Part shown: one piece after another, positions 1 through 64,000 of the stretch | How positions within the stretch are numbered: the stretch's first letter is position 1 | Layout: each line of letters opens with the position of its first letter | Assembly (NCBI GenBank): GCA_000091205.1 | Contig: AP006495.2 | Direction: 5' to 3' (one strand) | Length of the DNA stretch: 64,000 nt | Source: Cyanidioschyzon merolae | Lineage: Eukaryota | Notes under the pieces: model-generated | What the model was told of the DNA's origin: nothing | The model's database searches: none | The model's input: the letters and a program-made list of their open reading frames with translations, nothing else | Position numbers and translations under genes: made by a program

Positions 1-420
1 GGCATGGTGTGCGGCAAGCCGATCGGACGTCAGCGGGCGAGACAATCGAAGACGACCGGCTCGCGATGTGGCGTGCTTGCACCACGAACAACGCGTGTGA
101 GGAGTTTCTGCACGCGGTATCGAACGCGTCGTTCAACACCCGGACCTGCCTGGTGCATCCGGTGCGTCCAGGAGCTCTGTGTTGAGCGGACATTCAAGGG
201 AACGTTTGTTTCGTAACGCAGCCGAGGTACTGTACGAAAGGCGCTGCAGTGTTTTGATGAACAGAAATCCGTGCCCAGGCGAGAGCGAGAACGGGATATT
301 CGCCTAGCGTCATTCACTGGCAGGTTATGGTTCAGCGATCCGGATAGACGTCAGAAGTGCATCGATAACGGTTTGCCGGGGCATTTACTGAGCGACCATG
401 GTGCTCCATGGTTCAACATC
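1..420. repeat. Direct repeat copy 1 (~418 bp, ~98% identical to 8824-9241). It may extend upstream of the window.
   Basis: Base-by-base comparison of 1-420 with 8824-9241 shows only a handful of mismatches. Identity ends after 'ttcaacat' in both copies. Confidence 0.85.
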
Positions 421-587
421 ATGGACGATAAGCGCTCCGCGATCCACCGCTGTCAAATCACGGAACGCACGACGCCAGTCGGCGGATTCGCGCTCTTGGA
501 CGCGCACCTACCCATCAGGCTGGCTCTTGGGACCCGCGTCGCACCTCAAGTGCAGCTGGCCGCCAAAATACAGTTCGGGTATGCGTC

Positions 588-1700
588 ATGTCGTTTTCTT
601 TCGGTTCAGGGTCTACACCGGCTTTCGGTAGCTATAATAGGGGACTCGCTACGCAGTCCAATGCAGCGCAGCCTAGTTTTGGCGTCGGCGGTGTCGGTTC
701 TGGTGACCCCACGAGTGTCGGCAGCGTCGGAGGCAACGCACCCAGGCCTGGTGCCGGTAGTGCACTGGCCGCGCAGGGCTTCGCGGGTACACCGAACCCA
801 CCAATGGATGCTTCTCGGCTACCGGAGGCTCTCGAGCTCTGCTACTATGCACTGGATCCAACAAGTCCGGACTATCCCTTCGCTTTTTATTCCTACAATC
901 GGCGTGAGGACGCAGATGCGCCGCAGCCAGGCGCGGAGACGGTACAGGCACCACCCTGCCCACCGAGACCTCTCGCTCAGTTGTGGATCGAAGCTGTAGA
1001 GTCTAATCCGGATCCGAAAAAATATGCCGTGGTAAGAATCGCAGGGTTCCCAGGCCTGCAAGAGCGTGCAGCCCTGCAAACCCGTCGCCTGGAAGAGCTC
1101 CGACGTGCCACCGAGGACATCGAACAGCGGATATCTCGACTACGTGTCACGTTTGAGCAGCATATCGTCAACAGGTTGGAACGAATTCGAGCACAGCACT
1201 CTCTGTTGGAGACAAAGTTTCTCACTGTTGTGGCGCTCCTGGAATGCACGCTTGTATCCAGGACGGCTGTTGAGACGGCCACCGGAGCGGTGCCGCCGAG
1301 CGCCGCAGGTCGAAGCGCGCTCGTCCTCAAACGAGACAGTGTAGCGGAGTCGCGTCTCCGCGCACGGCTAGATGCCGTGCGGAAACAGCTTGACGGTGCG
1401 AATGGTACGCGCGCTCGCGCGTTGAGGGCGCTTGAGGCCACCGCCACAGTCCTTGGACTAGATATCAGTAGCAGTCCAGAATCGATTCCAGCGGCGTCAG
1501 CTTCGGGGAAGAGCGGTGGCCAATCCTCCACTATAGGGCGGATCCGCCCCGCGGATACTGTTTCTGAGCGACATCTGCTCGAGATCCTGGAGCGTGAACG
1601 TCAGGGTATGGAGCATGTGTTCGAAGTATTGGAACACGATAGGCGGGAAACGGAGACACTTTGGAGAGCGGCTCGTGAGCTGATCGGCCCCACGCGCTGA
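588..1700 (+). CDS. FG-repeat nucleoporin, Nup54/Nup57 family
   Basis: The N-terminus is FG/GS-rich (SFSFGSGSTPAFGSY, SFGVGG). It is followed by 'LAQLWIEAVESNPDPKKYAVVRIAGFPGLQERAALQ', which matches the Nup54 alpha-helical domain signature (W..A...NPDP...V.V.GF..L..R), and then by coiled-coil-like heptads. Confidence 0.6.
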   Translation: MSFSFGSGSTPAFGSYNRGLATQSNAAQPSFGVGGVGSGDPTSVGSVGGNAPRPGAGSALAAQGFAGTPNPPMDASRLPEALELCYYALDPTSPDYPFAFYSYNRREDADAPQPGAETVQAPPCPPRPLAQLWIEAVESNPDPKKYAVVRIAGFPGLQERAALQTRRLEELRRATEDIEQRISRLRVTFEQHIVNRLERIRAQHSLLETKFLTVVALLECTLVSRTAVETATGAVPPSAAGRSALVLKRDSVAESRLRARLDAVRKQLDGANGTRARALRALEATATVLGLDISSSPESIPAASASGKSGGQSSTIGRIRPADTVSERHLLEILERERQGMEHVFEVLEHDRRETETLWRAARELIGPTR

Positions 1701-2172
1701 CACGCACATGGAGCGGCGTTCTCCGCATCATCTGTTTTAAGTGTCTGCTGAAACTTGCCGAAATTTGGAGAATATCATACGCAGAGCGCGACTTCTCTTT
1801 TGTGAATCTTCAGCGGCGAGTCCACAGCGCCTTGGAGGTGCACGATATTTGCGGATGATAACCCGGTCTCAATGTTTACCGATCGCCATGTCGTTGCTGC
1901 GAGTGATGCACCCACGAAATGAAAAACTGTCTATGAAGATTAGAGGACCCTGTAGAGGATATCCGTAGGCAAATGTAGGCATCGAGTTCGGTTTGCATGA
2001 GGGCCCTGGAGCGCGCCGCACCTATTGCTTCCTATTCTCGGACTTGATGTCGACGTGCATGAACTGCAAGTGGTGTTCGCAGGAGGCGTCCATTTGCTCC
2101 ATCGGCATCCCAGATACATGCCGCCGTTCCGAGTTCGATACTACGGAGAAGTGATGGGCGTCGACCTCTGCG

Positions 2173-3093
2173 TTAATCTATTTCGCTTGTTGCAAGTCGT
2201 CTCGCGCGATGTGATAACGAAACTGATGGATTCAGGGCGGTAGGATTATCACCTATCTGTCGTAGACTTGGCGACGAACTGGCATGCAAAGCGACTACTG
2301 CGTGTAACTCGGACACTTCGAACGCGTAAGCGAGGTTTCGGAATCTCTGGGCGGCACTGGCGATCAACCGTACTCCGCCTGACTCGTGTTCTGTACCTCT
2401 CCGGAACAGCATTTCCAGCTTTGTTTCAGTGGCGGCGTTTTCCGGCGATCCGGATCGCGCAATGAGCCGTATGCCGCAGAAAGCCATCCGAGCATGATAC
2501 GATTTTGAACAATAGAGGATCGATGCATTTGTCCGCATCCCACCGAAAGCGCGGAGAATGTCGGTGATCAGGCAAGGATAAACGTGCCTGACACAGGGAG
2601 AAACGCTCTCGGCGAACACTTGTTGGAGTGTTCTCTCTATCTGCCGGACTTGATGCAAGAAAGGAAGTACACGTCCCGCGAGACGATCCATGCGCGCCGC
2701 AGACCGAGGCACAGCGGTCTCGTGAGCGTCTGGCTCAAAGCGCATTCGCCACCCTACCCCAGTCACATTGTAAAGCGTGCAACTGGCGACGTATTGAATT
2801 GGGCAGCATACGGAATGATCGACGCTTTCTCTCTCTATCTCCCTCAAGCATCCATAGAGTCCAGAGAGGTATCCTGCTGAGCGATGACAACGATCATCGC
2901 GCCGTAGTTGTTGCAGTTGCGACGAATACGCCCGCGAGATGCTAAGCCTCATCACTGGTTTCGGGCACGACGCAAACGCTGCGGTGAGCTTGCGGCGCGT
3001 GCACCTCGGCTCTCTCCGAGCGCCGCTGTAACCTATACGTTGTGCCGTCCAAACAAATACGTACGGAGCCCAGCTGCCGATGCCTGTCCACAT
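2173..3093 (-). CDS. Hypothetical protein (306-aa ORF, no recognisable domain)
   Basis: Long ORF only. It is partly overlapped by shorter ORFs on the other strand. Confidence 0.25.
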   Translation of the reverse strand: MWTGIGSWAPYVFVWTAQRIGYSGARREPRCTRRKLTAAFASCPKPVMRLSISRAYSSQLQQLRRDDRCHRSAGYLSGLYGCLREIERESVDHSVCCPIQYVASCTLYNVTGVGWRMRFEPDAHETAVPRSAARMDRLAGRVLPFLHQVRQIERTLQQVFAESVSPCVRHVYPCLITDILRAFGGMRTNASILYCSKSYHARMAFCGIRLIARSGSPENAATETKLEMLFRRGTEHESGGVRLIASAAQRFRNLAYAFEVSELHAVVALHASSSPSLRQIGDNPTALNPSVSLSHRARRLATSEID

Positions 3094-3624
3094 AGTTGCC
3101 GCTCACCTGAATGCCATCGAAATAGCTCGGAGCACCCGAGCTCAAGTCGAGAGTCGCGCTTGTGTTATGACGCTCGAACCTAGGTACCGCGGGCGCCTGT
3201 AAACCTTGCTTACCCGGGAAACCTCTCATAGACGCTATCGCACAAAAGTGCTTTCAGTCTTCGAACATCTGAGTATTGGCGGAAACCAACGCGCTGTCTC
3301 CTTGGTCCGTCATGTCTCCGTTTCCACGACAGCCTTGATGAGACGAACCCACGATCCATGCGCCATGCGCCGTGAGGAAGTACGCTGAAGCGCGGGCAGG
3401 CTCTTTGAAAGTCACCTGTGCACGCACATACGCACAAAGGCACACAGGCACAGTAGCGTGGATACTGATGCCGCGCGCTTCCGCCGCTATCGATAAGGAG
3501 CGTAGCAGGCGAGTCCTTCCCCCAGTGTCGATGCATGTACGGTGTGGGCTGGTGGTGCTTTCGATGCACAGGGAGCGGCGTGCGCGGAGCCGCTCCAGAA
3601 GCACGTGAGGTAGGCTCGGCACTA

Positions 3625-4100
3625 GGAATGCCGCTGGAGTGTACCGCTATCACGATGGTAATACTTGCCTGGGGCTGGTCGATTCTTGTTGTAGGTCTGG
3701 AGCGAGGCGTGATCGTCATGTCGCTGGACCAAAATGCGATTCCAATGGTAAGACTTGCCTGGGGCTAAACGATTCTCGTTATGTGTCTAGACCGAGGCGT
3801 GATCGTCATGTCGCTGGACCAAAATGCGATTCCAATGGTAAGACTTGCCTGGGGCTAAACGATTCTCGTTATGTGTCTAGACCGAGGCGTGATCGTCATG
3901 TCGCTGGACCAAAATGCGATTCCAATGGTAAGACTTCCCTGGGGCTGGTCGATTCTCGTTATGTGTCTAGACCGAGGCGTGATCGTCATGTCGCTGGACC
4001 AAAATGCGATTCCAATGGTAAGACTTGCCTGGGGCTAAACGATTCTCGTTATGTATACGGAGCGAGGCGTGATCGTCATGTCGCTGGCTTTCGTACCGAT
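3625..4100. repeat. Minisatellite, 90-bp unit x ~5.3 copies
   Basis: The unit 'gatcgtcatgtcgctggaccaaaatgcgattccaatggtaagacttgcctggggctaaacgattctcgttatgtgtctagaccgaggcgt' is repeated in tandem at 3706, 3796, 3886 and 3976. The flanking copies are degenerate. Confidence 0.9.
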
Positions 4101-4973
4101 CACGCATCCACCTGGCTTCGTAGCGATATATGCAGCCTTCATTGAGCACAAGTACGGCGGGTGTCGAGCTTGCCCCTAGCCGCCACTACATCTCGCCGAG
4201 TGCGGTGGCGCTTTGGACTTCGAACTTGGTCAGCGTCGTTTCGAGGCGATCGCCGGCTGAGCGGCGATTCGTCGTCAAGGTGAGCGCGTCGCTTCTCAGG
4301 TGCGTGCCTGAGGCAGCAACCGACCGAAACGGGAAATCGCTTCTTGGGAGCCAGCATCTGGGATCGACCACGAGAGTTACGAGCAAAAGCTACGGCACTA
4401 CTACGGGACGTGAAACCTCTCCGTTCAATCGAGTCGGCGTTACCCCATTCGAAGGTTTCGGTGAGTGCCTGTCACTGATACTTTCGAGTTCCCAGAGGTT
4501 ACCTGTTCGCGGACGACCGAGAAGCGTGTGGAGGCTCTGACACCGACCTCAGGTGTATGCTCTGACATTGTTCCCAAAACTTGGTAACTGATCGCGCAAC
4601 CTCTAGTAGGCTTTTGGTTCGCCCATGCACTGCGCACGAGTTGGCTGTAGCTTCTAAGATGCTGGTTATGTTAGGCTCTAGTTTCCTGCACCCTGGGCAA
4701 GAGCCTTTTCATGGTAGCATTGCTGATTCATCACACTGGATCTCAAGTGGCAGTGGGTATAGGTGGGAGCTAGGTCCCGCGCTTTCCCTCAACGTTATGA
4801 TTGCGAGTCCAACGCACACGCACTCCGATTCCGGCGTCCGACAGACGACTTCAGCGGTCCCCGAACGAGCGCGACTAGTGACGCTCAGTAAAGGGAGCTC
4901 TAGCACAGGCTGGTGTGTTTCTCGTCGCAACATTACTTGCGAGCACGTCGCGTTCGTCGCCGTATCCAAACCC

Positions 4974-6017
4974 ATGAACGAGCACGATGAAACACAGCGC
5001 ACGGAAGTAGATATTCATACCACGCAGGCTGCAGTGCTTTCAAGCCTCAATCATCGCAAGCAGCTGGCTTCGCTCATGGCAGGTGGCTTCGCTGGCACCT
5101 TTGCTTCCACGATTACGTGCCCACTCGAAGTCATCAAAACAAAGCTTCAATCGATTTCGTCCGTAGGGAGCGGAGGAAAGCACGCCACCTTTCTCTCCGT
5201 GGCGAGAAATATTGCGCGCCAGGAGGGCGTTCGTGGATTTTTCCGGGGCCTGTTGCCGACATGGGTCGGTATCCTGCCGGCGCGTGCCACCTACTTCTGG
5301 GCATACTCTACCACGAAATCAGTATTGGCGCACGTTTTCGGGGAGTCAGATGCACGAACCCATGTGGCATCTGCGGCGATGGCGGGCGTGGTATCGAATG
5401 CCCTCACGAACCCCATATGGATGGTCAAGACGCGTATGCAGCTCGATACCGGTGGATCCAATGGGTTTCATTACCGGGGCTATGGTGACGCGTGCCGGCG
5501 CATTCTGGCCGAGGAAGGTATCGCAGGCTTCTACAAGGGACTCACTGCGAGTTTCTGGGGCGTTTCTGAGGGCGCCATCCATTTTTTGGTTTATGAGCGT
5601 TTGAAGAAATTTCTCCAGCAACGTCAACGGGCGAAGCTCGATGAGGGCGTCGATCAACATGAAGCCGACAAGCTTCCTGCCGTGCAGTACCTTCTGGCCG
5701 CGGGCTTCAGTAAGCTCGTAGCGAGCACCCTCACCTACCCACACGAAGTCGTGCGAACGCGTCTCAGAGAGCAACGGCCCGTCTATCCGGGGGGCCCCCT
5801 CAAATATCGATCCGTGCCGCACGCCTTATGGGTCATAGGTCGCGAGGAAGGACGACGCGGCCTGTACTGCGGTATGGGCACACACTTACTGCGCGTGGTC
5901 CCGAATACCGCGCTCATGTTCCTCGCATATGAACTAGTGTCCCGTTGGATAGAGAAGTATTATGCACAGCGTGATGAAGAGCGCACACAAAAGGCTGCCC
6001 GGATCTCGACTTCGTGA
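4974..6017 (+). CDS. Mitochondrial carrier family protein (Rim2/pyrimidine-nucleotide-carrier-like)
   Basis: Three carrier repeats with signature motifs PLEVIKTKLQ, PIWMVKTRMQ and PHEVVRTRLREQ. The start is placed at the internal Met (MNEHDETQ) of ORF 4581..6017, because the 130 aa upstream lack carrier features. Confidence 0.75.
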   Translation: MNEHDETQRTEVDIHTTQAAVLSSLNHRKQLASLMAGGFAGTFASTITCPLEVIKTKLQSISSVGSGGKHATFLSVARNIARQEGVRGFFRGLLPTWVGILPARATYFWAYSTTKSVLAHVFGESDARTHVASAAMAGVVSNALTNPIWMVKTRMQLDTGGSNGFHYRGYGDACRRILAEEGIAGFYKGLTASFWGVSEGAIHFLVYERLKKFLQQRQRAKLDEGVDQHEADKLPAVQYLLAAGFSKLVASTLTYPHEVVRTRLREQRPVYPGGPLKYRSVPHALWVIGREEGRRGLYCGMGTHLLRVVPNTALMFLAYELVSRWIEKYYAQRDEERTQKAARISTS

Positions 6018-6756
6018 AGAGCCTCCTGCTTGACCAGTAAATGCAGTTGTTTCGGAGCATGTTTGGTGCATTCTGTGGCTCGATCGAACGCCAGCACCGC
6101 TGTCCATCATATTGAATGCCGCACCGGATGGAAGCGTGCGTTGATGATCGCGCATATCAGGGACTTTTGGCGGTGTTTTGGAAGATACCACAGCGTACTG
6201 GAAGGCGTGGTCATGGATGCCCGAAGCGGCTGCATCCGGACCCGGATCAGCAAACAACGCTAGGCGACGTTGGGGCGCCCAGGCACTCAAGTCGCATACG
6301 ACCCGTTTCTGGATATCTGGGTACGCATTCACGGCAAAATGTCGAACATCTATCATTTACTTGTTCGTCATGTTGCCGCGTCGGCCGGATCTTCGACCAT
6401 GGGATCACGCTCTCGAGGCTGAGCAGCACAGACGGAGCAGCATACCGGGTCTTTCGTCGCGGTCCATGGATACTGCCCTTCAGTTATCGTAGCATGTGCG
6501 GGCGGTGCGCGTATCTCGGTACGAAGGATCGTTGAACGTTCCGAGTCCAGGGCTCACGACCCGTCACGCTGACAATGCTCGCTGTACAGCACGATGCACT
6601 CGTTTAGGGCAGAACCTCTCTTCGCTATGCAACGTGAACGCGCTGGTACGGCTGCGGCTACTGAGCACCTTCTCTTCCATGCCTCTATGCTGCCGCTGCT
6701 ATCCAGGTTCACCCCTATGGTTGTGTGTTTTGGCGCTCCGTCGAGGCGCGTCCGGC

Positions 6757-7263
6757 TCAGTACCCAGAAGGGTCCACAATACCGGTTTTGAACGCCCACG
6801 CTATGAAAAGAATCGGCAAAAGTATACTCAGAATTGCGACAACGAGCCAGATGTCGGGACCTTTGTTCCCGGCGATGTAGCGAAACTTTCGACTACCTTC
6901 GATGGACTCTAACCGTTTCGGAGTCGCGCCAGAGGAGCCGTACGTTTTGGACGCGGGCCGCGAGCCCTCTCCAAGCTGGTTTTTCGCTCGCGTTGGACCC
7001 TTCTTCGATTCTGTTTCCTGACGGTTCAGGTTGCACGCAACTGCGCGACGCGCTGCAGCGCGTGCTAAGCGGCTACGACAACATTCGCGGAAACGCGTGC
7101 GCTTGAGCGGGAACTCGGCTTGCCGCCCTAGAACGCTCCCGGTCGCGAGACTAACAAAGGCACTGACATCGTCGTGGAGGCGTCTGTTTGGCATTGCAAC
7201 CTCCTGGCGCAATAAGGTGCTGTAAGGAGTACTTGACGCACCCAAGGTGAAACACAGAACCAA
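6757..7263 (-). CDS. Possible small tail-anchored membrane protein (weakly Sec61-beta-like C-terminus). The true start is likely an internal Met.
   Basis: A C-terminal hydrophobic segment 'IWLVVAILSILLPILFIAWAF' follows a basic, Ser/Gly-rich region. There is no strong family match. Confidence 0.2.
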   Translation of the reverse strand: MVLCFTLGASSTPYSTLLRQEVAMPNRRLHDDVSAFVSLATGSVLGRQAEFPLKRTRFRECCRSRLARAAARRAVACNLNRQETESKKGPTRAKNQLGEGSRPASKTYGSSGATPKRLESIEGSRKFRYIAGNKGPDIWLVVAILSILLPILFIAWAFKTGIVDPSGY

Positions 7264-8823
7264 TTCGGAGGGTTAGCATTGCGGCACTAGGCGAGAACGG
7301 CGCTTGTATGCGCTGCGCTTCGCGGCCGCAGGTTCGTGTTTCCTGGTGTTTATACGTAGAGCGACGAATTCTGGAAGGGACATTCGGACGTGATCTTGCT
7401 AATATTACTTGTTTCTCTCACAGACGTTCAACAAAAGAAACGGATCCTGCAGATTCGACAGACATAGCAGATACACTCTACACAAGCGCTGCTAACATGC
7501 GAATCAATGGGGCTTACCTCTAGCGTGCAGGCATTCTACGTTCAGCACTTTGGTGAACCAGTACTCTCTAGGGCCGTGCGCTAAACGTCGAGCACCCGAA
7601 CAGAGCCTCTGCAACGCCGTCAACGCGACAGTCGTCCGAGCAGTCCATTCCGCTCCATCCATGCGTGCCGCATCAAATACGACCAGACAAGCCACAGAAT
7701 ATGAATGCTCCGCCCAGGTGCGACGGACGCTCCTGAGGCGACGCCCCCGGGGAAAGCAAAAAGCACGCCGAACAACACAGACCGGTGACTTCCGACTGAG
7801 ACGCGAACGCTGCGTGCAGCAAGCACGGGTTCCCGCCGCACTCGGCACGCCTGTATCCGGGCGAGACGCCACACCGCCTCGACAAGGGCATTCAAAGAGC
7901 GAGCGACATGCCGCTGGGCGTCTACAGAAGACCAGCCAGCATGCCGACTGCATCAGCCACTGCGGCGATTCAGTCGAGCGGTCGCTTGCAACTCGCCAAA
8001 CGCGCGAAATCCTTCTAGAGCCGGTCCTTCGTCGGTGCACGCTTCGTCGCTTCTCCTTCACACATGCCGCTGCCCTGCCCCGAGACAACGACGACGCCCA
8101 TCACTGAAAATCAGCCGAGGAGTGCGCAGCTTGTCTGGCGTCCCCGCCCCTCATTCCGAGAACGTTGCTAGGCGTTCCAGACGCGGGGCTGCCAGCGGTC
8201 CGCGTCCCTCAGAGAGCCTGCGATCCAACCTTCGTGAGGCACTGCAGCTGACGCTCGGCACCCCAGGGACAATACGAGTTCATTCTTCCAGGGCGTGGTA
8301 GTATCGGGAGTCGGGCGCGACGGATGCCACCAGGCCTATCGACGAGCGGAGTGACGGCCCCAGGACCCGTGTGGACGCGCTGAGAGTGCCGTATCGAGCA
8401 GCGCGGGATGCGCTTCACGCTTCGCTCAGGGAGTACGCGAGACTCTGGATGACTCACGCGGACAGTCTTTTGATCGAGTCCACGAGACAGCGCAATGGAG
8501 TCGCCGGCCGTTGCGGCCGTACGGGGCCAGTGAGCGTGCCCTCGCCAACATGTTCCATGACCACGAAGGGCAACTGGCCGATATATCGTTTCGCTCGATG
8601 GTGGTGATGGCGGTGGGCGTAGCGGCACCCGCTGGCACCGGGCGTGCCGGGGCACCCAAGCGCTGCACGCCTCTGCTCCCTCGACGAGCGTTTCCAACGA
8701 GTGCAGGACTCGATGCCATGCGATTCCCGTGGTTGGCTTTCCGACGACATCCACGCGTCACGGGCTCGGGTGCTCGCTGATCCCCAGGTAGCGAAGAAGC
8801 ACATGAAGCAGAGACGGATGCAC

Positions 8824-9241
8824 GGCATGGTGTGCGGCAAGCCGATCGGACGTCAGCGGGCGAGACAATCGAAGACGACCGGCTCGCGATGTGGCGTGCT
8901 TGCACCACGAACAACGCGTGTGAGGAGTTTCTGCACGCGGTATCGAACGCGTCGTTCAACACCCGGACCTGCCTGGTGCTTCCGGTGCGTCCAGCAGCTC
9001 TGTGTTGAGCGGACATTCGAGGGAACGTTTGTTTCGTAACGCAGCCGAGGTACTGTACGAAAGGCGCTGCAGTGTTTTGATGAACAGAAATCCGTGCCCA
9101 GGCGAGAGCGAGAACGGGATATTCGCCTAGCGTCATCCACTGGCAGGTTATGGTTCAGCGATCCGGATAGACGTCAGAAGTGCATCGATAACGGTTTGCC
9201 GGGGCATTTACTGAGCGACCATGGTGCTCCATGATTCAACA
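8824..9241. repeat. Direct repeat copy 2 (partner of 1-420)
   Basis: Near-identical to 1-420. The ORFs 8644..9039(+) and 8853..9140(-) duplicate ORFs 4..216(+) and 30..317(-). Confidence 0.85.
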
Positions 9242-9861
9242 TGACTGCGTATTCTTCGGCCTACTCGGACGAATCACGTTAACTATCCTCGATTTCATCA
9301 TGATCATCGTGTAGGCGTGTTTCTGCTCGACCATCACAAGCCATGCGTTCGAGCCCTGCAATGTAAAGCGTTCACGCCATAGAGTACCACACACAACAGC
9401 TTGGGCGCGAGGGCCCTTGGTTGCGTCTGAAACATGCTCCCTCGCGCTTCCGAAACAGCTCACAACTTGTTCCCGAGATACTCGTTCATGTTCAAAACGA
9501 CTAGGCAGGCCAGTGTCAGTGGGCATTGCAGCATCGATTGCCGTGCAGCTGAGTGACGCGCAGACTAGAGACGATTCGGCGCTGGAGTGTTGACGGCATT
9601 GACACAAGCGGAGCGAGGCGCTCCTGCATCACTTGAGCGTCCAGCCTCGACGCGAAGGCTGGTCTTCAGAGAGCGGCCCTCGGGAGCGCCTTCAATGGAA
9701 CTTCGGTCATTTTCTTGACTACAATCCACTAAAAGCGTACAGAAACCGCTGGATAGATGTTTCAGTGCTGTGTTGCAAAAGGCGCGACCCGACATCAACT
9801 GTCACGTCGGAATGCTTGACGGCGTTCAGGCCGCGAAGCGTCCGTCACACCAGCAGCACCA

Positions 9862-10270
9862 TCTCACAACGCATGGACGATGGAAGTATATCTGTCCCAT
9901 GATCACTGCAGCGCAGCAGTGCGCTGTACAAACAGCACCATCTCACAACGCATGGACGATGGAAATATATCTTGACCCATGATCACTGCAGCGTAGCAGT
10001 GCGCTGTACAAACAGCATCGCCAGTGCGATTGGACGATGGAAATATATCTTGACCCATGATCACTGCAGCGTAGCAGTGCGCTGTACAAACAGCATCGCC
10101 AGTGCGATTGGACGATGGAAATATATCTTGACCCATGATCACTGCAGCGTAGCAGTGCGCTGTACAAACAGCACCATCTCACAACGCATGGACGATGGAA
10201 ATATATCTGACCCATGATCACTGCAGCGTAGCAGTGCGCTGTACAAACAGCATCGCCAGTGCGATTTTTT
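9862..10270. repeat. Minisatellite, 78-81-bp unit x ~5 copies
   Basis: The unit '...gacgatggaaatatatcttgacccatgatcactgcagcgtagcagtgcgctgtacaaacagca(tcgccagtgcgattg|ccatctcacaacgcatg)' is repeated in tandem. ORFs 9903..10142(-), 9943..10281(-) and 9972..10217(+) merely translate the repeat. Confidence 0.9.
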
Positions 10271-10665
10271 ACATCACGCACCTCCGGTGAATCGAATCAG
10301 GCTCCCTCTGAATGCCACCACGGACTGGAGCAAAGTCAGCGTGTTGTGCTAGGGTGAGCTGTCGCAGCGGTCTCGCGTTTTCATTGGAGTCTCGCCAGAT
10401 TCCAGCTAGTCATCTTTTGAATTGCGGTGAATAGCAGTAACCGGCGCCTGCTTTCGGGCGCGTCCCAAACGCGTATCGTTGTCTCATTGGCGAACGAGCG
10501 TGCAAAAGGACTTTACCCAGTTACCTGAACCTCTTCAGCGGCACGCAAACGACGTAGACACTCCGACTCGTCCAGGCCGCTTTTCCCTCGAAAGAGTGCA
10601 TAGATCACCGACGCATACTAATCCTGAAAAATATGCGAATACCAAGATGGGCGTAACGGAGTCGA

Positions 10666-13092
10666 TCATGGTATCTGAAGGTTGGGCTCCGACGAGCAAC
10701 GACGTATACCAGAGTGCTTCGGGTGACTACTGCCGCTCGCAGGAGCACTGGTTTTCGCTACAGGTGCTTCCGGCGACATGGAACGGCGCGCAGCAATCAT
10801 ATCCATGAGACTCTGGACGGAACCTGACTCGGCAACGGAGTTGGTGCCTGGCGCACTCTGCTTCAGCCTTTCGATTTCGATCGTAAGGCGTTTGGAGAGG
10901 TACTTGCAGAAAAACGGCGATTCCAGTGCGCAGATGGGCACTAAATCCGCTTCGGCGTCATCGAAACAGTGGAACATACCCTGCGTCTTGTTCGATGGCG
11001 TTTCCGCGTCGGCAGAGGTATTGCGTGGTTGTTGGTGCTCTTGGTGCTGTTGCTCGGGCCCAGCGATGGCTGTGGATACTGTTATCGGTCCACTTGATGT
11101 TGATGTCGCTATTGCTGCCTGAAGCTGCTCCTCAAACGCAAAGACTCCATAATCGTCATCCACAAGCGGTACGTAGAGTGACCCAACAGGTTTCGTAGGA
11201 CGCTCGCAAAATAACGACTGTAGCCGCTTGTCTCGTGCAGCACAAACGCGTTCCGCTTCCAGAACGGCAGTTTCCAGTTTGCTTCGACCTTCAAAACGAC
11301 TCTGTTCCGCTCGACCGTAATCCTCAGGAGACGAGTCCTGTGTTCTGTGCGAACGGGCAGCACGAGTTGATTGCCAAGACTCTGCAGAGCGGGTCGAGGA
11401 TGCGTCTCCGTACACAAGCAGACCGATTTGGTAGAGTGTGAGCCCTGCTTGGATTCCAAGCTTCAAAAGCAGGGTGCCAACACAGAGGCTGCGCAAGCTG
11501 CCCTTGCGAAGCGCACGTGGTCCAAGTTCGCGCGTCAGCAACTTCACATCCGCGAATGAGTCCAGTCCCAAGACGTAGCGCCGAACCGAGTCCAACACAG
11601 CCTCCTGGGATTGCGTCCAATCCATCCAGCATGCCCGAGGAACGGTCGGCACCTGCTCTGGCAAAATGTACGCATGATCGATCGCGACAAGTTGCATTTG
11701 GGTTCGCTGCGAGGCCTGTTTGCATTCCTTTTCGCATGATTCCGAGTCCTTCAAAAGGCCTCGGTGCCGAAGCAGCTCTGAAGTGTCACACACGAGCACA
11801 TTCGATGCGTTCCGATCGCACTGCAGCACTCGTATATCAAAAGCGGCGATGCGTTGGACTGATTCAGTATCGAAAACACCAGGGCCAAAGTCTTCGGCGT
11901 CGCCGCGGTTCCTGTAGTACACTTGAAATGCACCGCATTTGGTCTTCCTCGTCATTGTGTCGCCGCAGTTGTCCACAAGCTCACATTTTGCGAGAGCTGT
12001 TTGCGGAATATTCGCAAAGTGCCCGTGATCCAGTAAATACGCTGCACATTCCTTAAATGCACCCTCGGCGGGATGGAAATACATGCGCGCTGGTTGCAAA
12101 GGCAGCTCCGTACCAGCAGTTTCCTCGTCAAACGGTTTGAATATTCCCAACACGCTCTGCGTGCCTGTGGCATTCCGAATGAGATAGGCACCCGATGCAC
12201 CCGATCGGTAGGGTCGCTCGAGACGAGCCCCACCGTTTGTGATCGCTTTTGAGGCACGCTCTGCAGCATCGATGACTTCTTCGAGTTCTACGCGCTCCGC
12301 TACGGCAGCATATAGAGAAAACCCCTGATCGCTACTACGTTCATTGTAATCATTGCGATGGCAGCCATGACGGCGGGTAGATTCCAAAAGAGCTCGGGAA
12401 GACTGCCAAAGCTTGTGCCCCTGCTGCGCACCCATTTCTGTCGGATTCTCTCCGCGTAGAGGTAGCAACGCGATCTCTGCGTCCGCCGCCTCTATAGTAC
12501 CCTGCGATGCCTTTGCGCAGTTGCGCGAAGATGCAACTTTGCCTGGCGCTGAACGCGCGCAGCTGCGACTCGCGTACCCAAAGAGATCGAAGCTCTCACA
12601 AACCGAGCTATACGGGTCTGATCGATCGCCGTTTTCGGGAAACTTACTCACATTTGCTTTCACCTCTGTCGTACTAGAGTGACCAAGGCACGACTCATGT
12701 ATAAGGTTCAGCGCAGAACGAGCCTCAAGACTCCGGAGCCAATTGCTACTTGCAGTCGGGGTTCCGCTTGTCAATGGGCTAAGCTGTATCGACAAATCAT
12801 CGTAGACGGTCTTGTTCAAGGCGTTTGCGACTTGATCATCCATGCTCTTGCTCTCTTCGATGATTGAAACGCCCTTGCTCAAGTCCGCACCTGGTCTCGA
12901 AGTCTGATTTTCATCATCTGATTCACTGTCGGACAAGTCAGCCCAGGAGAAGCAACTTACCATAGTATACGGCAAAGACGATGACCCTTTCCACGCAGCT
13001 GGTACCGCATGGCGCGTCAGCGTTACGCTGTTCGTCGACACGTTCCCATTGTCTTCATTTTCAAAATGCGTACCTGCTTTCATCGATGCCAT
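10666..13092 (-). CDS. Phosphatidylinositol 4-kinase type II-like protein (PI3/PI4-kinase family)
   Basis: The central domain 'GASGAYLIRNATGTQSVLGIFKPFDEE ... FDIRVLQCDRNASNVLV ... AIDHAYILP' parallels PI4K type II (GSSGSYFVKD...AVFKPKNEE; LDYIIRNTDRGNDNWLI). The ORF is a single 808-aa reading frame. Confidence 0.6.
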   Translation of the reverse strand: MASMKAGTHFENEDNGNVSTNSVTLTRHAVPAAWKGSSSLPYTMVSCFSWADLSDSESDDENQTSRPGADLSKGVSIIEESKSMDDQVANALNKTVYDDLSIQLSPLTSGTPTASSNWLRSLEARSALNLIHESCLGHSSTTEVKANVSKFPENGDRSDPYSSVCESFDLFGYASRSCARSAPGKVASSRNCAKASQGTIEAADAEIALLPLRGENPTEMGAQQGHKLWQSSRALLESTRRHGCHRNDYNERSSDQGFSLYAAVAERVELEEVIDAAERASKAITNGGARLERPYRSGASGAYLIRNATGTQSVLGIFKPFDEETAGTELPLQPARMYFHPAEGAFKECAAYLLDHGHFANIPQTALAKCELVDNCGDTMTRKTKCGAFQVYYRNRGDAEDFGPGVFDTESVQRIAAFDIRVLQCDRNASNVLVCDTSELLRHRGLLKDSESCEKECKQASQRTQMQLVAIDHAYILPEQVPTVPRACWMDWTQSQEAVLDSVRRYVLGLDSFADVKLLTRELGPRALRKGSLRSLCVGTLLLKLGIQAGLTLYQIGLLVYGDASSTRSAESWQSTRAARSHRTQDSSPEDYGRAEQSRFEGRSKLETAVLEAERVCAARDKRLQSLFCERPTKPVGSLYVPLVDDDYGVFAFEEQLQAAIATSTSSGPITVSTAIAGPEQQHQEHQQPRNTSADAETPSNKTQGMFHCFDDAEADLVPICALESPFFCKYLSKRLTIEIERLKQSAPGTNSVAESGSVQSLMDMIAARRSMSPEAPVAKTSAPASGSSHPKHSGIRRCSSEPNLQIP

Positions 13093-14953
13093 TGATCGTA
13101 ATATGCACGGCTATGTGATTAAGAGTGTAGCGATCGTTCCAGATTGCCCCACGGCCAGAGTTTGGAGCTAAGAGACGCTTTCAGGGACGCTCAAAATGTG
13201 CTGCGACGTGAATCTCGAGGTCGTGCCACCCCAAGGTGAATCCCGGTGTCCCCGAACTATATTGTCCACTGTGCAGACAAAGACCAAACCCGTAACTGCT
13301 CCGCGCAAGAGAGCGCGTTTGCACGCGCTGGGCCGAACCTGGCCGCAAGTGCGTCCGCGAAGAGAATTCAGTCGTTCAACTTGAAAGCTGCGGTGTGGGA
13401 GACGTATTCGTGAATGCAGTTTGTGTTTCACCTCGAGTCAAAACAATAAAATGTACGTGCCCGGTTCTCAGCTTTAAGGAACACCCAGAACCCCACCTCT
13501 CAAGTCTCCAGCTTGCGTTTGTGAAGCGTTCACGACTCGTGCGCAGCTCGCACGTCGCGTCGCTAACACAAGTCACGCTATGCAGTGGAACTCAGGTGCG
13601 TTACGCTCACCGCTCGGCGCTCTTGACTGCACAAACTTCAGCGCAGCTGGATAGAACGCGTCTGTTTCAAAAACAGCGCTAAACAGAAAACAAACCAGTG
13701 AGCGGACACGGAAGTAACCCCTTGTCTATGTAAACGTCGGAACGACACGAACGAAAGTTCTGACGCCACCTATAACGGAGGCATCGAAATCGGACTATCT
13801 GCGGGCCGAGCTCGGACACGGTCTCGCTCGCGAAGATTCCGGCCTGTAACGTGACACAGAGGGCAACGGACCGGTCGCGTGATCAGCGTCTGCCGTTCAG
13901 GAGCGCCACCGTATGATCACATTCTAGACATAACTGTATATACATGGTCGTGGTGCGTTTCCGCGCATTGCAAGTGCCACGTTTCGCACTGATGCGAGGC
14001 AACTGGAAAACAAGCATACGCAGCGTACTGTCGCGTACTCACTAACGTACGGGTCTTTTCCAGTAGTCGTGAACACTAGTATTTGCGAAATTTTTTTTAG
14101 TGAATGCTTTATTTTGCTGTGTGGTATTGGGCGCTAAATACGCTGGGATCTCCTGTTTCTCCAGCTTCGTCACTAGGAGTCGAAGGATATGACGTCAGCG
14201 TTGGAGTCCCGAAATCGCTGCTTCCGGCTGCTGTTGACGCACTCTAAGAGCAAGCAAAAGTTGCGATACACAATTTATTTGCTTTAGATCTTCTCTATAC
14301 ACAGCCTATTTGCGCCATCCGCGGCTTGGACACGAGACTGCGGTCGTGCAACTCATACGTCCCCCGCTCCTGCTCTTCAGAGTGCCGCCCTGTGGCGTGC
14401 GAATCCTTGCTTCTTGGCTGGATATACGCTCTTGACAGGTACTGGAGGGACTGCTTGATGTACGCCCCGTTGCTGCGCCGCGTATGCAGTGCCCGATGAT
14501 CACGGGCATTTTTTTGGGCGATCCCGGCGCCGTCTGCGCTACCTGCGGCATACACAATCGCACGTTGTTCCGTTCTTTAGAGCGTTTGTGGAACCCAGTA
14601 TCGTCCATCATAACACAAGCACCGTCGCCGAGCATCCGACAGAGTACTTTGTGTCCGAGATCCAAAGCTCCAGCATTCCTGTTCTCACTGATTCGAGCGA
14701 GCTAGCGACCTGAGGCCCGTCCGCACCTCCGTTGATGATGTTTCCGTCGACGCCACTGTGAAAACCTGGATTTCTCCGAATATCCTATGAAATCGGAGAC
14801 GTATCCGCCGAAACTTTTCGAAGCTTTGCTTTACAACCCACGTATCAAAATCCCCATCAAACACGAAACGCTTGCGCTTCACGTAGATTCAACCTAGGAA
14901 ACCCGTGCCCACACCACGACCAAACCTGTACAGTCTTGTAGTGTCACAGTCTA

Positions 14954-16216
14954 TCACTGATCCTGTTTCGCATAGGTGTCCAAGGCGAAACGAGCGGTCT
15001 TCGCCACGTTCTCGTTCGGGTCCAACAGAAGTGATTCAACCGCCGCGCGTGCCTTGGACGAGTGCCTGCACCAGTGCCCGAGCGACTCGGTCACGGAAAT
15101 ACGCACAAGAACATCCTCGCTTCGGGTAAAGCGCTCGATCGCTCGAACTGAGCGCTGAAGCAGTTCCTGGTCCATCTCCGACTGCGAATAGTCTGCGTAC
15201 GCGAGGTCACCAAGAGCGCATATCACCGTCTGAACAAGGAGCGATTTCCCAGACTCACTGTTCACTTCATGACTGTTCAGTTCCTCGATAAACAGGAGCA
15301 GCGCTTCACGTGCGCGTACCAGCCCAAGGCTCGCCGCCGCGCTCAACCTCACAATCCAGTCCTCGCTCTGTTTCTCAAAACACCCAAGCAAAGGACTCAC
15401 CAACATCGGTTTGAATTGTTCACATCGGCTGCCAACATGGCCAAGAGCGCCTGCAGAAGCTGCACGGGCAGCCGGGTCAAGGTCCTCCTGAAGTACCTCA
15501 ATGAGGGCCTCGACAGCCATCTGGCGCCACTCTTCGACAGCTGCCTCTGACGTCGCCTGACCCTGGCCCAGAAGAATAGCCAGGGAAAAGGCTGCCTGAG
15601 AGCGTGACATTTCATCGAAAACTCGATCCGGTAGCACCAGGGTCGACAGGTTCTTCGGCCGCGAGGAGTCCGCCGCACTTGGTCCGGTTCCTTCGAGTCG
15701 GTTGCGCTCACGAGCGTGCTCAACAGCAGAGCGGAGCACCTGCAATAGCACCGGCACGACGAGGGATCTTGGGTAGAAGTGCGCTTCTTGCATTGCGGTG
15801 AGACGACTTCTCATATTCCCGTTCGCGATGGCTTCCCGCAGCTTTTCGAAACGGCTCTGTGCCTGGGGAATGCCGCCCTCAGTGCGGCACTGTTCTGCAA
15901 CCGTTGCAACCCGGGCTGGCAGCGACAGCAGCTCGCGTACGGCGACACCAAACGGCGTCGCCAACTCAACCCTCTCGTCCCAGTTCCTGCTAGCGCCGGC
16001 GGAAGATGGTTGATTGCGCCCCGATGCTGGGGTGCTACCGCCTGCTCCCGGCGCGAGCTGGGCACGAAGCGTGAAGCGCGCGCTACCTCGTCGTTTCCTC
16101 ACCTCCGAACAAAAGCAGTCGTAACCGATAGTGTTCGTCTTGAGCGTAGTTCTTGTCGATGTGCTTCTATCATAGACGCAAAAATTCGTGATGCTTGGTA
16201 CAAACATTGTGGGCAT
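14954..16216 (-). CDS. HEAT/PBS-lyase-type repeat protein
   Basis: Repeated helical units carry the motifs 'VRISVTESLGH', 'VRLSAAASLGL' and 'ARAASAGALGH', as in HEAT-like repeats. It is a 420-aa ORF. Confidence 0.45.
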   Translation of the reverse strand: MPTMFVPSITNFCVYDRSTSTRTTLKTNTIGYDCFCSEVRKRRGSARFTLRAQLAPGAGGSTPASGRNQPSSAGASRNWDERVELATPFGVAVRELLSLPARVATVAEQCRTEGGIPQAQSRFEKLREAIANGNMRSRLTAMQEAHFYPRSLVVPVLLQVLRSAVEHARERNRLEGTGPSAADSSRPKNLSTLVLPDRVFDEMSRSQAAFSLAILLGQGQATSEAAVEEWRQMAVEALIEVLQEDLDPAARAASAGALGHVGSRCEQFKPMLVSPLLGCFEKQSEDWIVRLSAAASLGLVRAREALLLFIEELNSHEVNSESGKSLLVQTVICALGDLAYADYSQSEMDQELLQRSVRAIERFTRSEDVLVRISVTESLGHWCRHSSKARAAVESLLLDPNENVAKTARFALDTYAKQDQ

Positions 16217-16399
16217 TCACTAGTTTCTGAAAACTGGTACTCCGATAAGGTGAAGTAAGATTGTCGAAGCAGTAACTGTTCATTGCAGGCTTTGCTGCGC
16301 CGCCTCCAGCGCCGATCTGCAACGCTTGTCCAGTGATTTAGAAATGGACGGTCAGCGCGATTTGCTTTGTGTTTCATAGACGCTTACCTTGATCGGGGA

Positions 16400-16615
16400 T
16401 CCCAGATTGCGGTACGGATGGTACCATTCAGAGATGCGTCCAGCATTTCCATTCCAAGTTCCATAACCCATACTTCTTCTTTGATGTGCTGGTGGTTTTT
16501 TACGTTCTGTCGTGCGCCGAGTGCCTGCCCTGATCGTCCGTGATAGCGCCTGTGCCGCCAGTTTGGATGCATCACAGCGACAGAACCACTTTGCCATACC
16601 GCAGAGGGCGTCGGC
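16400..16615. repeat. Dispersed repeat family X, copy 1 (~210 bp). The other copy is at 48425-48635.
   Basis: 'cccatacttcttc...ccctgatcgtccg.gatagcgcct.t.gc...gcagagggc.tcggctcg.gg' is shared with the 48.4-48.6 kb copy in the same orientation. Confidence 0.7.
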
Positions 16616-16869
16616 TCGGGGCGCGGTTCACTCGCCACAGAATCGAGCCTCAAATTCGATTCGTGCTCAGCCGGTTTGTGGATGCAGACTTGCCTTCGGT
16701 GCACTGCGCGTTGGAGAAATTTGGCTGTTAGGATGTATCCTGGGGGCCGCTTCTCTCTTGCGCGATCGTGTGTGAAATTCGTGTGCGGCTCGCAACACGG
16801 ACTTGTGCTTGGCACCCACCAGTGGGTAGGTGCCCAAAGCGCTGGGCCGACCCGCAATGAACGGTAGTT

Positions 16870-17495
16870 CAGCGAGAGGCGTTGCGCAAAGGCATGCTCG
16901 CAGCGTCGGCACGCTCAACGCAGCGAAAACGTACCGCTCCAATGAGGTATATGAAGACCCATCAGCAGACGCCTGCCAGCCTTTTCCGACCAGCCGCATG
17001 CTATCGATTTCGGCTTCTCCCTATACATTTCGAGCCTGAGAGGCTACCCCACAGAGGGCGTGCGCGCCAGCTCCCCGGGGCTCCTCTCCGGCGCAGCACA
17101 TCTCCTGATGCTCGTTGCAGCATGAAAGTCTCGGTTCACGAATTCCATTCGTTTATTGCCTCCGTTTGCACTCACCAATGCAAGGAGCACTCGAACTCGT
17201 GCCCTCTGCGCCAATACAACCTCGTCATCGTTCCGTCTCGCAAACACCCTTGCTCGCCTATCTCGCCTTTTCTTCGTCTTCTTCTTCATCGTCGAATGCT
17301 CTACTTTGCTCGATGGTTGGCAAGAGGATAATTTTTTCGTTTGCTTCAAGCATCCGGAAATAACGGCCATCAAGGATCACCCATTTCCACATCCATACCT
17401 TTCCCTTGAATTTTTCGTTTTTTGAAAATGAACGCACTTCGAACGCGTCTGCTATGAGCCTCGACAGAGCATTTGCTGACGCTCGCCCGCTGCGG
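16870..17495 (-). mobile_element. TnpB/Fanzor-like element, 5'-truncated copy A (3' module only)
   Basis: The mini-ORF 17044..17373(-) ends in '...NGGNKRMEFVNRDFHAATSIRRCAAPERSPGELARTPSVG'. The downstream tail 'gcctctcaggctcg...aaaaggctggcaggcgtctgctgatgggtcttcatatacc...ttttcgctgcgttgagcgtgccgacgctgcg' is conserved with copies B, D, E and F. Confidence 0.6.
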
Positions 17496-17512
17496 CTTGG
17501 ACTACAATTCAT

Positions 17513-18973
17513 GTGACAAACGGGAACGAGCGTCGATCACCGGCACCGAGCGCGGCGCGTGTTAGGCGCGTGTCCGGCGCGTGTCCGGCGCGTGTCCGGC
17601 GCGTGTCCGGCACGCGTGCAGCGCGCAGACACCTGCCGTCGACGCGGGCATCGGTGAGCATCACGCTCATCACAGGAACGGTAACCGTGGCATGCGCGCT
17701 CCTGCTTGCTCCAGAGCAGGGCTTTGGACTCCTGGTCATCCAAAAGCTGGGAGCTTGTTGCGTGGTTGTCGCAACCACGGTTGTTCGGCACGTTTGGCGC
17801 CAGCAAAGGCCAGGAACAATGGCCTTCGTTCAGCTCGCTTCGAGGAGAACCGGCGGACGAAACCAGTTCCGGGGTCGCGCTGTGGATAGAACGTTAGCGG
17901 GAGGTGTCAGACACCCGAGCGAACGTGGAACTGTAAAGTTTTCCTCAGGTCTGAGGCTGCAACTTACACCGGGGTTCCCTCATTCCAAGGACACTGGGAG
18001 ATCGGGCCGTAGCGACCGGGAGCCTGCATTTTCCGGGGATGCGGATGCGCTGCGCCTTCCTGCCTTGACCAGGGCAGCGCTATCCTTAGCGCCAGCGCTT
18101 GTAACTGTCAGCGCGCAAGACACGTCTGTATCGAGATCAAAAGCTGGAGGCGCCTCTGGAACAAGTCCGATGAATAGTTCTGCGGTCGCATCGTGGCCCA
18201 GAACTGAGCTCACAACCGCAGCGTTTCGATATACGTTCTATTCACTCGGTTCTAACGATAACTTGTACAAGCAAACGCTACAAGCGGAGATACAATCCAA
18301 ATTAATCCACGTGGGCACGGAGGGCGCAGCCCTGATTGTTCGAGTGGATCCAAGCTATGTAGCCTGGGTAGATGACGCACAAATTACAGAGCCGCGAATG
18401 CCCGGGACGCTCGCGGACAGGGTTGGCGGTCGACCGCTGTCCGCCGATGCGCATCTCAGGGGCGGCTCACCAGGGCCGTACCACGCCACAGAATCGATGC
18501 GCAGTGAATTCGTTGCAGATGTCGAACATGGAACTGGAAGGAAACCACATTTCGACCGAGCAGCGTACAAGCGCCTTGACGAGAACCAACGATCGTCGCG
18601 TCCATGCCCTCGGGCGTTGACGTCACCGTACATTGCGGGCGGTGCGCTCCCTTCGGATGAAGAGGGACTCGCTCAAAGATGCCGACTGTATATCGAAGGC
18701 GAAGTTACGCACGCTCTCCCATGTAATGCATCATTCCATGGCCCAAGTCCGCCCGAGTGTTTTATTGTGCGAGTTTTACGAAGGTGCCAGAACGTGTTTC
18801 GACAGTTTGCGGGAAGCGAACCATGCAGCGCATCTCCAACCACCATCGAGGAGTCTGTCGAGGATTTCTGCATTATGTGTTCAGCCCAGAGAGGGAGTGC
18901 AGAGTGCCGCTCTTTTCCTGCGACGCTGGGTACCGGCATTAACGTGGCGTTGAATGCGCTTAGCGCTACATAG
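17513..18973 (+). CDS. Hypothetical protein. The N-terminal part is doubtful because it overlaps the 11-bp repeat and the copy A boundary.
   Basis: 486-aa ORF with no recognisable domain. The first ~60 aa are low-complexity Arg/Ala sequence generated by the repeat. Confidence 0.25.
   Translation: MTNGNERRSPAPSAARVRRVSGACPARVRRVSGTRAARRHLPSTRASVSITLITGTVTVACALLLAPEQGFGLLVIQKLGACCVVVATTVVRHVWRQQRPGTMAFVQLASRRTGGRNQFRGRAVDRTLAGGVRHPSERGTVKFSSGLRLQLTPGFPHSKDTGRSGRSDREPAFSGDADALRLPALTRAALSLAPALVTVSAQDTSVSRSKAGGASGTSPMNSSAVASWPRTELTTAAFRYTFYSLGSNDNLYKQTLQAEIQSKLIHVGTEGAALIVRVDPSYVAWVDDAQITEPRMPGTLADRVGGRPLSADAHLRGGSPGPYHATESMRSEFVADVEHGTGRKPHFDRAAYKRLDENQRSSRPCPRALTSPYIAGGALPSDEEGLAQRCRLYIEGEVTHALPCNASFHGPSPPECFIVRVLRRCQNVFRQFAGSEPCSASPTTIEESVEDFCIMCSAQRGSAECRSFPATLGTGINVALNALSAT
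17557..17612. repeat. 11-bp tandem repeat (GGCGCGTGTCC)x~4.5
   Basis: 'ggcgcgtgtccggcgcgtgtccggcgcgtgtccggcgcgtgtccggcacgcgtg'. Confidence 0.9.
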
Positions 18974-21900
18974 GTTGTAATAGGCTAGGATGTTATGTGT
19001 ATTGTATTTAAAGCGTAACGTTCTTCAGGGGAGTTTGAAGGACGTGGCTTCTTTGGCCCCTTTTCGAATCGAATCAAATACAATGCCGGAATGCGCTTCA
19101 GAAAGCAGGACGAGCCAGTAGAAGCAGCGCAGGTGCTGTGGAATGGTGCGTTATCCGGAATTGCATACTAGCGGCTGAAGAGCTCTGAGCTCGAAACCCG
19201 TGCGAGATTGGAATGAGCTACTGAAAAGCTCGATCTGTTCCTGCCTTTCGATTTTTCATCTACCTCTTCTTTAGACGTACCACGCTGGATATTCGAAGCG
19301 CATGAAGAGGGGCTCTCGGATTCACTGTTGGGTTCAGGAGTCTCGAGTGTGTTTCCAGAGTCGATCCGTCGGCGCTTTGACGCTGGCATTCGTTACGTCA
19401 CTGGGAGCAAGATGATTCGCGACGCCATCGGATAAGGGTTCGTAATATAACAGATATCATTATCCAGTGCATAGGTGGAAGCCGCCATGCTTCTCGTGTT
19501 TTAGTTGGTACAGCATACTTGAATCGCTTGTGCGTCGAGCTTCCGATTCTTTGGTTTCAAGGCGACGCGTGGTCGCAGCAGTTCGCTCCAATAGAACGAC
19601 GTCGAAAAATATTGGATATCGTCCATTGGCGACTTGTTCACAAGCTCCTGCCGATAATTCGCCGGACTTGTCGCGTGAAACATTCGATTTCATGCTAAGG
19701 ACAAAACCTGCGCCTGATGCGGTCATGAACGAAACGACATTCGACACCAGCTTGATACCTCCGACAAGATATGCCCTCGAGACTTCTTTCTCTTCCAGTG
19801 GCATGGAAACCGATCGTAGACTCTGACACTAGTCGTCGTGGCGACTTGTTTCAGTAAAGCGTGCGTCAACGCTTGGAACGGAGGGAGCGCAGGCCGATCG
19901 ATATCTGTCGACTTGTTTTGCGGTATGGATTTCATATCTGGTACCTGTTTCATCGTTGGCCACATTTCGTTACAGAAGTGCTCCACGAAATGGAACGACA
20001 CGGGCTTGTGTGTGCAGCGGACAAGATCACTTGCCGAGGGATCGCCCAGAAGAAGCGCGTTATCGTAGTGTCGGGCATTGAGCGCGGAAACAGAATGGTC
20101 CATCGAGCGAGGCCTCGTCTACCCGTCAATGAAAAGTATCGAGCGCTAAAGAGAGTGCTCTGTCGCGACAGAGCGGCCTTCAGAGGAGCACGAGCCGAGG
20201 TGGATATAGGGGAGCGTCTGACCTCAACCAAGTGTTGCATAGCTCTGAAGCGCACACCGTGCCTGTTACGGTAGCAGATTCTTTGATCGAGACTTGCGTC
20301 TGTGAATGAGGTGTGTCCATAACAGCCGGCAGATGTGAAATCAGGTCTCTAGCAGAGCCCTCAGCATCATTCGACTACAGGGAACGAAGCATGGAGGAAC
20401 GGAGAGACTGGCGTACCTGGAGAAAGAGCTGGGGTAGCGGAAAAGGAAGCAGTCGCCGAAGAAGCCCGCATAGGCACGTATCGATGACATTGGGAAGAGA
20501 CTCAAAATTTAGAGCGGATGCTCGAATTAGGTACTGTACCCGCTCCATTTCAGTATGACACGGGTGTACCACTGTACTGATTTCTATGAATGTACCAAAC
20601 CGCTGAGCACCTGAGACCATCTCGTGTCTCTTCGTGGGCACCAGCTGATTCCAGTGCAAGTGCATGAGTGTTTTGGGCCACTGCCCATACGCGTCGCTAT
20701 ATCCAGTCTGCCTTGGCGCTCTCAAAGGTCGTTTCCAATAACGTAAGGTTGTTGAACCTGATCAGCGTGTCCCGGATGCAAGATTATTAGCAGCAACACG
20801 GTACAAGTTGCACGTTCCTCTCGGAATCTGATGACATGCCGTTGACTTCAGACCAATCATCTGACCGTGAATTGTGGTTAAATGAATCCAGTGACTATAC
20901 GGGTGCCGAGCTTGCCATGGATGACCCTGGGAAAATTCGCTCAAGGTGCTTTCTCAGACGCCGCAAGCGCTCCAGCGAAGTCATGAAGACATGCTCGCTG
21001 CTGGACAATGCCGCTTTCGAGATCGCGCAGAATACCGTCCGCTCGCTTGCAGGACCCACTTGATACAGCCTTTGTGTCAACACTGCAGCAGTTCAGCTGC
21101 ACTGTTCAGTGCCAGGCCGGAGCGCTCTCGCAGAATTTATACACATGCAGTAGACGTCCACTGGTCGGAGAGCAGAGGCCTCATGCGCCATGGCGCCTCT
21201 GTCCGGTGCTTGCACCCCAACAAGTGCCGCTGGAGAACACAGAGGAACCAGAGTGGAACGAGCCCGACAGCTTATGCCGCATCGTACGCATCTGGGTTTC
21301 TGAGAAACCTAATTCGCAACAATATTCCCAAATCAAACACCTGATGGAGGCGCTTACGAGCAGTGCTGATGCAGGATTAACGAGTCGCAGCCTTCATTCT
21401 CTTCGATCACAAAGCGAGCAGTGCCCTCTGCTGATCGTTCAAAGACAGTATCGTGGTATCCGTGGCCACGCCAGCATGCGTTTGCGCGTGGATAGCGCAT
21501 CTGACTCCACAATCCGTAGTTCATGGGATAGAGCATGCGGGATCACCATGACAAAGCTCAGCAGCGCGTGGCAGTCTATTCACGAAGCGATGCACCGGAA
21601 AGCTCATCCTCAACACGACGCCCGTAAGTGTTGATTGGAGTCAGGCAATCCGCAAATGGCGCCGCAACATGATGAACCCCTCAATCGATGGATGCTGTGT
21701 TTCACCGAGTGGCGCTGCTCGAGCACTGCAAGGCAGTACTAGTTATACAGGTAAGGCGACCGGAAGCTGAACAATTGGAAGAGGTTTGCGCACCCCGAGG
21801 TGCGTCTTCGGGACGAGGCCGTTGGACGAGCTGCTACCGCTGCAGGTGCGCCGCGGTATATCCATCGACAGGGCTCGTTTATTGTACATGTCTTGTGAAA

Positions 21901-22304
21901 CGTATGGACTCAGGAAGAGGCAGCTTGAAAACGCGACGCAACAACCTGAAGAGAGAAGCAGGTGTTGCGACGACGCTCATAACTAATGACGCCATGATGC
22001 AAAATCTTGCATCATTGGGTACAGGGCCTCTTCCCTCGCTGATACCGGAAACGTCGAGCCGCCGCCACACAGCATTCTGCAGTTCCAAACACCATCAAGT
22101 GCTGCAAAGGATACGCATCTATCGAGGGGCCATGAAGGACATTCAAGATCGTTGCAACAGGTTCATGAACACAACCCGCCCTCGGTGGCGGACTCTGCGG
22201 GAGTTCCTGCGCACCGGCGCATTCCGCCTGCGGGGCATCCAGTGTGACTGCCTCTGCACGCGCATCCGGAAACGTCTCTATGGCGGGCGCCTCGCACGCT
22301 TTCG

Positions 22305-23504
22305 CTATGCCTTCGATGGACAGAGCACGAATCGCTCCAAGGCAGCGGCGACGGCAGCCTCATCGTTCGTCTCTTCGAGAACGACATCGGCAACCTTCTT
22401 GAGTTGCGGCAAGGCGTTTCCAACTGCGACACCCAGGCCCACATTTCGGATCATTTCGATATCGTTCTCGGCATCACCTATTGCGAGCACTTCAGACGGC
22501 AATATGCCGAGGTGATGGAGTAGGCGCTGCAGGCCGTTCCCCTTGTTGGCATCCAGTGGCAAGACCTCCAGCATTTCCGGACAGGCCTGGACGCAGCGGC
22601 CTCGAGGCGACGGTCGCATATCCGTCTCGACGGCTTTGCAGGGATTTCGTTCTGCTGGGGTCCAGTTCATCGATTTCGGTGCCCCGTTTCCGGTGTCATC
22701 CTGCATCTTTGTGTTGTAACCTCCGTCCGAAATTGCGGCTGATCCGCTGTTTTGTCCCATGGCGTCCTCAACAAGCGGACGCAGCTCGCGAATCCTCTCC
22801 ACCGTATCCACAAAGAGCATCTTGTGAATGGGTAGTTCTTGTTCTGGCCGGGCAAGAATACGCTCCCAAACTTCACCGAAAGAATCGTCGGGCGCGGGCT
22901 CATGATAGGCAATCAGAAGCTCGGTGTACTCATTGCGCTTTTCACAGATAATCCGGTCGCCAGAGTAGGCCACGAGACTCCCGAACCGAAGCTGGCGCTG
23001 GATGCGTACCAGCTCCCGGGCGGTTTCGCGCGGCAGCGTTCGCTGATAGACGAGCTCACCCTCGAGGCCGTGCACCACAAGGCCCTGTATATATACTCCA
23101 GGCGCACCGTGTCTACCGTTTGACGTCAGATGTTTCGCGAGCGGTCCAATAGACGCCATTGCACCGGCCCGAGACTTTCCAGTTGCTGGAAGAAACAAGA
23201 TTCCGCGCTGCATACAGTCGAGCACCGTCTCGATATTTCGCTTCGGCGCTGAGTGATCCCTGGCGAGAAAAGTCCCGTCCATATCCGAAGCGATTGCACG
23301 AATCTTTGGTTTCGGGCTCGGCCCGTTCGCAAACTCTAGTCCGCGCTGCTGGGGCGCGTTCGCTGCGGACGCCACGAGCCACCGGTGACCGTTAGGACGC
23401 AACAACCGCCCATTGCATCCAACATAGTTGGAAGTGCATGTTTTAGGGGGGTTCAAAGCTCGGAGACGGATCTGCCCACAGAAGCAGCTGCTGGCGCTCG
23501 CCAT
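22305..23504 (-). CDS. HAD-superfamily Cof-type (IIB) phosphatase/hydrolase with an N-terminal extension
   Basis: HAD motif I 'IRAIASDMDGTFL' and motif IV region 'LAIGDAENDIEMIRNVGLGVAVGNA'. About 70 aa lie upstream of motif I. Confidence 0.75.
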   Translation of the reverse strand: MASASSCFCGQIRLRALNPPKTCTSNYVGCNGRLLRPNGHRWLVASAANAPQQRGLEFANGPSPKPKIRAIASDMDGTFLARDHSAPKRNIETVLDCMQRGILFLPATGKSRAGAMASIGPLAKHLTSNGRHGAPGVYIQGLVVHGLEGELVYQRTLPRETARELVRIQRQLRFGSLVAYSGDRIICEKRNEYTELLIAYHEPAPDDSFGEVWERILARPEQELPIHKMLFVDTVERIRELRPLVEDAMGQNSGSAAISDGGYNTKMQDDTGNGAPKSMNWTPAERNPCKAVETDMRPSPRGRCVQACPEMLEVLPLDANKGNGLQRLLHHLGILPSEVLAIGDAENDIEMIRNVGLGVAVGNALPQLKKVADVVLEETNDEAAVAAALERFVLCPSKA

Positions 23505-24722
23505 TGAGGCAAGTTGACCGCCTCTGGTGCAGCAAACGGATGCGTCCGTCGTTCTAGAGCGTCTGCACTACCGCAAACTGCCCTGCGAAGCGATTCAGCA
23601 CTATGGCCAACCAAGACGCGGCAATGGAAATCTCAGCGAGCTGAACCACAAGCTATACGCTGCTTTCTTGTTCACAAGGCTTTTTGTCACGCAGTCGTGT
23701 TCGTTCCTGCGTCCACGGCTGTGCAGCACCCGCTGGCTCAAGACAGTGCGCCGGTCGTAGCGGGCGTATCTAGCCGGGTAACGATCGCCTGCTGGTGCAA
23801 GTGAGAAGGAGGATGAGGCTGTTTTTCGAGCGAGCTGTGCGTCTTCAAAGCGCTAGGCGCTCTTCTTGAAATGGTTTATCACAATGCAATGGGGGACCAG
23901 GGCCAAGAACGCCACCACTTCACCCGCTGTTTGGGTATCTGGCGCCTCGGTGACGTTCCGGGCAGCGTCAAGAGTCTTCGCTCGGTTGCAAAGGTTTTTT
24001 TTCTGAAAATGGACACGACGGACGCTTTGCACGTTGGAATGTAACTATAAAGCTGAGCGTAAGGGCTGTGGTCGGTGACAGCTCGTTCCCAAAGCTGTTG
24101 AAGCCTCCTCCAGAGCTTTCTCGTGGCTTTACAATATTGGCAGGGCAAACGCTTGAGGGCGTGCTCCACGCACACGCGCAGAACTGCGTTGCAGTGCGCC
24201 TAGAAAGCAGTTTCCACTAGTCAAATTGCCTCTCCGGTTTAGGGGGAACGAAGACCAGGGCGGGCTGCCTCTGGAAGCCAAGCAGGAGCGTCTGCAGCTT
24301 TGGTGCACTGGCGCTTGCCGAGCAAAGCACGAGTCCTCCACTGCCGCCCGGGAAATACTGAGCGCTACCACTGAACGACTAAAGACCGTAACTGGAAGCA
24401 TGTTGCCTGTTTGATCAGACGGGTGTTTTAATTCGAGTTTGGGCGTAACTGAGAATGCCGCACCTCTCCAAAGAAAATGCAGTCCATGACTTGGAACGAA
24501 AACTTTGCAAAGCCCTGAGGACGCAAGTCCTCAGGGCGCCTCAAAACTAGCCCAGAAAACCAATTTATTCGTATTCCTTCGGCTTCAGGAGCATGAAACC
24601 TCTCTTTATAAATCGCGAAGCCGTCAACAGCAGCAAAAAGCGAAGCACGCAAAACCCCGGGGATTTGGCTACGACTCCATGAGCGCCCCGGTTTCACAGA
24701 GTCTACATCCTCAGACACTGAC

Positions 24723-25991
24723 TCAAGCGACTCGAGATACCGCGCTCTCCTGGAGCGCTTCCAGAATTTTGTCGCCTATCTCCGAGCAGTTGCATAGTCG
24801 CTTACCGGCCGACATGATATCTGCAGTTCGGTAGCCCTGATCCAGAACATTCGTGATCGCCAGCTCGATCGCATCGGCCATGTCGGGTCGATTGAGGCTG
24901 TAGCGGAGCATCAGCGTCGCAGACAAAATACATGCCATTGGATTCGCCTTATTCTGGCCAGCAATGTCCGGGGCAGAACCATGAATGGGTTCGTAGATGG
25001 CAGGGAATGTGCCGTCCCCGAGGCTTGCGCTGGGTAGCATTCCCAATGAACCAGAAATCATGCTTGCCTCGTCGGAAAGAATGTCACCGAACATGTTGCC
25101 CGTAAGGACGACGTCAAACTGTTTTGGATAACGCACCAACTGCATAGCGGCGTTGTCCACGTACATGCTTGAAAATTCCACATCCGGATACGACGCAGCC
25201 ATGGTACTTACTCTGCTGCGCCACAACATGCTTGTCTCCAAGACATTGGCCTTGTCGACGGAGCAGAGCTTCCGTCGCGGTCGAGTCATAGCCAACTCAA
25301 AGGCGACTTTGGCCACGCGATCGATTTCCGATTCGCGATACAGCATGGTGTTGAATGCTTCGCGCTCACCATTTCCCTCTGGAATAAATTCGATGCCTCG
25401 CGGCTCGCCAAAGTAGACGTCACCGGTGAGCTCGCGAACAATGATCAGGTCGACTCCAGCCACGAGCTCACTTTTCAAGGGCGATGCGTCAAGCAGTTGA
25501 GAAAACGTTCTGACCGGACGCAGGTTTGCAAACGCTTCTAGCTCTTTTCGCAGCCTCAGCAGGCCAGCTTCGGGCCTCTGTTTGCTGGATAGATTATCCC
25601 ACTTTGGACCACCTACGCAAGCGAGTAGCACAGCCTCTGCGCGGCGGCACAGAGACAGCGTCTCTACTGGGAGCGGGTCCCCGGCGGCGTCGATCGCTGC
25701 CCCGCCAATAGGTGCCTCGAGAAACTCCCACTCGACATCAAAGCGCCGCCCGGCCGTTCGCAAAACCTCAAGCGTCACGTTCATAATCTCTGGCCCGATG
25801 CCGTCACCAGGCAGGACGGCGATCCGGTGCCGGGCGACCTTCGCAACTAGGCACGTCCGGCGAGGAGCTCTCCGCCGCGTCGGCGCCCTGGATGCGGGAC
25901 AGTTCTTGACAAGTTTCTGGAAACGCTGCTCCCTTGAATAAGAGACATTTTTTGGAAAGGTATTCACGAAGCACGTTGCGCTGAATGACAT
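24723..25991 (-). CDS. leuB: 3-isopropylmalate dehydrogenase (leucine biosynthesis) with a presequence-like N-terminal extension
   Basis: '[14 protein letters not shown]', 'NLRPV', '[14 protein letters not shown]', '[13 protein letters not shown]', '[25 protein letters not shown]' and '[23 protein letters not shown]' are canonical IPMDH blocks. A ~45-aa basic, Ser/Thr/Arg-rich N-terminus precedes them. Confidence 0.9.
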
Positions 25992-26404
25992 ATGCTCTAT
26001 CCTAGGTAGAACGCAGCGTTATGGGAGTAGGCACACGGATACAGCGTCGACACTAGTGCAGAGCTCAGTGGCTGCGTCTTCTGAGGGCCGTGCGCTGCGT
26101 CGGTGCACCGGGGCCATCTGTGCGCGCTGAGAAAGACCCGCTGATCGGCACCGGCAATGCAGGCACAGAAGGCAGCGTTCTCGCTGGGAGACTCGTTCGA
26201 ACAGCTTCAACGTGTTGGACCAGGTTTTCCTTATGAACAGCTTTTGTCCAGGTTCTAGTGCAAACCATGGATAGCTATGATACGTAATCTGCGGGCCGTG
26301 ACATATGGGAATCTTCGAAAGTACGGTTCGTAGTAAACGATAGCAAGAATCAGCCGGTGTGATATGCGAGGGACACCCTCGGCACAAAATTACGGCCTTC
26401 GACC

Positions 26405-27000
26405 ACAAAATTGTTCCACCTTCAGGTGAGTTTCATCAAGTGCGTTTTCGCGGTGTATAGCAGACGCGTTCCAAGTGAGTTCACTCTAAGAAATAGAAAA
26501 TCCATAGGAGAGATATGGGCGAAGAAGTCGGGGATCTGCTAGGATCGGCATCGCCGGCTGCAGGAAAAACACGAAGAAATCCTCTTTTCGCTGACCATGG
26601 GGCGAACAAGAACAACGACAAGAGCGACGATACTCGAGGGAAGGTGTTTGCCCAACGAGATGATGACGAGATTGTAGTGGCATATATGGCACGAGTATTA
26701 GGAATTTTTGCGCCTGTGAATTCAGTCAGCGTCAATGCACGTATGGAGTTTGTGACCCGACACTTCAACGACGCTATTGGTATCAGACGATGTATGGTGC
26801 TAAAGACGAGACCCTAGGACCTGCCACGATCCATCTTTGTGGGGCAGCCTCTCAGGCTCGTAGTGTGTGAGCAGAAACTGAAACGGATTGCAGGCGGTCT
26901 GTCATAAAAAGGCTGGGTGGCGTCTGTGAGTGGGTATGTTTATTCACTTTGTGTTCGTGGGAATGTTTCCGTTTCACTGACTGTCTTGGACCAGACATCA
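26405..27000 (+). mobile_element. TnpB/Fanzor-like element, 5'-truncated copy B (3' module)
   Basis: The mini-ORF 26515..26817 reads '...RGKVFAQRDDDEIVVAYMARVLGIFAPVNSVSVNARMEFVTRHFNDAIGIRRCMVLKTRP'. The 5' boundary block 'ttgttccaccttcaggtgagtttcatcaagtgcgttttcgcggtgtatagcagacgcgttccaag' and the 3' tail 'gcagcctctcaggctcg...attgcaggcgg...aaaaaggctgggtggcgtctgtgagtgggtat...tgtgttcgtgggaatgtttccgtttc' are both shared with the other copies. Confidence 0.6.
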
Positions 27001-27762
27001 TCCTGGGTGCTCGCATTGCGCTTCGAAAGGCCATATGACGTGATGGGGTCACGGCACCGCGGAGCACTGGCACGTCCACTCGACGACAGCCACTTGGGAC
27101 GGTGCGCCCTGACTCGGCCTCCACAGAGAGACACCCCGGTGCTGCCGCATCGCCCTGCATCGACAGCGGCGGCATGCAGATCGCCCCAGCCAGCGTCGCT
27201 GTGTGTGGATCGTCGCGCATGCTCGGATCGCGCGATCCGCTCGCCTTCAATGCGACAGGTGCTCCAACGCTTTGCCACGTGTCCGTTGCTGAATGCGTGC
27301 AGTCGCTATCGCCGTCACGCATGGGCCATGCACGCACGCACGCATGCACGCACGCGGGCGTATGGCGGTATTGAGGCGTGTGCATTGGCGGGCGCTCTTT
27401 CTGGCACTGCAGCCGGGTCCAGCGACAGGCACGTGGCTCAGGGAGCAAGTAGTAACGCCTCACCAGCATCGAGCTTGCGACGTGCAGGAGTGTACGCGGT
27501 GCATCGATGGAGACACGCCTACGGACACGTGTACGACATTGGACTCTGGCAGTGAGCTGGCCTAGTCGGAATGCACTGACGGAGAGATGCAAATGCACAC
27601 CTATAAAGCATGGATTTCGGCAAGCAACCAGGAGCATTTACAGTACACCACCCGAAAGATCCATGCAAGCAAACATTTCGCAGATACTCTGGGCGGCAAC
27701 CAGGAAAACTGGACGTACACACATCCAGATCATACACACAGACCTGCGTCCCGCCCAAGGCC

Positions 27763-29469
27763 CTAGCTCGAGACCTCCGCCGAGTCGCCACCGCTGAGCC
27801 AGCGCGTGTGCCACCGCCGCCCCGGATCGTCCAGACGCTCGTAGCCGTGCGAGCCGAAGCAATCCCGCTGGGCCTGAACCAGCTGGCTTGAGCGCAGCAC
27901 CGCCTGTCGATACGTGTCGTAGTACGAAAGGCTCGCGGTCAGCGCCGGCGCCGGCACACCCAGCGATGCCGCCAGCCCGACAACACGCCTCCAGCTCTCG
28001 TGGCGACGTCCAATCTCCGCAGCCAGGTCAGCGTCCAGCAGCAGATTCGGCAGGCTGGGGTCTCGTCGAAAAGCGCCCTCGATCCGCTCAAGCAGCTGTG
28101 CCCGAATAATGCAGCCGCCCTTCCAGATGCGCGCAAGCTCCCCGAGATCCAGCGACCAGCCCTGCTCACCGCTCGCTCGCTGCAGCAGACTGAGACCCTG
28201 CGCGTAGCTACAGAGCTTGCTGCAGAAGAGTGCGTCCTCAATAGCAGCGATCAATGCTCGCTCCGCCGATGCATCCGAACGCGACGTCGACGCCGACGCT
28301 CGTACAGAGCCAGACGCTAGGGCGGCGACACGCTCGGGAGCTGTGTCCGGTCCAGTTTCAGCTACAGCGCCAGCGGCTCCGGGTGAGGCACCGGCGGCCG
28401 CCAACTCGGAGGCGTGCCCCGTACCCGAGAGCCGCTCGGGTCCGCGGAGCACCCGCGACGCACGCTCGCGCTCGTCCTTCCGCGCTGAGAGGTAGCGCCC
28501 GTCGAGCGCGGCAGCGATGGTCGGCACCGCCACGCCCCGCCGCAGTGCCTCCGTCATCGTCCACAGGCCAGTGCCCTTGCTCTCACTCCGGTCGAGGATT
28601 TGGTCTACGAGCGCTGGCGCCGACGCTGCCGACGAAGACGTGTCAGGCACGCGTAGAATGCGCGCGGTAATCTCCACGAGGAAGCTTTGCAGGGCGCCCG
28701 CGTTCCACGAGGCAAACACTTCCGCAGCCGCCATCGCATCCAAGCCAACGGCACCCCGAAGCAGGTCGTATGCCTCGCCGATCAGCTGCATATCGCCGTA
28801 CTCGATCCCGTTGTGCACCATCTTCACATAGTTCCCCGAGCCGCCCGGCCCAATGTAGGTAACGCACGGCCCAGAGCCGGGCACCTGCGCCGCAACCTGC
28901 TCCAGCAGCGGCGCAAGCTGCTGGTACGCCTCCCGTGAACCGCCCGGCATCAGGGAAGGCCCGTAGCGCGCACCCTCCTCGCCACCGCTTACGCCCATGC
29001 CTACGTACAGGAGGCCGCGTGCCGCGACAGACGCAGCACGTCGCTCCGTATTCTCGTACCACTCGTTGCCGCCGTCCACGATGATGTCGCCCGGCTCCAG
29101 AACCTCAGCCAGCGCCTCGACGGTTGCGTCGACTGCGCTCCCCGCCTTCACCAGCAGGAATACCCGCCGCGGACGCTTCAGCGAAAGCACAAACGACCGC
29201 AGGTCCGCAAAGCCGGTAACGCTCCCGCTGGCTGTCGTGTCATCTGCCGCGAGCTCCCGCTGCGCCCGCTCAACAGTCTCCGCCGTCCGCGCATACGTTC
29301 GATTGTACACAGAGACTCGCCAGCCGTGCGACGCTAGGTTCAGTGCAAAGTTCTGACCCATGACCGCAAGGCCAATGACACCCGCGTCCGATATTGCGCG
29401 ACCTGCAGGATGTGACGACGCGCTTTCCCGGACAGCACTCGACGGAGACGAGCCCTCCGTCGCAGACAT
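27763..29469 (-). CDS. gnd: 6-phosphogluconate dehydrogenase (decarboxylating). The ORF extends upstream to 29742, which could be a presequence or 5' leader.
   Basis: The Rossmann N-terminus 'IGLAVMGQNFALNLASHGWRVSVYNRT' and the whole downstream sequence are typical of 6PGDH. The start is chosen at 'MSATEG' (Met92 of the 659-aa ORF). The upstream 91 aa are Arg/Ala/Trp-rich and presequence-like. Confidence 0.85.
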   Translation of the reverse strand: MSATEGSSPSSAVRESASSHPAGRAISDAGVIGLAVMGQNFALNLASHGWRVSVYNRTYARTAETVERAQRELAADDTTASGSVTGFADLRSFVLSLKRPRRVFLLVKAGSAVDATVEALAEVLEPGDIIVDGGNEWYENTERRAASVAARGLLYVGMGVSGGEEGARYGPSLMPGGSREAYQQLAPLLEQVAAQVPGSGPCVTYIGPGGSGNYVKMVHNGIEYGDMQLIGEAYDLLRGAVGLDAMAAAEVFASWNAGALQSFLVEITARILRVPDTSSSAASAPALVDQILDRSESKGTGLWTMTEALRRGVAVPTIAAALDGRYLSARKDERERASRVLRGPERLSGTGHASELAAAGASPGAAGAVAETGPDTAPERVAALASGSVRASASTSRSDASAERALIAAIEDALFCSKLCSYAQGLSLLQRASGEQGWSLDLGELARIWKGGCIIRAQLLERIEGAFRRDPSLPNLLLDADLAAEIGRRHESWRRVVGLAASLGVPAPALTASLSYYDTYRQAVLRSSQLVQAQRDCFGSHGYERLDDPGRRWHTRWLSGGDSAEVSS

Positions 29470-30030
29470 GACGGCAGCACCACATACTTGTGCGCGGCGG
29501 CCTCGGAGCAGGCACCAGCGAGCGCTTCGGACCAAGCTCAGGCTCCATGTCGGGTACGTACGCCTGGGTGTCCAGGAGTGCGCACGCGGAGGCGCCCAGC
29601 GTCCGAAGCGCACCGCAGCGACAGGTGCGGCGGCCCAGCACAGCGCCCCGCCACTGGGACTCCGGCGAGTGCCCGCTGTCGTCGCCATCCTTGAGGCGAT
29701 CCACAGGTAGTTTGCGTGACCGAGGGCGGCCGGCCTGTTCACCGGGTGCGCCTCCTCGGTCTGCCGCGCTCTAGACGGGGCAGCGCGCAGCGACTGGCCG
29801 TCTGGTGCTGCTTCCGGGACTCCTCAGCTGCCGATCCTGTGCCCCGGCGCGAGCACTCGGCGACTTGACGTCAGGTGCTCGCTCAAGTCTCTCACGGTCA
29901 CTACGACAACACGCACGCTCAAAAGCTGAGCACAGCGAAAAACAAAACCGATCCGCGATGCACGGGGGTGCTGCAGATCGATGCAGTCCGCGTCACGAGT
30001 TCTCGCAGTTGCACGAATACCACCGACAAT

Positions 30031-30066
30031 AACAGCAGCAGCAGCAGCAACAGCAGCAGCAAGCAA
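30031..30066. repeat. (CAG)n microsatellite
   Basis: 'cagcagcagcagcagcaacagcagcagcaagcaacg'. The poly-Leu/poly-Ser ORFs across it are artefacts. Confidence 0.9.
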
Positions 30067-31140
30067 CGCAACGTACTCGGTCCACAAACAGCCGCAGTCA
30101 GCGACGAATGAGCGGCTCGCTCAGTAGCTCGCAACTGCAGCTCCAGTACGAGTACGCAACGGATCGCAGACAGCCGCCACGAGGCCGCAGCGCTACGCAC
30201 AGCGCGCGACGCACCGTCAAGCGCTATCCTGCACTGGCGGCCGTCGCCGCAACGCAGGCGGATCGAATGCGCACGGGTATATATATGAATATGGAACCTC
30301 AATCATCACTTGCGTTCAAACCATAGCTGGAAACACCGCGTCCCATCTCGAATCGCGAAGTTAAGCAGCATTGGGCTCTCTGAGTACTGTGATGAGGGAT
30401 CGCACGGGAAACGGGAGTGACGCAAGTTCGCTTTTGCCACCACGTCGCGGTGACCTGTTCTAAAGCGCGCAGCAGCAGACGCGAGCCGGGTATTCTGGCG
30501 GGGAAGCACTGTGAGGCCGGCTTGCTCCGGAATACACTTGCAACCGGTGGTCCAGATCGACGACGATAACGAGTGGGTAACTGCGGAGGCCTGGTTGCAC
30601 AGAGCGATCTCGCCGCACTACGAACCGCAACACCTGCCGATATTCTGGAGGAGGCGCGATCGCCCCCGCACGACGAACCCCGTAGCACCCAGAGGGAGTA
30701 CGCACCCGCGCTACACCATGAATGCTAAAAAGGGCGGCAGGGCAGGGGCTGTCGCCCCGAACGCGTATTGCAGACAAACTAGCGCGTCACGTTCCGGTGC
30801 GTCGCGTTCTAGTCCGTCGCACAGCAACAGGAGCACTGGAAAAGATCATAAGCCAGCATGCTACCGTGCAGCGCACTGCACCGCCTTCGCTTTACGTCAT
30901 ACGGAACTAGACAGGAAAGTTGCCACCACGCCAGCCACGACTCCATCGATGCGAGCATCGCGCGTGCGCACGCGTGCCCGTCGCATCGACCCCTAAGCCG
31001 CCGTGTACAGAACACAACTGCCTCCGTTCGTCGCGAATCCGCAGCAACCTTCCCTCTGGCACAGAAAAACACATCGTGTGCATCACAGACGCCGGTGACA
31101 AGGCCGCGTATAGCACCAACGAACTCGCCACGAATCCGCA

Positions 31141-34100
31141 TCAGCATTGTTTGCGAGTATCTCGCGCCACGGTCCATTCCGGGATCGAGGCATTCAACGC
31201 CGTCGCCGGGGATGCGCCCAGAGTCGCCGTGCTCGAGAGCGCCTCGCGTCGTGCAACTAAATTCAAGCGCTCTGCGAAAAGCTCCTTCCGGTAAATCTCT
31301 ACCTGCTCCCGCTCCCGAAGGAACTCCTCTTCGAGCTGCTCAAGTACGTTCATCTTTTCTTCGAGTTTCCTCACCTGAGTCTCGATCGCCTGTTCAGTAG
31401 CCCGGTGCAGCTCTAGATGCTCAATGGCGGCGAGCTCCGCGGCCCGAGTGGCCGCAGCGCCAAGCGCCGTTGCCGCAACGGCCTGGATTGCATTCGCATC
31501 CGCAAGCGCTTCCGGTGGTGCGTCGCTTTTCATGATCGCTGCCAACGCGGCCCGGGCAGCAGCAGCAGCGACATCCGGCGAGACGCTGTTCGCGAGAAAC
31601 GCAATATGCGCCATCAAGGGGTTTCCGGCGTCGGCGAAGAGCGGCGGCTCGTTTCGTTCGGTCTGCACCGTCTCGCCAGCTACAGCGGGTACCGCTAAAC
31701 GACTCAAATCATCCTCGAGAAACGGATCTTCAATGGGTAGACGAATGAATTTGGTGATGCACGCATCGCGGGAACGAGTGCCAACGTGCTGAGCAACCGC
31801 ATCCCAGTCATCACCGTATGCCTCGATTCCTTCGAGAAGCTGCAGCACCTCAACATCAGTCCAGTCGTCCGTGCTCGGAGCTGTGAGGGTTCCAGTGGCG
31901 CTAGCCGCCGACCCCAGCGATAGAACAGGTCTTAATTCGATGAAATCTTTTCCATTGAAGTCCTCGGGAAACTTGCCCTGATGGTAGCATTCGGGGCACA
32001 GGTCCATATCGGCCTTGAGCAAACAGTGGTACCGGCGTTGGGAGCAGTCTCTCCCGCACACGTCACACTGGTACTCAATGGCTGCCGCTGCGGCATATAA
32101 TTCACGGCGCGTTGCCATGGGCGCCAGATGCATGCGCGATTTCGGAATACGCGACCCGTCGTCAAACAAGAATATGCGAGGAAGTCCGCCCTCAAGACCA
32201 GCTGAGCTTGCTGCCAGGCTTCCCGAGCTGGTGGAGATAAGCGTCGCACCGGAACCCGAAAACCCGCCGCTAACAGTCTGTGGGCGCGTCTCGGGTGCCA
32301 CTCCGTAGTTAATCAGGCCCCACTGCTCCAGAAAGGCGTGCACACGCATGACGGCACCCACATCGCCAGCGAGATGCCTCCGAACAGCTGTGCCTGTTAG
32401 GTAGCGGGTCGGATCCTGCCGCCACGTGTCAATCATAAAATTTCGGTAAAGCATGTATACTTCGGGCGTTTTCGAAGCAAATTTCCCAGAGAAAAACTCC
32501 GGCAACGCGCGTCGCTCAATGTCGTGAATCGCATCGATGCGAAACCATCGGCTGTGCGCGGGAACACGAATCGGCGACTTTTCACCAATCGCCGTGGCAG
32601 CAGCCGCAGCCGGAAGCGTTTCCCGCTCCGCGAGGCCACCGAGTGCCTCGGCGACGCGACGCGGTGCAAGCGATTCTCGATCACGTGGCGCGTGTGCTGC
32701 CGGCCCCGGAAGCGCATCCTCTTCGGCTGCCGCAGCGTCATTCCGCTCTTTTCGTCGTTCGCGTAATGCTTCTCGCTGCTGTGCTAACCTCTTCTGTAGC
32801 TGCTCATCCCGCGAAGATGCAGTTACATTGCGCATGCGCAGTGTCGCGTCATCTGGAACTAGCGGACGCACCGTTGGGCGTGAAATGCGCGGTGCAGCGC
32901 CGGCCGCAGCGCTTGGCTGCTCCGCATCGACCGCAGCGCAAGTCTCCGTTGTGAACGTGATCGGGCCAGCAATATTCGGTGCCGGAACTTGCTCCGCGGG
33001 TGCATTGCTCGAGCTTCCCGCGTCCTGGCTCGCTATCGGCGGTGCCAAGCGAACCTTGATCTTCATCGGCTCTGCGGATTCCTCTCGGACGGCGCGCACC
33101 GTCACCCGTTCTGGCGTGCCGTCTGGCTCCGGCTTCACGGGACTCGGTTCAGCGGATTTTCGTTTCGACGGCGTCGGTGCTGCGGTCTTCGACTCGGATC
33201 CTCGCAGGTGGCCATCGATGCGCGAGGCCGATGGCGGTTTCCACTCATCGACATTGAGCTTCTCCTCTTCGGGTATTACCTCATAGTCGTTTTCATTGCA
33301 CCACTCATTGAACTTTTCGCAATCCTCGAGAAATCTTTTCTGCACATGCCATATTTTGCCCTCAATCACTCCGGAGAGATTCTCCTCCTCTCCGTGCAGT
33401 TCGCCGTCGGGATCTTCTACCTCCTGAGCGGGAATCCATGAATCGTACGAATCGGGAAAGTACCACCAGTGCGTCAGTACTTGATTCCCTTTCCTTTTCA
33501 GACTCACGCAGTAGTCCTCTGCCTCGGTCTCAGCCTCTGTCGTGCCGGGTGGATCGGGGTACACAATATGTGTTGCCTCGCGAGGCGACGAAACGACGGA
33601 CGCACCATGCTTCCTTGCAATGGCGCTGAGGCGGTCAATCTCCGCCGAACCCAATGCCGGTGCGAAAAACAACCGCGGCATCTGGAGCTGTTTCCGTTTT
33701 ATCAGTTCCCGCTCAACTTCTTGGAGCATCTCTAAAAAAACTCCAGTCATATCGGGTTTGTGGAGATCAAAACGCCGTATTCCACGAGCAACCCTGAACC
33801 GAAAACAGCATTCGATAATTGTACGCAATGAGCCGTGTGCCGAGTAGTCGTGAAAGAGACGATTCGGCAGTTTCGTCATGAAACCCCGAATTTCTGGCGG
33901 CTCGACGGAGTTCCGTCCGAGAACCCGCTCTTGAAACTGAAGCAGGTTACCGGTCAGGAGGCTCAGCGCGCGCGGGGAGACGTCCACAGAGTCACCGGGT
34001 CGAAACCCCAGTTGTTCCGGCGATTCAGCGTTTAGCTGTGCCGAGATTGCCTCGAACTTCGCAATTTGATGAGGATCCTCGTAGTCTTTCATGGATATAT

Positions 34101-34317
34101 TACAGGACTTTACCCGCTTCCGCCGCGAATCCGCAGGTCTCTGACCTTCAGCTGACGGAAAAGCAGTGTCTTCCCGCGCATCCGCTGCAGCTCCTGTGCG
34201 CACTTCTTCAGACGGGGTAGACGTCGACTTGTTCCCGTCCGGGATGTGTGTTCCGTTGCCTTGCTGCTCTCGCGCGGTGCGGGAGCGTCTCTTCCGCGGG
34301 GGAACCATGAAAAACAC
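31141..34317 (-). CDS. SWI/SNF complex subunit SWI3/SMARCC-like (SWIRM - ZZ zinc finger - SANT - coiled coil)
   Basis: SWIRM: '[66 protein letters not shown]'. ZZ: '[35 protein letters not shown]'. SANT: '[48 protein letters not shown]'. The C-terminal coiled coil is '[47 protein letters not shown]'. Confidence 0.8.
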   Translation of the reverse strand: [1058 protein letters not shown]

Positions 34318-34318
34318 G

Positions 34319-35143
34319 TCACAGAGTTACTAGCTCCACCGAAAGACTTTCAAAAGTCGATAGCTTGAATATCAGTATACAGTAGTGGCGAGCTGCGCGC
34401 CCCAGATCATACGTCTCCAACTGATGCGCAGATGCCTCCCTGTCTTTTTTGGACCGGCCATCTACTACTGGTTTCAACTTGTTTCCGTAAAATTCCGCCT
34501 GGAGAGGTTCCCCCACAAAGTTGGCTCTTGTCAACTCTGGAGGCCTTCTTTCCATCACCGCACATCTCCTGATATTGATAGCGACATTAAAGTCTCGGTT
34601 CACAAACTCCATACGTTTCTTGCCATCATTGGTTGTACTAACCAATGCGATTAGTCCACGATCTTTCGCCCTCCCTTCCGGTGACTGCTTCGTCAGCGCT
34701 CCGTACTTTGATATATCCACAGGACTCCTCTGGCACTTTTCGATCTGCACGCTCTGGAGTATGCACCCCAGCTCATGGTGTGTATACGATGTTCGGAACT
34801 CATCTACAGGTATCGTAACGAGACGCCTTGTGCACTCCTTGTACGCTCTTGTCGTCGGAGCTGGTGGACATCCTTTTTGGGTCATCCAGCGCCCTGCTCC
34901 GCACGCTACTACGAGCCTCTGACTTTCATCCTCTTTGAAGGCACTCAACTCATTGAAAAAATTCGCGAATGCACGCGGTTTCCCACAATACAAGTTCATA
35001 CGCAAACGAGCCCACCGGGGCTTTGCATACTCATTCCACAGTGCATCCCAATGAGCAACGCGAACTTCCATGAATTCCTGACAAGCTTGAAAGTCTGCTC
35101 CGCGGCTCGTCATCTGGTTCATAGCTTCAAGGTGCTCTTGCAT
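34319..35143 (-). pseudogene. TnpB/Fanzor-like RuvC nuclease, C-terminal portion (RuvC-II/zinc-finger remnant and RuvC-III). The ORF reads through into the flank and ends 1 nt from the SWI3-like ATG.
   Basis: Motifs as above. The expected CxxC...CxxC zinc finger is absent or degenerate. The frame is continuous for 274 aa but is separated by ~236 bp containing stops from the upstream ORF 35379..35993. Confidence 0.45.
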
Positions 35144-36750
35144 TCCTGCATTTCACGTCTCATTTTTCCCTCGCATTCAGTATTCCCGACTCTCGGTGAT
35201 ATCCCGCTCGTGAGAGGTTTAACTGATGCATGTCTTTCTGGCATAAATTGCCTTCAATACCATCCTCCGCACGCTTGGGTACTGCGATGTTATGATATTC
35301 GTATTCATAGGGTCCGCGCCATCGACAATGTCGTTCTCATGCACTTCCTGCGTCGTAGGATACACCTGCTTCTTTTCTTCATGCTTCGTCATGGGCGATA
35401 TCGAAGACGGACCAGTACGATCTGTCTCCAAGCGCCGATTGTGTACATATATGGCTACTCCATCGCGTTCGATCATCCCCGTGAGTACATTTCGCTTGTC
35501 CTTTTTGTGACGTTTGAAATCGAAGATATTCTTCCAAGTACGTCTCCTGCTTTGTACCGGTGAACTCTGTCTTCCTTACATCGAACTCCGGACAGATCTC
35601 CTTCATGATGCCGTACAGGATTCTGGAGTCGATCGTCACAACGCGTGACTTGATGTTGCACAACGGCAGGACGTTGAAGTGCTTCCCCAGAAGCGCAGCC
35701 TTCCGTTTCTCCGACTCTTCATTTTTTCCCGCGCCTACGTCCTTTCCAGTCTTGCGTTCCAGGTCTCGGTCCAAAAACACGAGATAGTGCAGGATTAGGG
35801 TATAGGATCCTTTACCATATTTTTCCATATTTGATATTTTTTCTTGTGAATTCGGCAGCCCCAGTACCGCAAGGTGCTTTCGAATAGCCGCGCGGATCAC
35901 AGAAGCTTCATTCCTTCTCCCGCGTGACATCTTCCCGTCGACGAGTTCGATCTCTTGTGCATTCTTACTCTCGTTCGCGACGCCATTGATCATGGCTCAT
36001 CTCCCTTTCCGAGCGAGACCCGGGTACAGCGCATAGACGGCGCGTACCATGAAGCGTTTGACGTTCACGGTCATCTGATTCCTCAGGTTCGTGAGGTACT
36101 TCATTGCCCCGTAGGCGTAGACCTCCGCGAGTCACCTCTGTATCTAGAACCGCTGCAGCGGTATTTGGGTAATTCTCGTTGAGGGCATGCACTCGCTCAT
36201 TTTCGTCGACGTTTCCCCTCTACCAACGATCAAGTGGCAAATAAAGGTCCTGCTGAAAAAAATCCTCCGGAACCGCGACTGTTTTGATGTCTGTCAGGTC
36301 GCGATACATCCATTTCACCAAATGCATTAGTCCTGAAGGAGCCTTTACATTACTCACGGAGTATGACACGACACGGTTTCTGATGGCCTCTCGCATCTTT
36401 GCCTTGTACGCATTCTTGGTATGTCCAAGAAGACAGACTTTCACACCGACTCTTCATACTGTCGCCTTTCTTGCAGCCTTTGATGTCGGGCTTCCTTCTT
36501 TTGCTCCTTCGTCTCGTCCTGTTCTTCTTTGCTTAGCACTATTTTTCATTCTCTCCGTAAGTCGGCGACACTGTGCCTCCGGGATCCTCCACTTGCTTTT
36601 CCATACCTTTCCTTTTTAATATTTTATGAAAAATAACGCTCGTTAAACGCGTCTGGTAGAAACCGCGAAAAATCACTTTCGTTCACTGACTTGAGGATTA
36701 GAACACAATTGAATTGAAAAACTATACGTTGCCACGACTTTAATGCAAAT
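34380..36750 (-). mobile_element. TnpB/Fanzor-like element, longest copy (C), a ~2.4-kb low-GC island with split ORFs
   Basis: GC drops to roughly 45-48% across this interval, against ~58% for the flanks. ORFs 35379..35993(-) and 34319..35143(-) lie in tandem on the same strand. The 3' ORF contains 'PVDEFRTSYTHHELGC' (compare TnpB 'VDPAYTSQTCS.CG') and 'KKRMEFVNRDFNVAINIRRC' (RuvC-III-like). The tail 'ggccggtccaaaaaagacagggaggcatctgcg' is a diverged version of the tail shared by the other copies. The 5' boundary is approximate. Confidence 0.55.
35379..35993 (-). pseudogene. Upstream ORF of element C (possible N-terminal/RuvC-I part of the TnpB-like protein)
   Basis: Same strand and immediately 5' of the C-terminal ORF. 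'[14 protein letters not shown]' could be a RuvC-I-like 'xxIDxG' segment. The assignment is weak. Confidence 0.3.
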
Positions 36751-37757
36751 ACAACTTGACCGGTAGAGCAACAAGACAACGAATGGTCACGAATGCATTT
36801 CCCTTCAAAGGCGACATGCGCGTCGTGTCTCGAGGCTGCCAGGTTTGGAGATGCGCGTATCGAGCGCGCTATATAGAACAAAGAACAGAGACTCACTTGT
36901 AACTAGCAACGAGATAACGAGTTCTTTCCCTGTGTACGATCAACGTCAAAAATGGGGAAAAGATTTCCATATTGTCCAAAATATTCCTCATAGACGGACG
37001 GTCCCGCGAGCCGGACAAGTCTACCAGGCTGGTGCTTCCTGCTCCCCCAGCGGCAGGCGCTTTCGTGAACTCCGAGCAGCACGTCCGCAACGCCATTCAT
37101 TGTGGAATTACAAGTCGGCAGAATGCTTCTGGGCGTGTCGCCCTGGTCGCAGAGGGCTCCTAATACGCTGCTTCACGCTGCCGCAGGCAGAGGGTCTATC
37201 TGCCCAGGTATCAGCCTCTCAAAATGATATTTAGCCCTGATTCCGTAGCAGATGGAGCACGCCTCGAGCCGACGCCCTCTGTGGTATAAAAAAGCCGTTC
37301 TAGCTCTATGAACTATCTGCTCCAGCTGTTCAGGCGCAAAGGCGGATACGGAAAGGCAGGTACTCGGCGCACGATAGAACATAGGAGACGACCAGCATAT
37401 CCGAGAGGAATTATGGTTAACGAAGCTTGAAGGAAGGGTGCAGCATGATGAAAGCTTTTGAGCTTTCCAATATCCATCCCGCAGTCTGGGATCCGTAGTC
37501 CATACAAACGTGCTGTCATCGAAAAGCAAAAAATCGGACACACAGACTCGACGCGTCGACGGCGCTACGTTTGGCGGCTAGCGGCCTGGTGGCGCCTTTT
37601 CGCTGGGCGCAATTCGCTGCGGCGGACTGACTGAATGGGCGATAGCGCGGCAGCCATTGGAAGGCCGCGCTGTGGTATGTACGGAACCTAAGACGCTGGA
37701 GTCGCATGGGGTTGGACTCTTGACCAAAGAACCCTTCAACTTCTCCTTTGTGTACAT

Positions 37758-39107
37758 ATGGATCATAAAGTTGTCGCGTTAAAGTGGGACTCCCGGAGCC
37801 TGCAGTTGAGTCCGCGACCGATCGGAACGTACCTGCGAGCAGACGGCCGACTCGGGCGCCGACGGCGACAAGGTTCCTCCGGTCAGCCTGGTGCAGATTC
37901 AGTGCTTTCTGATGGTGTCTTGGAGGTAGCAAGTTCCAGGTCCGCATTTCTGTCGAAGCATGATACGTCTGCGCTTACATCGGAGGAGGGCACTCGTCGC
38001 CAGCGGGTTTGGAGCTTTGCCTTGCCCCTGTCGCGCCGGCGTTTCTCTGAGGCGGAAGAAGAGGCCCGCGGCTCATCGCTCAAGTCATCTGTCCAGCCCA
38101 GGGCGACTAGGAAGCAGCCGTCGTGGAAGTATTTGGTATCGGGTGCACTTGCTGGCGTCATTTCGCGAACAGCGGTGTCACCGCTTGAGGTCGTCGCAAC
38201 GATGAACATGTCGACTTCGTTGGCGACGCGTAACTTTATCCACGAAATGATTGATATCTTCCGCCGGGAGGGTCTGCCGGGTCTATTCAAAGGAAATCTT
38301 GCGAACTGTCTGAAGGTCGCACCCACAAAAGGCATTCAATTTGTCGTGTTCGAGACCTTCAAAAGGCTGATGGCTCGTCGGCGCCAGTGGTCCCAGGTAC
38401 GCCGAGCAGCGCGCTTCCCCGAGGGCAACGTACTTGTGGAGGAGCTCGATGATATAGAGCTTACAGCTGGTGAGCGCCTGATCGCTGGAGGCATCGCCGG
38501 TATGGGTGCAGCTGTCCTATGTTATCCACTTGAGGTTTCCAAAACGCTTCTGACCGCCGAACCTGGGCGCTATCGGGGCGTGTTCGGAACGCTGCGATCT
38601 CTCGTTCGGGAAAGAGGCTTCCAAGCATTATACCGCGGGCTCGTACCGACGATGATCGCCATGTTCCCGTACGTCGGCCTCGAATTTATGGTGTACGAGC
38701 AGCTCAAAATAACTCTGGCGAATAAGCGTGCTCTAGCTATGGCCGCCGTTGGAAAAGGCCCAGAAGGAGCGTCGCCAAATGCTCGACTCGGACGACAGCC
38801 GTCGAGCGACCAGCTCCCTGTCGGCGTTCTGCTGCTGATTGGAGCGATCGCCGGCACAGTTGCCCAAACGGCCTGCCATCCGCTAGACGTCATACGCAAG
38901 CGATTACAGTTGCAGGGCATTGGCAACCGACCGGTTCAATATAAGAGTATGATCCATGTAGCCCAAGAAATCATTAGAAATGAAGGTGGAGTGCGGGCAT
39001 TGTACAAAGGCCTATCACCGGCAGCAACGAGTGTGTTCCCCAGCGCTGGCGTAAGCTATCTCGTTTACGAATGGTGCAAGAATGCTCTCGGGGCAAAATC
39101 ATTCTGA
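37758..39107 (+). CDS. Mitochondrial-carrier-family protein (SLC25A42/Brittle-1-like) with a ~110-aa N-terminal extension
   Basis: Carrier repeats carry the motifs 'PLEVVATMNM', 'PLEVSKTLLT' and 'PLDVIRKRLQ', with downstream 'ALYRGL'/'ALYKGL' signatures. The N-terminal 110 aa are basic and Ser/Arg-rich. The start is uncertain. Confidence 0.65.
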   Translation: MDHKVVALKWDSRSLQLSPRPIGTYLRADGRLGRRRRQGSSGQPGADSVLSDGVLEVASSRSAFLSKHDTSALTSEEGTRRQRVWSFALPLSRRRFSEAEEEARGSSLKSSVQPRATRKQPSWKYLVSGALAGVISRTAVSPLEVVATMNMSTSLATRNFIHEMIDIFRREGLPGLFKGNLANCLKVAPTKGIQFVVFETFKRLMARRRQWSQVRRAARFPEGNVLVEELDDIELTAGERLIAGGIAGMGAAVLCYPLEVSKTLLTAEPGRYRGVFGTLRSLVRERGFQALYRGLVPTMIAMFPYVGLEFMVYEQLKITLANKRALAMAAVGKGPEGASPNARLGRQPSSDQLPVGVLLLIGAIAGTVAQTACHPLDVIRKRLQLQGIGNRPVQYKSMIHVAQEIIRNEGGVRALYKGLSPAATSVFPSAGVSYLVYEWCKNALGAKSF

Positions 39108-40759
39108 GCGAAAGTCTAATGCTCACTGCTTGCTCTAGAGCTTTCCAGAGGATGCACGATCAAACTGGAGGCCTCGCCCAGCACCCTACGCTTCTCATTA
39201 GTGTAAAATGGTCGTCAACGGAGCGCATGCTGTATTGTGCCTCGAAATGACTTGGGGAGTTGCTTTATCGTAGCGCGCGGCCATGTGGCTGCCGGGTTTG
39301 CTCGGTCGCGCACTGTGGTTCCGACCTCACAGCTTCGGGACTGGAGCGTTGGGACGACGTCCTACCTGTGCTGACTGCATTCATTTCAGAATGAAATGGA
39401 ACGGTTCCGTTAACTTGGACGTACAGGCCAAAGTTTGGGTTTCTTGCCACTGTAACCGACACTGGCCTTTGCGGGCTTTTTTCTAAGATTGCTTCCTTTT
39501 CCTCTTTCTTGTCCTTGGCTTGAAATGCCGCAGTTTCGCGTGCTGCACTAGCTCCGGTGACAGCAGTCGAGATATGTCACTGGCTGCGTTCAAATCCCGA
39601 TTTCCCGGCTTCCGACTGTTCTCTACGCCTCTCATGCGCAGGCGGAAGTAACGATATAAGCTTCGCTTACCGTTTTCATCTCCTTTGTGTGCAGCCTTGG
39701 TATGCACTTTTCAGCGGTGAAGCGTGACTGTAATCCGGTATCCCATGCGTCCGTCACACCTGTTCCTCCTGCGGGTACTGCCGAGTGGCGCGCGAACGCT
39801 TTGTTCATCGTTCGATACACGCTCCTGACGGGTACAGAAGGCTCGCCAGGAACTCCCTGCTCCGTTTCCACGCCTAGTGCCTTATCCTATGATAAGAGGT
39901 TTCCTTTGGGCGATCCCCCCCGGCGGGTATGCTGCCTGCTGTACACACAACACAGGTTGTCCCATTTATTAGAAGATTTACGGAACGCGATGTTGCCGAT
40001 GAAGAAGCGAGTTCCAGGAGGAAAATCGAGGCTCGAGACCCTGACGTGGAATTTCGGATCCGCCTGCGCTCCATTCACGCAAAGCGCTGACAATCTCTCC
40101 ACAGAGGGCGATCGCCGCGATGAGAAAAGTCTGAGTCCGAGATCCATTCCGAAGGAAAGATAAGAGACAAGAGCCCCTGAATGCATATTCCATGGAAGGT
40201 ATGATGCTTCTATGTAACGCAGATTCGCTCATGACCGTAAAATGAAAAGGATTAGCCATTCGACAGGAATCGCTCCGTTGACGTAAGAGGTTCGGCGAAC
40301 TTTCGGAATGTGCTTCTGAACAAGTCGGCAAAGGACGAAGTGAACTAACTTTCCTCGTCAATTCAACAACGCAAAGTGCTGTGCTTACGAGTTGCCTTGA
40401 AACAGAAAGATCGAAAACTAGAAAAATGCGGTATCCGCGCACGCTACACTTATGAAACACACATTATTGGGGGATTTTACGTCTGCATCGGATAACAAAA
40501 TCGGTTATTTCCCGATATCTGGTTCGAGGGCGTCGCGAATCATCTTGATTCCGATGACACAACGAATTCCATTGACGACGAATCGAAGGAGATACCCCAG
40601 AAAGATGACCGCGAATCCTTAAACAACTTATGCATGCGCAAGGCCCAAATGCTTCACGTCGAATCTCATGGCTGCAGATCTGGGAAAACGCGTAACAGAA
40701 TATCAAAAGGCACGGATAGAGCGAGCAGCCCAATGGTCTATAGTCATCCGACACTAGCG

Positions 40760-41350
40760 AAGACAACGAAAAAGCGCTCGCGAAAGATTCGCAACGGAAC
40801 GAAATCGTTTCACGAACACAGGGTAAATGAATACCCATTCACAGACTCCTTCAAACCTTTTTCGACCGGCCGCCTGTTATCGCTTTAAGCTTCTCCTTGT
40901 TGAATTCGAGCCTGAGAGGCTGTGCGAAAAAATCAGATCAAAGCAGCTCCTCGGGTCAAGTCTTCGTCAACGCATATCTCCTGATTCTTGTTGCAGTGTT
41001 AAGGTCTCGGTTCACGAATTCCATGCGTTTATTGCCTATGGTGGAACTCACCAATGTAGGGAGTCCTCGAACTCGCGTCCTCAAAGCCATTTCGCTGCTC
41101 TGTCAGCTCTCACTTATTTTCTATATCCTAAGCGCTGCGCTACCCTCTCCCCGTCAAGACCTTCTAAGTTGTACACCCTAGATCACCTCTTATTTTCTGA
41201 GAATGCACGCACTGTATTATGCCCTTTGGTGAGGACCCTCCCGGCAGGAGAAGCACTTGCGCAGGAGAGACGACATGGGTCCCAGTATGTCACCGTGCGC
41301 TGAACTCTTGAACGGTTCGCCCATTGGAGCGATCATAACGTTTCACAATT
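40760..41350 (-). mobile_element. TnpB/Fanzor-like element, degenerate 5'-truncated copy D (no intact ORF)
   Basis: Minus-strand translation gives 'GNKRMEFVNRDLNTATRIRRYALTKT*' with a degraded motif. The tail 'cagcctctcaggctcgaattcaacaaggagaagcttaaagcgataacaggcggccggtcgaaaaaggtttgaaggagtctgtgaatgggtattcatttaccctgtgttcgtgaaacgatttcgttccgttgcg' aligns with copy E. The ORFs 40827..41303(+) and 40897..41181(+) are antisense mirror frames. Confidence 0.55.
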
Positions 41351-43188
41351 GAAATCTCTCTTCCGATTTAGTTGACCAACGGAGCGAATAGAGGAATGAG
41401 AAGCAGCTCTACCCGGATAGAAATCCCAAAGGCTCCAACGCAAGTGGAATTCTGAAATGCACGGTGTCCAACAGGAGGACGTATCCAGGTTTCAGGGAAA
41501 AGTTTTCTATGATTCGACGCAATGGTTGGTGCTGTCGTATACGAGCCCCCGCTACGAGCGAAACTGATGCCGACAGGTGGATGCGCTGCAGCTAGAACAC
41601 ATGATGATATCATCGTTCTCCTCCAGTTTGCTTGTACACACAAAGGCTCCCTTCACCTCCGGGAACATCCACATACGCTCCGACCGTCTCGTCCGAAATA
41701 ACTCTCATCGACTGAAAAAAAAACCGACGTCCCTGTGATTCATACTCTTTGTGAAGTTCCAGGAACGCTGCAGTCCCGATTTCGGTGCAAGATGGCCGTG
41801 AATGTCCTACCACTTTTTTGTGTCTGTAGCCCAGTGTTTGAGGACCACACGAACCAGCTGGTGAAAAACAGAGACACCTATTGTGGCTACTATCGTCGCT
41901 TTTGTTTCTCGTAAAGTGATCAATAGGACGTGTTCTATCATTGACTGCGAGCAGTCTCTGAGAATATCGGTTTTTGGCACGGAGCGCATACGCTCCTTTC
42001 TTACAGTGACCCCCAACCATATGAGTTCTGTTGTATAACTTACCTGAAAGCGAAATGCAGTCCTCCTTGCACTTTTCAGTAAGCAATGCATCCTACAGGC
42101 AATTCTGCTACGTTCTATTCGGTACTTTTGCATAGCGATTTCGATCTCCCGAGATACACGGCCAAAAGTATTCGTCTACATGCAGCAGAGGTGCAGCAGA
42201 ATTGAGTTGAACGACTTTAAGAAGAGGCGCAGCGAGTTCCTGTCAATCGTTATCGGGCCATCAGAGATCCGAAACTCTTCATGGAAACAGGTAAACAATG
42301 TACGTCTTGAGAAGAGCCAAGCTTGAATGTTTCCGATAATGGAGAGAACATTCCCTCGAGGACAGCATCAGCAGAGCGCCATGGTTACATTTTTGAAGCA
42401 TTGTTTCTTCAACCTTTTCGCTCCAGTCAAGAAGCCTCCAGTCTAGTATCCGCGCGTCCAAATAAAGATCCGTGGAGCGAACGTCTCTATTGAAAGTTGC
42501 AGCTTATATGAACGTAACTTGGTATCCACGCATCGAGCGTATAAATAGACTAGCAGGGCGATCGAGCTTTCCGGCGGATGGGCCTCAGAGCACCCGGCTC
42601 ATCGAAGCATCGTGGAATAGACGCCTTCCTGCCGCTTCCGGGAGCGTGGACGCAGCACGGACAGCTAGCTGACCCCATTGGCGGCGGCTGCGCCCTCCAA
42701 GACCCCGAGACACGTCCTACATGTCTCGTAGGGGCCTGACATTGCGACCCACATCCTCCGCTCACTGAGTAGAACGCTTCATCGGGCCGCGACGAGCGTC
42801 GACTGAAAACAATCACCCTGTCCGTTTTATCCAGTATCTACTTGCTCCCTTCGGTACCGGCTGTCGCGCAGCCTGCGCCAACGAACTACTCAATACTCGT
42901 CTCGATGGTGAGTGCTAACGTGGGAGTCATTGCCCGCCCTGGCGACAATAGGAACACAAAGACCGCCGGTGTTTAGAAACAGAGGCCAAAGCGCCTGCCA
43001 TAGACGCCAGAGAAAGAGCCCGTAAGGCCGTGCGAACGGGTGCCGAAACGACTTTCACAGGGTGGTACGCGAAGCAGCACGAAGCAGCGACAGCTGCGAG
43101 TGCCTTTTTACGGACTCGAGGAGCGTTCCCCAACAGCGACAACCCTCAGTGATCAGCGACCAAGAGTGTGCGGAGAACTTGAGAAACT

Positions 43189-45609
43189 ATGGAGCTTGTT
43201 GTCACGAGAGACGGTTTCGGTGACTCCGAACAGAGCACGCCGCTCACCGCGGTGCGTCCAGACACTACCTGTAACGAGGACGTTGACGAGGTCACTGGCC
43301 AGGTAGGGCCAGCTCCTGCGAGCGAACCAGAAAAGTTTTGGGTACATCTAGGCCAGCTCCTCGGAGCCTTTGGAAGTTTTAGAGTTTTAACTGAATTTTT
43401 GCACCGGTTTCTGGAGGCCGAGGCCTCCATCGCCGGAACCGCATCACATAGCACTAGCGCACCATGTTCGTGCACTGAGGCAGTACGTTCGGCAGGACAG
43501 CACGCATCTTCGCAATCGTGTTGTATGCATGGAACTGGATCTCGGTTTAGAATGTCGCTACGAAGGTACAGAAACTGGCTTGTGCCGCTCACTGCTTGCG
43601 ATCTTGAAAACGAGTTGGACGCAATATCCCCCGAGCCAGCGGCAGCGCGCCTGGGGAACACGGCTCCTTTGTATAGTGCAGGTCAAGAGAACCCATCCGC
43701 TCAGATATCCGATGTTTTTATACAGAAAAAGGCTCGTAACCGATATTTGCAGTGGGTTCGCTTACGTGCTTGGCTTCAAGAAAGGCTCATATCGTGTGCG
43801 CATATGCGTTTGCCTTCCTTTGCGCCGCGGTGGAGCGAATTCTCGATGGAAAACTTGCCTTCTTTTGAGAACATTCGAAAGAGCTTGTTTTTAATGAATT
43901 GGCGGTGCATGTGGAGTTCATTACCTGAGTCAGCGGTTACCGTTGGCACGCGCCGACCTGCAGATCACCGGGACTCGCTTATCTTCACCTGCTGGTTCAG
44001 CAAAAAGGATACGATTACCGAGAAATCCTGCAGGAAGAAACGACTTTGGTCGAGTAGGTTGCTGTGGAGAGCGCAAACTACAAACGATGGATTCACTCGT
44101 ATCCATGGTGCGACGAGGAGCTCGCGATGTTCTGCTTCGGAATCAGTACCAAAATCCGCTGAGCTGGACAGGGATGCGAATACGAGCGAACGCATGTGCG
44201 ATGGCGATCCCACACCTCCACAACCTGCATCGGTAGCCATGCATTCTTCACCACAGGTGCAGCACGAACAGGAGGATGCACGACAGCTGCGGTGGCTGTA
44301 TCGCTTGCCATGGACACAGAGAAAATGGATATGGTGCGAAACGGATGAGAGCACGCACCCTGGAGCAGAGGGCTCTCGTGCCACCGGAAACAACCAGAAT
44401 GCACGCAGCATCGAGACATGGCGAGTGCTGGATAGCCTTTCTCTCGATCTGAATCGCGTCTCAAGTTGGCTGACAGCACGTCGCTTATCTTCGACTTTTG
44501 AGGAGTGGGATGCGGACGAGGAGCCGCCACTGGATCCATCTGCTCCCCTAATCATTTCAGCAGCGCGGAGTTCAACTGCAGAAGACGACAGCCCGCGCTT
44601 TAACTTGTTGCACGGGGTCACGGAGACAGCAGCAGATACGCAGGAATCAATACAAGCAGACACGCAACTGGACGCTGCGAATCATCACCAGGGAAACTCG
44701 CCGGGATCGTTGCGCAGCGCCTCAGCGGGGCAATCGCGAATGCGCATGGAATTCACGAGCGACGAACATACTGTATTTCAGGACGATTCCTCGGCGAGCG
44801 GATCCAGGGTGCCTAGGCACTTGCGGGAACCCATTCAGCGGCTTACAATGAATCTGCACTTTCTATTGGATAACCCGCACCTGAACGTAGCCCCGTATGA
44901 ACGCCTTGCGAACATGGGTAGCTCTAGTTTTGACGACCTCTCCGCACTGGATCACGCTCAACGCCATCTGGGAAACGTGGAGAATCTGCGGACCCACAGC
45001 GGACTCGACCCTGAGACCATCGAGAGATACACGCTCGTCGGCTCTGTAACCGAAGAGGGAATCCCAGTCATCGGGACCTTGAATCCGGGGCCGCTAGACC
45101 TAGAACACTCCTCTACATGGAACTCGAATGATGACTCAGGTGCTGACAATGCAAATCAGGTAACTAGAATGGCATCAGACGCCGCTCGCGTTAGCGCTCC
45201 CGGCGAATGCTGCTGCGTCGTCTGTCTGGAGCCAATGCGCCGAGCGGAGATAGTTCGAATTCTGCCGTGCTGCCATTTTTATCACAAAGATTGTGTGGAT
45301 CGCTGGCTCCAACGGCATAAGCGGTGCCCCGTTTGCAATGGTGACATCGAACAGCTAGCGCTCGCTTTCTCTGATCCGAGTGCCGGCTGCGACAGCGGCA
45401 CGCAGGGCGCCAACGGATCAGCGCGGGTGGCTATCCGCGGAGGCCATGCGGCGTCCCGTCGTGATCGACTGAGGCGGCGCTACCGTGCTGGGGATCGAGC
45501 TCCGAGTCCTGCGCTCTTTTTTCCGAACGAGGACCCGCTGGATCTCATTGAAGCAGATGGCGCCTGGTGGGACTGGTTCCAAGGCCCAGCGCCGCACGAG
45601 CTTGAATGA
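43189..45609 (+). CDS. RING-H2 finger E3 ubiquitin-ligase-like protein (large, mostly low-complexity N-terminus)
   Basis: The C-terminal 'CCVVCLEPMRRAEIVRILPCCHFYHKDCVDRWLQRHKRCPVCNGDI' has C3H2C3 RING-H2 spacing. Confidence 0.7.
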   Translation: MELVVTRDGFGDSEQSTPLTAVRPDTTCNEDVDEVTGQVGPAPASEPEKFWVHLGQLLGAFGSFRVLTEFLHRFLEAEASIAGTASHSTSAPCSCTEAVRSAGQHASSQSCCMHGTGSRFRMSLRRYRNWLVPLTACDLENELDAISPEPAAARLGNTAPLYSAGQENPSAQISDVFIQKKARNRYLQWVRLRAWLQERLISCAHMRLPSFAPRWSEFSMENLPSFENIRKSLFLMNWRCMWSSLPESAVTVGTRRPADHRDSLIFTCWFSKKDTITEKSCRKKRLWSSRLLWRAQTTNDGFTRIHGATRSSRCSASESVPKSAELDRDANTSERMCDGDPTPPQPASVAMHSSPQVQHEQEDARQLRWLYRLPWTQRKWIWCETDESTHPGAEGSRATGNNQNARSIETWRVLDSLSLDLNRVSSWLTARRLSSTFEEWDADEEPPLDPSAPLIISAARSSTAEDDSPRFNLLHGVTETAADTQESIQADTQLDAANHHQGNSPGSLRSASAGQSRMRMEFTSDEHTVFQDDSSASGSRVPRHLREPIQRLTMNLHFLLDNPHLNVAPYERLANMGSSSFDDLSALDHAQRHLGNVENLRTHSGLDPETIERYTLVGSVTEEGIPVIGTLNPGPLDLEHSSTWNSNDDSGADNANQVTRMASDAARVSAPGECCCVVCLEPMRRAEIVRILPCCHFYHKDCVDRWLQRHKRCPVCNGDIEQLALAFSDPSAGCDSGTQGANGSARVAIRGGHAASRRDRLRRRYRAGDRAPSPALFFPNEDPLDLIEADGAWWDWFQGPAPHELE

Positions 45610-46722
45610 GCCGGGCATTTCGCGGATAACCGGTACCAGCATCTTTCTCAGCGTTCCCGACGACGATTCCTGACCCTCTCACCGCGACAACCTGTATGCA
45701 TTGGATGGGGCAGTTGAGGCTTCTTCGCTTTCCGCCATGTCGTCTCACATATTGTTATGTATTCACGAAGCTCGAGACAAGTTCCTGCCTCTCGGGTGGT
45801 TGAATGTCGAGGATCCGCAGATCCATCCAGAACCCTCCGAGTGCACGAAACCAATATTTAGCAGCCTCTAGACCCCAAGATAAAATGCGAACGCGCCAGC
45901 GTTCTATCAACCACATTGCCGTGTTTCTCTTCAGATTCGTGCACTGAACGATCCCGCCATCCCGCGCACGCCGTGCATGCTGCAGTCGCGTGCGATCGTG
46001 CAGGAAGCGCCACCGCCATCGCCGCGCGCAGCGTCGACCGCTCCGCGTGCGCTTATGGAATCGGACATCCGCTGTCGTACGCGTGTTTGTAGCTCGCTTG
46101 CGTATCGCTGATGCATTCGATTGGAGCATGTAGCGCATGAAGTGCATCGGTATTGCGGGTGCGCTATGAAAAATATTCCAGGCATCCGCCCGGCTCCAAA
46201 GAAATCGCACATCCGCTCTAATCCGCATGCGACCCCGCACAAGCGCGCCCGCGATGCGGGGTGTGCGTGGCACCGCCCCCGAGCCCCGGTGCGCTGATTC
46301 GCTGCGCGGCGGCGGCGGCACTTATGGTCTTTGCGAGCGCGCTGGCCCAGTGGGCACGCAACAACTGCTGTCGGCGATCGTCGTCCGCGGTGGAAGGTGC
46401 GCGTCGCGGGCGCTGTGCCGCCGCTGCCCCCTACGATGATGGAGCTTCCGCGACGCTTGCCGCACATGTGGGCAGCGCATTTTTGTTCAATGATGGATGA
46501 AGCGGACATCTCTCGTGCGTCGCGCGCCACGCTCCACGTGTCCAGGTTTATCCAGGGCGGCCATTGGCGCGCTGTCCCGTCGGTTTTTGCTTCAAACGCA
46601 TCGTTTGGCGAAAATGGCGCTCGTTGCACGCTTCACTGCGCGGGAGAGCGCGTTCGTTCATAACTGACGCACCGCCCCAGAGTATACAAAGCAGTTCGCA
46701 AAGCAAAGAGCGTTGACTGGAC

Positions 46723-47862
46723 TTGACTATGACAGAGGAGGAAATAACAGCTCTTGTGATCGATAATGGTTCTGGGATGGTGAAAGCGGGTTTCGCGGGA
46801 GACGACGCGCCCCGTGCAGTTTTCCCATCCATAGTGGGACGTCCGCGACACCAAGCAGTCATGGTTGGCATGGGGCAAAAAGACTCTTATGTGGGCGACG
46901 AAGCGCAGTCGAAACGCGGTATCCTATCGCTCAAGTACCCGATCGAGCACGGCATCGTAACGAACTGGGATGATATGGAAAAGATCTGGTACCACACTTT
47001 TTACAACGAGTTGCGCATCTCCCCCGAGGATCATCCAGTGTTGTTAACCGAAGCACCTTTGAACCCGAAAGCCAACAGGGAAAAAATGACCCAGATCATG
47101 TTCGAGACGTTCAACGTTCCCGCGATGTACGTCGCGATCCAGGCAGTATTGTCGTTGTATGCTTCGGGGCGCACCACGGGTATTGTCGTCGACAGCGGCG
47201 ACGGTGTGACGCACACTGTGCCCATCTACGAAGGCTATGCCTTGCCGCATGCTATCATGCGCATAGATCTGGCTGGACGAGACCTAACCGACTATCTCGC
47301 CAAGATCCTTACAGAGCGCGGATATTCATTCACGACGACAGCCGAACGAGAGATCGTGCGAGACATCAAGGAAAAATGTTGTTATGTGGCACAGGACTAC
47401 GATCATGAGTTGGAGATTGCCTCATCGCAGCCGGCGAAAATCGATAAGCAGTATGAACTCCCCGACGGACAAATCATCACGATTGGGAGTGAGCGTTTCA
47501 GATGCCCGGAGGTGCTCTTCCAGCCGTCCTTGATCGGTATGGAGGGCGAGGGTATTCATAATGTTGCTTATCAGAGCATCATGAAATGCGATGTCGACAT
47601 CCGGAAAGATCTGTACGCAAACGTGGTTCTCAGCGGCGGCACGACGATGTTCCCAGGCATCGCGGATCGGATGCAGCGGGAACTCGCTAGTGTTGCACCA
47701 TCTTCGGTGAAGATCAAGCTTGTAGCGCCAGCGGAGCGCAAATATAGCGTGTGGATCGGCGGCAGCATTTTGGCCTCGTTGAGCACTTTTCAGCAGATGT
47801 GGATTAGTAAGGCGGAGTATGACGAGTTCGGACCCTCTGTGGTACACCGCAAATGTTTCTGA
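46723..47862 (+). CDS. ACT: Actin (intronless)
   Basis: Full-length 379-aa actin: '[34 protein letters not shown]...', '[22 protein letters not shown]', and the C-terminal '[38 protein letters not shown]' equivalent. Confidence 0.97.
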
Positions 47863-48424
47863 GGCAGACGCTTGAAGCGCTGGAGAATTCCATTCCAGAC
47901 CGGTGCGAATCCGGCGTCGGTTATCCTGATTGGAGTTATGGTAGAGTCTGCGCGAAATGCAACGTAAAAGGACGGTTGCTCGGGTGTCCTTCCTGTGAGC
48001 GCATTACCCCCGATATTCCAAGCAACGCAGCGATCATATCGTGGAATCGTAGTTTGAACGCAGAGCTTGTTCCGCTGTTGCGAAGGGTCGGCTGCTGATA
48101 GTGTTGCTGTCTTTGGCAGATATCCATCGCTGAAATGGCAAACATGAAAGCTGCTCCACCGTGCTGTGGTGCCCGCACCGACGCGATCGGCGTCATAGCG
48201 AGTGCTCGCGGTGAGCTCGGCACCCGGGGATTGTACGAACTGACGAATATTCCCAAAGGCAAGTATGGGCGAGGGCACCTGTATCTCGGGGGTGGTTCAG
48301 CGCCGAATGCAGCACGCTCTCCGGGACGCGCATCGCAGTCGTGAAGTCGGAGATCCGCCGGTTCTCTTTTTTATTTGGTAAAACATTTACACACAGGCCA
48401 GCGTTGCTCATCTGTGCGTTTGAT

Positions 48425-48635
48425 ACCAGCGCGCGGTGAAGCATCCATCGCTCCACACCCTACTTCCAGGCTCCGTAGCCCATACTTCTTCTCGGGTATA
48501 ATGGTGGTTTGATGCTTTCAATCGAGCACCTAGTGCCTTCCCTGATCGTCCGCTATAGCGCCTATAGCGCCGGTGCGGTTGCAGCACGGAGACGGAACGG
48601 CTTTGCAGTACCGCGGAGGGCATCGGCTCGAGGAT
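48425..48635. repeat. Dispersed repeat family X, copy 2
   Basis: Aligns with 16400-16615 in the same orientation. The ORFs 48408..48695(-) and 16384..16857(-) share the peptide 'RRY.GRSG.ALGAR...H...EEVW', which reflects this nucleotide repeat. Confidence 0.7.
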
Positions 48636-49510
48636 TCCCTGGCTCATGTGAACGCTGCTACATACAAGAAGCTCGTCAATGATAGAATATACCAACCTTG
48701 AAAATTGGCACTTTCAAAGAGGACACCAGTCTGTGTTCGACTGGAGCATACTGGAGCCAGGCGCAGTCCGCTGCAAAGGCATCCGGAGGGTTCCGTTTGC
48801 GCTTCCTGAATTCCCACTACTCCCACCAAACACGCTGAGCGGCGGTACGCCCTTTTAGAGCAATTGAAAACCGCAGCATAGTTCTTTTCAAAGCTGGACA
48901 ACGAGAAACCATCGCTGCGGCAAGCCTTCGTATCCACGTCTCCCTCTCCGCTTCTAGAGTGTGGTTGCCCCTTGTCGCGGATACAAGCCTCAGGCGCCTA
49001 TTCACGATAGACAGATACAGCCCACCGGTCTGCGTCACTCCTAGAGAAAGGCGCACCAAACGCACACATTTCCCACCACTGATTCTATCCAACCATTCTT
49101 AGTTGCGACTTTTTTGGTGTAGGATCGTTTACAGTAACCAACGGTTCCGGAGTGCCGCATGGCTTTCCCTAACTGGGGCCTCAGATACCAAGCGCCGGCT
49201 GGTCGTGCGCGCCGATGCCATGTACGACCAGCCGTTAACGAAATCGCAGCCGACGGATCGCTGCGCGCATTTTTGAAACGCCTCGAACTGGGGCGAGTGC
49301 TCCCGAGCGGCACTTCTGCTGACGTCGAGGACGTTTGCCTGCACGATCTTTGCGGAAACGAAGGTGCCGACAGACGTTGTGCTCGGCGCTTTCTTATTCC
49401 AGTGCTTGTCTGCAGAAATTCCGTCGCGAGAGATATTTGTGTGGCGCACCATCCGTCAGACTTGTATAACGGTGCTTTCTGGTACTCGTTGCCGCCGTTG
49501 ATTTGGAGCT

Positions 49511-52500
49511 ATGGAGCGACGAGCGAGTGGCTCGCGAGCGCCATTGACTCCAGTACAGCCTGTTAGCGAAGATGTGCCGCAAAGCCGGGGGAGAACTCCC
49601 GAAGAAACCCGACAGACAACACCAGAGCGTGCCCTGAAGCGTGCGCTTTCACCGACTTTCTCCGAGAAGACTACGAAAAGCAAGACAAATTCAATCCATA
49701 GTTCGAAAAACAAGCGAGTCTCCTTCGGAGGTCAGGAAGTGAAGTTCTACGAACGTCATGAGTTTGAGTGGTCTTCGCCGCCGGCACCGTCCCCGTCGAG
49801 GCGTCAGTCTCTGGAGCCGCAGGGAGACCACGCATATCCCGGTGTTGCGTCGTCGAGCTTTGCAGGGCGCGTTTCGAACACGCCCAGCGCTTATGAGCAC
49901 GAACCGAATGTGCGTGCCGCAGCAGCAAAGACGCATACTGGAAACAACACACTAGACGCGCCTAGTCCGCATCGTGACCTGCCGCACTTGCTCGCGACTG
50001 CATGCCCGACTGTGGGGTCGATGGAGAGCGACGACGACAACACGATACAGAGCGGCTCCAGTCTGAGCGAAGCGACGCTAGCGCAAGTGGCCTACGGAAT
50101 CAGATCCTATGCCTCCGGCGCCGCAGATGATGCAACGTCTTCAACGAATGAGGACGACTCGCTTCAGTACCGAGAACGTTTCAGCGGAAGCAGTGAGGGC
50201 CTCAGCCTGTTCATGGATGAAGACATCACGAAAGCAGTCGGACATCCGCGCATGTCGATGCCTCTGACTGGGACGACGTCCCTAACGAGGAGCGTCACGC
50301 GAACGCTGCTAACCGGGGGCGAGCGCTTCGGCCGGCGGGCTTCGCTCAGCCGGCCACCTCTGCCGCGCCCTCGGCGATCTTCAAGGCTATCGACCGGCTC
50401 GTGGCGTGCAACGAGCAACGTTGACTATCAGGGAACAACGAGGGGGAATCGGCGGGACTCGATCGATGATAATATTACTGGCAAGGTGCCTTCGCTGGCT
50501 GCTCTCATCGACGCTGACTCGGAAGAAACTGCTGTAGGAGATCGCTCGCGCGAGCGCTTCGCCCATGAAACCGATGCGGGGGACAACATACGCCCGTCGT
50601 CCACACCTGGCAAGCTTCGCTACGAGGACGAGCCCCCGAAGTTCCCAAGCATCCAGGAGGGAAGCTCGTCCCAAGAGCCTTCGCTTTCTCATCACAGCGA
50701 CTCGGGCAGGAATTGTGCGAACAGCGAGGATACGCCACGGTGGCGATCATTATGGTCGACCGATATTCGTGATGCTCAACTGGGGATCGTCGCGAACACA
50801 TCGCCCACGGTAGCGACTTGCGTTCCCCCAAGGAAAGAGTCCAATTCACCGATAGCCGGTTCAATATCTGAGGTGCAGCGAGACGAGGAATCTGGTGGTC
50901 TCACGACGGTTCCGGAAACCAGTGCCCTCCTTGAAGACATAACAGGACAGGTGCCGAGGCTAACTGCCCTGATAGACGAAGACAACGAGATATCTGATTT
51001 GCATCTTCAGCAAATGCCACAGGGAAACGGGAACAGTCAAATCAGTGTACATGGGGGCGTTTGCCGCGTAGCGTCCGAACAGGCGAACAGTGCGTCTAGG
51101 TCCTTCGCGGCCGACACAAAGAGTCCGGCCCTGTCGCCGGACCTGACGGCTCGAGACTTGATTCCGCAGCAGAGCGAGAGCCCCCAGCGGCGGGTCACTT
51201 TGGGATCCGTCGGTGCCCCGATTCAACAAAGTACTCGTAGTATGCACGGATTCGATACGAGTACAAGTGTTGCACGGCGTCGATCGTTGGCAGCTAGCGT
51301 TCGACGACTGAGCATGAAAGCGTCGCTTGTGCAGACGCTTTCTGCATCCAAAGAGATACACTTGCGAGAAGTCCATTCGGGAATGAAAGCGAATTCGCAT
51401 TCGAAGTTGGGTGCCTCGCCAGAGGCCGAACCACTCGGCCGAGTCCTGCAAGAACGATACAGTAACCAGATAGTGCGTCTGGAGCGGGATCCTAATGAAA
51501 CAGCGAAAACTGTCGTAGCGACTCAGAGCAGTACGATTGGCAAAGGTGCACCGCGAGATGACACGGGGCTCGAAAGCTCTTCGCTTCCCGCGTCAGAGGC
51601 GTCCGTCGCTTCCGCGCCGGGAAACGCTGTATTCAAGGATTTCCTCTATGCGGCTGGGGTCAGATTCCTCGACGATCTCTCTACGAGGAGGCGCATCACC
51701 TCTTTTGGGGTTCCCAGCAACCGAATATGTGTACAGCCGGATTCGCTCGAACAGCACATCAGAGTCGCCTGCATAACAGTCGCTCTGCTTGGCGCATTTC
51801 AATATTCATGTGAAGTGCTCGCATCAGAGAATGGAAAGCTCGCCACTGAAATCGCGAAAGCTGAGGAGGAATTCCGTACCCGTTGGCTCTTTACGCGGCT
51901 CATTGAGCTCCACTTTTCTGGCTCAGAACCGAATCTACTGACTCGATACCAGCTGCAACTCAAACGATTGAAAAACGTTGGCCGTCTTCGAGCTCGTTGC
52001 GAGTGGTATCTCTGGCGAGCGCGGCACGAGCAACGGATTCAGGTACAGCTCAGAGCCCAACAGGAAAACCTGCAGAACGATCTCGCCCAACTCTGCGGAC
52101 TAGCAGAGAACCTGCGCGCCACGATCTCTGCTGCCACTGAGGATGCGATCACCAGTGGACTGGGGCAGCTCTCCACGGACCCAAAACTCGTACACGAGCG
52201 AAACCTCCACAACCAGAATACTTTACGACACGTCGAAGAGCGCGATGCTCAAATTCAGGAAACACGCTCGCGCCTCGAGCAGCTCCATCACGAACTCAAC
52301 CGGCTTTCTGAACACAAGGCCCAGCTCGCAACCGAATGCCTCGCTTTGCGAACTCGGCACCAGGAGCTCCAGGCAAAGGCTCGTCTCGGCGATGCAGCGA
52401 GCTGCTCGTTAATGCTCGCTGAACAACAGGACTCATTTGATATCCTGGTGTCGTTGACGGCCTGCCGACCGATTTCTATTTCGAACGACACGCTGTGTGT

Positions 52501-53185
52501 CCGTGTCGGGTCTACCGTAGACATTCGATGTTCTTTTGTCCAAGAGAAAATGCCTTCCGACGCATGCGGTTCACTCGTCCTCAACAATGTTCAGGCGTGT
52601 GGCGTGACGCCTCCAAACGAGGCAACGGAAGCGCCGATTCTCATCGAGCGTGTAGCGCAAGCCGTTGTCGCATCGTTTACAGCACAGCAGCGAGAGCACT
52701 TCAGCGTGATGCGAGCCATCTCCGGGAGGCCCCTTTGGCAACTGCGCTGGGTCCTATTCGCCGTCGCTAGAGCAGTAACTGAACTCCAGGCTCTCCTCCG
52801 CAATATTAGCATATGGAAGCGGACCAAGCCATATGAAGTTGAATATCGGGAGTCCCATGATCACGCTGGCCTTGTGCATGCACTCTTTTCTGATATAACG
52901 AAACATATTCGTGTTGAGGTCATCCTCAAGCTAGAGCCGGCATCTCAGGCACTGTGCGGAATCCAGCTTCGCCTGCACGACATTGTTTGGCACCTTCCGA
53001 ACCGCTGCGAGCGACTCTCAGCGTCGTTCGTGGCCATCATATCGAACAACTTGGAACAATGGGCACGACGAGAACAAGACGTTGAAGTTGCACCGCCAGC
53101 ACAACACGTGCGACTCGCAGCGCTTATCGAGACCACCCTCGACGCAGTAGCGCAGACCCTGCAAGAAGCTCGACACGCTCCGTAA
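49511..53185 (+). CDS. Large coiled-coil protein, a candidate KNL1/Spc7-family kinetochore scaffold
   Basis: The N-terminal 'NSIHSSKNKRVSFGGQEVKFY' resembles a degenerate SILK motif followed by an RVSF PP1-docking motif. Three '(D/E)xIT' MELT-like repeats are present: 'MDEDITKAVG', 'IDDNITGKVPSLAALIDADSEE' and 'LEDITGQVPRLTALIDEDNE'. The C-terminal third is coiled coil ('LQNDLAQLCGLAENLRATI', 'IQETRSRLEQLHHELNRLSEHKAQLATECLALRTRHQELQAKARL'). Confidence 0.5.
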   Translation: MERRASGSRAPLTPVQPVSEDVPQSRGRTPEETRQTTPERALKRALSPTFSEKTTKSKTNSIHSSKNKRVSFGGQEVKFYERHEFEWSSPPAPSPSRRQSLEPQGDHAYPGVASSSFAGRVSNTPSAYEHEPNVRAAAAKTHTGNNTLDAPSPHRDLPHLLATACPTVGSMESDDDNTIQSGSSLSEATLAQVAYGIRSYASGAADDATSSTNEDDSLQYRERFSGSSEGLSLFMDEDITKAVGHPRMSMPLTGTTSLTRSVTRTLLTGGERFGRRASLSRPPLPRPRRSSRLSTGSWRATSNVDYQGTTRGNRRDSIDDNITGKVPSLAALIDADSEETAVGDRSRERFAHETDAGDNIRPSSTPGKLRYEDEPPKFPSIQEGSSSQEPSLSHHSDSGRNCANSEDTPRWRSLWSTDIRDAQLGIVANTSPTVATCVPPRKESNSPIAGSISEVQRDEESGGLTTVPETSALLEDITGQVPRLTALIDEDNEISDLHLQQMPQGNGNSQISVHGGVCRVASEQANSASRSFAADTKSPALSPDLTARDLIPQQSESPQRRVTLGSVGAPIQQSTRSMHGFDTSTSVARRRSLAASVRRLSMKASLVQTLSASKEIHLREVHSGMKANSHSKLGASPEAEPLGRVLQERYSNQIVRLERDPNETAKTVVATQSSTIGKGAPRDDTGLESSSLPASEASVASAPGNAVFKDFLYAAGVRFLDDLSTRRRITSFGVPSNRICVQPDSLEQHIRVACITVALLGAFQYSCEVLASENGKLATEIAKAEEEFRTRWLFTRLIELHFSGSEPNLLTRYQLQLKRLKNVGRLRARCEWYLWRARHEQRIQVQLRAQQENLQNDLAQLCGLAENLRATISAATEDAITSGLGQLSTDPKLVHERNLHNQNTLRHVEERDAQIQETRSRLEQLHHELNRLSEHKAQLATECLALRTRHQELQAKARLGDAASCSLMLAEQQDSFDILVSLTACRPISISNDTLCVRVGSTVDIRCSFVQEKMPSDACGSLVLNNVQACGVTPPNEATEAPILIERVAQAVVASFTAQQREHFSVMRAISGRPLWQLRWVLFAVARAVTELQALLRNISIWKRTKPYEVEYRESHDHAGLVHALFSDITKHIRVEVILKLEPASQALCGIQLRLHDIVWHLPNRCERLSASFVAIISNNLEQWARREQDVEVAPPAQHVRLAALIETTLDAVAQTLQEARHAP

Positions 53186-54070
53186 AAACACGACGACGTT
53201 GAAACACGCAAGGTGAACCGGGTGTTTCAAAGACGCGTGTGCTCACCGGTTATCCAGCGAAACGCTACAAAGTCAACGCTGTCGTCGGCAAAAGTAAGCA
53301 CTCGCGCTCCCGAACGAGCCTACCCACAACGACCCTACCAGCGAGCGTTTCCCGGAGGTTCCTTCCCAAAACATTCATTCCGCTGCACCATGCGTCGCAC
53401 GCGTATAGACCAACTGTGCCTGGTGTGTCGACACAGGCTTCACGAGGTCTTTCGCGATGAGCTCTCGAATCGCAGACCGGGCGAGGCTTCCGTTTATTTT
53501 CAAACGTTCCACAAGGACACTCGTGGTAATCAGTTTGTATTTTGCGGCTTCCTTAAGCAGGCGATCGTGCGTTTCGGGATCAAATATTACTTTATGGTCG
53601 GATTTCTCCTTCGTTTTTCCCTTGGACCACTTTTTCTTACCTGCCATTGTGTTGCTCGTGTGAGAGAGCAATGAAATGTCACTGATAGGATTGCGTGGCG
53701 GAATAGATGACGACGTAGCGCGGGCGCATTCTTGTACTTTATGGACAATCTATACATTTGAAAACAAACTGTACAATCGTGGAATCTTTATCCCTGGGCC
53801 TCGAGGCGTAGGCGACGCCCTTAATGGAAATGCCAGTCATTGAAACACACATACTGTTTCGTCTGCTGTGATAGCGTTCGCACCTGCCGGTAAACGAACT
53901 TGCTGCGGCTACGTTTCGGCGGACTTGAACTGATTGCTCCGCGTCGTGATTCTAGACGAGGGAAATTCTTCTCCTTGCGATAACGTTGCTTGCCGGGAAA
54001 CCACTGTCAACGAGGTGAAACCGTGTTGTACGCATCAGCTCCCCAGACGTCCGGGTCGTTTGCGTGACGC

Positions 54071-55501
54071 ATGCGGTTCGGCGGAGGCAGAGCGTCGCGC
54101 AACAAGTCGCGGACGTGGTCCCGTTCCCGATGGCGGCGGCGGAAACGCTCGGTGTACGCGCAGTCGTACCGCGGCGGTGGCGAGGGCACGTCCGCTGCTG
54201 TGGGGCTCCTGGACGTCACGAACCGGGACCGTGGTCTCTATGTTTTACGCATGCCTCGCTTTCTCGGCGAGATTCTTGACAAGTGCGCTGAGAGGGAGTT
54301 GCAGGCTGCTGTCGAACTGGGAACGGGGGCAAAAACCGCGCTACCGCCTGGAACGGGGACGGTCATCGGGCGCCTACGTGTCAGCTCCGCCCTGAAACCT
54401 TTTGAAGACGGGGCAGTCAGTTCCCACGAGGCTGCCCGAGCACCGAATTCGGGCAACGTTGTTGCGCAGGTGATCCTCGATGAACCGGTTCTTCGGTCAC
54501 ATGTACCAGAGAGTTGGGAAGAGGCCGCATCAGATGCAGTTGAACGGAACCAAATTCCAACGAGATACGATCTTCGGATATACGAAGAGAATCCTAACAT
54601 GCAAGTCTTTTCAATAGACTCAAGCGATCCATACGCGCCTGCACGGCTTGAAGGGACGGTTCTAAGCATCGGTGGTCTGCAGCCTCGTCTGGATGACGCA
54701 TTGCGAGCAATGCACCGCCGTCGTGCAACGATGCATCAGACAACGGTACGCAAAGCGGGTAAGCGAATTCGATCCATCTCTGACGCTGACCTGCGCCAAG
54801 AAGAGCTGAAACGTCTTCGCCCTGATGCAGAATCGCAACCGGCACTCGTCTCCGGACTGATGGCGAGATCCGCAAGCAAAGCTAGTGGCGAAACACCGGT
54901 TTCCGGTCCGGCATTCATTGGCGTACGGAGAGCGGCGCAGGAAATAGAGTCTCAGTTCGCGCGTCAGATCGAGAACCGCCTGCAGACGCGATTACTCAGG
55001 CGGGACGCCAGCTCCCGGGCTATTGTTGACGCAAAAGATGAAAATGAATGGCGTGAGTCCGTCACGACGCGCGTTTTCCGTCTCTTCGAGGAGCAGTTCT
55101 GGTGGCGCCTTCAGGACCTGGCGGAGAACTTACAGATCCCGGCAGCGCGATTGAAGCCAGTCATCTCTGAGCTGTGTGATTATAACCAACGTGGACCATA
55201 TCGAGGAATGTACAGCTTGAAAGATCATCTGAAGACCGAGAATCAGCGAGCGATGATGGATACACTCTTCCAGCGTCGCGCGGCCGAACTGGAAGCCGCT
55301 CGTCGCGAACGGGACCAGGAGCGGGAGAACCGTCGCCGTGAACGCGAAGCTGTAGAGCGTGCGGCGAAACGTGCACAGCTCGTTGCAGAATCCGATTATG
55401 TGGATTCTCTTATCCAGCGAGACGGCGAAACGGACCTGGGAGAGCGCCAGGACGGTGACGATGGGGAGGCATCGGATGTCGACTACCTGGATGAATCGTG
55501 A
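54071..55501 (+). CDS. General transcription factor TFIIF beta subunit (RAP30/Tfg2-like). The N-terminal boundary is uncertain.
   Basis: 'LYVLRMPRFLGEILDKC' resembles the TFIIF-beta N-terminal 'WLVKVPKYL' block. The C-terminal 'VFRLFEEQFWWRLQDLAENLQIPAARLKPVISELCDYNQRGPYRGMYSLKDHL' matches the TFIIF-beta winged-helix 'LFKLFE..YW.LK.L...T.QP...LKE.L..IA......GPY...Y.LKPEY'. An acidic C-terminal tail follows. Confidence 0.7.
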   Translation: MRFGGGRASRNKSRTWSRSRWRRRKRSVYAQSYRGGGEGTSAAVGLLDVTNRDRGLYVLRMPRFLGEILDKCAERELQAAVELGTGAKTALPPGTGTVIGRLRVSSALKPFEDGAVSSHEAARAPNSGNVVAQVILDEPVLRSHVPESWEEAASDAVERNQIPTRYDLRIYEENPNMQVFSIDSSDPYAPARLEGTVLSIGGLQPRLDDALRAMHRRRATMHQTTVRKAGKRIRSISDADLRQEELKRLRPDAESQPALVSGLMARSASKASGETPVSGPAFIGVRRAAQEIESQFARQIENRLQTRLLRRDASSRAIVDAKDENEWRESVTTRVFRLFEEQFWWRLQDLAENLQIPAARLKPVISELCDYNQRGPYRGMYSLKDHLKTENQRAMMDTLFQRRAAELEAARRERDQERENRRREREAVERAAKRAQLVAESDYVDSLIQRDGETDLGERQDGDDGEASDVDYLDES

Positions 55502-57676
55502 TCGATGGATAATGGGGTTGAGTTGCTCTGCGATGCGCATACGATGTCAATTTCGAAACTGCACCCGTGTCCATAGTGCTACCGGCTTCGTTCGGAAGCT
55601 GATCTCGACAGAACATACTTCGATGCGAAAACGCTGATAGGCCGTTCGCAAGAGCTAGACGTGCTCTGCTGCAGGTGTTTCTTTGTCTCGAGGGCGGCTA
55701 CGGCGACGCGGCTGCCCCGCTTTTATGTGCCTCTTGAAATTGAATGTTGCAGGTCGCACTCGGATGAAAAAGTTCAGGCAGACTAGACCCACAAGATCGT
55801 CGTGGATGCACACTATTGGGGCAACTCCGTCTGCTTCATGGTGCGTTTTTCCGCCAAAGTTCCACAGATGCTTAGCGCACTGAACTGCTCTCGTGATCGA
55901 GTTGTATCAGGGCCCCAGCACAGTACTTGACTGAATCTGCAGCTTCCGCCCTGGATCGGAACGGGAGGGTCTTAGCGCATTCTATGCTGCACCCTTTCCA
56001 GAGCCTAGTTCGATGAAGAGAGAACACTCAACTGCTCCATCTGTTACTGCCTTGCGATTTTTCTCCGAACTTTTTCTTCGATGTAGATTCTCGGCATCTC
56101 AAGCAGAGCAACAAGCATGTATGGACTGGTGCGTATTCTTAGGATGCCCGGTCGTTTTTGTCCGTGTCTCCTGCGACGCGTAGCTGCTGGAATCTGTTAC
56201 ATCACCCGAATCAAGATGTGTCGCGACGCTCTTGTACATGAGTTCGCAAACTACCCGATATTATCATCCACTTCTTGCGTAGAAGCCTCCACTCTTCTCC
56301 TTTCATTTCATACAGCATGCATAAACCACGCATTCTCCAGTTTTTCGATTTTCTGTTTCAAGGAAGGTCCTGGACGCGGCAATCTGCACCGCTGGGTTGA
56401 CGACAGAAAAAAATTGAAGTCTTCCTTTGAAGACTTCCGCACAAGCTCAAGTCGAAAGTTCAGTGAATTTGTCCCGCCGAATAATCGATTCCGTTCGAAA
56501 GACAATTCCAGCTCTCTTTGTGGCCATGGACGAAAAGCGCGCGACTGCAGCATGAGGCGCCTCTCGGGATACGCCCCCGGACGCTCCCGTCTCTTCGCTT
56601 TCCATGGACAGGGGTCTTTGACGAGGAATCCCGGCATTGCAGCGATCGCTTCGAGTGGAGAGTGCGTCCTCGCGTCGTACGAAGTGAGCGAACAAGGATC
56701 GAAATTTCGTGGCTCTTTCTGCAGCCGGAATTCGCGTTCCGCTACTTTTTTCATCATGGGCAGTATTGTATGCCAAACGCCCTCTATCGAACGCGATGGC
56801 ATGCGTTTGCCTCTACAGAGGACAGGTTTCTCGTCTAGGGTATCGCATAACAGAAGCTAGTGGTAGTCGGAGATGGCGTCGGACGCGGGAATAAACCTTG
56901 GCACCGAGGCGAGCTTCCTGTTCCCGTCAAGAGCATGCACTGAGTGGTGAACCAGGCGTTCGGGCACGAAAAAAGTCCTTTCAGACGATACGTTATGGTG
57001 GACATGCGGGAACAGCAGACAATAACAAGGTGTCAACGTTGCGAATGGCGCACCGAGGCTGTGGACAAAGGCCATGAGCAACGCAAGCGAAGCATAGATT
57101 GCGGCTTCCAGCTTTGCATGAAGTGCATCGACAACAACCGGAAGCTCCAAAATCGAGTCTTGAGGCTGCTGTCAACATCGGTCGACTGGTGACATCGAAT
57201 CTGGATGGCAACAGGAGACACGCGTTTTTCTAAAGCCGGACATGAGCGACAGCAATCGAAGCAGTCTCGGAAATATCTCGCAAACGCTGCTGTTACTGAC
57301 GATGAAAAGGGACCCAAACTTTAGTTTGTACGTCCATGCTAGGTGGCAGGACCAGTTTCATTTTGACCTGGCACGGGTGAAGCAGATAGAGTGCATTTCC
57401 GGGTAACGCAGTTCGATCAGTGCGAGCATGCCCACCCTGGCCGAAAAGAACTCGCGATGAGGTATCCAGTTTGAAACTACGGACCTCTGTTGGGATACGC
57501 TTGCCTTGCATGCGTTAGACAATCTTCGATGGTTTCTTGGCGAACTTCCATGCAGTTGATTCGTCTGGACCCTGGCATCGGGTCTGAGGCAGTTTCAACC
57601 AGTCGCGATGGCGCAGACAAACTTGGCGGGTAGTTTTTAATTTTGCTTCAACTTCGCGTGCGGTGTTGGCACTTGT

Positions 57677-59974
57677 GTGAGCAGCGGTACCATGCACGCC
57701 TCCCATAAAGTGAACCACTTCTTAAAATATCTGGTTCTGACATTTGCTTTCGTTGTGTTGTGTTCCCTTCAGCCGAAAAGGCCTTGTGGTGGCAGCGATG
57801 TTGTTCGATTGCGTGCCTATCAACGAAACTATGGAAAGCTTCAGCCGCTTCACCTCACTGTGCGTCCTGGACACGTTCTCACCTCTTGTCGACACTTCTG
57901 TACAGATGAAGGCGTTTGTCGACCAATCAAGTTCGAGCAAAGGCGCTTGCGATTTCTGGAAAAGTTCTGTGGCGAACAGCGTGTTGCGCTGAGCGGCCCG
58001 GCTCTGCTGTTTCTCAAGCCTTCGCGCTTTACGCTGCAGTGTTCGAAAACCGCGAACTCTTTTGAGGTGCTATCCCAGGGTCCTATGTGGCTCGATGTGC
58101 ACCGCGTAAGGATGATGAGTGGAACGGATAGTCCCACAGCGGTAAGCCAGCACACGCGAGCATCTCCTGCTAACACGGGACCTTTCGATACCAATCGATT
58201 TCGTCGGGAAAACGCGAGCTCAGAACTCCTAGTTCATTATGTCTCAGATCCGCTAAGTGTGGGAGAGTCGCGATATTTCGTATCTCACATCGAGTTTCGG
58301 ATTTCGCAGCTACCAGAGGTGCACGACGCTATGCGGAACGCATCCGCTGGAAACCGTAACTCGGCTCAGGCGGTCTCTGTTAGATTCGTGCCAACGGATC
58401 CGAACAAGGATCCGCGCCCTTACCTAGTCGACCCTGTCATGAGTCGGCAAGTGGTGCACGCGTGGTCCTGCGGCAATGAGGCAGCGAGCCGCAAGTTGCA
58501 AGCCTGCGCGCATTACATACCACAACGGCGCTCCGTGGGCGAACTCGCTTCTCTCTGGATGCTCATCCTCGGTGTCATCATCTTAGCTGGCCAGAATCAT
58601 TATCGGGGCGCCCGGCGGGAGTCCCCGAGATCACTCAAGAGCACTCCACAGGGTCATAACTGGTCCCGCATCTCGCGGCAGAGGGCGTCATCGCTTGATG
58701 ATGGCGTCCATCACATCCCTGTCGACTGCGAGCACGGGGTTCATCGGGGTCTTGATCGACCGGGGTCGACCGTTGCGCGTGCTTCGCACGTTTCCGACAC
58801 CTCAAAACCTCTGGAATCTGCAAGTGCTTTCGGGGTATCCACTGCGAATACCATCGAGGCTCCTCGCGATTCTGATATGCATGCGACATGTGCCCGAATC
58901 CCCACTCCAGCATGGGCGTCGCGCACTTTCCTCATTTTGTTTCTCATCCTGCAGAATTCTGCAATGGCGTTTTTCTACTTTATTGGTATTTTTTGTCCTC
59001 CCTCCTCTTGTGTGAAGCTTGTCGCGATCGATGTAGCCACGGCACTGGCATGCAGCGTTGGTGCCGCTTGCTGCACAGAGCTCTGGAGTCTCGTCTGCTG
59101 GATCGACTGCGAAAGCGGCAACGAGCGGGCCAGTATCGGCGAGGCCCAGGATGTACCTCTCGAAAAAACGCCTCCGGATGTGTCTGCACATGCCGCGAAT
59201 GTTGAACCTATTGCTGCGAGCGTTTCCAACGGGAAGCGCGCGCCCCTCACGGACAATTATTCACCTGGGGCGGGTTCGGCTGAGCCTTGGAACGAGTCCG
59301 CTAGCAAAGGCAGCATCTTCCGTACGCAGTGCGGTGCGCTGCCGCGTCTTGCAGCGAGACACTCGGAACGACTGCGACTTCTGGAGCGACTCAATTTCAA
59401 TCCGCTCATGCTGTGGTTTTTTCGAATTTTTCAGTGGAAACGCTCCACTTTTTGGTTGATACGGGATACAAATATCATACCATGCTGGTTTACGGGCCCA
59501 GTTATATACTATTTGGGCTTGCGCCTGTTGATCACGCTGTTGCTTTGGAGTGGAGAGCCTTCGCGCCCGGAGGCACTGTTCGTTAACCTCCAAGCCATGA
59601 TTCCAGTTTTCTTGGGGTCAAGTTTAGGTGCAAAAGTCGCCCGTTCGATTCGCTCCAGACAAGTTCCTAGGTGGTTCTCAAAGGTGCAACAAACGGAAAT
59701 CTTCCAAGTTTCACCCGCGCGCATACTGCAGGTATGGTTTCTCGTTGATGTGCTTCTCAACGGCTGGTTTTATCCCGGTGCGGGTAGACCGTTACCGTTT
59801 ACACTGATTTTTCGTTTGCCGCGGGCCTGTGCCGGTGATTTTTTGGACAATTTAACAGAGTATTCGAACAGTGATGAAAAGTTATACCTGGCTGCCTATC
59901 AGCTTTTGCCTTGGTACGGTTGGAATGCTATATGCAAACTTTTTGCGGCCTTGGTTCTTTTCGTGGAGGCTTGA
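57677..59974 (+). CDS. Hypothetical multi-pass membrane protein
   Basis: 765-aa ORF with several hydrophobic segments ('LVLTFAFVVLCSL', 'LWMLILGVIILAG', 'FLILFLILQNSAMAFFYFIGIF', 'LAAYQLLPWYGWNAICKLFAALVLFV'). No family recognised. Confidence 0.4.
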   Translation: MSSGTMHASHKVNHFLKYLVLTFAFVVLCSLQPKRPCGGSDVVRLRAYQRNYGKLQPLHLTVRPGHVLTSCRHFCTDEGVCRPIKFEQRRLRFLEKFCGEQRVALSGPALLFLKPSRFTLQCSKTANSFEVLSQGPMWLDVHRVRMMSGTDSPTAVSQHTRASPANTGPFDTNRFRRENASSELLVHYVSDPLSVGESRYFVSHIEFRISQLPEVHDAMRNASAGNRNSAQAVSVRFVPTDPNKDPRPYLVDPVMSRQVVHAWSCGNEAASRKLQACAHYIPQRRSVGELASLWMLILGVIILAGQNHYRGARRESPRSLKSTPQGHNWSRISRQRASSLDDGVHHIPVDCEHGVHRGLDRPGSTVARASHVSDTSKPLESASAFGVSTANTIEAPRDSDMHATCARIPTPAWASRTFLILFLILQNSAMAFFYFIGIFCPPSSCVKLVAIDVATALACSVGAACCTELWSLVCWIDCESGNERASIGEAQDVPLEKTPPDVSAHAANVEPIAASVSNGKRAPLTDNYSPGAGSAEPWNESASKGSIFRTQCGALPRLAARHSERLRLLERLNFNPLMLWFFRIFQWKRSTFWLIRDTNIIPCWFTGPVIYYLGLRLLITLLLWSGEPSRPEALFVNLQAMIPVFLGSSLGAKVARSIRSRQVPRWFSKVQQTEIFQVSPARILQVWFLVDVLLNGWFYPGAGRPLPFTLIFRLPRACAGDFLDNLTEYSNSDEKLYLAAYQLLPWYGWNAICKLFAALVLFVEA

Positions 59975-60504
59975 GTTTCCCCTTCACTGACTTGCCGGAT
60001 TGCATTATCATCATTGAAGGCAAGGCCTCCGCGGAGCAATATTTGAAACGCCATCTGCAGCATCCTCAAGGATGCTACTGCTAGTGATTCCGTCATGGGG
60101 GGCGCTGCCAGCTTTCCGGTAGCTGTGATGCCTGCAACTTTGCTGGTACTCTGTTCCCTTGATGCATGATTGGAGCGAATCTTCGGTTTGTGTACGTTAG
60201 CGAGCATGATGAGATGCCACGTGCACTGCGCCTGCGTCGGTTTCATGTTATGTGGAGGCTTTGAGGATCAGAATGGATGTGACGGCCATGAAAGCAAATG
60301 TGGCATCCTAGAATTGCGATGGAACGCAAAAGAAACGATGCCTAGTGCTGACCTCCCAAAGAGGAAACGGCAGAGGATGCTGGCAGCTCCTTTGCGATGG
60401 TGCCAGACCTTGATGGACATTTGATCCACGGGTTATCCCTACCTAGTGATAAACGACTTGTCCGTGCCAGTGGAACGAAGACTCCAGCGTGCTTGTATAC
60501 GTTT

Positions 60505-61140
60505 CATAATCTTTCACCTACATTGTGTTCCGGCCCTAGGTGGGTGTAATCAAATGCTTTTTCGAGGTTTATAGCAGATTCGCTCGAAAGGCGTTCTTTT
60601 TCAGAAATCGAAAATCTACAAAATGGTTTGGACGTGGAAATTGGGGGTCCCGGAGTTCCGTTGTCCCCGAGTTCAACAAAAAAAGGAAAAAATCCTCTTC
60701 TCGCCAACCTCGCAGCGAAGAAGAGCATGTTACGAAGATGAAGATTGTGACGAGACTGTAGTGGGACAGAGGGTACGAGTTCGAGGAATTCTCCCACTAC
60801 TGTGTTCAACTGGCGGGAAGAAACGCAACGAGTTTGTGAACCGGGACTTCAATGCCGCCATGAATATCAGACGATGCACGGCGAAGCCGAGACCCGACCA
60901 GCCCACGCGAGCCAACTCTGTTGGGCAGCCTCTCAGGCTCGACGCGCAAAAGTAGAAGCTGAGGGCGATTGCAGGGGGCCCGCCAAGAACGGCTGGGAGG
61001 CGTTTGTGACTGGATATCCATTTACCCTACAGCTGCGAAACTTTTTCGCTCCGTTGAGCTTGCAGACCCTGCGCATCCCAACTGGACTCGAACCTAATAT
61101 CGATGTATCCAGAAAGATTAGGGGCGCATTAAAAGTACAG
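60505..61140 (+). mobile_element. TnpB/Fanzor-like element, 5'-truncated copy E (3' module), the best-preserved mini-ORF
   Basis: The mini-ORF 60623..60955 reads '...DCDETVVGQRVRVRGILPLLCSTGGKKRNEFVNRDFNAAMNIRRCTAKPRPDQPTRANSVGQPLRLDAQK'. The 5' block 'cattgtgttccggccctaggtgggtgtaatcaaatgctttttcgaggtttatagcagattcg' and the 3' tail 'gcagcctctcaggctcg...gaagctgagggcgattgcagggggcccgccaagaacggctgggaggcgtttgtgactggatatccatttaccctacagctgcgaaactttttcgctccgttgagcttgcagaccctgcg' are both shared with the other copies. Confidence 0.65.
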
Positions 61141-61257
61141 AAGAAACGCTCGTCCATGCAGAAACGTCGCGGAGGATCGCCCTAGTCGCATTCTGCAACG
61201 TGGCCGAGTAATCTGGTCGGAGATATTGCCCTGTTGTCTCTGGATTTGCAGCAATCT

Positions 61258-62709
61258 TCATTTTGCTGCTGCTGGTGCTGCTGTTATCGAAGTCGGATTA
61301 GCCTTCGACTCGGAATCGCCGGTCGCCTCATGCAGTTTGTCGAGCATGCCGCGCATGCCGACCTCAACATCACTCAAAGCTCGCTTCAAAAAGCTCTCCA
61401 CTTGTGCCTTGTACTCTTCGGGATGCACTTTGAAATGTGTGGCATGTTGGCTCTGTTCCCAAACTTTTTGGTAGACCTCCAGCCCCCGACGTCTCTGAGC
61501 ATCGATGTACTCACGCACGCTCTTGTCAAGGTCTTTCACAATGCTGTCATCGAGGCTGTAGAGGTAGAGTTGCGGAACGGATGGGAGTTGCACGTTTTGC
61601 AGGGCGTGTTCCGCTGCCCGGAAACCCTCAGCAACATTCAGAAATCGAAACAGAGCTTCCGCAACAGCATTCCAGACACGGTACCCCACTTTTGGACAGG
61701 CTGCATAGAGACCTTGGGCTAGAGAACTCGCCTGCATGTGTCCTGGTCCCGAATCGAATATCACTCCTCGGATCTGCCGCTGGAGTTTTCGACCCATATC
61801 CTCTGTGACGTACTGGCCCCGCTGAATGATGTCTAGCATATAGCCGTAGATTCCTGTGCCAATAGAAAACGAATGGACCACTATCGGTCTATTTTCAGGG
61901 ATTTCGTCCATTAAATGTAGCACACGCAGTGCTTGTCGTCGCGAGAAGGCCGGAATCAACGCCGTCTGGAGACCATTAAACAACGTGATCACATCGTAGC
62001 CACGGTCTCTGTACCACTCTGCGTATTTCACCATATGTCGCTGCTGTGCACCGAGCCACGACAACAAAATAACAACGGGTCGTTGCGAGTCGCCAACAAA
62101 GGCTGCTGCATCTACGACGGAGCCCGCAACGTGCCTCCTCGTATGCGGATTTTCATTGAATTGCGTCGCCAGTAGTACCGTCCCGAACAGAGAAGCACGG
62201 AGACATTCCGGGTTTGTGTCACCTAGTCTTCGCCAGATACAGAAGAGCAAGGCCCCCAGTTGCGTCAGAAGCGAGAGTGGTCCATTCTCGTCGTTCCCGT
62301 CTGGTCTTTCGTTACGACCTCGGCCGCCGTCGCTACCACCGCCGCCGCCGCTGTGGCCACTGTTGCCGCCGTATCCTCCACCACATAAACTTGCTAACGG
62401 GCTCTCAGTCCCAGATGCGGATCCTTGCGTCCACACTTTCGGGTTAAACGGCAAAGAAGCACGTTTTCGCTCTAGCACAGTGCAGAGGGCGTGACTCCGA
62501 GGTTCTTCAGCAGAACGTTGTACGACGTGACAGCGCGGAAGCGTTGCAAAGCTCGTTCCTGACCTCGCTCGCCGAACACTGGTGCAGTTCCTCCTCCTAA
62601 TCAAAAACTTCTCTGAAGATACAGCCCCCGAAGGAGTGAATGCGACTCGCAAACACGCCATTCGCACAAAGACCTCGGCTTTCACGGAACAGAGCACTGT
62701 CGCTGTCAA
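61258..62709 (-). CDS. TMEM53/DUF829 family protein (alpha/beta-hydrolase-like) with a Gly-rich N-terminal region
   Basis: 'PVVILLSWLGAQQRHMVKYAEWYRDRGYDVITL', 'IVVHSFSIGTGIYGYM', 'VIFDSGPG' and 'PQLYLYSLDDSIV' parallel TMEM53 '[33 protein letters not shown]', 'FHVFSNGG', 'IFDSAPG' and 'ELYLYSRADEVV'. Confidence 0.75.
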   Translation of the reverse strand: MTATVLCSVKAEVFVRMACLRVAFTPSGAVSSEKFLIRRRNCTSVRRARSGTSFATLPRCHVVQRSAEEPRSHALCTVLERKRASLPFNPKVWTQGSASGTESPLASLCGGGYGGNSGHSGGGGGSDGGRGRNERPDGNDENGPLSLLTQLGALLFCIWRRLGDTNPECLRASLFGTVLLATQFNENPHTRRHVAGSVVDAAAFVGDSQRPVVILLSWLGAQQRHMVKYAEWYRDRGYDVITLFNGLQTALIPAFSRRQALRVLHLMDEIPENRPIVVHSFSIGTGIYGYMLDIIQRGQYVTEDMGRKLQRQIRGVIFDSGPGHMQASSLAQGLYAACPKVGYRVWNAVAEALFRFLNVAEGFRAAEHALQNVQLPSVPQLYLYSLDDSIVKDLDKSVREYIDAQRRRGLEVYQKVWEQSQHATHFKVHPEEYKAQVESFLKRALSDVEVGMRGMLDKLHEATGDSESKANPTSITAAPAAAK

Positions 62710-63839
62710 CCAGACGAACTAGTTACGTTAACCGCAAAAACCAATGTCTCTGAGTAATAACCCTCGATACTTCTAAGGAAACTTCTAAGAATCCCTAATT
62801 AACAGTGTGACAAAGCGCTCCTGGTGCGCGAGTTACGTCTCTGCGTCACTATTCCCACGAGTTTTTCCGTATGAGTTCAAGCACTTACTCACAAATGCGT
62901 ATTGGAACGCGCGCACGGCGGTGAATGGTGCCGCGCACCTCCGGTCGCGTGCGTGCCTCGCCAGCCAGTCCGCAGGGATATAAAGTTTCTATACATACAT
63001 GTTTATACAAGATCTCGCACCCTCGAGAGACGCCGATCACTCTTGGAAGTTATGGGTATGTATGATCATGATTAATGTCGAGCATACGCTCTGCGAGCCT
63101 GCTGCCTCTGTCGGCTCGACGCTGGCGGGTGCATCGCAGATGCTAGGGCCGCGAGTCTGGAATACACGCTCCTGCCGCGTGTCGCACTGAAATGGAACGC
63201 TGGACTGCTCGCTCCGTTCCTGCAAATAGGTTTCTTCCGAGTTGTTTCTCGTTGTTCAGGCTCGATATTCTTAGTGCAATATTGAGGGTTTATTACTTTC
63301 ATAGATGATTTTAGAAATACCAGTAGGCTTTCGATTTGGCTCCAGTGGCGCTTTCCCGCTGGAATCCGCTACATCTCTGTGATGTAAATGATTCGCGACG
63401 CTCCCGAACCAGTGCTCAAAAAATAACGGATATCGTTGTTTTATGCATAAATACATGCTCCGACTCTTCTCCTTTACTTACATATACGATGACTCAATCA
63501 CGTATTCTTCAATTTCACGATCTTTCCGTTCGAGGCATGTGATGGGCGCAGCGATCCGCGGTGCAGGATCGACAAAGAGAAAACTCGATGTCGAGCTTCA
63601 GGACTAGTTCATGGGCTCGTGTCCAAAGTTCACTGAACGTCTGACGTCAGAGAATCGATTTTCTCGAAAAAATTATCCTCCGCTCTTTGCGGTCATCGAC
63701 GAACCTGCCTTCGACAACAGTATGATTCATCCGAGGGGATATGCTCCAAAAGGCTCCCGTCCCCTCAGTTCCATCGGGAAAGAGTCTTGGACTTGGACTT
63801 GAGTCACCAATCGCAAAATCGTTGCAGAGCTAATTGCCC

Positions 63840-64000
63840 TGTAATGCTTCGTGGAACGAAAAATGTCCAACGACCATGGAGGGTACATGTATCTACCCTC
63901 TCGCAGACGCTTCCCAGCTTGTATTCGACCTGCCCCCAACTATCGGCTTCAGCTTCCCTTTGTCCGCTTGGAGCCTGAGAGGCCATCCCCCGAAGTTGGC
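63840..64000 (-). mobile_element. TnpB/Fanzor-like element, copy F. Only the 3' tail is inside the window, and the body lies beyond 64000.
   Basis: Reverse complement of 63840-64000: 'gccaacttcgggggatggcctctcaggctccaagcggacaaagggaagctgaagccgatagttgggggcaggtcgaatacaagctgggaagcgtctgcgagagggtagatacatgtaccctccatggtcgttggacatttttcgttccacgaagcat'. This encodes '...ANFGGWPLRL...' and aligns with the copy E tail block by block. Confidence 0.6.

Follow-up and report, generated by a model that had tools for sequence, protein, structure and literature searches.

Internally deleted non-autonomous DNA transposons and the PATE-like IS200/IS605 derivatives of bacteria keep their ends, have lost their interior and are mobilized in trans. 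Among eukaryotic Fanzor elements, Spizellomyces punctatus carries 134 "ghost" Spu-1 loci of ~550 nt that have no ORF and whose guide RNAs work with SpuFz1 (Saito et al. 2023, PMC10432273). At these loci the inverted repeats are 30 nt long, CA/TAM is conserved, and an experimentally active guide RNA of 75 nt lies past the stop codon (Saito et al. 2023, Nature 620:660). Extra stand-alone guide-RNA copies have been described in Chlamydomonas (Jiang et al. 2023, PMC10530073). In Cyanidioschyzon merolae, the Fanzor1 transposon CMe-1A is present in ~150 copies (Bao & Jurka 2013, Mobile DNA 4:12); the supplement to that paper gives a consensus of 3169 bp with a 734-aa protein. As described there, CMe-1A lacks terminal inverted repeats and target-site duplications, and some copies still encode intact proteins.

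Here, a 64,000-nt stretch of C. merolae contig AP006495.2 (the window) was analyzed around a short element, copy B. We consider it likely that copy B is old and is decaying neutrally, and that it belongs to a ~600-bp ORF-less form of Fanzor1 CMe-1A that was amplified after one deletion. Like ghost Spu-1 loci, the C. merolae short copies are ~550–600 bp long, occur in many copies, lack a Fanzor ORF and keep homology to the guide-RNA-encoding region around the right end. They differ in having no inverted repeats or duplications, in keeping coding remnants and in being old and decayed; moreover, the guide RNA is experimental in Spu-1 and putative in C. merolae. Unlike the bacterial and DNA-transposon derivatives, they have no inverted repeats, target-site duplications or known transposase partner, and unlike gene-bearing CMe-1A they stop short of the published left terminus. 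In Chlamydomonas reinhardtii, the stand-alone guide-RNA copies and the 5′-truncated CRe-1 copies (Jiang et al. 2023; Bao & Jurka 2013) are comparable in that Fanzor1 3′ ends outnumber intact genes, whereas those copies are Helitron2-associated 5′ truncations with variable starts; in the short copies the 5′ segment is fixed and a single internal deletion is present.

Compared with CMe-1A itself, copy B shares the start codon, the RuvC-III motif and the lack of terminal inverted repeats and target-site duplications. It lacks consensus positions 1 to ~790, including the 635-bp TE-N2_CMe-like left part, as well as positions ~1071–2854, nearly the whole gene, and ~40 nt near the 3′ end. It also belongs to an older lineage, 34–43% diverged from the full-length consensus. 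The available text and consensus file of Bao & Jurka (2013) yielded no description of the short form. Its identity with the published TE-N2_CMe was rejected, as that element corresponds to consensus 1–635, which is absent from the short copies.

Copies of the element

The window contains the following copies related to CMe-1A, in addition to copy B:

16909–17526, minus strand: copy A, short form; 17521–17333 corresponds to consensus 790–969 and 17236–16965 to 2809–3084
34347–37521, minus strand: copy C, full length, with a frameshifted Fanzor1 gene; consensus 1–3166 at 82% identity
40791–41185, minus strand: copy D, old and 5′-truncated; 41185–40842 corresponds to consensus 2738–3083
60502–61064, plus strand: copy E, short form; 60506–60691 corresponds to consensus 787–969 and 60762–61006 to 2833–3083
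63850–63999, minus strand: copy F, the 3′ end of a further short-type copy running off the end of the window, found by profile match

Copies A, B and E align to the published consensus in two blocks and copy C end to end. Copy D has a 3′ tail of the short type without the short-type junction. All six copies lie in intergenic spacers of a gene-dense region, at a density several times the genome average implied by ~150 copies per 16.5 Mb. The housekeeping proteins around copy B are identical to C. merolae 10D entries BAM81068–81080, which belong to a chromosome of 866,983 bp. A metagenome scan recovered 79 loci, many of them full-length copies, with further short copies in their flanks:

L014:7210–7800: short copy L014s
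L065:2132–2718, also seen as L083:5981–6568: short copy L065s
L054:7928–8241 (L054s) and L067:4–227: further short copies

In all, seven to eight short copies could be compared.

Other fragments of the family were also observed. Solo left ends of CMe-1A (consensus ~8–287, 250–290 bp) lie at window positions 16380–16652 and 48380–48634, one of them inverted and 250 bp downstream of copy A; they represent the part that matches TE-N2_CMe, listed as a separate element by Bao & Jurka. In the metagenomes, the last ~100 bp of full-length CMe-1A occur alone, with the gene absent, at L021:626–730, L008:1009–1104 and L013:776–882, and may represent another class of remnant made up of the 3′ end only. 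Furthermore, an 801-aa ORF at L014:4004–6406, also present at L042:231–2633 and L047:4007–6409, starts inside the Fanzor1 C-terminus (MERMSKVRGLLALVS…) and reads past the 3′ end of the element into downstream sequence; either chance read-through or fusion to a host gene could account for it.

Relationship to Fanzor1

The ORF fragments of full-length copy C, on the minus strand, carry VDEFRTS and NRDFNVAINIRR. Homologues of one fragment are plentiful on hot-spring metagenome contigs and bring in the GADPGNTN motif. A profile of 30 family members, built from distant relatives that include P0021 (70% identical to the copy C ORF fragment over the aligned part), matched the solved Fanzor1 structures 9CF0 (E=1.7e-20), 8GKH (E=2.4e-12) and 9CER (E=6.8e-07), and the matches run across the RuvC motifs. 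In the family consensus, RuvC-I, RuvC-II and RuvC-III occur in order as GADPGNTN, VDEFRTS and NRDFNAAINIRR and align to DPGRRD, DEFRTS and NRD of 9CF0. Between RuvC-II and RuvC-III, where a Fanzor1 would have a C4 zinc finger, the consensus is TSYTHHELGCTLQRVEMEKCQRSP, which has two Cys and two His only. Searched singly against Pfam, NCBIfam and the PDB, the 274-aa ORF of copy C, the mini-ORFs and the 759-aa consensus had no match of note, and an AlphaFold2 model of P0021 from a shallow alignment was unusable (pLDDT 35). Judged by profile similarity to solved structures and by the order of the RuvC motifs, the parent element is a Fanzor1.

A Helitron-type reading was also considered and rejected. 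The CMe-1A consensus starts with CGATGAC and ends with GAAAGGCG, without 5′-TC … CTRR-3′ termini; its 3′ end does contain a hairpin-capable terminal sequence, without Helitron terminal signatures.

Layout of copy B

In a search with a profile of the short copies, copy B matched profile positions 2–592 of ~600 (nhmmer, E=1.2e-173), and its limits by profile are ~26386–26987, outside which identity drops to the flank background. The 5′ edge is resolved only to 26386–26413, and the 3′ end lies near 26983. DNA homology to CMe-1A consists of two segments of 66% and 68% identity, with E of ~1e-26 each, and the ~1.8 kb between them in the consensus is missing. The features of copy B, all on the plus strand, are as follows:

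26386–26987, plus strand: whole short ORF-less element derived from CMe-1A, delimited by nhmmer and flank identity
26414–26679, plus strand: 5′ segment, equivalent to consensus 810–1070 (blastn, 66.3% over 270 nt, E=7e-26)
26494–26496, plus strand: in-frame TAG, 21 nt before the mini-ORF ATG, read from the sequence
26515–26817, plus strand: mini-ORF of 100 codons in the ORF list, joining the ancestral Fanzor1 ATG to the RuvC-III remnant
26680–26699, plus strand: approximate internal-deletion junction, CMe-1A ~1070–1080 to ~2855–2867, with short microhomology, placed by the abutting blastn segments
26700–26926, plus strand: 3′ segment, equivalent to consensus 2855–3083, with the last ~85 codons (blastn, 67.8% over 230 nt, E=1e-26)
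26740–26790, plus strand: degenerate RuvC-III motif RMEFVTRHFNDAIGIRR with the catalytic D changed to H, from translation against the consensus RMEFVNRDFNAAINIRR
26846–26935, plus strand: best-conserved block of the short family, after the stop codon of B, by pairwise identity and alignment; hairpin-capable AGCCTCTCAGGCT at 26846–26858
26926–26947, plus strand: hairpin GTGAGTGGG/TATG/TTTATTCAC following the conserved GGCGTCTG, from local folds against shuffles
26948–26983, plus strand: 3′ terminal tail …GGAATGTTTCCGTTTCACTGACTG, homologous in alignments to the CMe-1A terminus …GCGTTTTTCTTTTGAAAGGCG

The 5′ segment contains the ancestral start codon, ~95 nt before it and ~55 codons. The start codon is the same ancestral Fanzor1 ATG at which the ORF of full-length copies begins: copy B reads MGEEVGD.. 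where the published CMe-1 protein reads MEKEVEDP.., and the two N-termini are MGEEVGDLLGSASPAAGK and MEKEVEDPGGPVSPAAGK, respectively. The RuvC-III motif differs from the family consensus by four substitutions, the catalytic Asp to His among them, in agreement with its earlier characterization as degenerated. With RuvC-I and RuvC-II deleted, a complete RuvC catalytic triad is absent from copy B. The 5′ block is unique in an exact-string search; it aligns with copies A and E, as does the whole 3′ tail, and the homology among A, B and E extends over ~600 bp (nhmmer, E of ~1e-163 to 1e-173), as the preliminary description had proposed for the 5′ block and the tail. A splice-donor look-alike in the 5′ block, CAGGTGAGT, is not kept in A or E, so the resemblance is coincidental.

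Conservation and predicted folding of the 3′ end

Among the short copies, mean pairwise identity is 0.69–0.73 at 26846–26935, 0.27–0.53 in the rest of the element and 0.17–0.25 in the flanks. This peak lies beyond the stop codon of copy B, where the reading frames are already broken, and thus points to a past requirement for the 3′ module in cis. The 3′-most 188 nt of the full-length consensus form a fold that outscores shuffled sequence (z −2.47, 2/200), and the predicted fold contains a long helix, CAGUAGUGG…CCACUACUG. This main predicted helix lacks its 3′ strand in the short copies, where ~40 nt (~36–40 by alignment) are missing. After GGCGTCTG, the sibling copies also have hairpins, with different stems; local folds against shuffles gave p values of 0.013 for B, 0.037 for L014s, 0.073 for D, 0.10 for A, 0.10 for L065s and 0.37 for E. 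The 3′ module as a whole is no more stable than shuffles in copy B (z +0.69) and not unusually stable in the short-family consensus (z −0.30). For six short copies, the consensus fold from RNAalifold was weak and its covariation term positive; for 40 full-length 3′ ends, almost nothing was predicted. Covariation was not significant with RNAalifold or in pair counts, where hand-defined helices were no different from shuffles, and Rfam and tRNA scans gave no match. Synonymous sites of the full-length gene are not clearly more conserved toward its 3′ end (0.76–0.78 versus 0.72–0.74).

Across 13 haplotypes, 4.2% of sites segregate in the 3′ module of copy B and 2.0–5.8% in the surroundings, that is, without a deficit. 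Zero differences between two strains at 26743–26960 had raised the possibility of constraint; this was rejected, as 27 sequences give seven segregating sites there, the same density as elsewhere.

These data bear on whether copy B functions now as a stand-alone guide-RNA "ghost" locus, transcribed and used by an intact CMe-1A Fanzor1 elsewhere in the genome. Intact proteins are encoded by some CMe-1A copies according to Bao & Jurka (2013), ghost guide RNAs function with SpuFz1, and in C. merolae conservation of the family is highest in the 3′ module, with a local hairpin that stands out from shuffles in copy B itself. Against this, copy B differs from its siblings by 32–39%, its H0 stem as read from the sequence has one mismatch and two wobble pairs, and it shows neither excess folding stability nor a polymorphism deficit. 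The strand needed to complete the main helix of full-length copies is missing as well. We therefore regard present function of this kind as unlikely; on these comparisons, copy B shows no sign of activity or constraint today. The preliminary description held that the element still carries the scaffold. The part of this claim that stood is the superior conservation of the 3′ module; the missing ~40 nt and the lack of a folding excess, of covariation and of a polymorphism deficit speak against the rest, and for copy B the conservation pattern and the precedent of other species only weakly suggest a scaffold.

Origin and spread of the short form

The junction motif GACGAGACTGTAGTGGCA..AGAGGGCACGAGTTCGAGG is common to A, B, E, L014s, L065s and L054s, six copies at distinct loci; besides the window copies, three or four from hot-spring metagenome contigs carry this junction. 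All share a layout that starts ~120 nt before the ancestral ATG, continues for ~55–58 codons and then passes to the last ~85 codons. Together with partial copies, they form a multi-copy element without a Fanzor ORF. In a tree, the short copies are 27–39% diverged from one another and fall outside the tight full-length clade. Since independent copies have a common junction, the deleted form was copied to many loci; the common junction, combined with a lineage apart from the full-length copies, indicates one deletion followed by spread, and hence a true non-autonomous family. As the short form has neither a nuclease nor a transposase gene, it must have been moved in trans. The earlier reading of the element as a non-autonomous, nuclease-less derivative, as opposed to what random truncation leaves of a gene at its 3′ side, is borne out by this junction and by the content of the 5′ block, which consists of pre-ATG sequence and the start codon and not of internal coding sequence.

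The alternative is that the short copies arose in place, by the same microhomology-mediated deletion in each full-length insertion, so that no mobile short family exists. The junction does lie in short microhomology, with GACGAG…ATGG…AAAG on both sides of the deletion, and alignments to the two sides overlap there. Old copies with a short-type 3′ tail and more coding sequence (copy D and L034:534–802) also speak for this alternative; they show that the short-type 3′ characters belong to an older lineage and are not markers of the deletion. What such recurrence would have to explain is that six copies at different loci agree not only in the junction but also in the linker sequence and in the 5′ start ~120 nt before the ATG, and seven identical independent double truncations are very unlikely. 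In-place deletion is thus highly improbable, and a single deletion followed by spread is the reading retained here.

The ends of the short form differ in how they relate to those of CMe-1A. At the 3′ side, homology to the end of CMe-1A covers the last ~25 nt, and the 5′ end stops ~790 nt inside the consensus. Upstream of that point, the full-length copies stay conserved for 160 to 800 nt further, so the short form is without the published left terminus. The 5′ block is not the end of a longer coding stretch: what lies upstream of it in full-length copies is non-coding and belongs partly to the separate element TE-N2_CMe. In a test for terminal inverted repeats, end-to-end inverted alignment of the short copies gave scores that did not exceed those of shuffles, and a consistent direct repeat, as expected of a target-site duplication, was not found; a MITE was accordingly rejected as a classification. 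A search for an empty orthologous site found none, as all 29 orthologous contigs that reach past the 5′ edge of copy B carry the element. Separately, three independent metagenome/Logan contigs that are 99.7% identical to the window end at this edge or shortly before it, at 26398 (L002), 26378 (L003) and 26160 (L004), which could reflect assembly breakage at a repeat or structural polymorphism.

Coding capacity

The preliminary description centered on the ATG-initiated ORF of 100 aa with an in-frame stop just upstream, and both are present. As a feature, the ORF did not survive comparison with other strains. The locus was compared with 27 environmental orthologues (13 haplotypes, ~98% identical, all carrying B). 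Every one of the 27 lacks one A of the run at 26565–26569 (at 26569), which shifts the frame and leaves 53 aa, so that only strain 10D has the 100-aa frame. Nor is the fusion frame common to the sibling copies: the frame relation between the ATG and RuvC-III is 0, 2, 1, 0 and 0 in five copies, the start codon is lost in one copy, and stop codons fall at differing places. Differences at codon positions 1, 2 and 3 are 0.345, 0.29 and 0.365 in the short copies and 0.161, 0.107 and 0.243 in the full-length copies. By this measure, the full-length copies are under clear purifying selection, and the short copies are nearly neutral across codon positions.

A functional small protein made from the mini-ORF, such as a regulator or guide-RNA binder from the Fanzor1 C-terminus, is scarcely credible, since the ORFs of 100–110 codons that A, B and E each carry through the RuvC-III codons, and the slightly lower divergence at codon position 2 than at 1 and 3, are set against the truncation in all environmental orthologues, the inconsistent frames, starts and stops, a conservation peak that lies past the stop codon and the lack of a Pfam or NCBIfam match. 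Taken across strains and copies, the mini-ORF is best described as a chance product of one inserted base in strain 10D and is not a gene.

Flanking sequence

The DNA downstream of copy B is GC-rich, as originally noted: 26990–27762 has 60.7% G+C and contains overlapping, chance-like ORFs of 261 aa on the minus strand and 212 aa on the plus strand, together with a (GCAC)6.5 tract at 27330–27355. Different assemblies call the long ORFs of 26984–27762 on different strands, so they look spurious. In this intergenic region, 5.8% of sites segregate, and the (GCAC)n tract (27322–27358) is polymorphic in length and sequence among environmental strains. Elsewhere in the window, a 300-bp direct repeat occurs at 1–300, at the very start, and at 8824–9123, 99% identical and 8.8 kb apart. 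Tandem arrays are present at 3628–4087, with a 90-bp unit repeated ~5 times (87–89% identity), and at 9849–10265, with a 78–80-bp unit repeated ~5 times (up to 100%).

Discussion

The history that we propose for the short form begins with one deletion of ~1.8 kb at a short microhomology, which removed codons ~56–650 of the 734-codon Fanzor1 gene and with them the REC, WED, RuvC-I, RuvC-II and zinc-finger regions. A 5′ end of ~290 bp (upstream region, ATG and ~55 codons) and a 3′ end of ~330 bp (RuvC-III codons, C-terminal tail and terminal non-coding tail) were kept. The deleted form was then copied to many loci, presumably moved by functions supplied in trans, as is thought for the dependence of ghost Spu-1 on SpuFz1. 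The two kept ends may represent the parts required in cis, namely the transcription start region at the 5′ side and, on the other, the right end with part of the putative omega RNA region.

The observation from which this analysis started is real and was mostly read correctly, but it is ordinary. CMe-1A was published in 2013, ORF-less Fanzor satellites have been on record since 2023, and the finding adds little alone. Its value is modest and lies in the existence of a short family with a common junction in C. merolae. In addition, the mini-ORF serves as a caution that an open frame with a nuclease motif can come from a single-base insertion in one laboratory strain.

For the biology of the family, the conservation profile marks the ~90–150 nt after the RuvC-III codons as a candidate core of the Fanzor1 guide RNA. 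It is possible, although we put this forward only tentatively, that the short family is the red-alga counterpart of the ghost loci, in which case the kept pieces, which exclude the H2/S3 segment, the published left terminus and inverted repeats, would define the minimal cis needs for the guide RNA and for CMe-1A mobilization. If true, this would be directly testable in C. merolae, which is haploid and genetically tractable.

Follow-up and report, generated by a model that had tools for sequence, protein, structure and literature searches.

The low-GC island that lies directly upstream of a SWI3/SMARCC-like gene in Cyanidioschyzon merolae is, with a probability that we put at about 90%, one old, fixed and inactivated copy of this alga's Fanzor1-bearing repeat family, described under the name CMe-1A and having TE-N2_CMe for its 5' part. 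The window, that is, the whole 64,000-nucleotide stretch of DNA that was analysed, belongs to chromosome 13 of C. merolae 10D, an alga growing at 40-50 C and low pH, and the proteins encoded in it match BAM81068-81080 exactly. The locus is ordinary and already known in the sense that it adds a further broken copy to a family that was catalogued in C. merolae in 2013; this type of protein was shown to be an RNA-guided nuclease in 2023. The ends of the family have now been located to a precision of a few bases and include a conserved terminal hairpin and an invariant 16-mer, and a protein family known as DUF8286 is now placed by profile and by fold in Fanzor1, without a zinc finger. The frequency with which the 3' ends of these elements lie next to host start codons calls for an explanation and bears on the mobility of Fanzor1 and on its effect on neighbouring genes.

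Extent and parts of the element

The GC content is 0.42-0.53 over about 34350-36900 as against a window mean of 0.553 and 0.565-0.584 in the flanking coding sequences, and thus the GC dip reported in the preliminary description was confirmed. The boundaries given there, 34380-36750, did not hold. When the ends were placed by comparing 14-25 independent copies, the 3' end fell at about 34342, with a fuzziness that extends to about 34329 (up to 13 nt more), and the 5' end fell at 36870 for the body or at 37535 if a 5' module is included. The island is therefore a composite of about 3.2 kb (3.19 kb) on the minus strand that is made up of this module and a Fanzor1 body. The body (34342..36870, minus strand), of the CMe-1A type and 2.5 kb long, is now a pseudogene, and it aligns without a break and with about 75% identity to the intact element at L001 5675-8470. 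The 5' module (36871..37535, minus strand) is a 665-bp repeat that is also found alone. Searches with nhmmer showed it abutting the 5' end of the Fanzor body at at least four other independent loci (L015/L018/L048, L029/L081, L063, and L128), as solo copies at L016 13577-14213 and L108 4926-5554, and as a partial copy within the window at 16360-16662. This module would correspond to TE-N2_CMe. The other family members in the window are about 380-620 bp long and are internally deleted or cut, which leaves the island as the only long one, as had been noted earlier.

A possible, weakly evidenced hairpin (GCGCG-CTCGATA-CGCGC, 36853..36869, minus strand) is at the 5' terminus of the body. At the equivalent spot most independent copies have a GC stem of 4-5 bp (GCGCT-CGGTG-AGCGC), which is not clear in L029 and L048. 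No inverted repeat links the ends of the element, the junctions of L001 and L016 show no target-site duplication, and the elements of the family carry no second long ORF. Immediately 3' of the element and on the same strand is the SWI3/SMARCC-like host gene BAM81074.1 (31141..34308, minus strand), which codes for 1055 aa with Pfam SWIRM, ZZ, Myb, and SWIRM-assoc domains. A 33-nt spacer (34309..34341, minus strand) separates the last conserved base of the element from the SWI3 ATG, and the first 13 nt or so of this spacer may still be element. On the other side, 223 nt separate the 5' end of the composite from the ATG of the divergent gene for a mitochondrial carrier, BAM81075.1 (37758..39107, plus strand).

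The encoded protein is a Fanzor1 without a zinc finger

The family comprises 89 homologues whose intact members are 600-750 aa long, and its only Pfam label is DUF8286. The assignment to TnpB/Fanzor made in the preliminary description was upheld in two ways. An hmmsearch of the family profile against PDB retrieved Fanzor1 of Parasitella (E 1.8e-16), Spizellomyces (E 5.6e-12), and Guillardia (E 0.04). The fold comparison with TnpB and Fanzor that had been proposed was run on the AlphaFold model of the intact relative P0060 (pLDDT 79.6), and the top seven Foldseek matches in PDB were all Fanzor1, with E values of 7.5e-18 to 1e-15 and TM scores of 0.5-0.68. The match extends over the full length of the model, with E about 1e-17 and TM 0.60-0.68; Cas12f, Cas12, and Fanzor2 ranked below these seven. 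By profile and by predicted fold, the protein of the island belongs to Fanzor1 in the TnpB/Fanzor superfamily.

The motifs DPG, AYGAG, DEFRT, and NRDxNAAINI are conserved across the family alignment. The D and P of DPG, which is RuvC-I, are invariant in 12 of 12 relatives. The RuvC-I of the island is GADPMNTNII (35291..35320, minus strand; Asp codon GAC 35314-35312), which lies between the two long ORFs in a shifted frame, and not VVTIDSRI, which had been put forward for this motif. At the RuvC-II position the family has VVAYGAG and the island VVACGAGRW, with Gly in place of Glu, while an alternative Glu that is nearly invariant is found about 37-40 residues past VVAYGAG in VDEFRT (VDEFRTS in the island, GAG 34801-34799). 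RuvC-III is conserved in the family as FVNRDxNAAINIRRC and reads NRDFNVAINI in the island (Asp GAC 34594-34592). Among the features of Fanzor1 given in PMC10530073 is a rearranged RuvC-II, in which the canonical Glu has given way to Gly or Pro and an alternative Glu is found about 45 residues further on.

The preliminary description had noted that the expected zinc finger was not visible, and the CCCC motif is indeed absent from the island copy. To our knowledge, this zinc finger has been regarded as a universal feature of TnpB and Fanzor proteins. No CxxC...CxxC zinc finger was found in the intact relatives either, and therefore its absence from the island is not a sign of decay. The C4 zinc finger (OrfB_Zn_ribbon) is expected between the [TS][TS] block and RuvC-III according to the motif in PMC3627910 and to PMC10432273. 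In a Pfam search the intact relatives gave only one match, to a TNB domain, which was sub-threshold (P0084 to PF07282, E 0.0017, with 18.9 bits where 26.3 are required), and the same search with the two ORFs of the island and two smaller ones gave nothing relevant. Judged from the sequences compared, the zinc finger is lost family-wide, and the family is still Fanzor1 by predicted fold and by profile.

The island copy is an old pseudogene

The two minus-strand ORFs of the preliminary description, 35379..35993 (204 aa) and 34319..35143 (274 aa), are present, and their split had been ascribed to either an intron or decay. The 204-aa ORF is a fragment of the N-terminal helical half that aligns to residues ~181-349 of the intact relative P0004 and ends just before the ETDG strand, and it opens right after TGA 35999-35997, where relatives have Trp. 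The 274-aa ORF is a fragment with the RuvC-II/III and NUC region and runs past the natural end because there is a 1-nt insertion near 34452 and the usual TAG of the family is lost. A codon-aware comparison with the intact L001 ORF revealed eight frameshifts, at 36446, 36263, 36207, 36170, 36129, 35537, 35290, and 35163, and two nonsense codons, TGA 35999-35997 and TGA 35155-35153, both of which are TGG in the intact relative. Both nonsense codons and three of the eight frameshifts are in the span 35153..35999 (minus strand). The frameshifts at ~36446 (36445), 36170, and 35290 are missing in strain L005. With the reading frame thus destroyed, the suspicion that the protein is inactivated was borne out, and the island copy presumably makes no nuclease.

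Of the two explanations for the split, decay stood and the intron did not. That the two ORFs could be exons of a live Fanzor gene has next to no likelihood, even though introns do occur in some of the Fanzor genes covered in PMC10530073 and the three catalytic codons are all retained in the island copy despite the broken frame. The 236-bp gap between the ORFs aligns residue for residue to intact relatives with its frames shifted and encodes conserved residues, namely, the ETDG strand and RuvC-I, in other frames. Moreover, the eight frameshifts and two in-frame TGA codons are spread across the whole gene and not confined to one gap, the intact genes of the relatives are single ORFs without interruption, and C. 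merolae genes are nearly all intronless. The alignments thus show the two ORFs to be pseudogene fragments and not exons. The preliminary description had also taken the low GC as a sign of a relatively recent insertion. A recent or horizontally acquired insertion would account for a GC of 49% as against 55-58% around the island, but it is very improbable because the GC is 49-50% in every copy of the family (0.49-0.50, decayed or intact), the identity to the intact copy is only about 75%, and the pseudogene is at the identical site, with the same ORF breaks, in 10 of 10 metagenome contigs from strains that are about 99% identical. In addition, a scan of a viral contig collection returned no relatives of the element.

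The comparison of related strains for presence or absence of the island, which had been suggested, found the island in all those sampled and no empty site, and every contig that reaches the 5' end of SWI3 runs on into the element. Contigs stop at 37035-37071 on the carrier side and at 37197 on the SWI3 side; we take these stops for breaks of the assembly within the repeated 5' module and not for polymorphism. Between strains the element diverges by 18.6 per kb as against 4.1 per kb for SWI3, which is about 4.5 times faster. An apparent slowdown in the 3' 900 nt of the element (8.8 versus 27 per kb) was considered as a mark of constraint and rejected because it is due to one variant-free stretch, 34884-35250, and not to the part adjacent to SWI3. 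The last 200 nt of the element have three strain differences (~15 per kb) and are no slower than the third positions of SWI3 (~7.6 per kb).

The 3'-terminal module and a candidate omega RNA

Three hairpins and an invariant 16-mer are conserved over the last 100 nt or so of the element among 23 copies. In the island this module, a candidate omega-RNA scaffold or right end, is at 34342..34439 on the minus strand. It consists of hairpin H1 (34418-34402), which is broken in the island copy, hairpin H2 (GGCG..CGCC, 34402-34387), the 16-mer CGCCACTACTGTAnAC (34390-34375), and the terminal hairpin (34358-34345), which has been degraded here to GACTTT-TG-AAAGTC. When the three-hairpin structure was drawn by hand in the 23 copies, 82% of the cells paired as against 33-50% with the partners slid. 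Eight hairpin pairs had double changes, a count reached in 16 of 500 shuffles; the covariation is modest. For the 3' region, RNAalifold returned a weak consensus whose covariation term was close to zero and which missed the terminal hairpin owing to indels, and Rfam gave no match over 34000-37800. Intact Fanzor and TnpB are described, in the accounts of PMC10432273 and PMC10530073, as RNA-guided DNA endonucleases that use an omega RNA as their guide, and transcription of this RNA leads out of the 3' end of the element into the adjoining flank. If an intact copy of this family makes such an RNA, a discrete RNA would be expected to end 15-25 nt past ...GAACGGCGTT.

The 3' ends often lie next to host start codons

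The SWI3 ATG had been placed at 34317, 1 nt from the stop codon of the 274-aa ORF. The codon at 34317 is GTG and the annotated ATG is at 34308, which is 20-34 nt past the end of the element; the real distance from the stop is 10 nt, and this stop is not the natural one of the element. The closeness of the element to the start codon is nevertheless not peculiar to this locus. Among 24 independent copies elsewhere, the 3' end is within 67 nt upstream of a same-strand host ATG in eight and within 200 nt in eleven. With a random non-coding position and orientation at the same loci as the null, 3.1% and 8.6% would be expected, and the excess is significant at both distances (P = 4e-7 and P = 1.7e-6, respectively). 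The apposed host genes are unrelated and real and include an SMC, a SNARE, a bicarbonate transporter, and an rRNA methyltransferase. Since the SMC_N domain of the SMC protein already begins at residue 4, the true ATG of this gene must be the one 57 nt from the end of the element. The 5' ends of the elements show no comparable apposition to genes. This pattern was not found in the literature that was searched.

Since the 3' end stops 20-34 nt short of the annotated SWI3 ATG, the core promoter, and probably also the transcription start, would be in the 3' terminal few hundred bases of the element. Thus the earlier claim that the SWI3 promoter lies inside the element can be kept in the form that the core promoter is probably in the element or at its edge, provided that the annotated ATG is the true start. 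The first 75 codons of SWI3 are without the codon-position GC pattern seen in the rest of the gene, so the true start could be Met76 (34092), and this would leave about 250 nt of host promoter outside the element. A search for homologues of the N-terminal 403 aa of SWI3 returned none, and no usable C. merolae transcription start sites were found in the literature. A scan for sigma-70 promoters and terminators was set aside because the host is a eukaryote. The most economical mechanism would be that the outward-reading transcription inherent in the omega-RNA end acts as the promoter of the host gene downstream, or tolerates that promoter, and this would explain why ends of the family are frequently at same-strand host start codons. 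Promoter donation by the element is something that we purely infer.

We propose, tentatively and at well below even odds, that Fanzor1 elements of Cyanidioschyzon are polar and promoter-proximal, with the 3' end, which is the candidate omega-RNA end, lying, as at SWI3, a few tens of bases from same-strand ATGs of unrelated host genes much more often than expected by chance, either because guide-RNA transcription turned into a host promoter or leader or because the elements insert at gene 5' ends always in the same orientation. Either reading, if true, would offer new insight into the means by which Fanzor1 elements without a transposase spread and persist. It is unlikely, although a number of features fit, that the family consists of single-strand DNA transposons with hairpin ends, of the IS200/IS605 or Helitron2 kind, which always insert in one orientation into the single-stranded DNA exposed at the 5' ends of transcribed genes, in which case the position at SWI3 would reflect target choice and not promoter donation or selection. 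The lack of terminal inverted repeats, the lack of a target duplication at L001 or L016, the polar way in which 3' ends are overrepresented at same-strand start codons, a G/T-rich and A-poor composition in the first ~13 nt of flank, and the fact that IS200/IS605 elements are the ancestral hosts of TnpB are all consistent with such a transposon, as are a conserved 10-bp 3'-terminal hairpin whose G-U pairs are workable on the sense strand only and a possible GC hairpin 2-3 nt from the 5' end. However, the 5' hairpin is weak and some copies lack it, the variable 5' modules make the true left end hard to place, and hairpins on the sense strand fit an RNA, be it an omega RNA or a transcript end, equally well. 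Closeness to start codons could also be a by-product of a compact genome, because intergenic regions are short in C. merolae and the spacer between SWI3 and the carrier gene is only about 260 bp without the element. This we regard as improbable since in the random non-coding control 3.1% of the positions were no more than 70 nt from a same-strand ATG as against 33% observed, and since no such nearness to genes is seen at the 5' ends of these elements.

Comparison with known systems

The 5' 635 bp of CMe-1A is TE-N2_CMe according to Bao and Jurka (2013, Mob DNA 4:12, PMC3627910). The 10D genome has roughly 150 CMe-1A copies in all. As far as that account describes the family, the island has no essential difference from it and is treated as a member: the genome is the same, the length is about 3 kb, the protein is a Fanzor1, the 5' 635-665 bp is also found as a short repeat of its own, terminal inverted repeats and a recognisable target-site duplication are lacking, and the copies are old, diverged, and mostly broken. 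The proposed identity with CMe-1A comes from genome, architecture, and protein type; the criterion for the family is about 80% nucleotide identity to the Repbase consensus, while the 75% or so of the island is to the intact metagenome copy L001, which is another reference. In the 2013 description the ends and target duplications appear not to have been settled. Searches of PMC3627910 by terms did not find nucleotide-level ends with a terminal hairpin, internally deleted derivatives of ~500 bp, or 3' ends lying against host start codons.

The solved Fanzor1 proteins that were compared are SpuFz1 (8GKH, 9CEU-9CEZ), PpFz1 (9CF0-3), and GtFz1 (9CER-T). The red-alga family resembles them in the predicted fold of the whole protein, the RuvC-I Asp, the Gly at the canonical RuvC-II position, the alternative Glu about 40 residues on, the RuvC-III Asp in RDxNAAxN, and a basic, NLS-like N-terminus in intact relatives, but the sequence identity is only 11-16%. 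SpuFz1 and ISDra2 TnpB have in common a CCCC zinc finger in the NUC domain (PMC10432273), whereas the red-alga family is without CCCC and has THHELGC...EKC...LLALVSTT, with a single Cys in distant relatives. A further difference is that the island copy is a pseudogene and that, for the red-alga family, the omega RNA and cleavage are putative. Compared with the IS200/IS605 TnpB elements and their non-autonomous derivatives (PATEs), the red-alga family is eukaryotic and nuclear, has no TnpA that we could see, and has a left end that is variable and modular. It nevertheless shares with them a nuclease gene whose 3' end overlaps a right end or, putatively, a structured RNA, a hairpin at the end, the lack of inverted repeats and target duplications, and short derivatives that keep only the ends.

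Identity and boundaries of the element

Seven ORFs of the window match exactly C. merolae 10D proteins within BAM81068-BAM81080, and there is no annotated protein between BAM81074.1, the SWI3/SMARCC-like protein (SWI3, 1055 aa, minus strand, ATG at 34308), and BAM81075.1, a mitochondrial carrier encoded divergently from the element at 37758-39107. The two minus-strand ORFs of the preliminary description, 35379..35993 (204 aa) and 34319..35143 (274 aa), lie in this interval, and neither gave a Pfam match. When the minus-strand reading-frame pieces were conceptually joined and used as a query, 89 homologues were found in metagenomes and other assemblies, the best being 56-61% identical and 580-750 aa long and more remote full-length relatives being 29-36% identical. 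The precomputed Pfam label on the relatives, as in the gene table of metagenome contig L001, is PF26935 (DUF8286). A profile built from 12 relatives matched the solved Fanzor1 chains of Parasitella parasitica (E 1.8e-16) and Spizellomyces punctatus (E 5.6e-12), and that of Guillardia theta at E 0.04. The AlphaFold model of P0060, an intact relative (mean pLDDT 79.6), had as its top seven PDB matches only Fanzor1 structures (E 7.5e-18 to 1.1e-15; TM 0.5-0.68 over the whole chain), followed by Cas12X (E 3.9e-05), Cas12f, other Cas12 types and Fanzor2. Profile and predicted-fold searches place this DUF8286-labelled red-alga family in Fanzor1, which agrees with the initial assignment to the TnpB/Fanzor kind, and PF26935 could be annotated as such.

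The boundaries first proposed for the element (34380-36750) had to be revised on the basis of independent copies. The alignment of the window copy with four independent full-length copies begins at 36870, where the sequence is AGCGCGCTCGATACGCGC, a possible hairpin. At the other end, '...GGAGGCGTCTGCACGTCAGTTGGAGACGTTTTGTCTAGGGCGGGTTTCTCGCCACTACTGTACACCGTTGGCGTCGTTCGACTTTCGAACGGCGTT' is common to 23-25 independent copies, which diverge after it, and this places the 3' end at 34342. The next ~13 nt are G/T-rich and A-poor across copies (0.3-0.5 bit per position), and the 3' end is therefore uncertain by up to 13 nt. Nucleotide comparison of copies also revealed a 665-bp repeat at 37535-36871 (minus strand), a 5' module that adjoins the Fanzor body at four or more other independent loci and also occurs solo. 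The composite is 3.19 kb long and lies 223 nt from the ATG of the divergent carrier gene and 20-34 nt from that of SWI3; without it, the SWI3-carrier spacer would be ~260 bp. Partial copies of the 665-bp repeat are at 16360-16842 and 48310-48637 (both plus strand), the former facing a short derivative of the Fanzor element on its 3' side.

According to the passages on C. merolae in Bao and Jurka (2013; PMC3627910), this genome has one Fanzor1 family, CMe-1A, with about 150 copies, each ~80% identical to a ~3-kb consensus and some still intact; it has no terminal inverted repeats, target duplications are left undetermined there, and its 5' 635 bp equal TE-N2_CMe (about 70 copies). The 665-bp repeat is probably the TE-N2_CMe module, and the locus is an element of a known kind from a family already described in this genome.

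The window copy is decayed and old

The 236 bp that separate the two ORFs had been taken as either an intron or a sign of decay. When read in shifted frames, they yield conserved residues of the family, so the gap is due to decay and not to splicing. Alignment with the intact element at L001 5675-8470, whose ORF product P0004 has 752 aa, revealed eight frameshifting indels inside the ORF (36446, 36263, 36207, 36170, 36129, 35537, 35290 and 35163) and in-frame TGA codons at 35999-35997 and 35155-35153 where the relative has TGG. A further 225-bp difference in length is in frame and falls in a repetitive spacer, which differs between intact copies as well. The 274-aa ORF extends to 34319 only because the frame is shifted by a 1-nt insertion near 34452 and because strain 10D has TGG where most copies have their terminal TAG. 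Judged from these lesions, the window copy is inactivated. Its condition can be set beside that of 14 other full-length copies with longest open frames of 134-587 aa, only L001 being open for 819 aa. At L001 ~8256-8259 and the equivalent position of contig L016, the copies with the longest open frames, a TAA replaces the CAA of most copies (alignment A8, columns 93-96) and ends the proteins ~38 residues before the usual family stop codon, which is inside the first 3' hairpin.

GC is 0.42-0.53 across about 34350-36900, against a window mean of 0.553 and coding values of 0.584 for SWI3 and 0.565 for the carrier gene, and from this a recent insertion had been suggested. The comparison of strains does not bear this out. 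All ten metagenome contigs that encode SWI3 as a 1055-aa variant (90% or more identity to BAM81074) continue from the gene into the element, with 99.0-99.5% identity to the window, and the two longest have the identical pair of 204-aa and 274-aa ORFs. The insertion, shared by all ten, is thus old and has become fixed in the sampled strains. The low GC is inherited from the family because intact and broken copies alike have 49-50%, in host loci of 52-56%. Between 10D and L005, a contig from a 99% identical strain, there are 18.6 differences/kb in the element (4 of 47 being indels) and 4.1/kb in SWI3, where third codon positions account for 8 of 13. Of the eight frameshifts, three (36445, 36170 and 35290) are private to 10D and missing in L005; therefore decay went on after the strains split. 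Among contigs L002-L006, those on the carrier side end at 37035-37071 and those on the SWI3 side at 37197, all within the 5' module; these breaks could be due to repeat collapse or strain differences.

The 3' end of the element and host start codons

The SWI3 ATG had been placed at 34317, but the codon there is GTG and the first ATG is at 34308. Provided that translation truly begins at 34308, the SWI3 core promoter must, from the sequence layout, lie in the 3' end of the element. Between strains, the final 200 nt of the element are no more conserved than neutral sites. Met76 at 34092 may be the real start, because the first 75 codons (codon-position GC 0.60/0.60/0.57) do not have the pattern of the gene (0.66/0.49/0.60). 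The geometry of element and SWI3 is robust.

We collected metagenome contigs with the invariant 16-mer and removed duplicates by flank, which left 24 independent long-type 3' ends whose downstream sequence was usable, and counted ORFs of at least 150 aa. A same-strand ORF starts 1-67 nt past the 3' end in 8 of the 24 and within 200 nt in 11, whereas non-coding positions and orientations drawn at random from these loci gave 3.1% for the 70-nt limit and 8.6% for the 200-nt limit (binomial P 4e-7 and 1.7e-6, respectively). The downstream genes are unrelated to one another and encode a CYTH-domain protein (+1), an alpha/beta hydrolase (+15), a bicarbonate-transporter family protein (+16), SWI3 (+34), an unnamed protein (+39), SMC (+57), a longin-SNARE (+60) and an RsmB/NusB-type methyltransferase (+67). 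With its SMC_N domain starting as early as residue 4, SMC has its true start at this ATG. The 5' ends are not similarly close to genes. Public gene models in which C-terminal remnants of Fanzor are joined to host proteins (P0071, P0080 and P0089) are consistent with this apposition. Because 3' ends lie near host ATGs in a third of cases where ~3% is expected, the placement at SWI3 is typical of the family. Junctions close to a host ATG are in L016, L023, L028, L046, L070, L083 and L093, and at 34309-34342 in the window.

Three hairpins recur in single-sequence folds of the element 3' end: AGACG-TTT-CGTCT, GGCGGG-TTT-CTCGCC and a terminal 10-bp stem, CGTCGTTCGA-CTT-TCGAACGGCG, with an invariant single-stranded CGCCACTACTGTAnAC between the second and third. 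Across 23 copies, 82% of cells pair, versus 33-50% after shifting the 3' partners by 1-3 columns, and eight pairs have double changes, a number reached in 16 of 500 shuffles. G-U pairs are frequent, so the structure is tied to the sense strand. RNAalifold alone gave little on this region, and Rfam gave no match. The module would be a candidate omega-RNA scaffold or hairpin-type right end; in the window copy hairpins 1 and 3 are damaged. Solo copies of the last ~100 nt, starting at 'GGAAGCGTCTGC', occur at L025 370-464, L108 421-535 and L117 5745-5647, each followed ~700-750 nt downstream by a full-length copy that has the same orientation. The 'GGAAGCGTCTGC' point, where short derivatives part from the long form, looks like a module boundary.

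How a dead Fanzor1 element came to adjoin SWI3 may be explained in two ways. Fanzor and TnpB guide RNA is transcribed outward from the element 3' end into the flank (PMC10432273). Such transcription, or a promoter within the terminal few hundred bases, could allow or drive a same-strand gene directly downstream, and for this reason 3'-adjacent same-strand insertions would persist in a genome as compact as this one. The chief alternative to such selective survival is that the elements are inserted at the 5' ends of genes in a fixed orientation, through a single-strand DNA mechanism, as the hairpin ends and the lack of inverted repeats or target duplications suggest.

Other repeats in the window

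Three Fanzor derivatives of ~570-620 bp with internal deletions, at 17521-16899 (minus strand), 26410-26990 and 60506-61073 (both plus strand), keep model positions ~138-420 (upstream region and first codons) and ~2390-2670 (the last ~250 nt of the ORF) and end in a 3' tail that differs and has small hairpins of its own. Identity among the window's short copies is 60-70%, and the short form recurs in other loci. Minus-strand copies are also at 41184-40800, where only the 3' part was detected, and at 64000-63902, cut by the window end. Older Fanzor-like remnants at 54-200 and 8283-9063 each overlap one copy of a 99% identical direct repeat (1-300 and 8824-9123, spaced 8.8 kb apart and truncated at the window start). 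Tandem arrays are at 3628-4087 (period 90 nt, 4 overlapping copies) and 9849-10265 (~78 nt, 5 copies). A second dispersed family, unrelated to the Fanzor element and 64-72% identical, is at 56022-56608, 19352-19494, 63386-63801 and 40352-40630, and at L001 12486-13095.

Catalytic motifs and comparison with known Fanzors

The locus itself is of low interest; what merits further work is the closeness to start codons and the missing zinc finger. Across the family the Asp of RuvC-I (DPG) and of RuvC-III (NRDxNAAINI) are kept, while the canonical RuvC-II position is Gly (AYGAG) and an alternative Glu is kept ~37 residues further on, in DEFRT. In the window copy RuvC-I is not 'VVTIDSRI', as was thought, but GADPMNTNII at 35320-35291, between the two ORFs. 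The zinc finger that could not be seen in the window copy is truly absent; it is not a sign of decay, however, because the CCCC finger is missing throughout the family, intact relatives included, and its loss is therefore a family trait.

In architecture the window copy is like CMe-1A as described in PMC3627910. The Gly of AYGAG with the downstream Glu of DEFRT matches the rearranged RuvC site described for Fanzors by PMC10530073, and this site is common to those Fanzors and the C. merolae-type family. The CCCC zinc finger is, on the other hand, part of the defining Fanzor motif in the motif description of PMC3627910 and is common to SpuFz1 and ISDra2 TnpB (PMC10432273), and in this the family of the window copy, which has none, differs from both.

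Follow-up and report, generated by a model that had tools for sequence, protein, structure and literature searches.

Human KNL1 contains 19 repeats, and Bub3 is the usual reader of MELT repeats. The members of the KNL1/Spc7/Spc105/CASC5 family (PF08317 and PF18210) share a common plan: the N-terminal half is disordered and carries an RVSF motif for PP1 near the N-terminus, together with acidic repeats centered on a threonine; then come the helical Spc7 domain, the coiled coil, and a tandem RWD at the C-terminus. Within the family, structures have been solved for the C-terminus of human KNL1 (4NF9, 8PPR, and 8Q5H) and for yeast Spc105 (9S4Q). The role of the RVxF motif in KNL1 has been described (PMC6715587). 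Among red algae, the KNL1 repeats of Galdieria have been described as MELT-like, and the presence of a proline at position +4 was noted (Tromer et al. 2015; PMC4558858). Finally, in their Dataset EV1, van Hooff et al. (2017; PMC5579357) list a Knl1 entry for the red alga Cyanidioschyzon merolae, CMER002329_Knl1.

Here, we analyzed a window of 64,000 nucleotides from C. merolae (contig AP006495.2 of assembly GCA_000091205.1), which contains long intronless ORFs with a GC content of 55%. The original prediction, made from the letters of this window, had proposed that a 1224-aa ORF encodes the kinetochore scaffold KNL1 of this organism. The features that we identified are listed in table 1.

Identity of the ORF and Family Membership

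The ORF is genuine. An in-frame stop is located five codons upstream of its ATG, and its N-terminus (MER...PLTPVQP) is kept in homologs. Its product is 100% identical to CMM239C (BAM81078.1 / XP_005537114.1) and matches the published entry "Cyanidioschyzon_merolae_CMER002329_Knl1" over 1224 of 1224 residues. The KNL1 orthology of CMM239C is therefore already known and presents no novelty: the finding is correct but ordinary, because the 2017 dataset already contains this exact sequence as KNL1. The protein is named "Spc7 kinetochore protein domain-containing protein" in UniRef and is still labeled "hypothetical protein" in GenBank. We found homologs of CMM239C in Cyanidiales red algae. The long intronless ORFs and their GC content had initially pointed to a kinetoplastid, with unconventional kinetochores, but these homologs and the identity to a C. 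merolae 10D protein led us to reject such an origin.

Profile-HMM searches, which had been proposed together with the original prediction, supported the same assignment. The Pfam Spc7 model (PF08317) matched residues 709-873 well above its cut-off (E = 8.8e-17; 61.5 bits against a cut-off of 34.5), and the Knl1_RWD_C model (PF18210) matched residues 932-1069 slightly below its cut-off (25.4 against 27.8 bits). Yeast Spc105 was the sole significant sequence match in the PDB. An exhaustive HMMER profile search against 1.84 billion representatives yielded 78 relatives, and all those that we checked (10/10) were Pfam Spc7 proteins.

Table 1. Features of the CMM239C locus; coordinates refer to the 64,000-nt window and residue numbers to the 1224-aa protein.
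Feature	Residues	Coordinates	Strand	Basis or remark
Complete intronless ORF	1224 aa	49511..53185	+	C. merolae 10D CMM239C, KNL1/Spc7 ortholog
SIHS, degenerate "SILK-like" motif	61-64	49691..49702	+	Sequence, homolog comparison
KNKRVSFGGQEVKFY, RVxF-type predicted PP1-docking motif (RVSF at 69-72)	66-80	49706..49750	+	Sequence, homolog alignment
DDDNTIQSGSSLSEATLAQVAYG, acidic/Ser-rich conserved block, disordered region	174-196	50030..50098	+	Homolog alignment
FMDEDITKAVGHPRMSMPLT, solitary conserved MELT-like motif M-D-E-D-[IV]-[TS]	234-253	50210..50269	+	Homolog alignment
RRASLSRPPLPR, conserved basophilic-kinase-type site, then proline-rich motif	275-286	50333..50368	+	Invariant R276, S278, R281-P285
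DDNITGKVPSLAALIDADSE, repeat copy 1	319-338	50465..50524	+	MELT-like [DEN][IV]T, Pro at +4, then L-x2-L-Φ-x2-D
SEDTPRWRSLWSTDIRD, decayed repeat copy	405-421	50723..50773	+	Aligns with intact SDITQKIPSLHRLLQDD and NDITRKVPTLDRLLQED of sister taxa
LEDITGQVPRLTALIDEDNE, repeat copy 2	474-493	50930..50989	+	Sequence, homolog alignment
RRRSLAASVRRLS, conserved basic/phospho-acceptor block	589-601	51275..51313	+	Galdieria counterpart FRRKSIAANVKRLS
Spc7 domain	709-873	51635..52129	+	Pfam match; opens with family-typical F-x-D-F-L-x3-G-V-R-F-L-D
Long predicted helices/coiled-coil region	746-959	51746..52387	+	AF2 model, heptad register count
First RWD domain (predicted): helix, four strands, helix	~962-1070	52394..52720	+	AF2 model; overlaps sub-threshold Knl1_RWD_C match
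Second RWD domain (predicted): helix, four strands, two helices	~1074-1222	52730..53176	+	AF2 model

Coiled Coil and C-terminal Fold

A long C-terminal coiled coil was originally described. The coiled coil itself was recovered but is not C-terminal, since about 265 residues of predicted tandem RWD fold come after it. Its clearest zipper, found by directly counting the register, spans residues 925-953 and presents five successive leucines at one heptad position. Matches to coiled-coil families were weak (residues 901-955), and a Fourier test of heptad periodicity with a chosen threshold flagged nothing.

The AlphaFold check of the C-terminus, also suggested with the original prediction, returned a tandem RWD fold. 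An AF2 model of residues 700-1224, which includes the helical region, was of low confidence (pLDDT 56.5). Residues 956-1224 were then modeled alone, and this model presented the beta4-alpha-alpha topology twice (pLDDT 73.9; pTM 0.70). The input alignments contained four sequences only, because a word-indexed profile search with the C-terminal alignment added a single further relative, a distant Spc7 protein. The predicted tandem RWD is closer to the solved KNL1 C-termini than to other RWD proteins.

N-terminal Motifs

The RVSF motif reported in the N-terminus is confirmed: KRVSF occupies residues 68-72, and the segment K68-Q75 (KRVSFGGQ) is unchanged in all five aligned Cyanidiales sequences, with KRVSFGGSQ as its counterpart in Galdieria. 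The hydrophobic/aromatic stretch that follows RVSF is also conserved. When the first 120 residues of CMM239C were shuffled, RVSF arose by chance in about 0.1% of the shuffles.

The SILK-like motif that was proposed about eight residues ahead of RVSF is not convincing. The spacing is correct, as SIHS starts eight residues ahead of R69, but we found no SILK motif ([GS]IL[KR]) before RVxF: the sister taxa present SIVG, SIIG, or SSFG at this position and Galdieria presents nothing comparable. The basic fourth position that defines SILK is absent from CMM239C and from every homolog that we compared. Since SILK is not universal in the KNL1 family, its absence does not exclude membership.

MELT-like Motif and Repeats

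The disordered region contains MELT-like repeats centered on a threonine, as originally proposed, but their count must be revised. Two copies, rather than three, fit the full form [DEN][IV]T-x2-Φ-P-x-L-x2-L-Φ-x2-D, and a further copy is decayed. The segment that had been taken as the first copy, FMDEDITK (residues 234-241), has only the D-I-T core in common with the longer repeat. It is a motif in its own right and is conserved independently, with FMDEDVTK in sister taxa and FFMDEDVSK in Galdieria. The repeats keep their position across homologs. Sister species possess three full repeats, of which the middle copy is the one that decayed in CMM239C. None of 200,000 shuffles matched the strict repeat pattern. 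Conservation within the repeat continues for 13 residues past the threonine, and this part resembles a short amphipathic helix.

The general layout of CMM239C is that of the KNL1/Spc7 family. Relative to the rest of the family, CMM239C lacks a credible SILK and any match to the Pfam MELT_2 model, and its repeats lack the SHT and T-omega modules and the hydrophobic residue (methionine) found at position -3 of the canonical M-E-L-T. It also differs from human KNL1 by its possession of two intact repeats and one solitary MELT-like motif. CMM239C also resembles the KNL1 of Galdieria sulphuraria (GSUL006022), although the two sequences are highly diverged (BLASTP: 25% identical over 357 aligned residues; E = 5e-20). 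The two proteins have in common KRVSFGG, the FFMDEDVSK-type motif, the RRKSIAANVKRLS block, and the Spc7 and C-terminal domains. The Galdieria repeats, EITEKIPKLNDLLGED and EITKSIPSLRMLMEED, present a proline at +4 from the threonine as in CMM239C. The repeats of CMM239C are of the same type as these, which Tromer et al. (2015) accepted as MELT-like.

Inspecting the published FASTA by eye, we observed the same repeat tail after the threonine or serine in KNL1 of the green alga Bathycoccus prasinos (TTSVIPSMANLVEEDE and ITEAVPSMSRLLDEDE), although the residues before the threonine differ from those of CMM239C. This shared tail suggests that the motif may represent an old, Archaeplastida-type KNL1 repeat.

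Kinetochore Partners and Proposed Mechanism

The 2017 dataset contains C. merolae entries for Mis12, Nnf1, Nsl1, Dsn1, Zwint-1, Ndc80, Nuf2, Spc24, and Spc25, as well as for MadBub, Mps1, Mad1, and Mad2, and these partners of KNL1 therefore appear to exist in this species. In contrast to Galdieria, for which Bub3 is catalogued, no C. merolae entry is found among the Bub3 sequences of this dataset (Bub3.fa). Our literature search found no explicit statement on Bub3 in Cyanidioschyzon.

By analogy to KNL1 of yeast and animals, the C-terminal tandem RWD of CMM239C would dock on the Mis12 complex through the Nsl1/Dsn1 tails, and the helices ahead of it may pair with the Zwint-1/Kre28 ortholog. KRVSF with an unphosphorylated serine would recruit protein phosphatase 1, which would silence the checkpoint. 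The MELT-like threonines (T240, T323, and T478) lie in acidic contexts that appear suited to Mps1 and, once phosphorylated, these residues could recruit the Bub1-type checkpoint protein MadBub. Because Bub3 is not catalogued for C. merolae, the reader of the repeats is uncertain and the recruitment of MadBub is the least certain of these steps.

Discussion

Our results support the original reading of CMM239C as an ortholog of KNL1/Spc7/Spc105, the large scaffold protein that the KMN network contributes to the outer kinetochore, and we assign this reading a probability of about 0.92. We place the protein in this family on account of its Spc7 domain and tandem RWD fold, the RVSF conserved in its N-terminal part, and its identity to a published KNL1 ortholog. 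The same Pfam match, the Spc7 relatives, and the tandem RWD fold effectively refute the idea that CMM239C is another double-RWD kinetochore or coiled-coil protein (CENP-O/P-like, Mad1-like, or Csm1-like) or a generic coiled coil with KNL1-like motifs arising by chance, which we consider extremely improbable.

A different proposal accepts CMM239C as a KNL1 ortholog but questions whether its repeats are docking sites for Bub3. Cyanidioschyzon-type red algae would have lost Bub3 yet kept the repeats ([DE]-I-T-x2-Φ-P-x-L-x2-L-Φ-x2-D) in both position and sequence. The repeats would then have another function or be read by another protein, for instance by the TPR of MadBub, which would bind directly to their helical tail. 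The absence of C. merolae from Bub3.fa, where Galdieria, Cyanophora, and green algae are each represented, is consistent with such a loss. Using Galdieria Bub3 as a query, we likewise found no Cyanidioschyzon or Cyanidiococcus protein in the best 120 of 1270 matches, but both this result and the absence from a 2013-era proteome set constitute weak evidence. The length and amphipathic look of the conserved tail, as well as the lack of methionine at -3, also point toward a reader other than Bub3, and a precedent exists in C. elegans, where the phospho-motifs of KNL-1 are read via TPR (PMC10996584). Galdieria, however, possesses both the same type of repeat and Bub3, and the repeat is therefore compatible with a Bub3 reading; the decay of one of the three copies in C. 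merolae also fits relaxed constraint. Overall, we regard a Bub3-independent role of the repeats as unlikely.

The discovery value of KNL1 orthology in C. merolae is small, as the orthology was reported by van Hooff et al. (2017) and the red-algal repeat type by Tromer et al. (2015) in Galdieria. The practical gain is a corrected motif map of CMM239C, with its PP1 motif, a solitary MELT-like motif, two intact repeats and one decayed repeat, and a tandem RWD. Our analysis also raises a testable question: what reads the repeats of CMM239C when no Bub3 is catalogued for C. merolae? If the loss of Bub3 were true, C. merolae, which is amenable to homologous recombination, would offer a naturally Bub3-independent connection from KNL1 to the checkpoint in a genetically tractable, minimal eukaryote.

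Identity of CMM239C

The original prediction of a 1224-aa product was borne out: the open reading frame is uninterrupted, an in-frame stop codon lies five codons 5' of its ATG, and the start call is sound because the N-terminus (MER...PLTPVQP) is kept in homologues. The exact sequence is deposited as BAM81078.1 / XP_005537114.1, titled 'hypothetical protein CYME_CMM239C [Cyanidioschyzon merolae strain 10D]', and UniRef100_M1VIS4 names it 'Spc7 kinetochore protein domain-containing protein'. Its nearest homologues are one JGI protein (99% identical) and others at 39%, 39% and 32%, one of the two at 39% being named as Cyanidiococcus yangmingshanensis. We observed that all residues (1224/1224) are identical to 'Cyanidioschyzon_merolae_CMER002329_Knl1', an entry of Knl1.fa in Dataset EV1 of van Hooff et al. 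2017 (EMBO Rep 18:1559; PMC5579357). The KNL1 assignment is therefore already published, is partly mirrored in database names and is nothing new. We show here that CMM239C belongs to the KNL1 family, as predicted, and also establish its domain and motif map.

Spc7 domain and C-terminal fold

Residues 1-700 are composed of 33-43% S/T/P/G with few hydrophobic residues, and aa 700-1224 have the reverse composition. Pfam Spc7 (PF08317) matches aa 709-873 with 61.5 bits (curated cut-off 34.5), Knl1_RWD_C (PF18210) matches aa 932-1069 with 25.4 bits, slightly below its cut-off of 27.8, and the remaining Pfam matches are weak coiled-coil families at about aa 901-955. Among PDB sequences, only yeast Spc105, from the KMN junction structure 9S4Q, gave a significant match (E 8.7e-5 with a single-sequence query, 2.2e-5 with a profile query). 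The C-terminal profile, run exhaustively with HMMER against 1.84 billion representatives, retrieved 78 matches; all ten of the relatives scanned from these carry the Spc7 domain and two of them also carry Pfam MELT_2.

The predicted model of aa 700-1224, whose overall confidence is low (pLDDT 56.5), presents long helices (aa 746-801, 809-881 and 891-959) and, after them, two beta4-alpha-alpha units. Human KNL1 C-termini ranked top when this model was compared with the PDB using Foldseek (8ppr_K, E 2.2e-5, then 4nf9_B, 4nfa and 8q5h_K), followed by CENP-P, with yeast Spc105 lower down. The checks suggested with the original prediction (profile searches, RWD prediction at the C-terminus, phospho-site context of the repeats) all came out in favour of KNL1. 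The anticipated coiled coil is present but internal, as the tandem RWD comes after it.

Gene neighbourhood

The window is gene-dense, intron-poor and eukaryotic, with a GC-content of ~55%. The neighbours of CMM239C include genes for Nup54, mitochondrial carriers, a PI-kinase, 6PGD, a SWIRM/Myb protein, a RING finger, actin, TFIIF-beta and DUF829; these are unrelated housekeeping genes that give no hint of forming a functional cluster with KNL1. The actin frame, as mechanically called, opens at TTG, whereas translation probably begins at an ATG among those that give Met at residues 1-3 (MTMTEEE...). GC-content peaks at 28001-30000 (0.67 vs ~0.55 elsewhere) over the 6PGD frame, where the C-terminal domain match is split over two separate stretches, which suggests a GC-rich insertion. 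The 765-aa frame apparently encodes several hydrophobic segments.

Features of CMM239C and neighbouring genes
Feature	Protein position (aa)	Window position	Strand	Remark
306-aa ORF		2173-3093	-	no Pfam match at 1e-5
486-aa ORF		17513-18973	+	no Pfam match at 1e-5
6-phosphogluconate dehydrogenase (6PGD) ORF, 659 aa		27763-29742	-	
Mitochondrial carrier		37758-39107	+	
RING-H2 finger protein		43189-45609	+	
Actin gene		46723-47862	+	Pfam Actin 501 bits; ~1.6 kb upstream of KNL1
CMM239C (KNL1)	1-1224	49511-53185	+	
Basic Ser-containing block RRASLSRPPLPR	275-286	50333-50368		conserved; disordered region
Decayed middle repeat SEDTPRWRSLWSTDIRD	405-421	50723-50773	+	alignment with intact homologue copies
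Basic Ser-containing block RRRSLAASVRRLS	589-601	51275-51313		conserved; in Galdieria as RRKSIAANVKRLS
TFIIF-beta-like protein		54071-55501	+	
765-aa ORF		57677-59974	+	no Pfam match at 1e-3
DUF829 protein		61258-62709	-	

Short motifs of the disordered region

The expected N-terminal RVSF lies at aa 69-72 within KRVSFGGQ (K68-Q75), which is invariant across the five aligned Cyanidiales sequences and reads KRVSFGGSQ in Galdieria sulphuraria. Human KNL1 binds PP1 through RVSF (aa 58-61) and SILK (around S25), and Aurora B turns both motifs off; the N-terminal placement of RVSF is said to be strictly conserved in evolution (PMC6715587). The SILK-like motif proposed upstream is not credible: the candidate SIHS (aa 61-64) was rejected because homologues read SIVG, SIIG or SSFG and no counterpart was found in Galdieria KNL1.

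Three DIT repeats had also been proposed. Two are full copies (aa 319-338 and 474-493) of the unit [DEN]-[IV]-T-x2-Φ-P-x-L-x2-L-Φ-x2-D, a pattern that did not occur in any of 200,000 shuffles of the first 700 aa. In the three more distantly related Cyanidiales homologues there are three copies; the middle one aligns with aa 405-421 of CMM239C, where the threonine context, proline and leucines are lost, so that this is a decayed copy. The remaining proposed repeat is a separate, solitary MELT-like motif, FMDEDITK(A)VGHPRMS (aa 234-253), which reads FMDEDVTK in sister taxa and FFMDEDVSK in Galdieria.

Galdieria KNL1 bears the same longer unit (EITEKIPKLNDLLGED, EITKSIPSLRMLMEED), and a similar tail is found in the published Bathycoccus sequence (VIPSMANLVEEDE, AVPSMSRLLDEDE). 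The Galdieria repeats were classed as MELT-type by Tromer et al. 2015, who pointed out a conserved proline four residues after the threonine (+4; PMC4558858); CMM239C repeats carry this proline exactly as in Galdieria. The Met at -3 of canonical MELT is missing, and the Pfam scan of CMM239C gave no MELT_2 match. Acidic or amide residues precede the repeat threonines at -2/-3, a phospho-site context that fits Mps1 preferences. The two conserved basic blocks look, from their residues, like basophilic-kinase (Aurora/PKA-type) sites; we know of no named KNL1 motif equivalent to either.

Putative partners and repeat turnover

If CMM239C acts as KNL1 does in yeast and animals, its tandem RWD would bind the Mis12 complex, the helices would pair with Zwint-1, RVSF would recruit PP1 and the MELT-like threonines, once phosphorylated, would recruit a Bub1-type protein. 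The 2017 dataset includes C. merolae orthologues of Mis12, Nnf1, Nsl1, Dsn1, Zwint-1, Ndc80, Nuf2, Spc24 and Spc25, as well as of MadBub, Mps1, Mad1 and Mad2 (PMC5579357).

Its Bub3.fa contains Galdieria, Cyanophora and green algae but no C. merolae entry (PMC5579357). Searching a large protein collection with Galdieria Bub3 gave 1270 matches, and the best 120 comprise five Galdieria proteins, then Bub3 of the usual eukaryotic kind scoring at least 247 bits, with no Cyanidioschyzon or Cyanidiococcus name; among these 120, no typically conserved Cyanidioschyzon-type Bub3 was seen. There are two explanations: C. merolae Bub3 was missed or has diverged, or, as seems improbable, the KNL1 repeats are read otherwise than by Bub3 in this lineage.

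Two sister species retain an intact counterpart of the decayed repeat, (S/N)DIT(Q/R)K(I/V)P(S/T)L..LLQ(D/E)D, so that of three ancestral repeats one has been lost in C. merolae. This is a minor instance of the turnover of KNL1 repeats that Tromer et al. 2015 described (PMC4558858).

Follow-up and report, generated by a model that had tools for sequence, protein, structure and literature searches.

The 64,000-nucleotide stretch of DNA analyzed here (the window) is part of chromosome 13 of Cyanidioschyzon merolae 10D, with 10 of its ORFs matching C. merolae 10D proteins in the range BAM81064-81080 exactly, and it carries a dispersed repeat family whose copies, designated A through F, are listed with their component parts in Table 1. 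When positions 60301-61300, which encompass copy E, were compared with the rest of the window by blastn, matches were obtained to A (16899-17475(-), 65% over 579 bp, E=5e-34), B (26424-26937(+), 66% over 519 bp, 6e-33), D (40792-41075(-), 66% over 284 bp, 1e-16), C (34555-34624(-), 80% over 70 bp, 3e-12) and F (63877-63983(-), 71% over 107 bp, 2e-7). Thus, the repeat family proposed in the original prediction is real and resides at roughly the places given, but its six loci do not all share a module of ~600-650 bp. A module of ~580 bp, composed of a 5′ part of ~240 bp and a 3′ part of ~350 bp, is common only to A, B and E, which, like the other short copies in the window, are ~65-70% identical to one another. 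Of the module, D has kept no more than ~300 bp at the 3′ side, F is interrupted by the end of the window, and C is similar in its coding region only, its tail being unrelated (32-43% identity). The extent assigned to C had been too small, and the homology of E does not reach 61140 as proposed: family-wide similarity stops at 61058, and the sequence common to E and A continues to 61073. Identity is indeed lost after the last conserved block, where similarity to the flanks falls to 21-45%. At the gathering threshold, an Rfam search of the whole window matched only 5S rRNA, and a tRNA search of the window found none.

Table 1. Fanzor1-derived features of the window, with the evidence for each
Feature	Position	Strand	Description and evidence
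Second extra remnant	3-182	(+)	Weak match
Extra remnant	8257..9047	(+)	Highly diverged, from another Fanzor1-like element; tblastn 24-30% identity, E=1e-6; A1 profile 1.1e-6
Copy A	16899..17487	(-)	Short deletion-derivative family, like E; A5 profile E=1.7e-7
Copy B	26424..26981	(+)	Short family; RuvC-III Asp replaced (TRHFNDAIGIRRC); A5 profile 5e-4
Copy C	34330..37529	(-)	Near-full-length (~3.2 kb) CMe-1A-type Fanzor1 pseudogene; several frame disruptions
Copy C, 5′ module	~36860-37529	(-)	TE-N2_CMe-like
Copy C, small hairpin	~36858-36875	(-)	
Copy C, ATG	36604	(-)	
Copy C, ORF fragments	36220-36444, 35379-35993, 35219-35476, 34319-35143	(-)	34322-35152 matches A5 profile, E=1.4e-61
Copy C, 3′ tail	34330..34406	(-)	Degenerate two-hairpin tail of full-length subfamily; covariance model R1, 28.6 bits, E=6e-4
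Copy D	40771..41093	(-)	5′-truncated ~300-bp 3′ fragment, short family; A5 profile 2.5e-6
Copy E	60515..61073	(+)	Short, internally deleted, decayed Fanzor1 element; blastn and alignments
Copy E, mini-ORF	60623..60955	(+)	110 aa; N-terminal remnant fused to RuvC-III/C-terminal remnant; A5 profile E=4.2e-14 (hmmsearch)
Copy E, RuvC-III motif NRDFNAAMNI	60839..60868	(+)	Aligns to family NRDxNAAlNI and SpuFz1/PpFz1 NRDM/NRDQ
Copy E, decayed C-terminal coding sequence	60869..61009	(+)	RRCTAKPRPDQPTRANSVGQPLRLDAQK*KLRAIAGGPPRTAGRRL*; single-frame translation with in-frame stops (*)
Copy E, true post-ORF tail	61010..61073	(+)	Two weak hairpins; fold z=-1.18
Copy F	63849..64000	(-)	3′ end of short-family copy, cut by window end

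In E, the 5′ segment shows homology to the start of full-length elements, covering their 5′ UTR and first codons, and the 3′ segment corresponds to the last ~100 codons plus the tail. The mini-ORF that joins these remnants is closed by an in-frame premature stop (TAG, 60953-60955). By its sequence, E is a non-autonomous, ‘ghost’-like element. A single derivative with an internal deletion, which kept the 5′ UTR, the first codons, the final ~100 codons and the 3′ end, gave rise to copies A, B and E, as indicated by the match of their 5′ part to the 5′ UTR and start codon of full-length elements and by a junction that is common to the copies. Copies D and F are 3′ fragments. Copy C belongs to a sister subfamily of the short copies. 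Its family stop codon has been mutated from TAG to TGG, and a 99% identical counterpart is present in JGI contig L001.

The ORF fragments had been read as TnpB- or Fanzor-like, and this assignment is borne out by profile comparisons, from which they are Fanzor1/TnpB-superfamily remnants. Profile A5, which comprises 71 diverse relatives recruited (E down to 1e-105) by a profile containing the window's own ORF, matches the solved structures of PpFz1 (9cf0, 5.4e-22), SpuFz1 (8gkh, 3.9e-14) and GtFz1 (9cer, 5.5e-7), and it also matches fragments of copies C, E, A, D and B (Table 1). Such a diverse profile was needed because phmmer, as well as a shallow profile of close copies, yielded only noise against the PDB. 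In the resulting alignments, GADPG(NTN), VDEFRTS and NRDFNAA(INI) fall on the RuvC-I, RuvC-II and RuvC-III catalytic sites of PpFz1 and SpuFz1 (Saito et al., 2023, PMC10432273; Xu et al., 2024, PMC11423790), such that the family carries the split RuvC triad D…E…D in order. The VDEFRTS block of copy C, which had been singled out previously, belongs to the motif that aligns with RuvC-II. Within the window, C is the only copy with all three motifs, which lie there on different frames, each of them broken; copies A, D and E are left with RuvC-III only, and copy B carries H in place of the RuvC-III Asp. The ORF ending V(N/T)R(D/H)(F/L)(N/H)xAxxIRR, predicted for all six loci, occurs in every copy but F, and no RuvC-III motif is visible in the part of F that lies inside the window. 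Searches with the family gave 218 close homologs, 450 related loci in hot-spring metagenomes and 1368 representative relatives.

Other searches were less informative. Pfam gave no usable match on the window ORFs or their close homologs, its TnpB models were without significant match on the window ORFs, and Cas12f1-like_TNB reached only E=0.2-0.5 on these ORFs (E=0.53 for the mini-ORF of E). This last model matches 14 of the 71 relatives (best 3.1e-5), all under the gathering score. The zinc-ribbon region of the CMe consensus reads HH…C…C rather than CxxC…CxxC, and an AlphaFold model of homolog P0003, made from a shallow alignment, was unusable (pLDDT 43). Assignment to a bacterial IS200/IS605 TnpB was rejected, given that there was no above-threshold Pfam match and no transposase ORF in the 5′ modules examined.

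Fanzor1 elements of C. merolae are not new, having been in the literature since 2013. Bao and Jurka (2013, Mob DNA 4:12; PMC3627910) described CMe-1A from the same host genome as a family of ~150 copies that are ~80% identical to a consensus of ~3 kb, that encode only a Fanzor1 protein, and that have no terminal inverted repeats (TIRs) and no determinable target site duplication (TSD). The 5′ 635 bp of CMe-1A is TE-N2_CMe, an independent repeat. The elements studied here are likewise multi-copy in the C. merolae genome, and our search for terminal inverted repeats found none, in agreement with that description. Copy C fits it, with ~3.2 kb, a single fragmented Fanzor1 ORF as its only gene and a separately repeated 5′ module of ~600-730 nt that is also found without Fanzor at other loci and at window positions 16455-16644 and 48456-48633. 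We conclude that each of the six loci holds an old and no longer active member of the C. merolae Fanzor1 transposable element family, which by its published description is CMe-1A/TE-N2_CMe. The short copies form a deletion-derivative sublineage of the same family. [quoted passage not shown] Neither the ~600-bp deletion derivatives nor 3′ terminal hairpins or an ωRNA appear in the CMe-1A paper (PMC3627910).

The reading proposed for these loci would make each an active guide-RNA gene, in which a deeply conserved, non-coding tail of ~300 nt, overlapping the ORF end, would serve as a functional OMEGA-type scaffold followed by a live guide. Two observations on which this proposal was built are real: the tail does lie where a Fanzor-like ORF ends, and identity does vanish beyond its last block. 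In addition, solo fRNA/ωRNA copies and ORF-less ‘ghost’ loci do exist in C. reinhardtii and S. punctatus. However, the conservation had been taken to be independent of reading frame, and yet a single frame reads through the family C-terminus (…QPLKVELYEKKLEAVVGGRSKKAGRRL…) in all copies, interrupted by in-frame premature stops. The differing stop positions are thus nonsense mutations in pseudogenes. The ~140-170 nt that follow IRRC are decayed C-terminal coding sequence, leaving a true post-coding remainder of only ~50-65 nt. In E, the bulk of the supposed non-coding tail is such sequence (60869..61009), which matches residues 397-475 of the 478-aa homolog P0008 (tblastn). As judged from this reading frame, most of the conserved ‘tail’ is former C-terminal coding sequence that later acquired nonsense mutations.

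The degree of conservation is also unremarkable, with tail identity of 57-73%, no different from the 65-70% of the 5′ part or the 61-72% of the coding part, an evenness that would be expected of neutral decay. A 10-copy alignment of the short tails contained no compensatory changes for either of two candidate structures, and covariance model R1 does not find the short-family tail. The post-ORF tail of E can form two hairpins (GGAT..ATCC, and GCGAAA-CUU-UUUCGC at 61035-61049), but it is not significantly structured. Like it, the tails of A, B, F and C fold no better than shuffled sequences, and D alone, with a long hairpin, folds better (z=-4.4). The tail of C, with z=+1.15, therefore no longer has the structure. 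Moreover, every ORF in the window is broken, and the copies are mutually only ~65-70% identical. Six active guide-RNA genes are a very improbable explanation, which is already largely refuted by these data. It is unlikely that the window relics encode an ωRNA, and very unlikely that any window copy, including E, makes a working RNA or protein.

A separate candidate stem (CGUCUGCA/UGGAGACG) lies inside the coding end, within coding sequence, and pairs in ~75% of alignment cells.

Intact members of the sister subfamily present a different picture. Their post-stop tail of ~75-95 nt is structured and forms two hairpins, the terminal one of which adjoins the end of homology. These hairpins are seen in individual folds, with z=-2.3 to -6.2 in four preserved copies. 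When 70 distinct tails were aligned with the covariance model, 71.8% of cells pair, compared with 33-54% when the alignment is slid. In this alignment, which is fitted to the model and drawn from related copies, double-sided changes occur in 21 of 28 pairs versus 13.1±1.7 in shuffles (0/500), and 69 cells are changed on both sides versus 39.9±5.3 (0/500). The signal is weaker in a plain MAFFT alignment (13 double-change pairs versus 10.7, 74/500; 37 cells versus 25.5, 0/500) and marginal within the type-I seed alone, and RNAalifold found no consensus structure on the MAFFT tail alignments. When the two strands were compared, the sense strand had the more stable fold in 54 of 60 copies (p=2e-8), reflecting many G·U pairs.

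Fanzor1 proteins have been known since 2023 to be guided by ωRNAs (Saito et al., 2023; PMC10432273), and Fz1 ωRNAs are 75-150 nt in length with two or more stem-loops (PMC11423790). The tail of the intact elements parallels the ωRNAs of SpuFz1 and PpFz1, and therefore an ωRNA is plausible for these elements by analogy with the known Fanzor1 arrangement (PMC10432273; PMC11423790). We envision that the tail folds into a small GGCG/CGCC hairpin and a long terminal hairpin that together form a putative ωRNA scaffold, and that the guide would be the ~15-20 nt of flanking DNA that directly follow this terminal hairpin, which is also its place in SpuFz1 and PpFz1. The Fanzor1-ωRNA complex might then cut matching sites flanked by a target-adjacent motif (TAM). 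We lean towards the view that intact CMe-1 tails are ordinary Fanzor1 ωRNAs, and hold this with more reserve than the overall explanation, which we consider highly probable, that the loci in the window are inactive Fanzor1-element copies whose tail is mostly former coding sequence. Other likenesses to SpuFz1 and PpFz1 include a single ORF that fills the element and the presence of ORF-less or internally deleted ‘ghost’ copies in the genome. In contrast, Spu-1 has 30-nt inverted repeats and a CATA TAM, whereas CMe-1 lacks TIRs, and a search of the 5′ border of the TE-N2-type module found no conserved motif that could define a TAM or TSD. At ~780 aa, the CMe protein is also longer; it contains acidic repeats of 24 aa in tandem, and its consensus does not show the canonical CxxC…CxxC pattern of a zinc ribbon.

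The terminal hairpins could instead be DNA-level cis signals for recognition or termination by a transposition machinery, which may be of a single-strand (HUH-type) or rolling-circle kind. This possibility, which we regard as unlikely although deserving of attention, would account for the absence of TIRs and of a detectable TSD (see also PMC3627910), for the hairpin at the very 3′ end, and for a second, small hairpin that borders the Fanzor core on its 5′ side and occurs with a compensatory variant. It would also suit the sharp, conserved 3′ ends and the variable or truncated 5′ ends, to which four different 5′ modules are attached; the top strand is favored with DNA parameters as well (49/60), and other Fanzor1 genes reside inside Helitrons (Bao and Jurka, 2013; PMC3627910). 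However, no HUH, RepHel or other transposase ORF was seen in the 5′ modules examined, the subfamily-specific modules having only short or low-complexity ORFs. There is no Helitron-like CTRR end 10-12 nt past the hairpin, because the hairpin adjoins the element end, and the many G·T/G·U pairs of the stem are better suited to RNA than to DNA. A role as a DNA signal does not exclude an ωRNA, because the right-end sequence of IS200/IS605 elements serves both purposes.

A combined reading strikes us as improbable, and ordinary Fanzor1 ωRNAs in the intact tails are likelier. In it, CMe-1 would be a hairpin-ended element without TIRs or TSDs whose mobility in a eukaryotic nucleus relies on a single-strand (IS200/IS605-like or other HUH-type) mechanism; its two-hairpin 3′ terminus would double as the ωRNA scaffold of a Fanzor1 from a thermoacidophile, and the ~600-bp derivatives would be ‘ghost’ carriers of that guide-RNA end. 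Compatible with this reading are the hairpins on either side of the Fanzor core, 3′ ends that are sharp where 5′ ends vary, the sense-strand bias and the fact that no transposase was found. Bacterial TnpB-ωRNA systems of IS200/IS605 elements (ISDra2 type) are similar in that they have a RuvC nuclease of the same superfamily, lack TIRs and TSDs and carry hairpins near their ends; their ωRNA spans the 3′ part of the gene as well as the right end, and flanking DNA supplies its guide. They differ in that the window ORFs score below threshold with Pfam TnpB/OrfB models, a Y1 TnpA partner was not found, the CMe host compartment is a eukaryotic nucleus, and the CMe protein falls in the Fanzor1 clade and not with TnpB proper. 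The Helitron-borne Fanzor1 elements CRe-1/2/3 of Chlamydomonas (Bao and Jurka, 2013) are similarly non-autonomous and carry Fanzor1 only; their 3′ hairpin is subterminal, and their 5′ ends are fuzzy or variable. CMe elements differ from these in lacking 5′-TC and 3′-CTRR termini, in having a hairpin that adjoins the end and is not 10-12 nt before it, and in that no RepHel relative was seen. A Helitron assignment was dropped on the basis of these termini, the 5′ start being TTTTTCGATGACAAAACG and the hairpin lying at the homology end.

That the mini-ORFs, such as the one in E, have been domesticated as small proteins, or that the repeats are host regulatory elements, we find barely credible. 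The mini-ORFs do start with the element-derived ATG and retain the NRDFNAA motif, but their stops fall at different places in each copy, and the end of the frame is not conserved. Divergence is even, as if neutral, and RuvC-I and RuvC-II are deleted, such that no nuclease is possible.

Very little changes for biology, since the Fanzor1 family was published in 2013 and ωRNA guidance in 2023. There is, however, a modest lesson: conservation past a short ORF that seems independent of frame can come from former coding sequence that has decayed and acquired nonsense mutations. C. merolae grows at about 42 °C and a pH of about 2, recombines homologously with high efficiency and is almost intron-free. 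If intact copies are active, this alga would be a convenient natural host in which to study the role of Fanzor for a TIR-less transposon, as well as a possible source of a heat-tolerant Fanzor1.

Two additional remnants missed by the original prediction, at 8257-9047(+) and, with weak support, near the start of the window, are also present, and the 64-kb window holds 7-8 Fanzor1 copies or fragments.

The DNA around the repeats carries large uninterrupted eukaryotic ORFs (SWIRM/SANT/ZZ, Spc7, TFIIF-beta, mitochondrial carrier, 6PGD and isopropylmalate dehydrogenase) and a 5S rRNA gene. Ten ORFs are identical to C. merolae 10D proteins BAM81064-BAM81080 (locus tags CMM220C onward) and, judged by its sequence, the window is nuclear DNA of this red alga.

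A self-comparison of the window with locus E as the query confirms the dispersed repeat, and the family of six loci (A to F) in the original prediction is therefore real. However, a multiple alignment reveals that the whole ~580-bp unit is common only to A, B and E. Copy D comprises only the 3′ ~300 bp, copy F is interrupted by the window end, and copy C has only a coding stretch in common with the others. Two remnants missed originally (8257-9047 and 3-182) are much more diverged than the listed copies. Over their 5′ ~240 bp, A, B and E match full-length elements from the 5′ UTR through the ATG into the first codons. The junction between the 5′ and 3′ parts is common to all three, which therefore descend from a single internally deleted, non-autonomous ancestor. 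In this they resemble the ‘ghost’ loci of S. punctatus, which lack an ORF, and the solo copies of fRNA in C. reinhardtii.

Features in the window, with identities of copies A, B, C, D and F measured against locus E
Feature	Position	Strand	Evidence
Locus E (query)	60538-61073	+	
Copy A	16899-17475	-	65% over 579 bp, E=5e-34
Copy B	26424-26937	+	66% over 519 bp, E=6e-33
Copy D	40792-41075	-	66% over 284 bp, E=1e-16
Copy C, part matching E	34555-34624	-	80% over 70 bp, E=3e-12
Copy F	63877-63983	-	71% over 107 bp, E=2e-7
Copy C, whole extent	about 34330-37529	-	core and 5′ module ends
Copy C 5′ module, non-coding, ~600-730 nt	36860-37529	-	starts TTTTTCGATGACAAAACGTTTACAT at ~37529
Copy C-type 5′ modules without Fanzor	16455-16644; 48456-48633	+; +	
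Core-border hairpin	~36858-36875	-	
Fanzor1-like remnant	8257-9047	+	tblastn 24-30% identity; profile A1, 1e-6
Remnant, RuvC-III region	3-182	+	weak match to profile A5, 1.3e-3
Copy D tail, with long hairpin	40765-40849	-	
SWI3-like ORF	31141-34317	-	
5S rRNA gene	30308-30428	+	Rfam RF00001, 94.3 bits; between 6PGD-like and SWI3-like genes

Neither the copy C ORF nor the mini-ORFs nor close homologs have a significant Pfam match, and PDB searches by phmmer and by a shallow profile were both unsuccessful. For the 274-aa copy C ORF, 218 homologs were found, and a profile that includes this ORF collects 1368 cluster representatives, many of 600-700 aa. Profile A5, built from 71 of these, matches the solved Fanzor1 structures of Parasitella PpFz1 (9cf0, E=5.4e-22), Spizellomyces SpuFz1 (8gkh, E=3.9e-14) and Guillardia GtFz1 (9cer, E=5.5e-7), and its alignments place the family motifs iDPGr, vdEFRTt and NRDxNAAxNI onto RuvC-I, II and III of these structures. 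Pfam Cas12f1-like_TNB gives hits to 14 of the 71 relatives (best 3.1e-5), all of them scoring under the gathering threshold. Searched against the six-frame translation of the window, A5 recovers C (1.4e-61, plus upstream fragments), E (4.2e-14), A (1.7e-7), D (2.5e-6) and B (5e-4). Because A5 matches both the structures and these fragments, the protein was correctly read as Fanzor/TnpB. Directly before RuvC-I, full-length relatives have a tandem array of two to six 24-aa acidic repeats (VTKDEEKEEAGPATQEVEDNDLVV), whose number differs between copies (loci L010:4400-4710 and L005:1900-2130; homologs P0008, P0014 and P0035).

This assignment is correct but was published already in 2013, when Bao & Jurka listed a single Fanzor1 family for C. 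merolae (PMC3627910). They described CMe-1A as having about 150 copies, which each share ~80% identity with a ~3-kb consensus, some still encoding an intact protein, without TIRs and with a TSD that is not determinable; its 5′ 635 bp is 95% identical to TE-N2_CMe, a separate ~70-copy element (PMC3627910). Our reconstruction from related loci agrees with this description. The common core, ~2.75 kb long, begins at a small hairpin and ends about 60-95 nt beyond the stop codon, no terminal inverted repeats are present, and the 5′ modules differ between subfamilies. The module of copy C, which also occurs without Fanzor in the window and in many metagenome loci, fits TE-N2_CMe; upstream of its start there is no conserved motif. 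The small hairpin (GCGCTC-GGT-GAGCGC; about 4830-4850 in the loci) lies where the core joins four different subfamily-specific 5′ modules, and is GCGCG…CGCGC in copy C, with a compensatory variant GTGCG…CGCAC.

The extent of copy C follows from the start of its 5′ module. This copy has several frame breaks, and the family stop codon is mutated. It ends only a few bases away from where the long SWI3-like ORF starts (34317-34330, -), and copy C thus lies directly upstream of that gene or in its 5′ region. One JGI metagenome contig (L001) carries copy C and the neighbor gene in the same arrangement at 99% identity.

The ~300-nt tail that had been proposed as a deeply conserved, non-coding guide-RNA scaffold proves to be mostly former coding sequence. 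In intact homologs the protein extends about 55-60 residues beyond IRRC (…CAVLEKRPPELTRENFVGQPLKVELYEKKLEAVVGGRSKKAGRRLHVSWRRFV*), and A, D and E align by tblastn to this C-terminus up to residue 471-475 of a 478-aa homolog. Translation in the RuvC-III motif frame gives the same peptide in each copy, with scattered in-frame stops: …QPLRLDAQK*KLRAIAGGPPRTAGRRL* in E, …SVG*PLRLEMYREKPKSIACGWSEKAGRRLL… in A, and similar translations in D and B. The supposed non-coding blocks GCCTCTCAGGCTCG, GAAGCTGA..GCGAT.GCAGG and AAAAGGCTGG.GGCGTCTG are codons for QPLRLE, KLK.I.GG and KKAGRRL. Conservation is therefore not independent of frame, and the differing stops are nonsense mutations; the true remainder after ‘RRL’ is about 50-65 nt. 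Nor is the tail unusually conserved, as evident by pairwise identities of 57-73%, no different from those of the coding part (61-72%) and the 5′ part (65-70% among A, B and E). Such equal identity in all segments is the pattern that neutral decay of old insertions would leave. Identity is indeed lost beyond the last block, with flanks at only 21-45%, and the tail of copy C shows no relationship to that of the short family (32-43%). What was put forward as evidence for a 300-nt ωRNA scaffold is thus an artifact: a decayed coding region was taken for non-coding sequence.

When two candidate hairpin models are applied to ten independent short tails, 70-82% of cells pair, but covariation does not exceed that of shuffles under either model: double-change pairs number 0 or 3, and the observed pairing is reached by 279/500 or 450/500 shuffles. 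Relative to dinucleotide shuffles, the tails of E (z=-1.2), A (-0.8), B (-0.3), F (-1.5) and C (+1.2) are unexceptional, and D alone stands out (-4.4); the 3′ arm of its long hairpin lies outside the family's common sequence. Given broken or deleted ORFs, diverged and unstructured tails, and uniform decay, function is very unlikely for the window loci, E in particular.

Better-preserved relatives come from 450 related loci in a handful of JGI metagenomes; 80 of these loci were retrieved. In the full-length subfamily, nucleotide conservation holds at ~90% as far as about 60 nt beyond the stop, where it drops steeply. Folded individually, these tails form two hairpins: a small one, GGCG-loop-CGCC, in which the loop is variable, and a long terminal one (…CACCGYYGGCGYCGTTCGA-CTT-TCGAACGGCGTTGNTGGTG…), the outer 3′ arm of which changes along with the 5′ arm and extends to the homology end. 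Hairpin variants are compensatory (TTCGA/TCGAA, TTCTA/TAGAA, and TTTTTC/GAAAGA or GAAAGG). Covariance model R1, built from 20 tails, detects about 85, all on the sense strand immediately 3′ of Fanzor ORFs; in the window it finds only the copy C tail, weakly (28.6 bits).

In the R1 alignment of 70 distinct sequences, 71.8% of cells pair versus 33-54% with slid partners. Both-sided changes occur in 21/28 pairs versus 13.1±1.7 in shuffles (0/500) and in 69 cells versus 39.9±5.3 (0/500). The signal is weaker in a plain MAFFT alignment (37 versus 25.5 cells, 0/500; pairs without excess), and covariation in the R1 seed alone is marginal. In four preserved tails, z ranges from -2.3 to -6.2. Folds of the sense strand are more stable than those of the antisense in 54/60 copies (-18.9 versus -14.1 kcal/mol, p=2e-8), an effect of the many G·U pairs.

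The known ωRNAs of Fanzor1 proteins are short (75 nt for PpFz1, 150 nt for GtFz1), and in all of them the guide is preceded by a first stem-loop and one or more others (PMC11423790). The CMe-1 tail is alike in position, size and two-hairpin layout, and CMe-1 homology ends exactly at its 3′ end. From these likenesses we lean towards the view that intact CMe-1 elements encode an ωRNA in the 3′ tail, in which case the two hairpins would form the putative ωRNA and the guide would be read from flanking DNA. Alternatively, or in addition, the hairpins could be DNA-level signals for transposition. Sharp 3′ ends combined with variable or truncated 5′ ends, in an element lacking TIRs and a detectable TSD, are consistent with this possibility, but the 5′ modules examined revealed no transposase. 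A Helitron was also considered and rejected, its hallmarks being absent from the element.

Upstream of other full-length copies, at a distance of 0.7-1.4 kb, there are additional tail-only or 5′-truncated copies of the 3′ end (L029:470-544, L031:4048-4122, L030:2475-2546, L035:3420-3497 and L077:1267-1326). This arrangement points to insertions that are clustered or nested and often truncated at the 5′ end.
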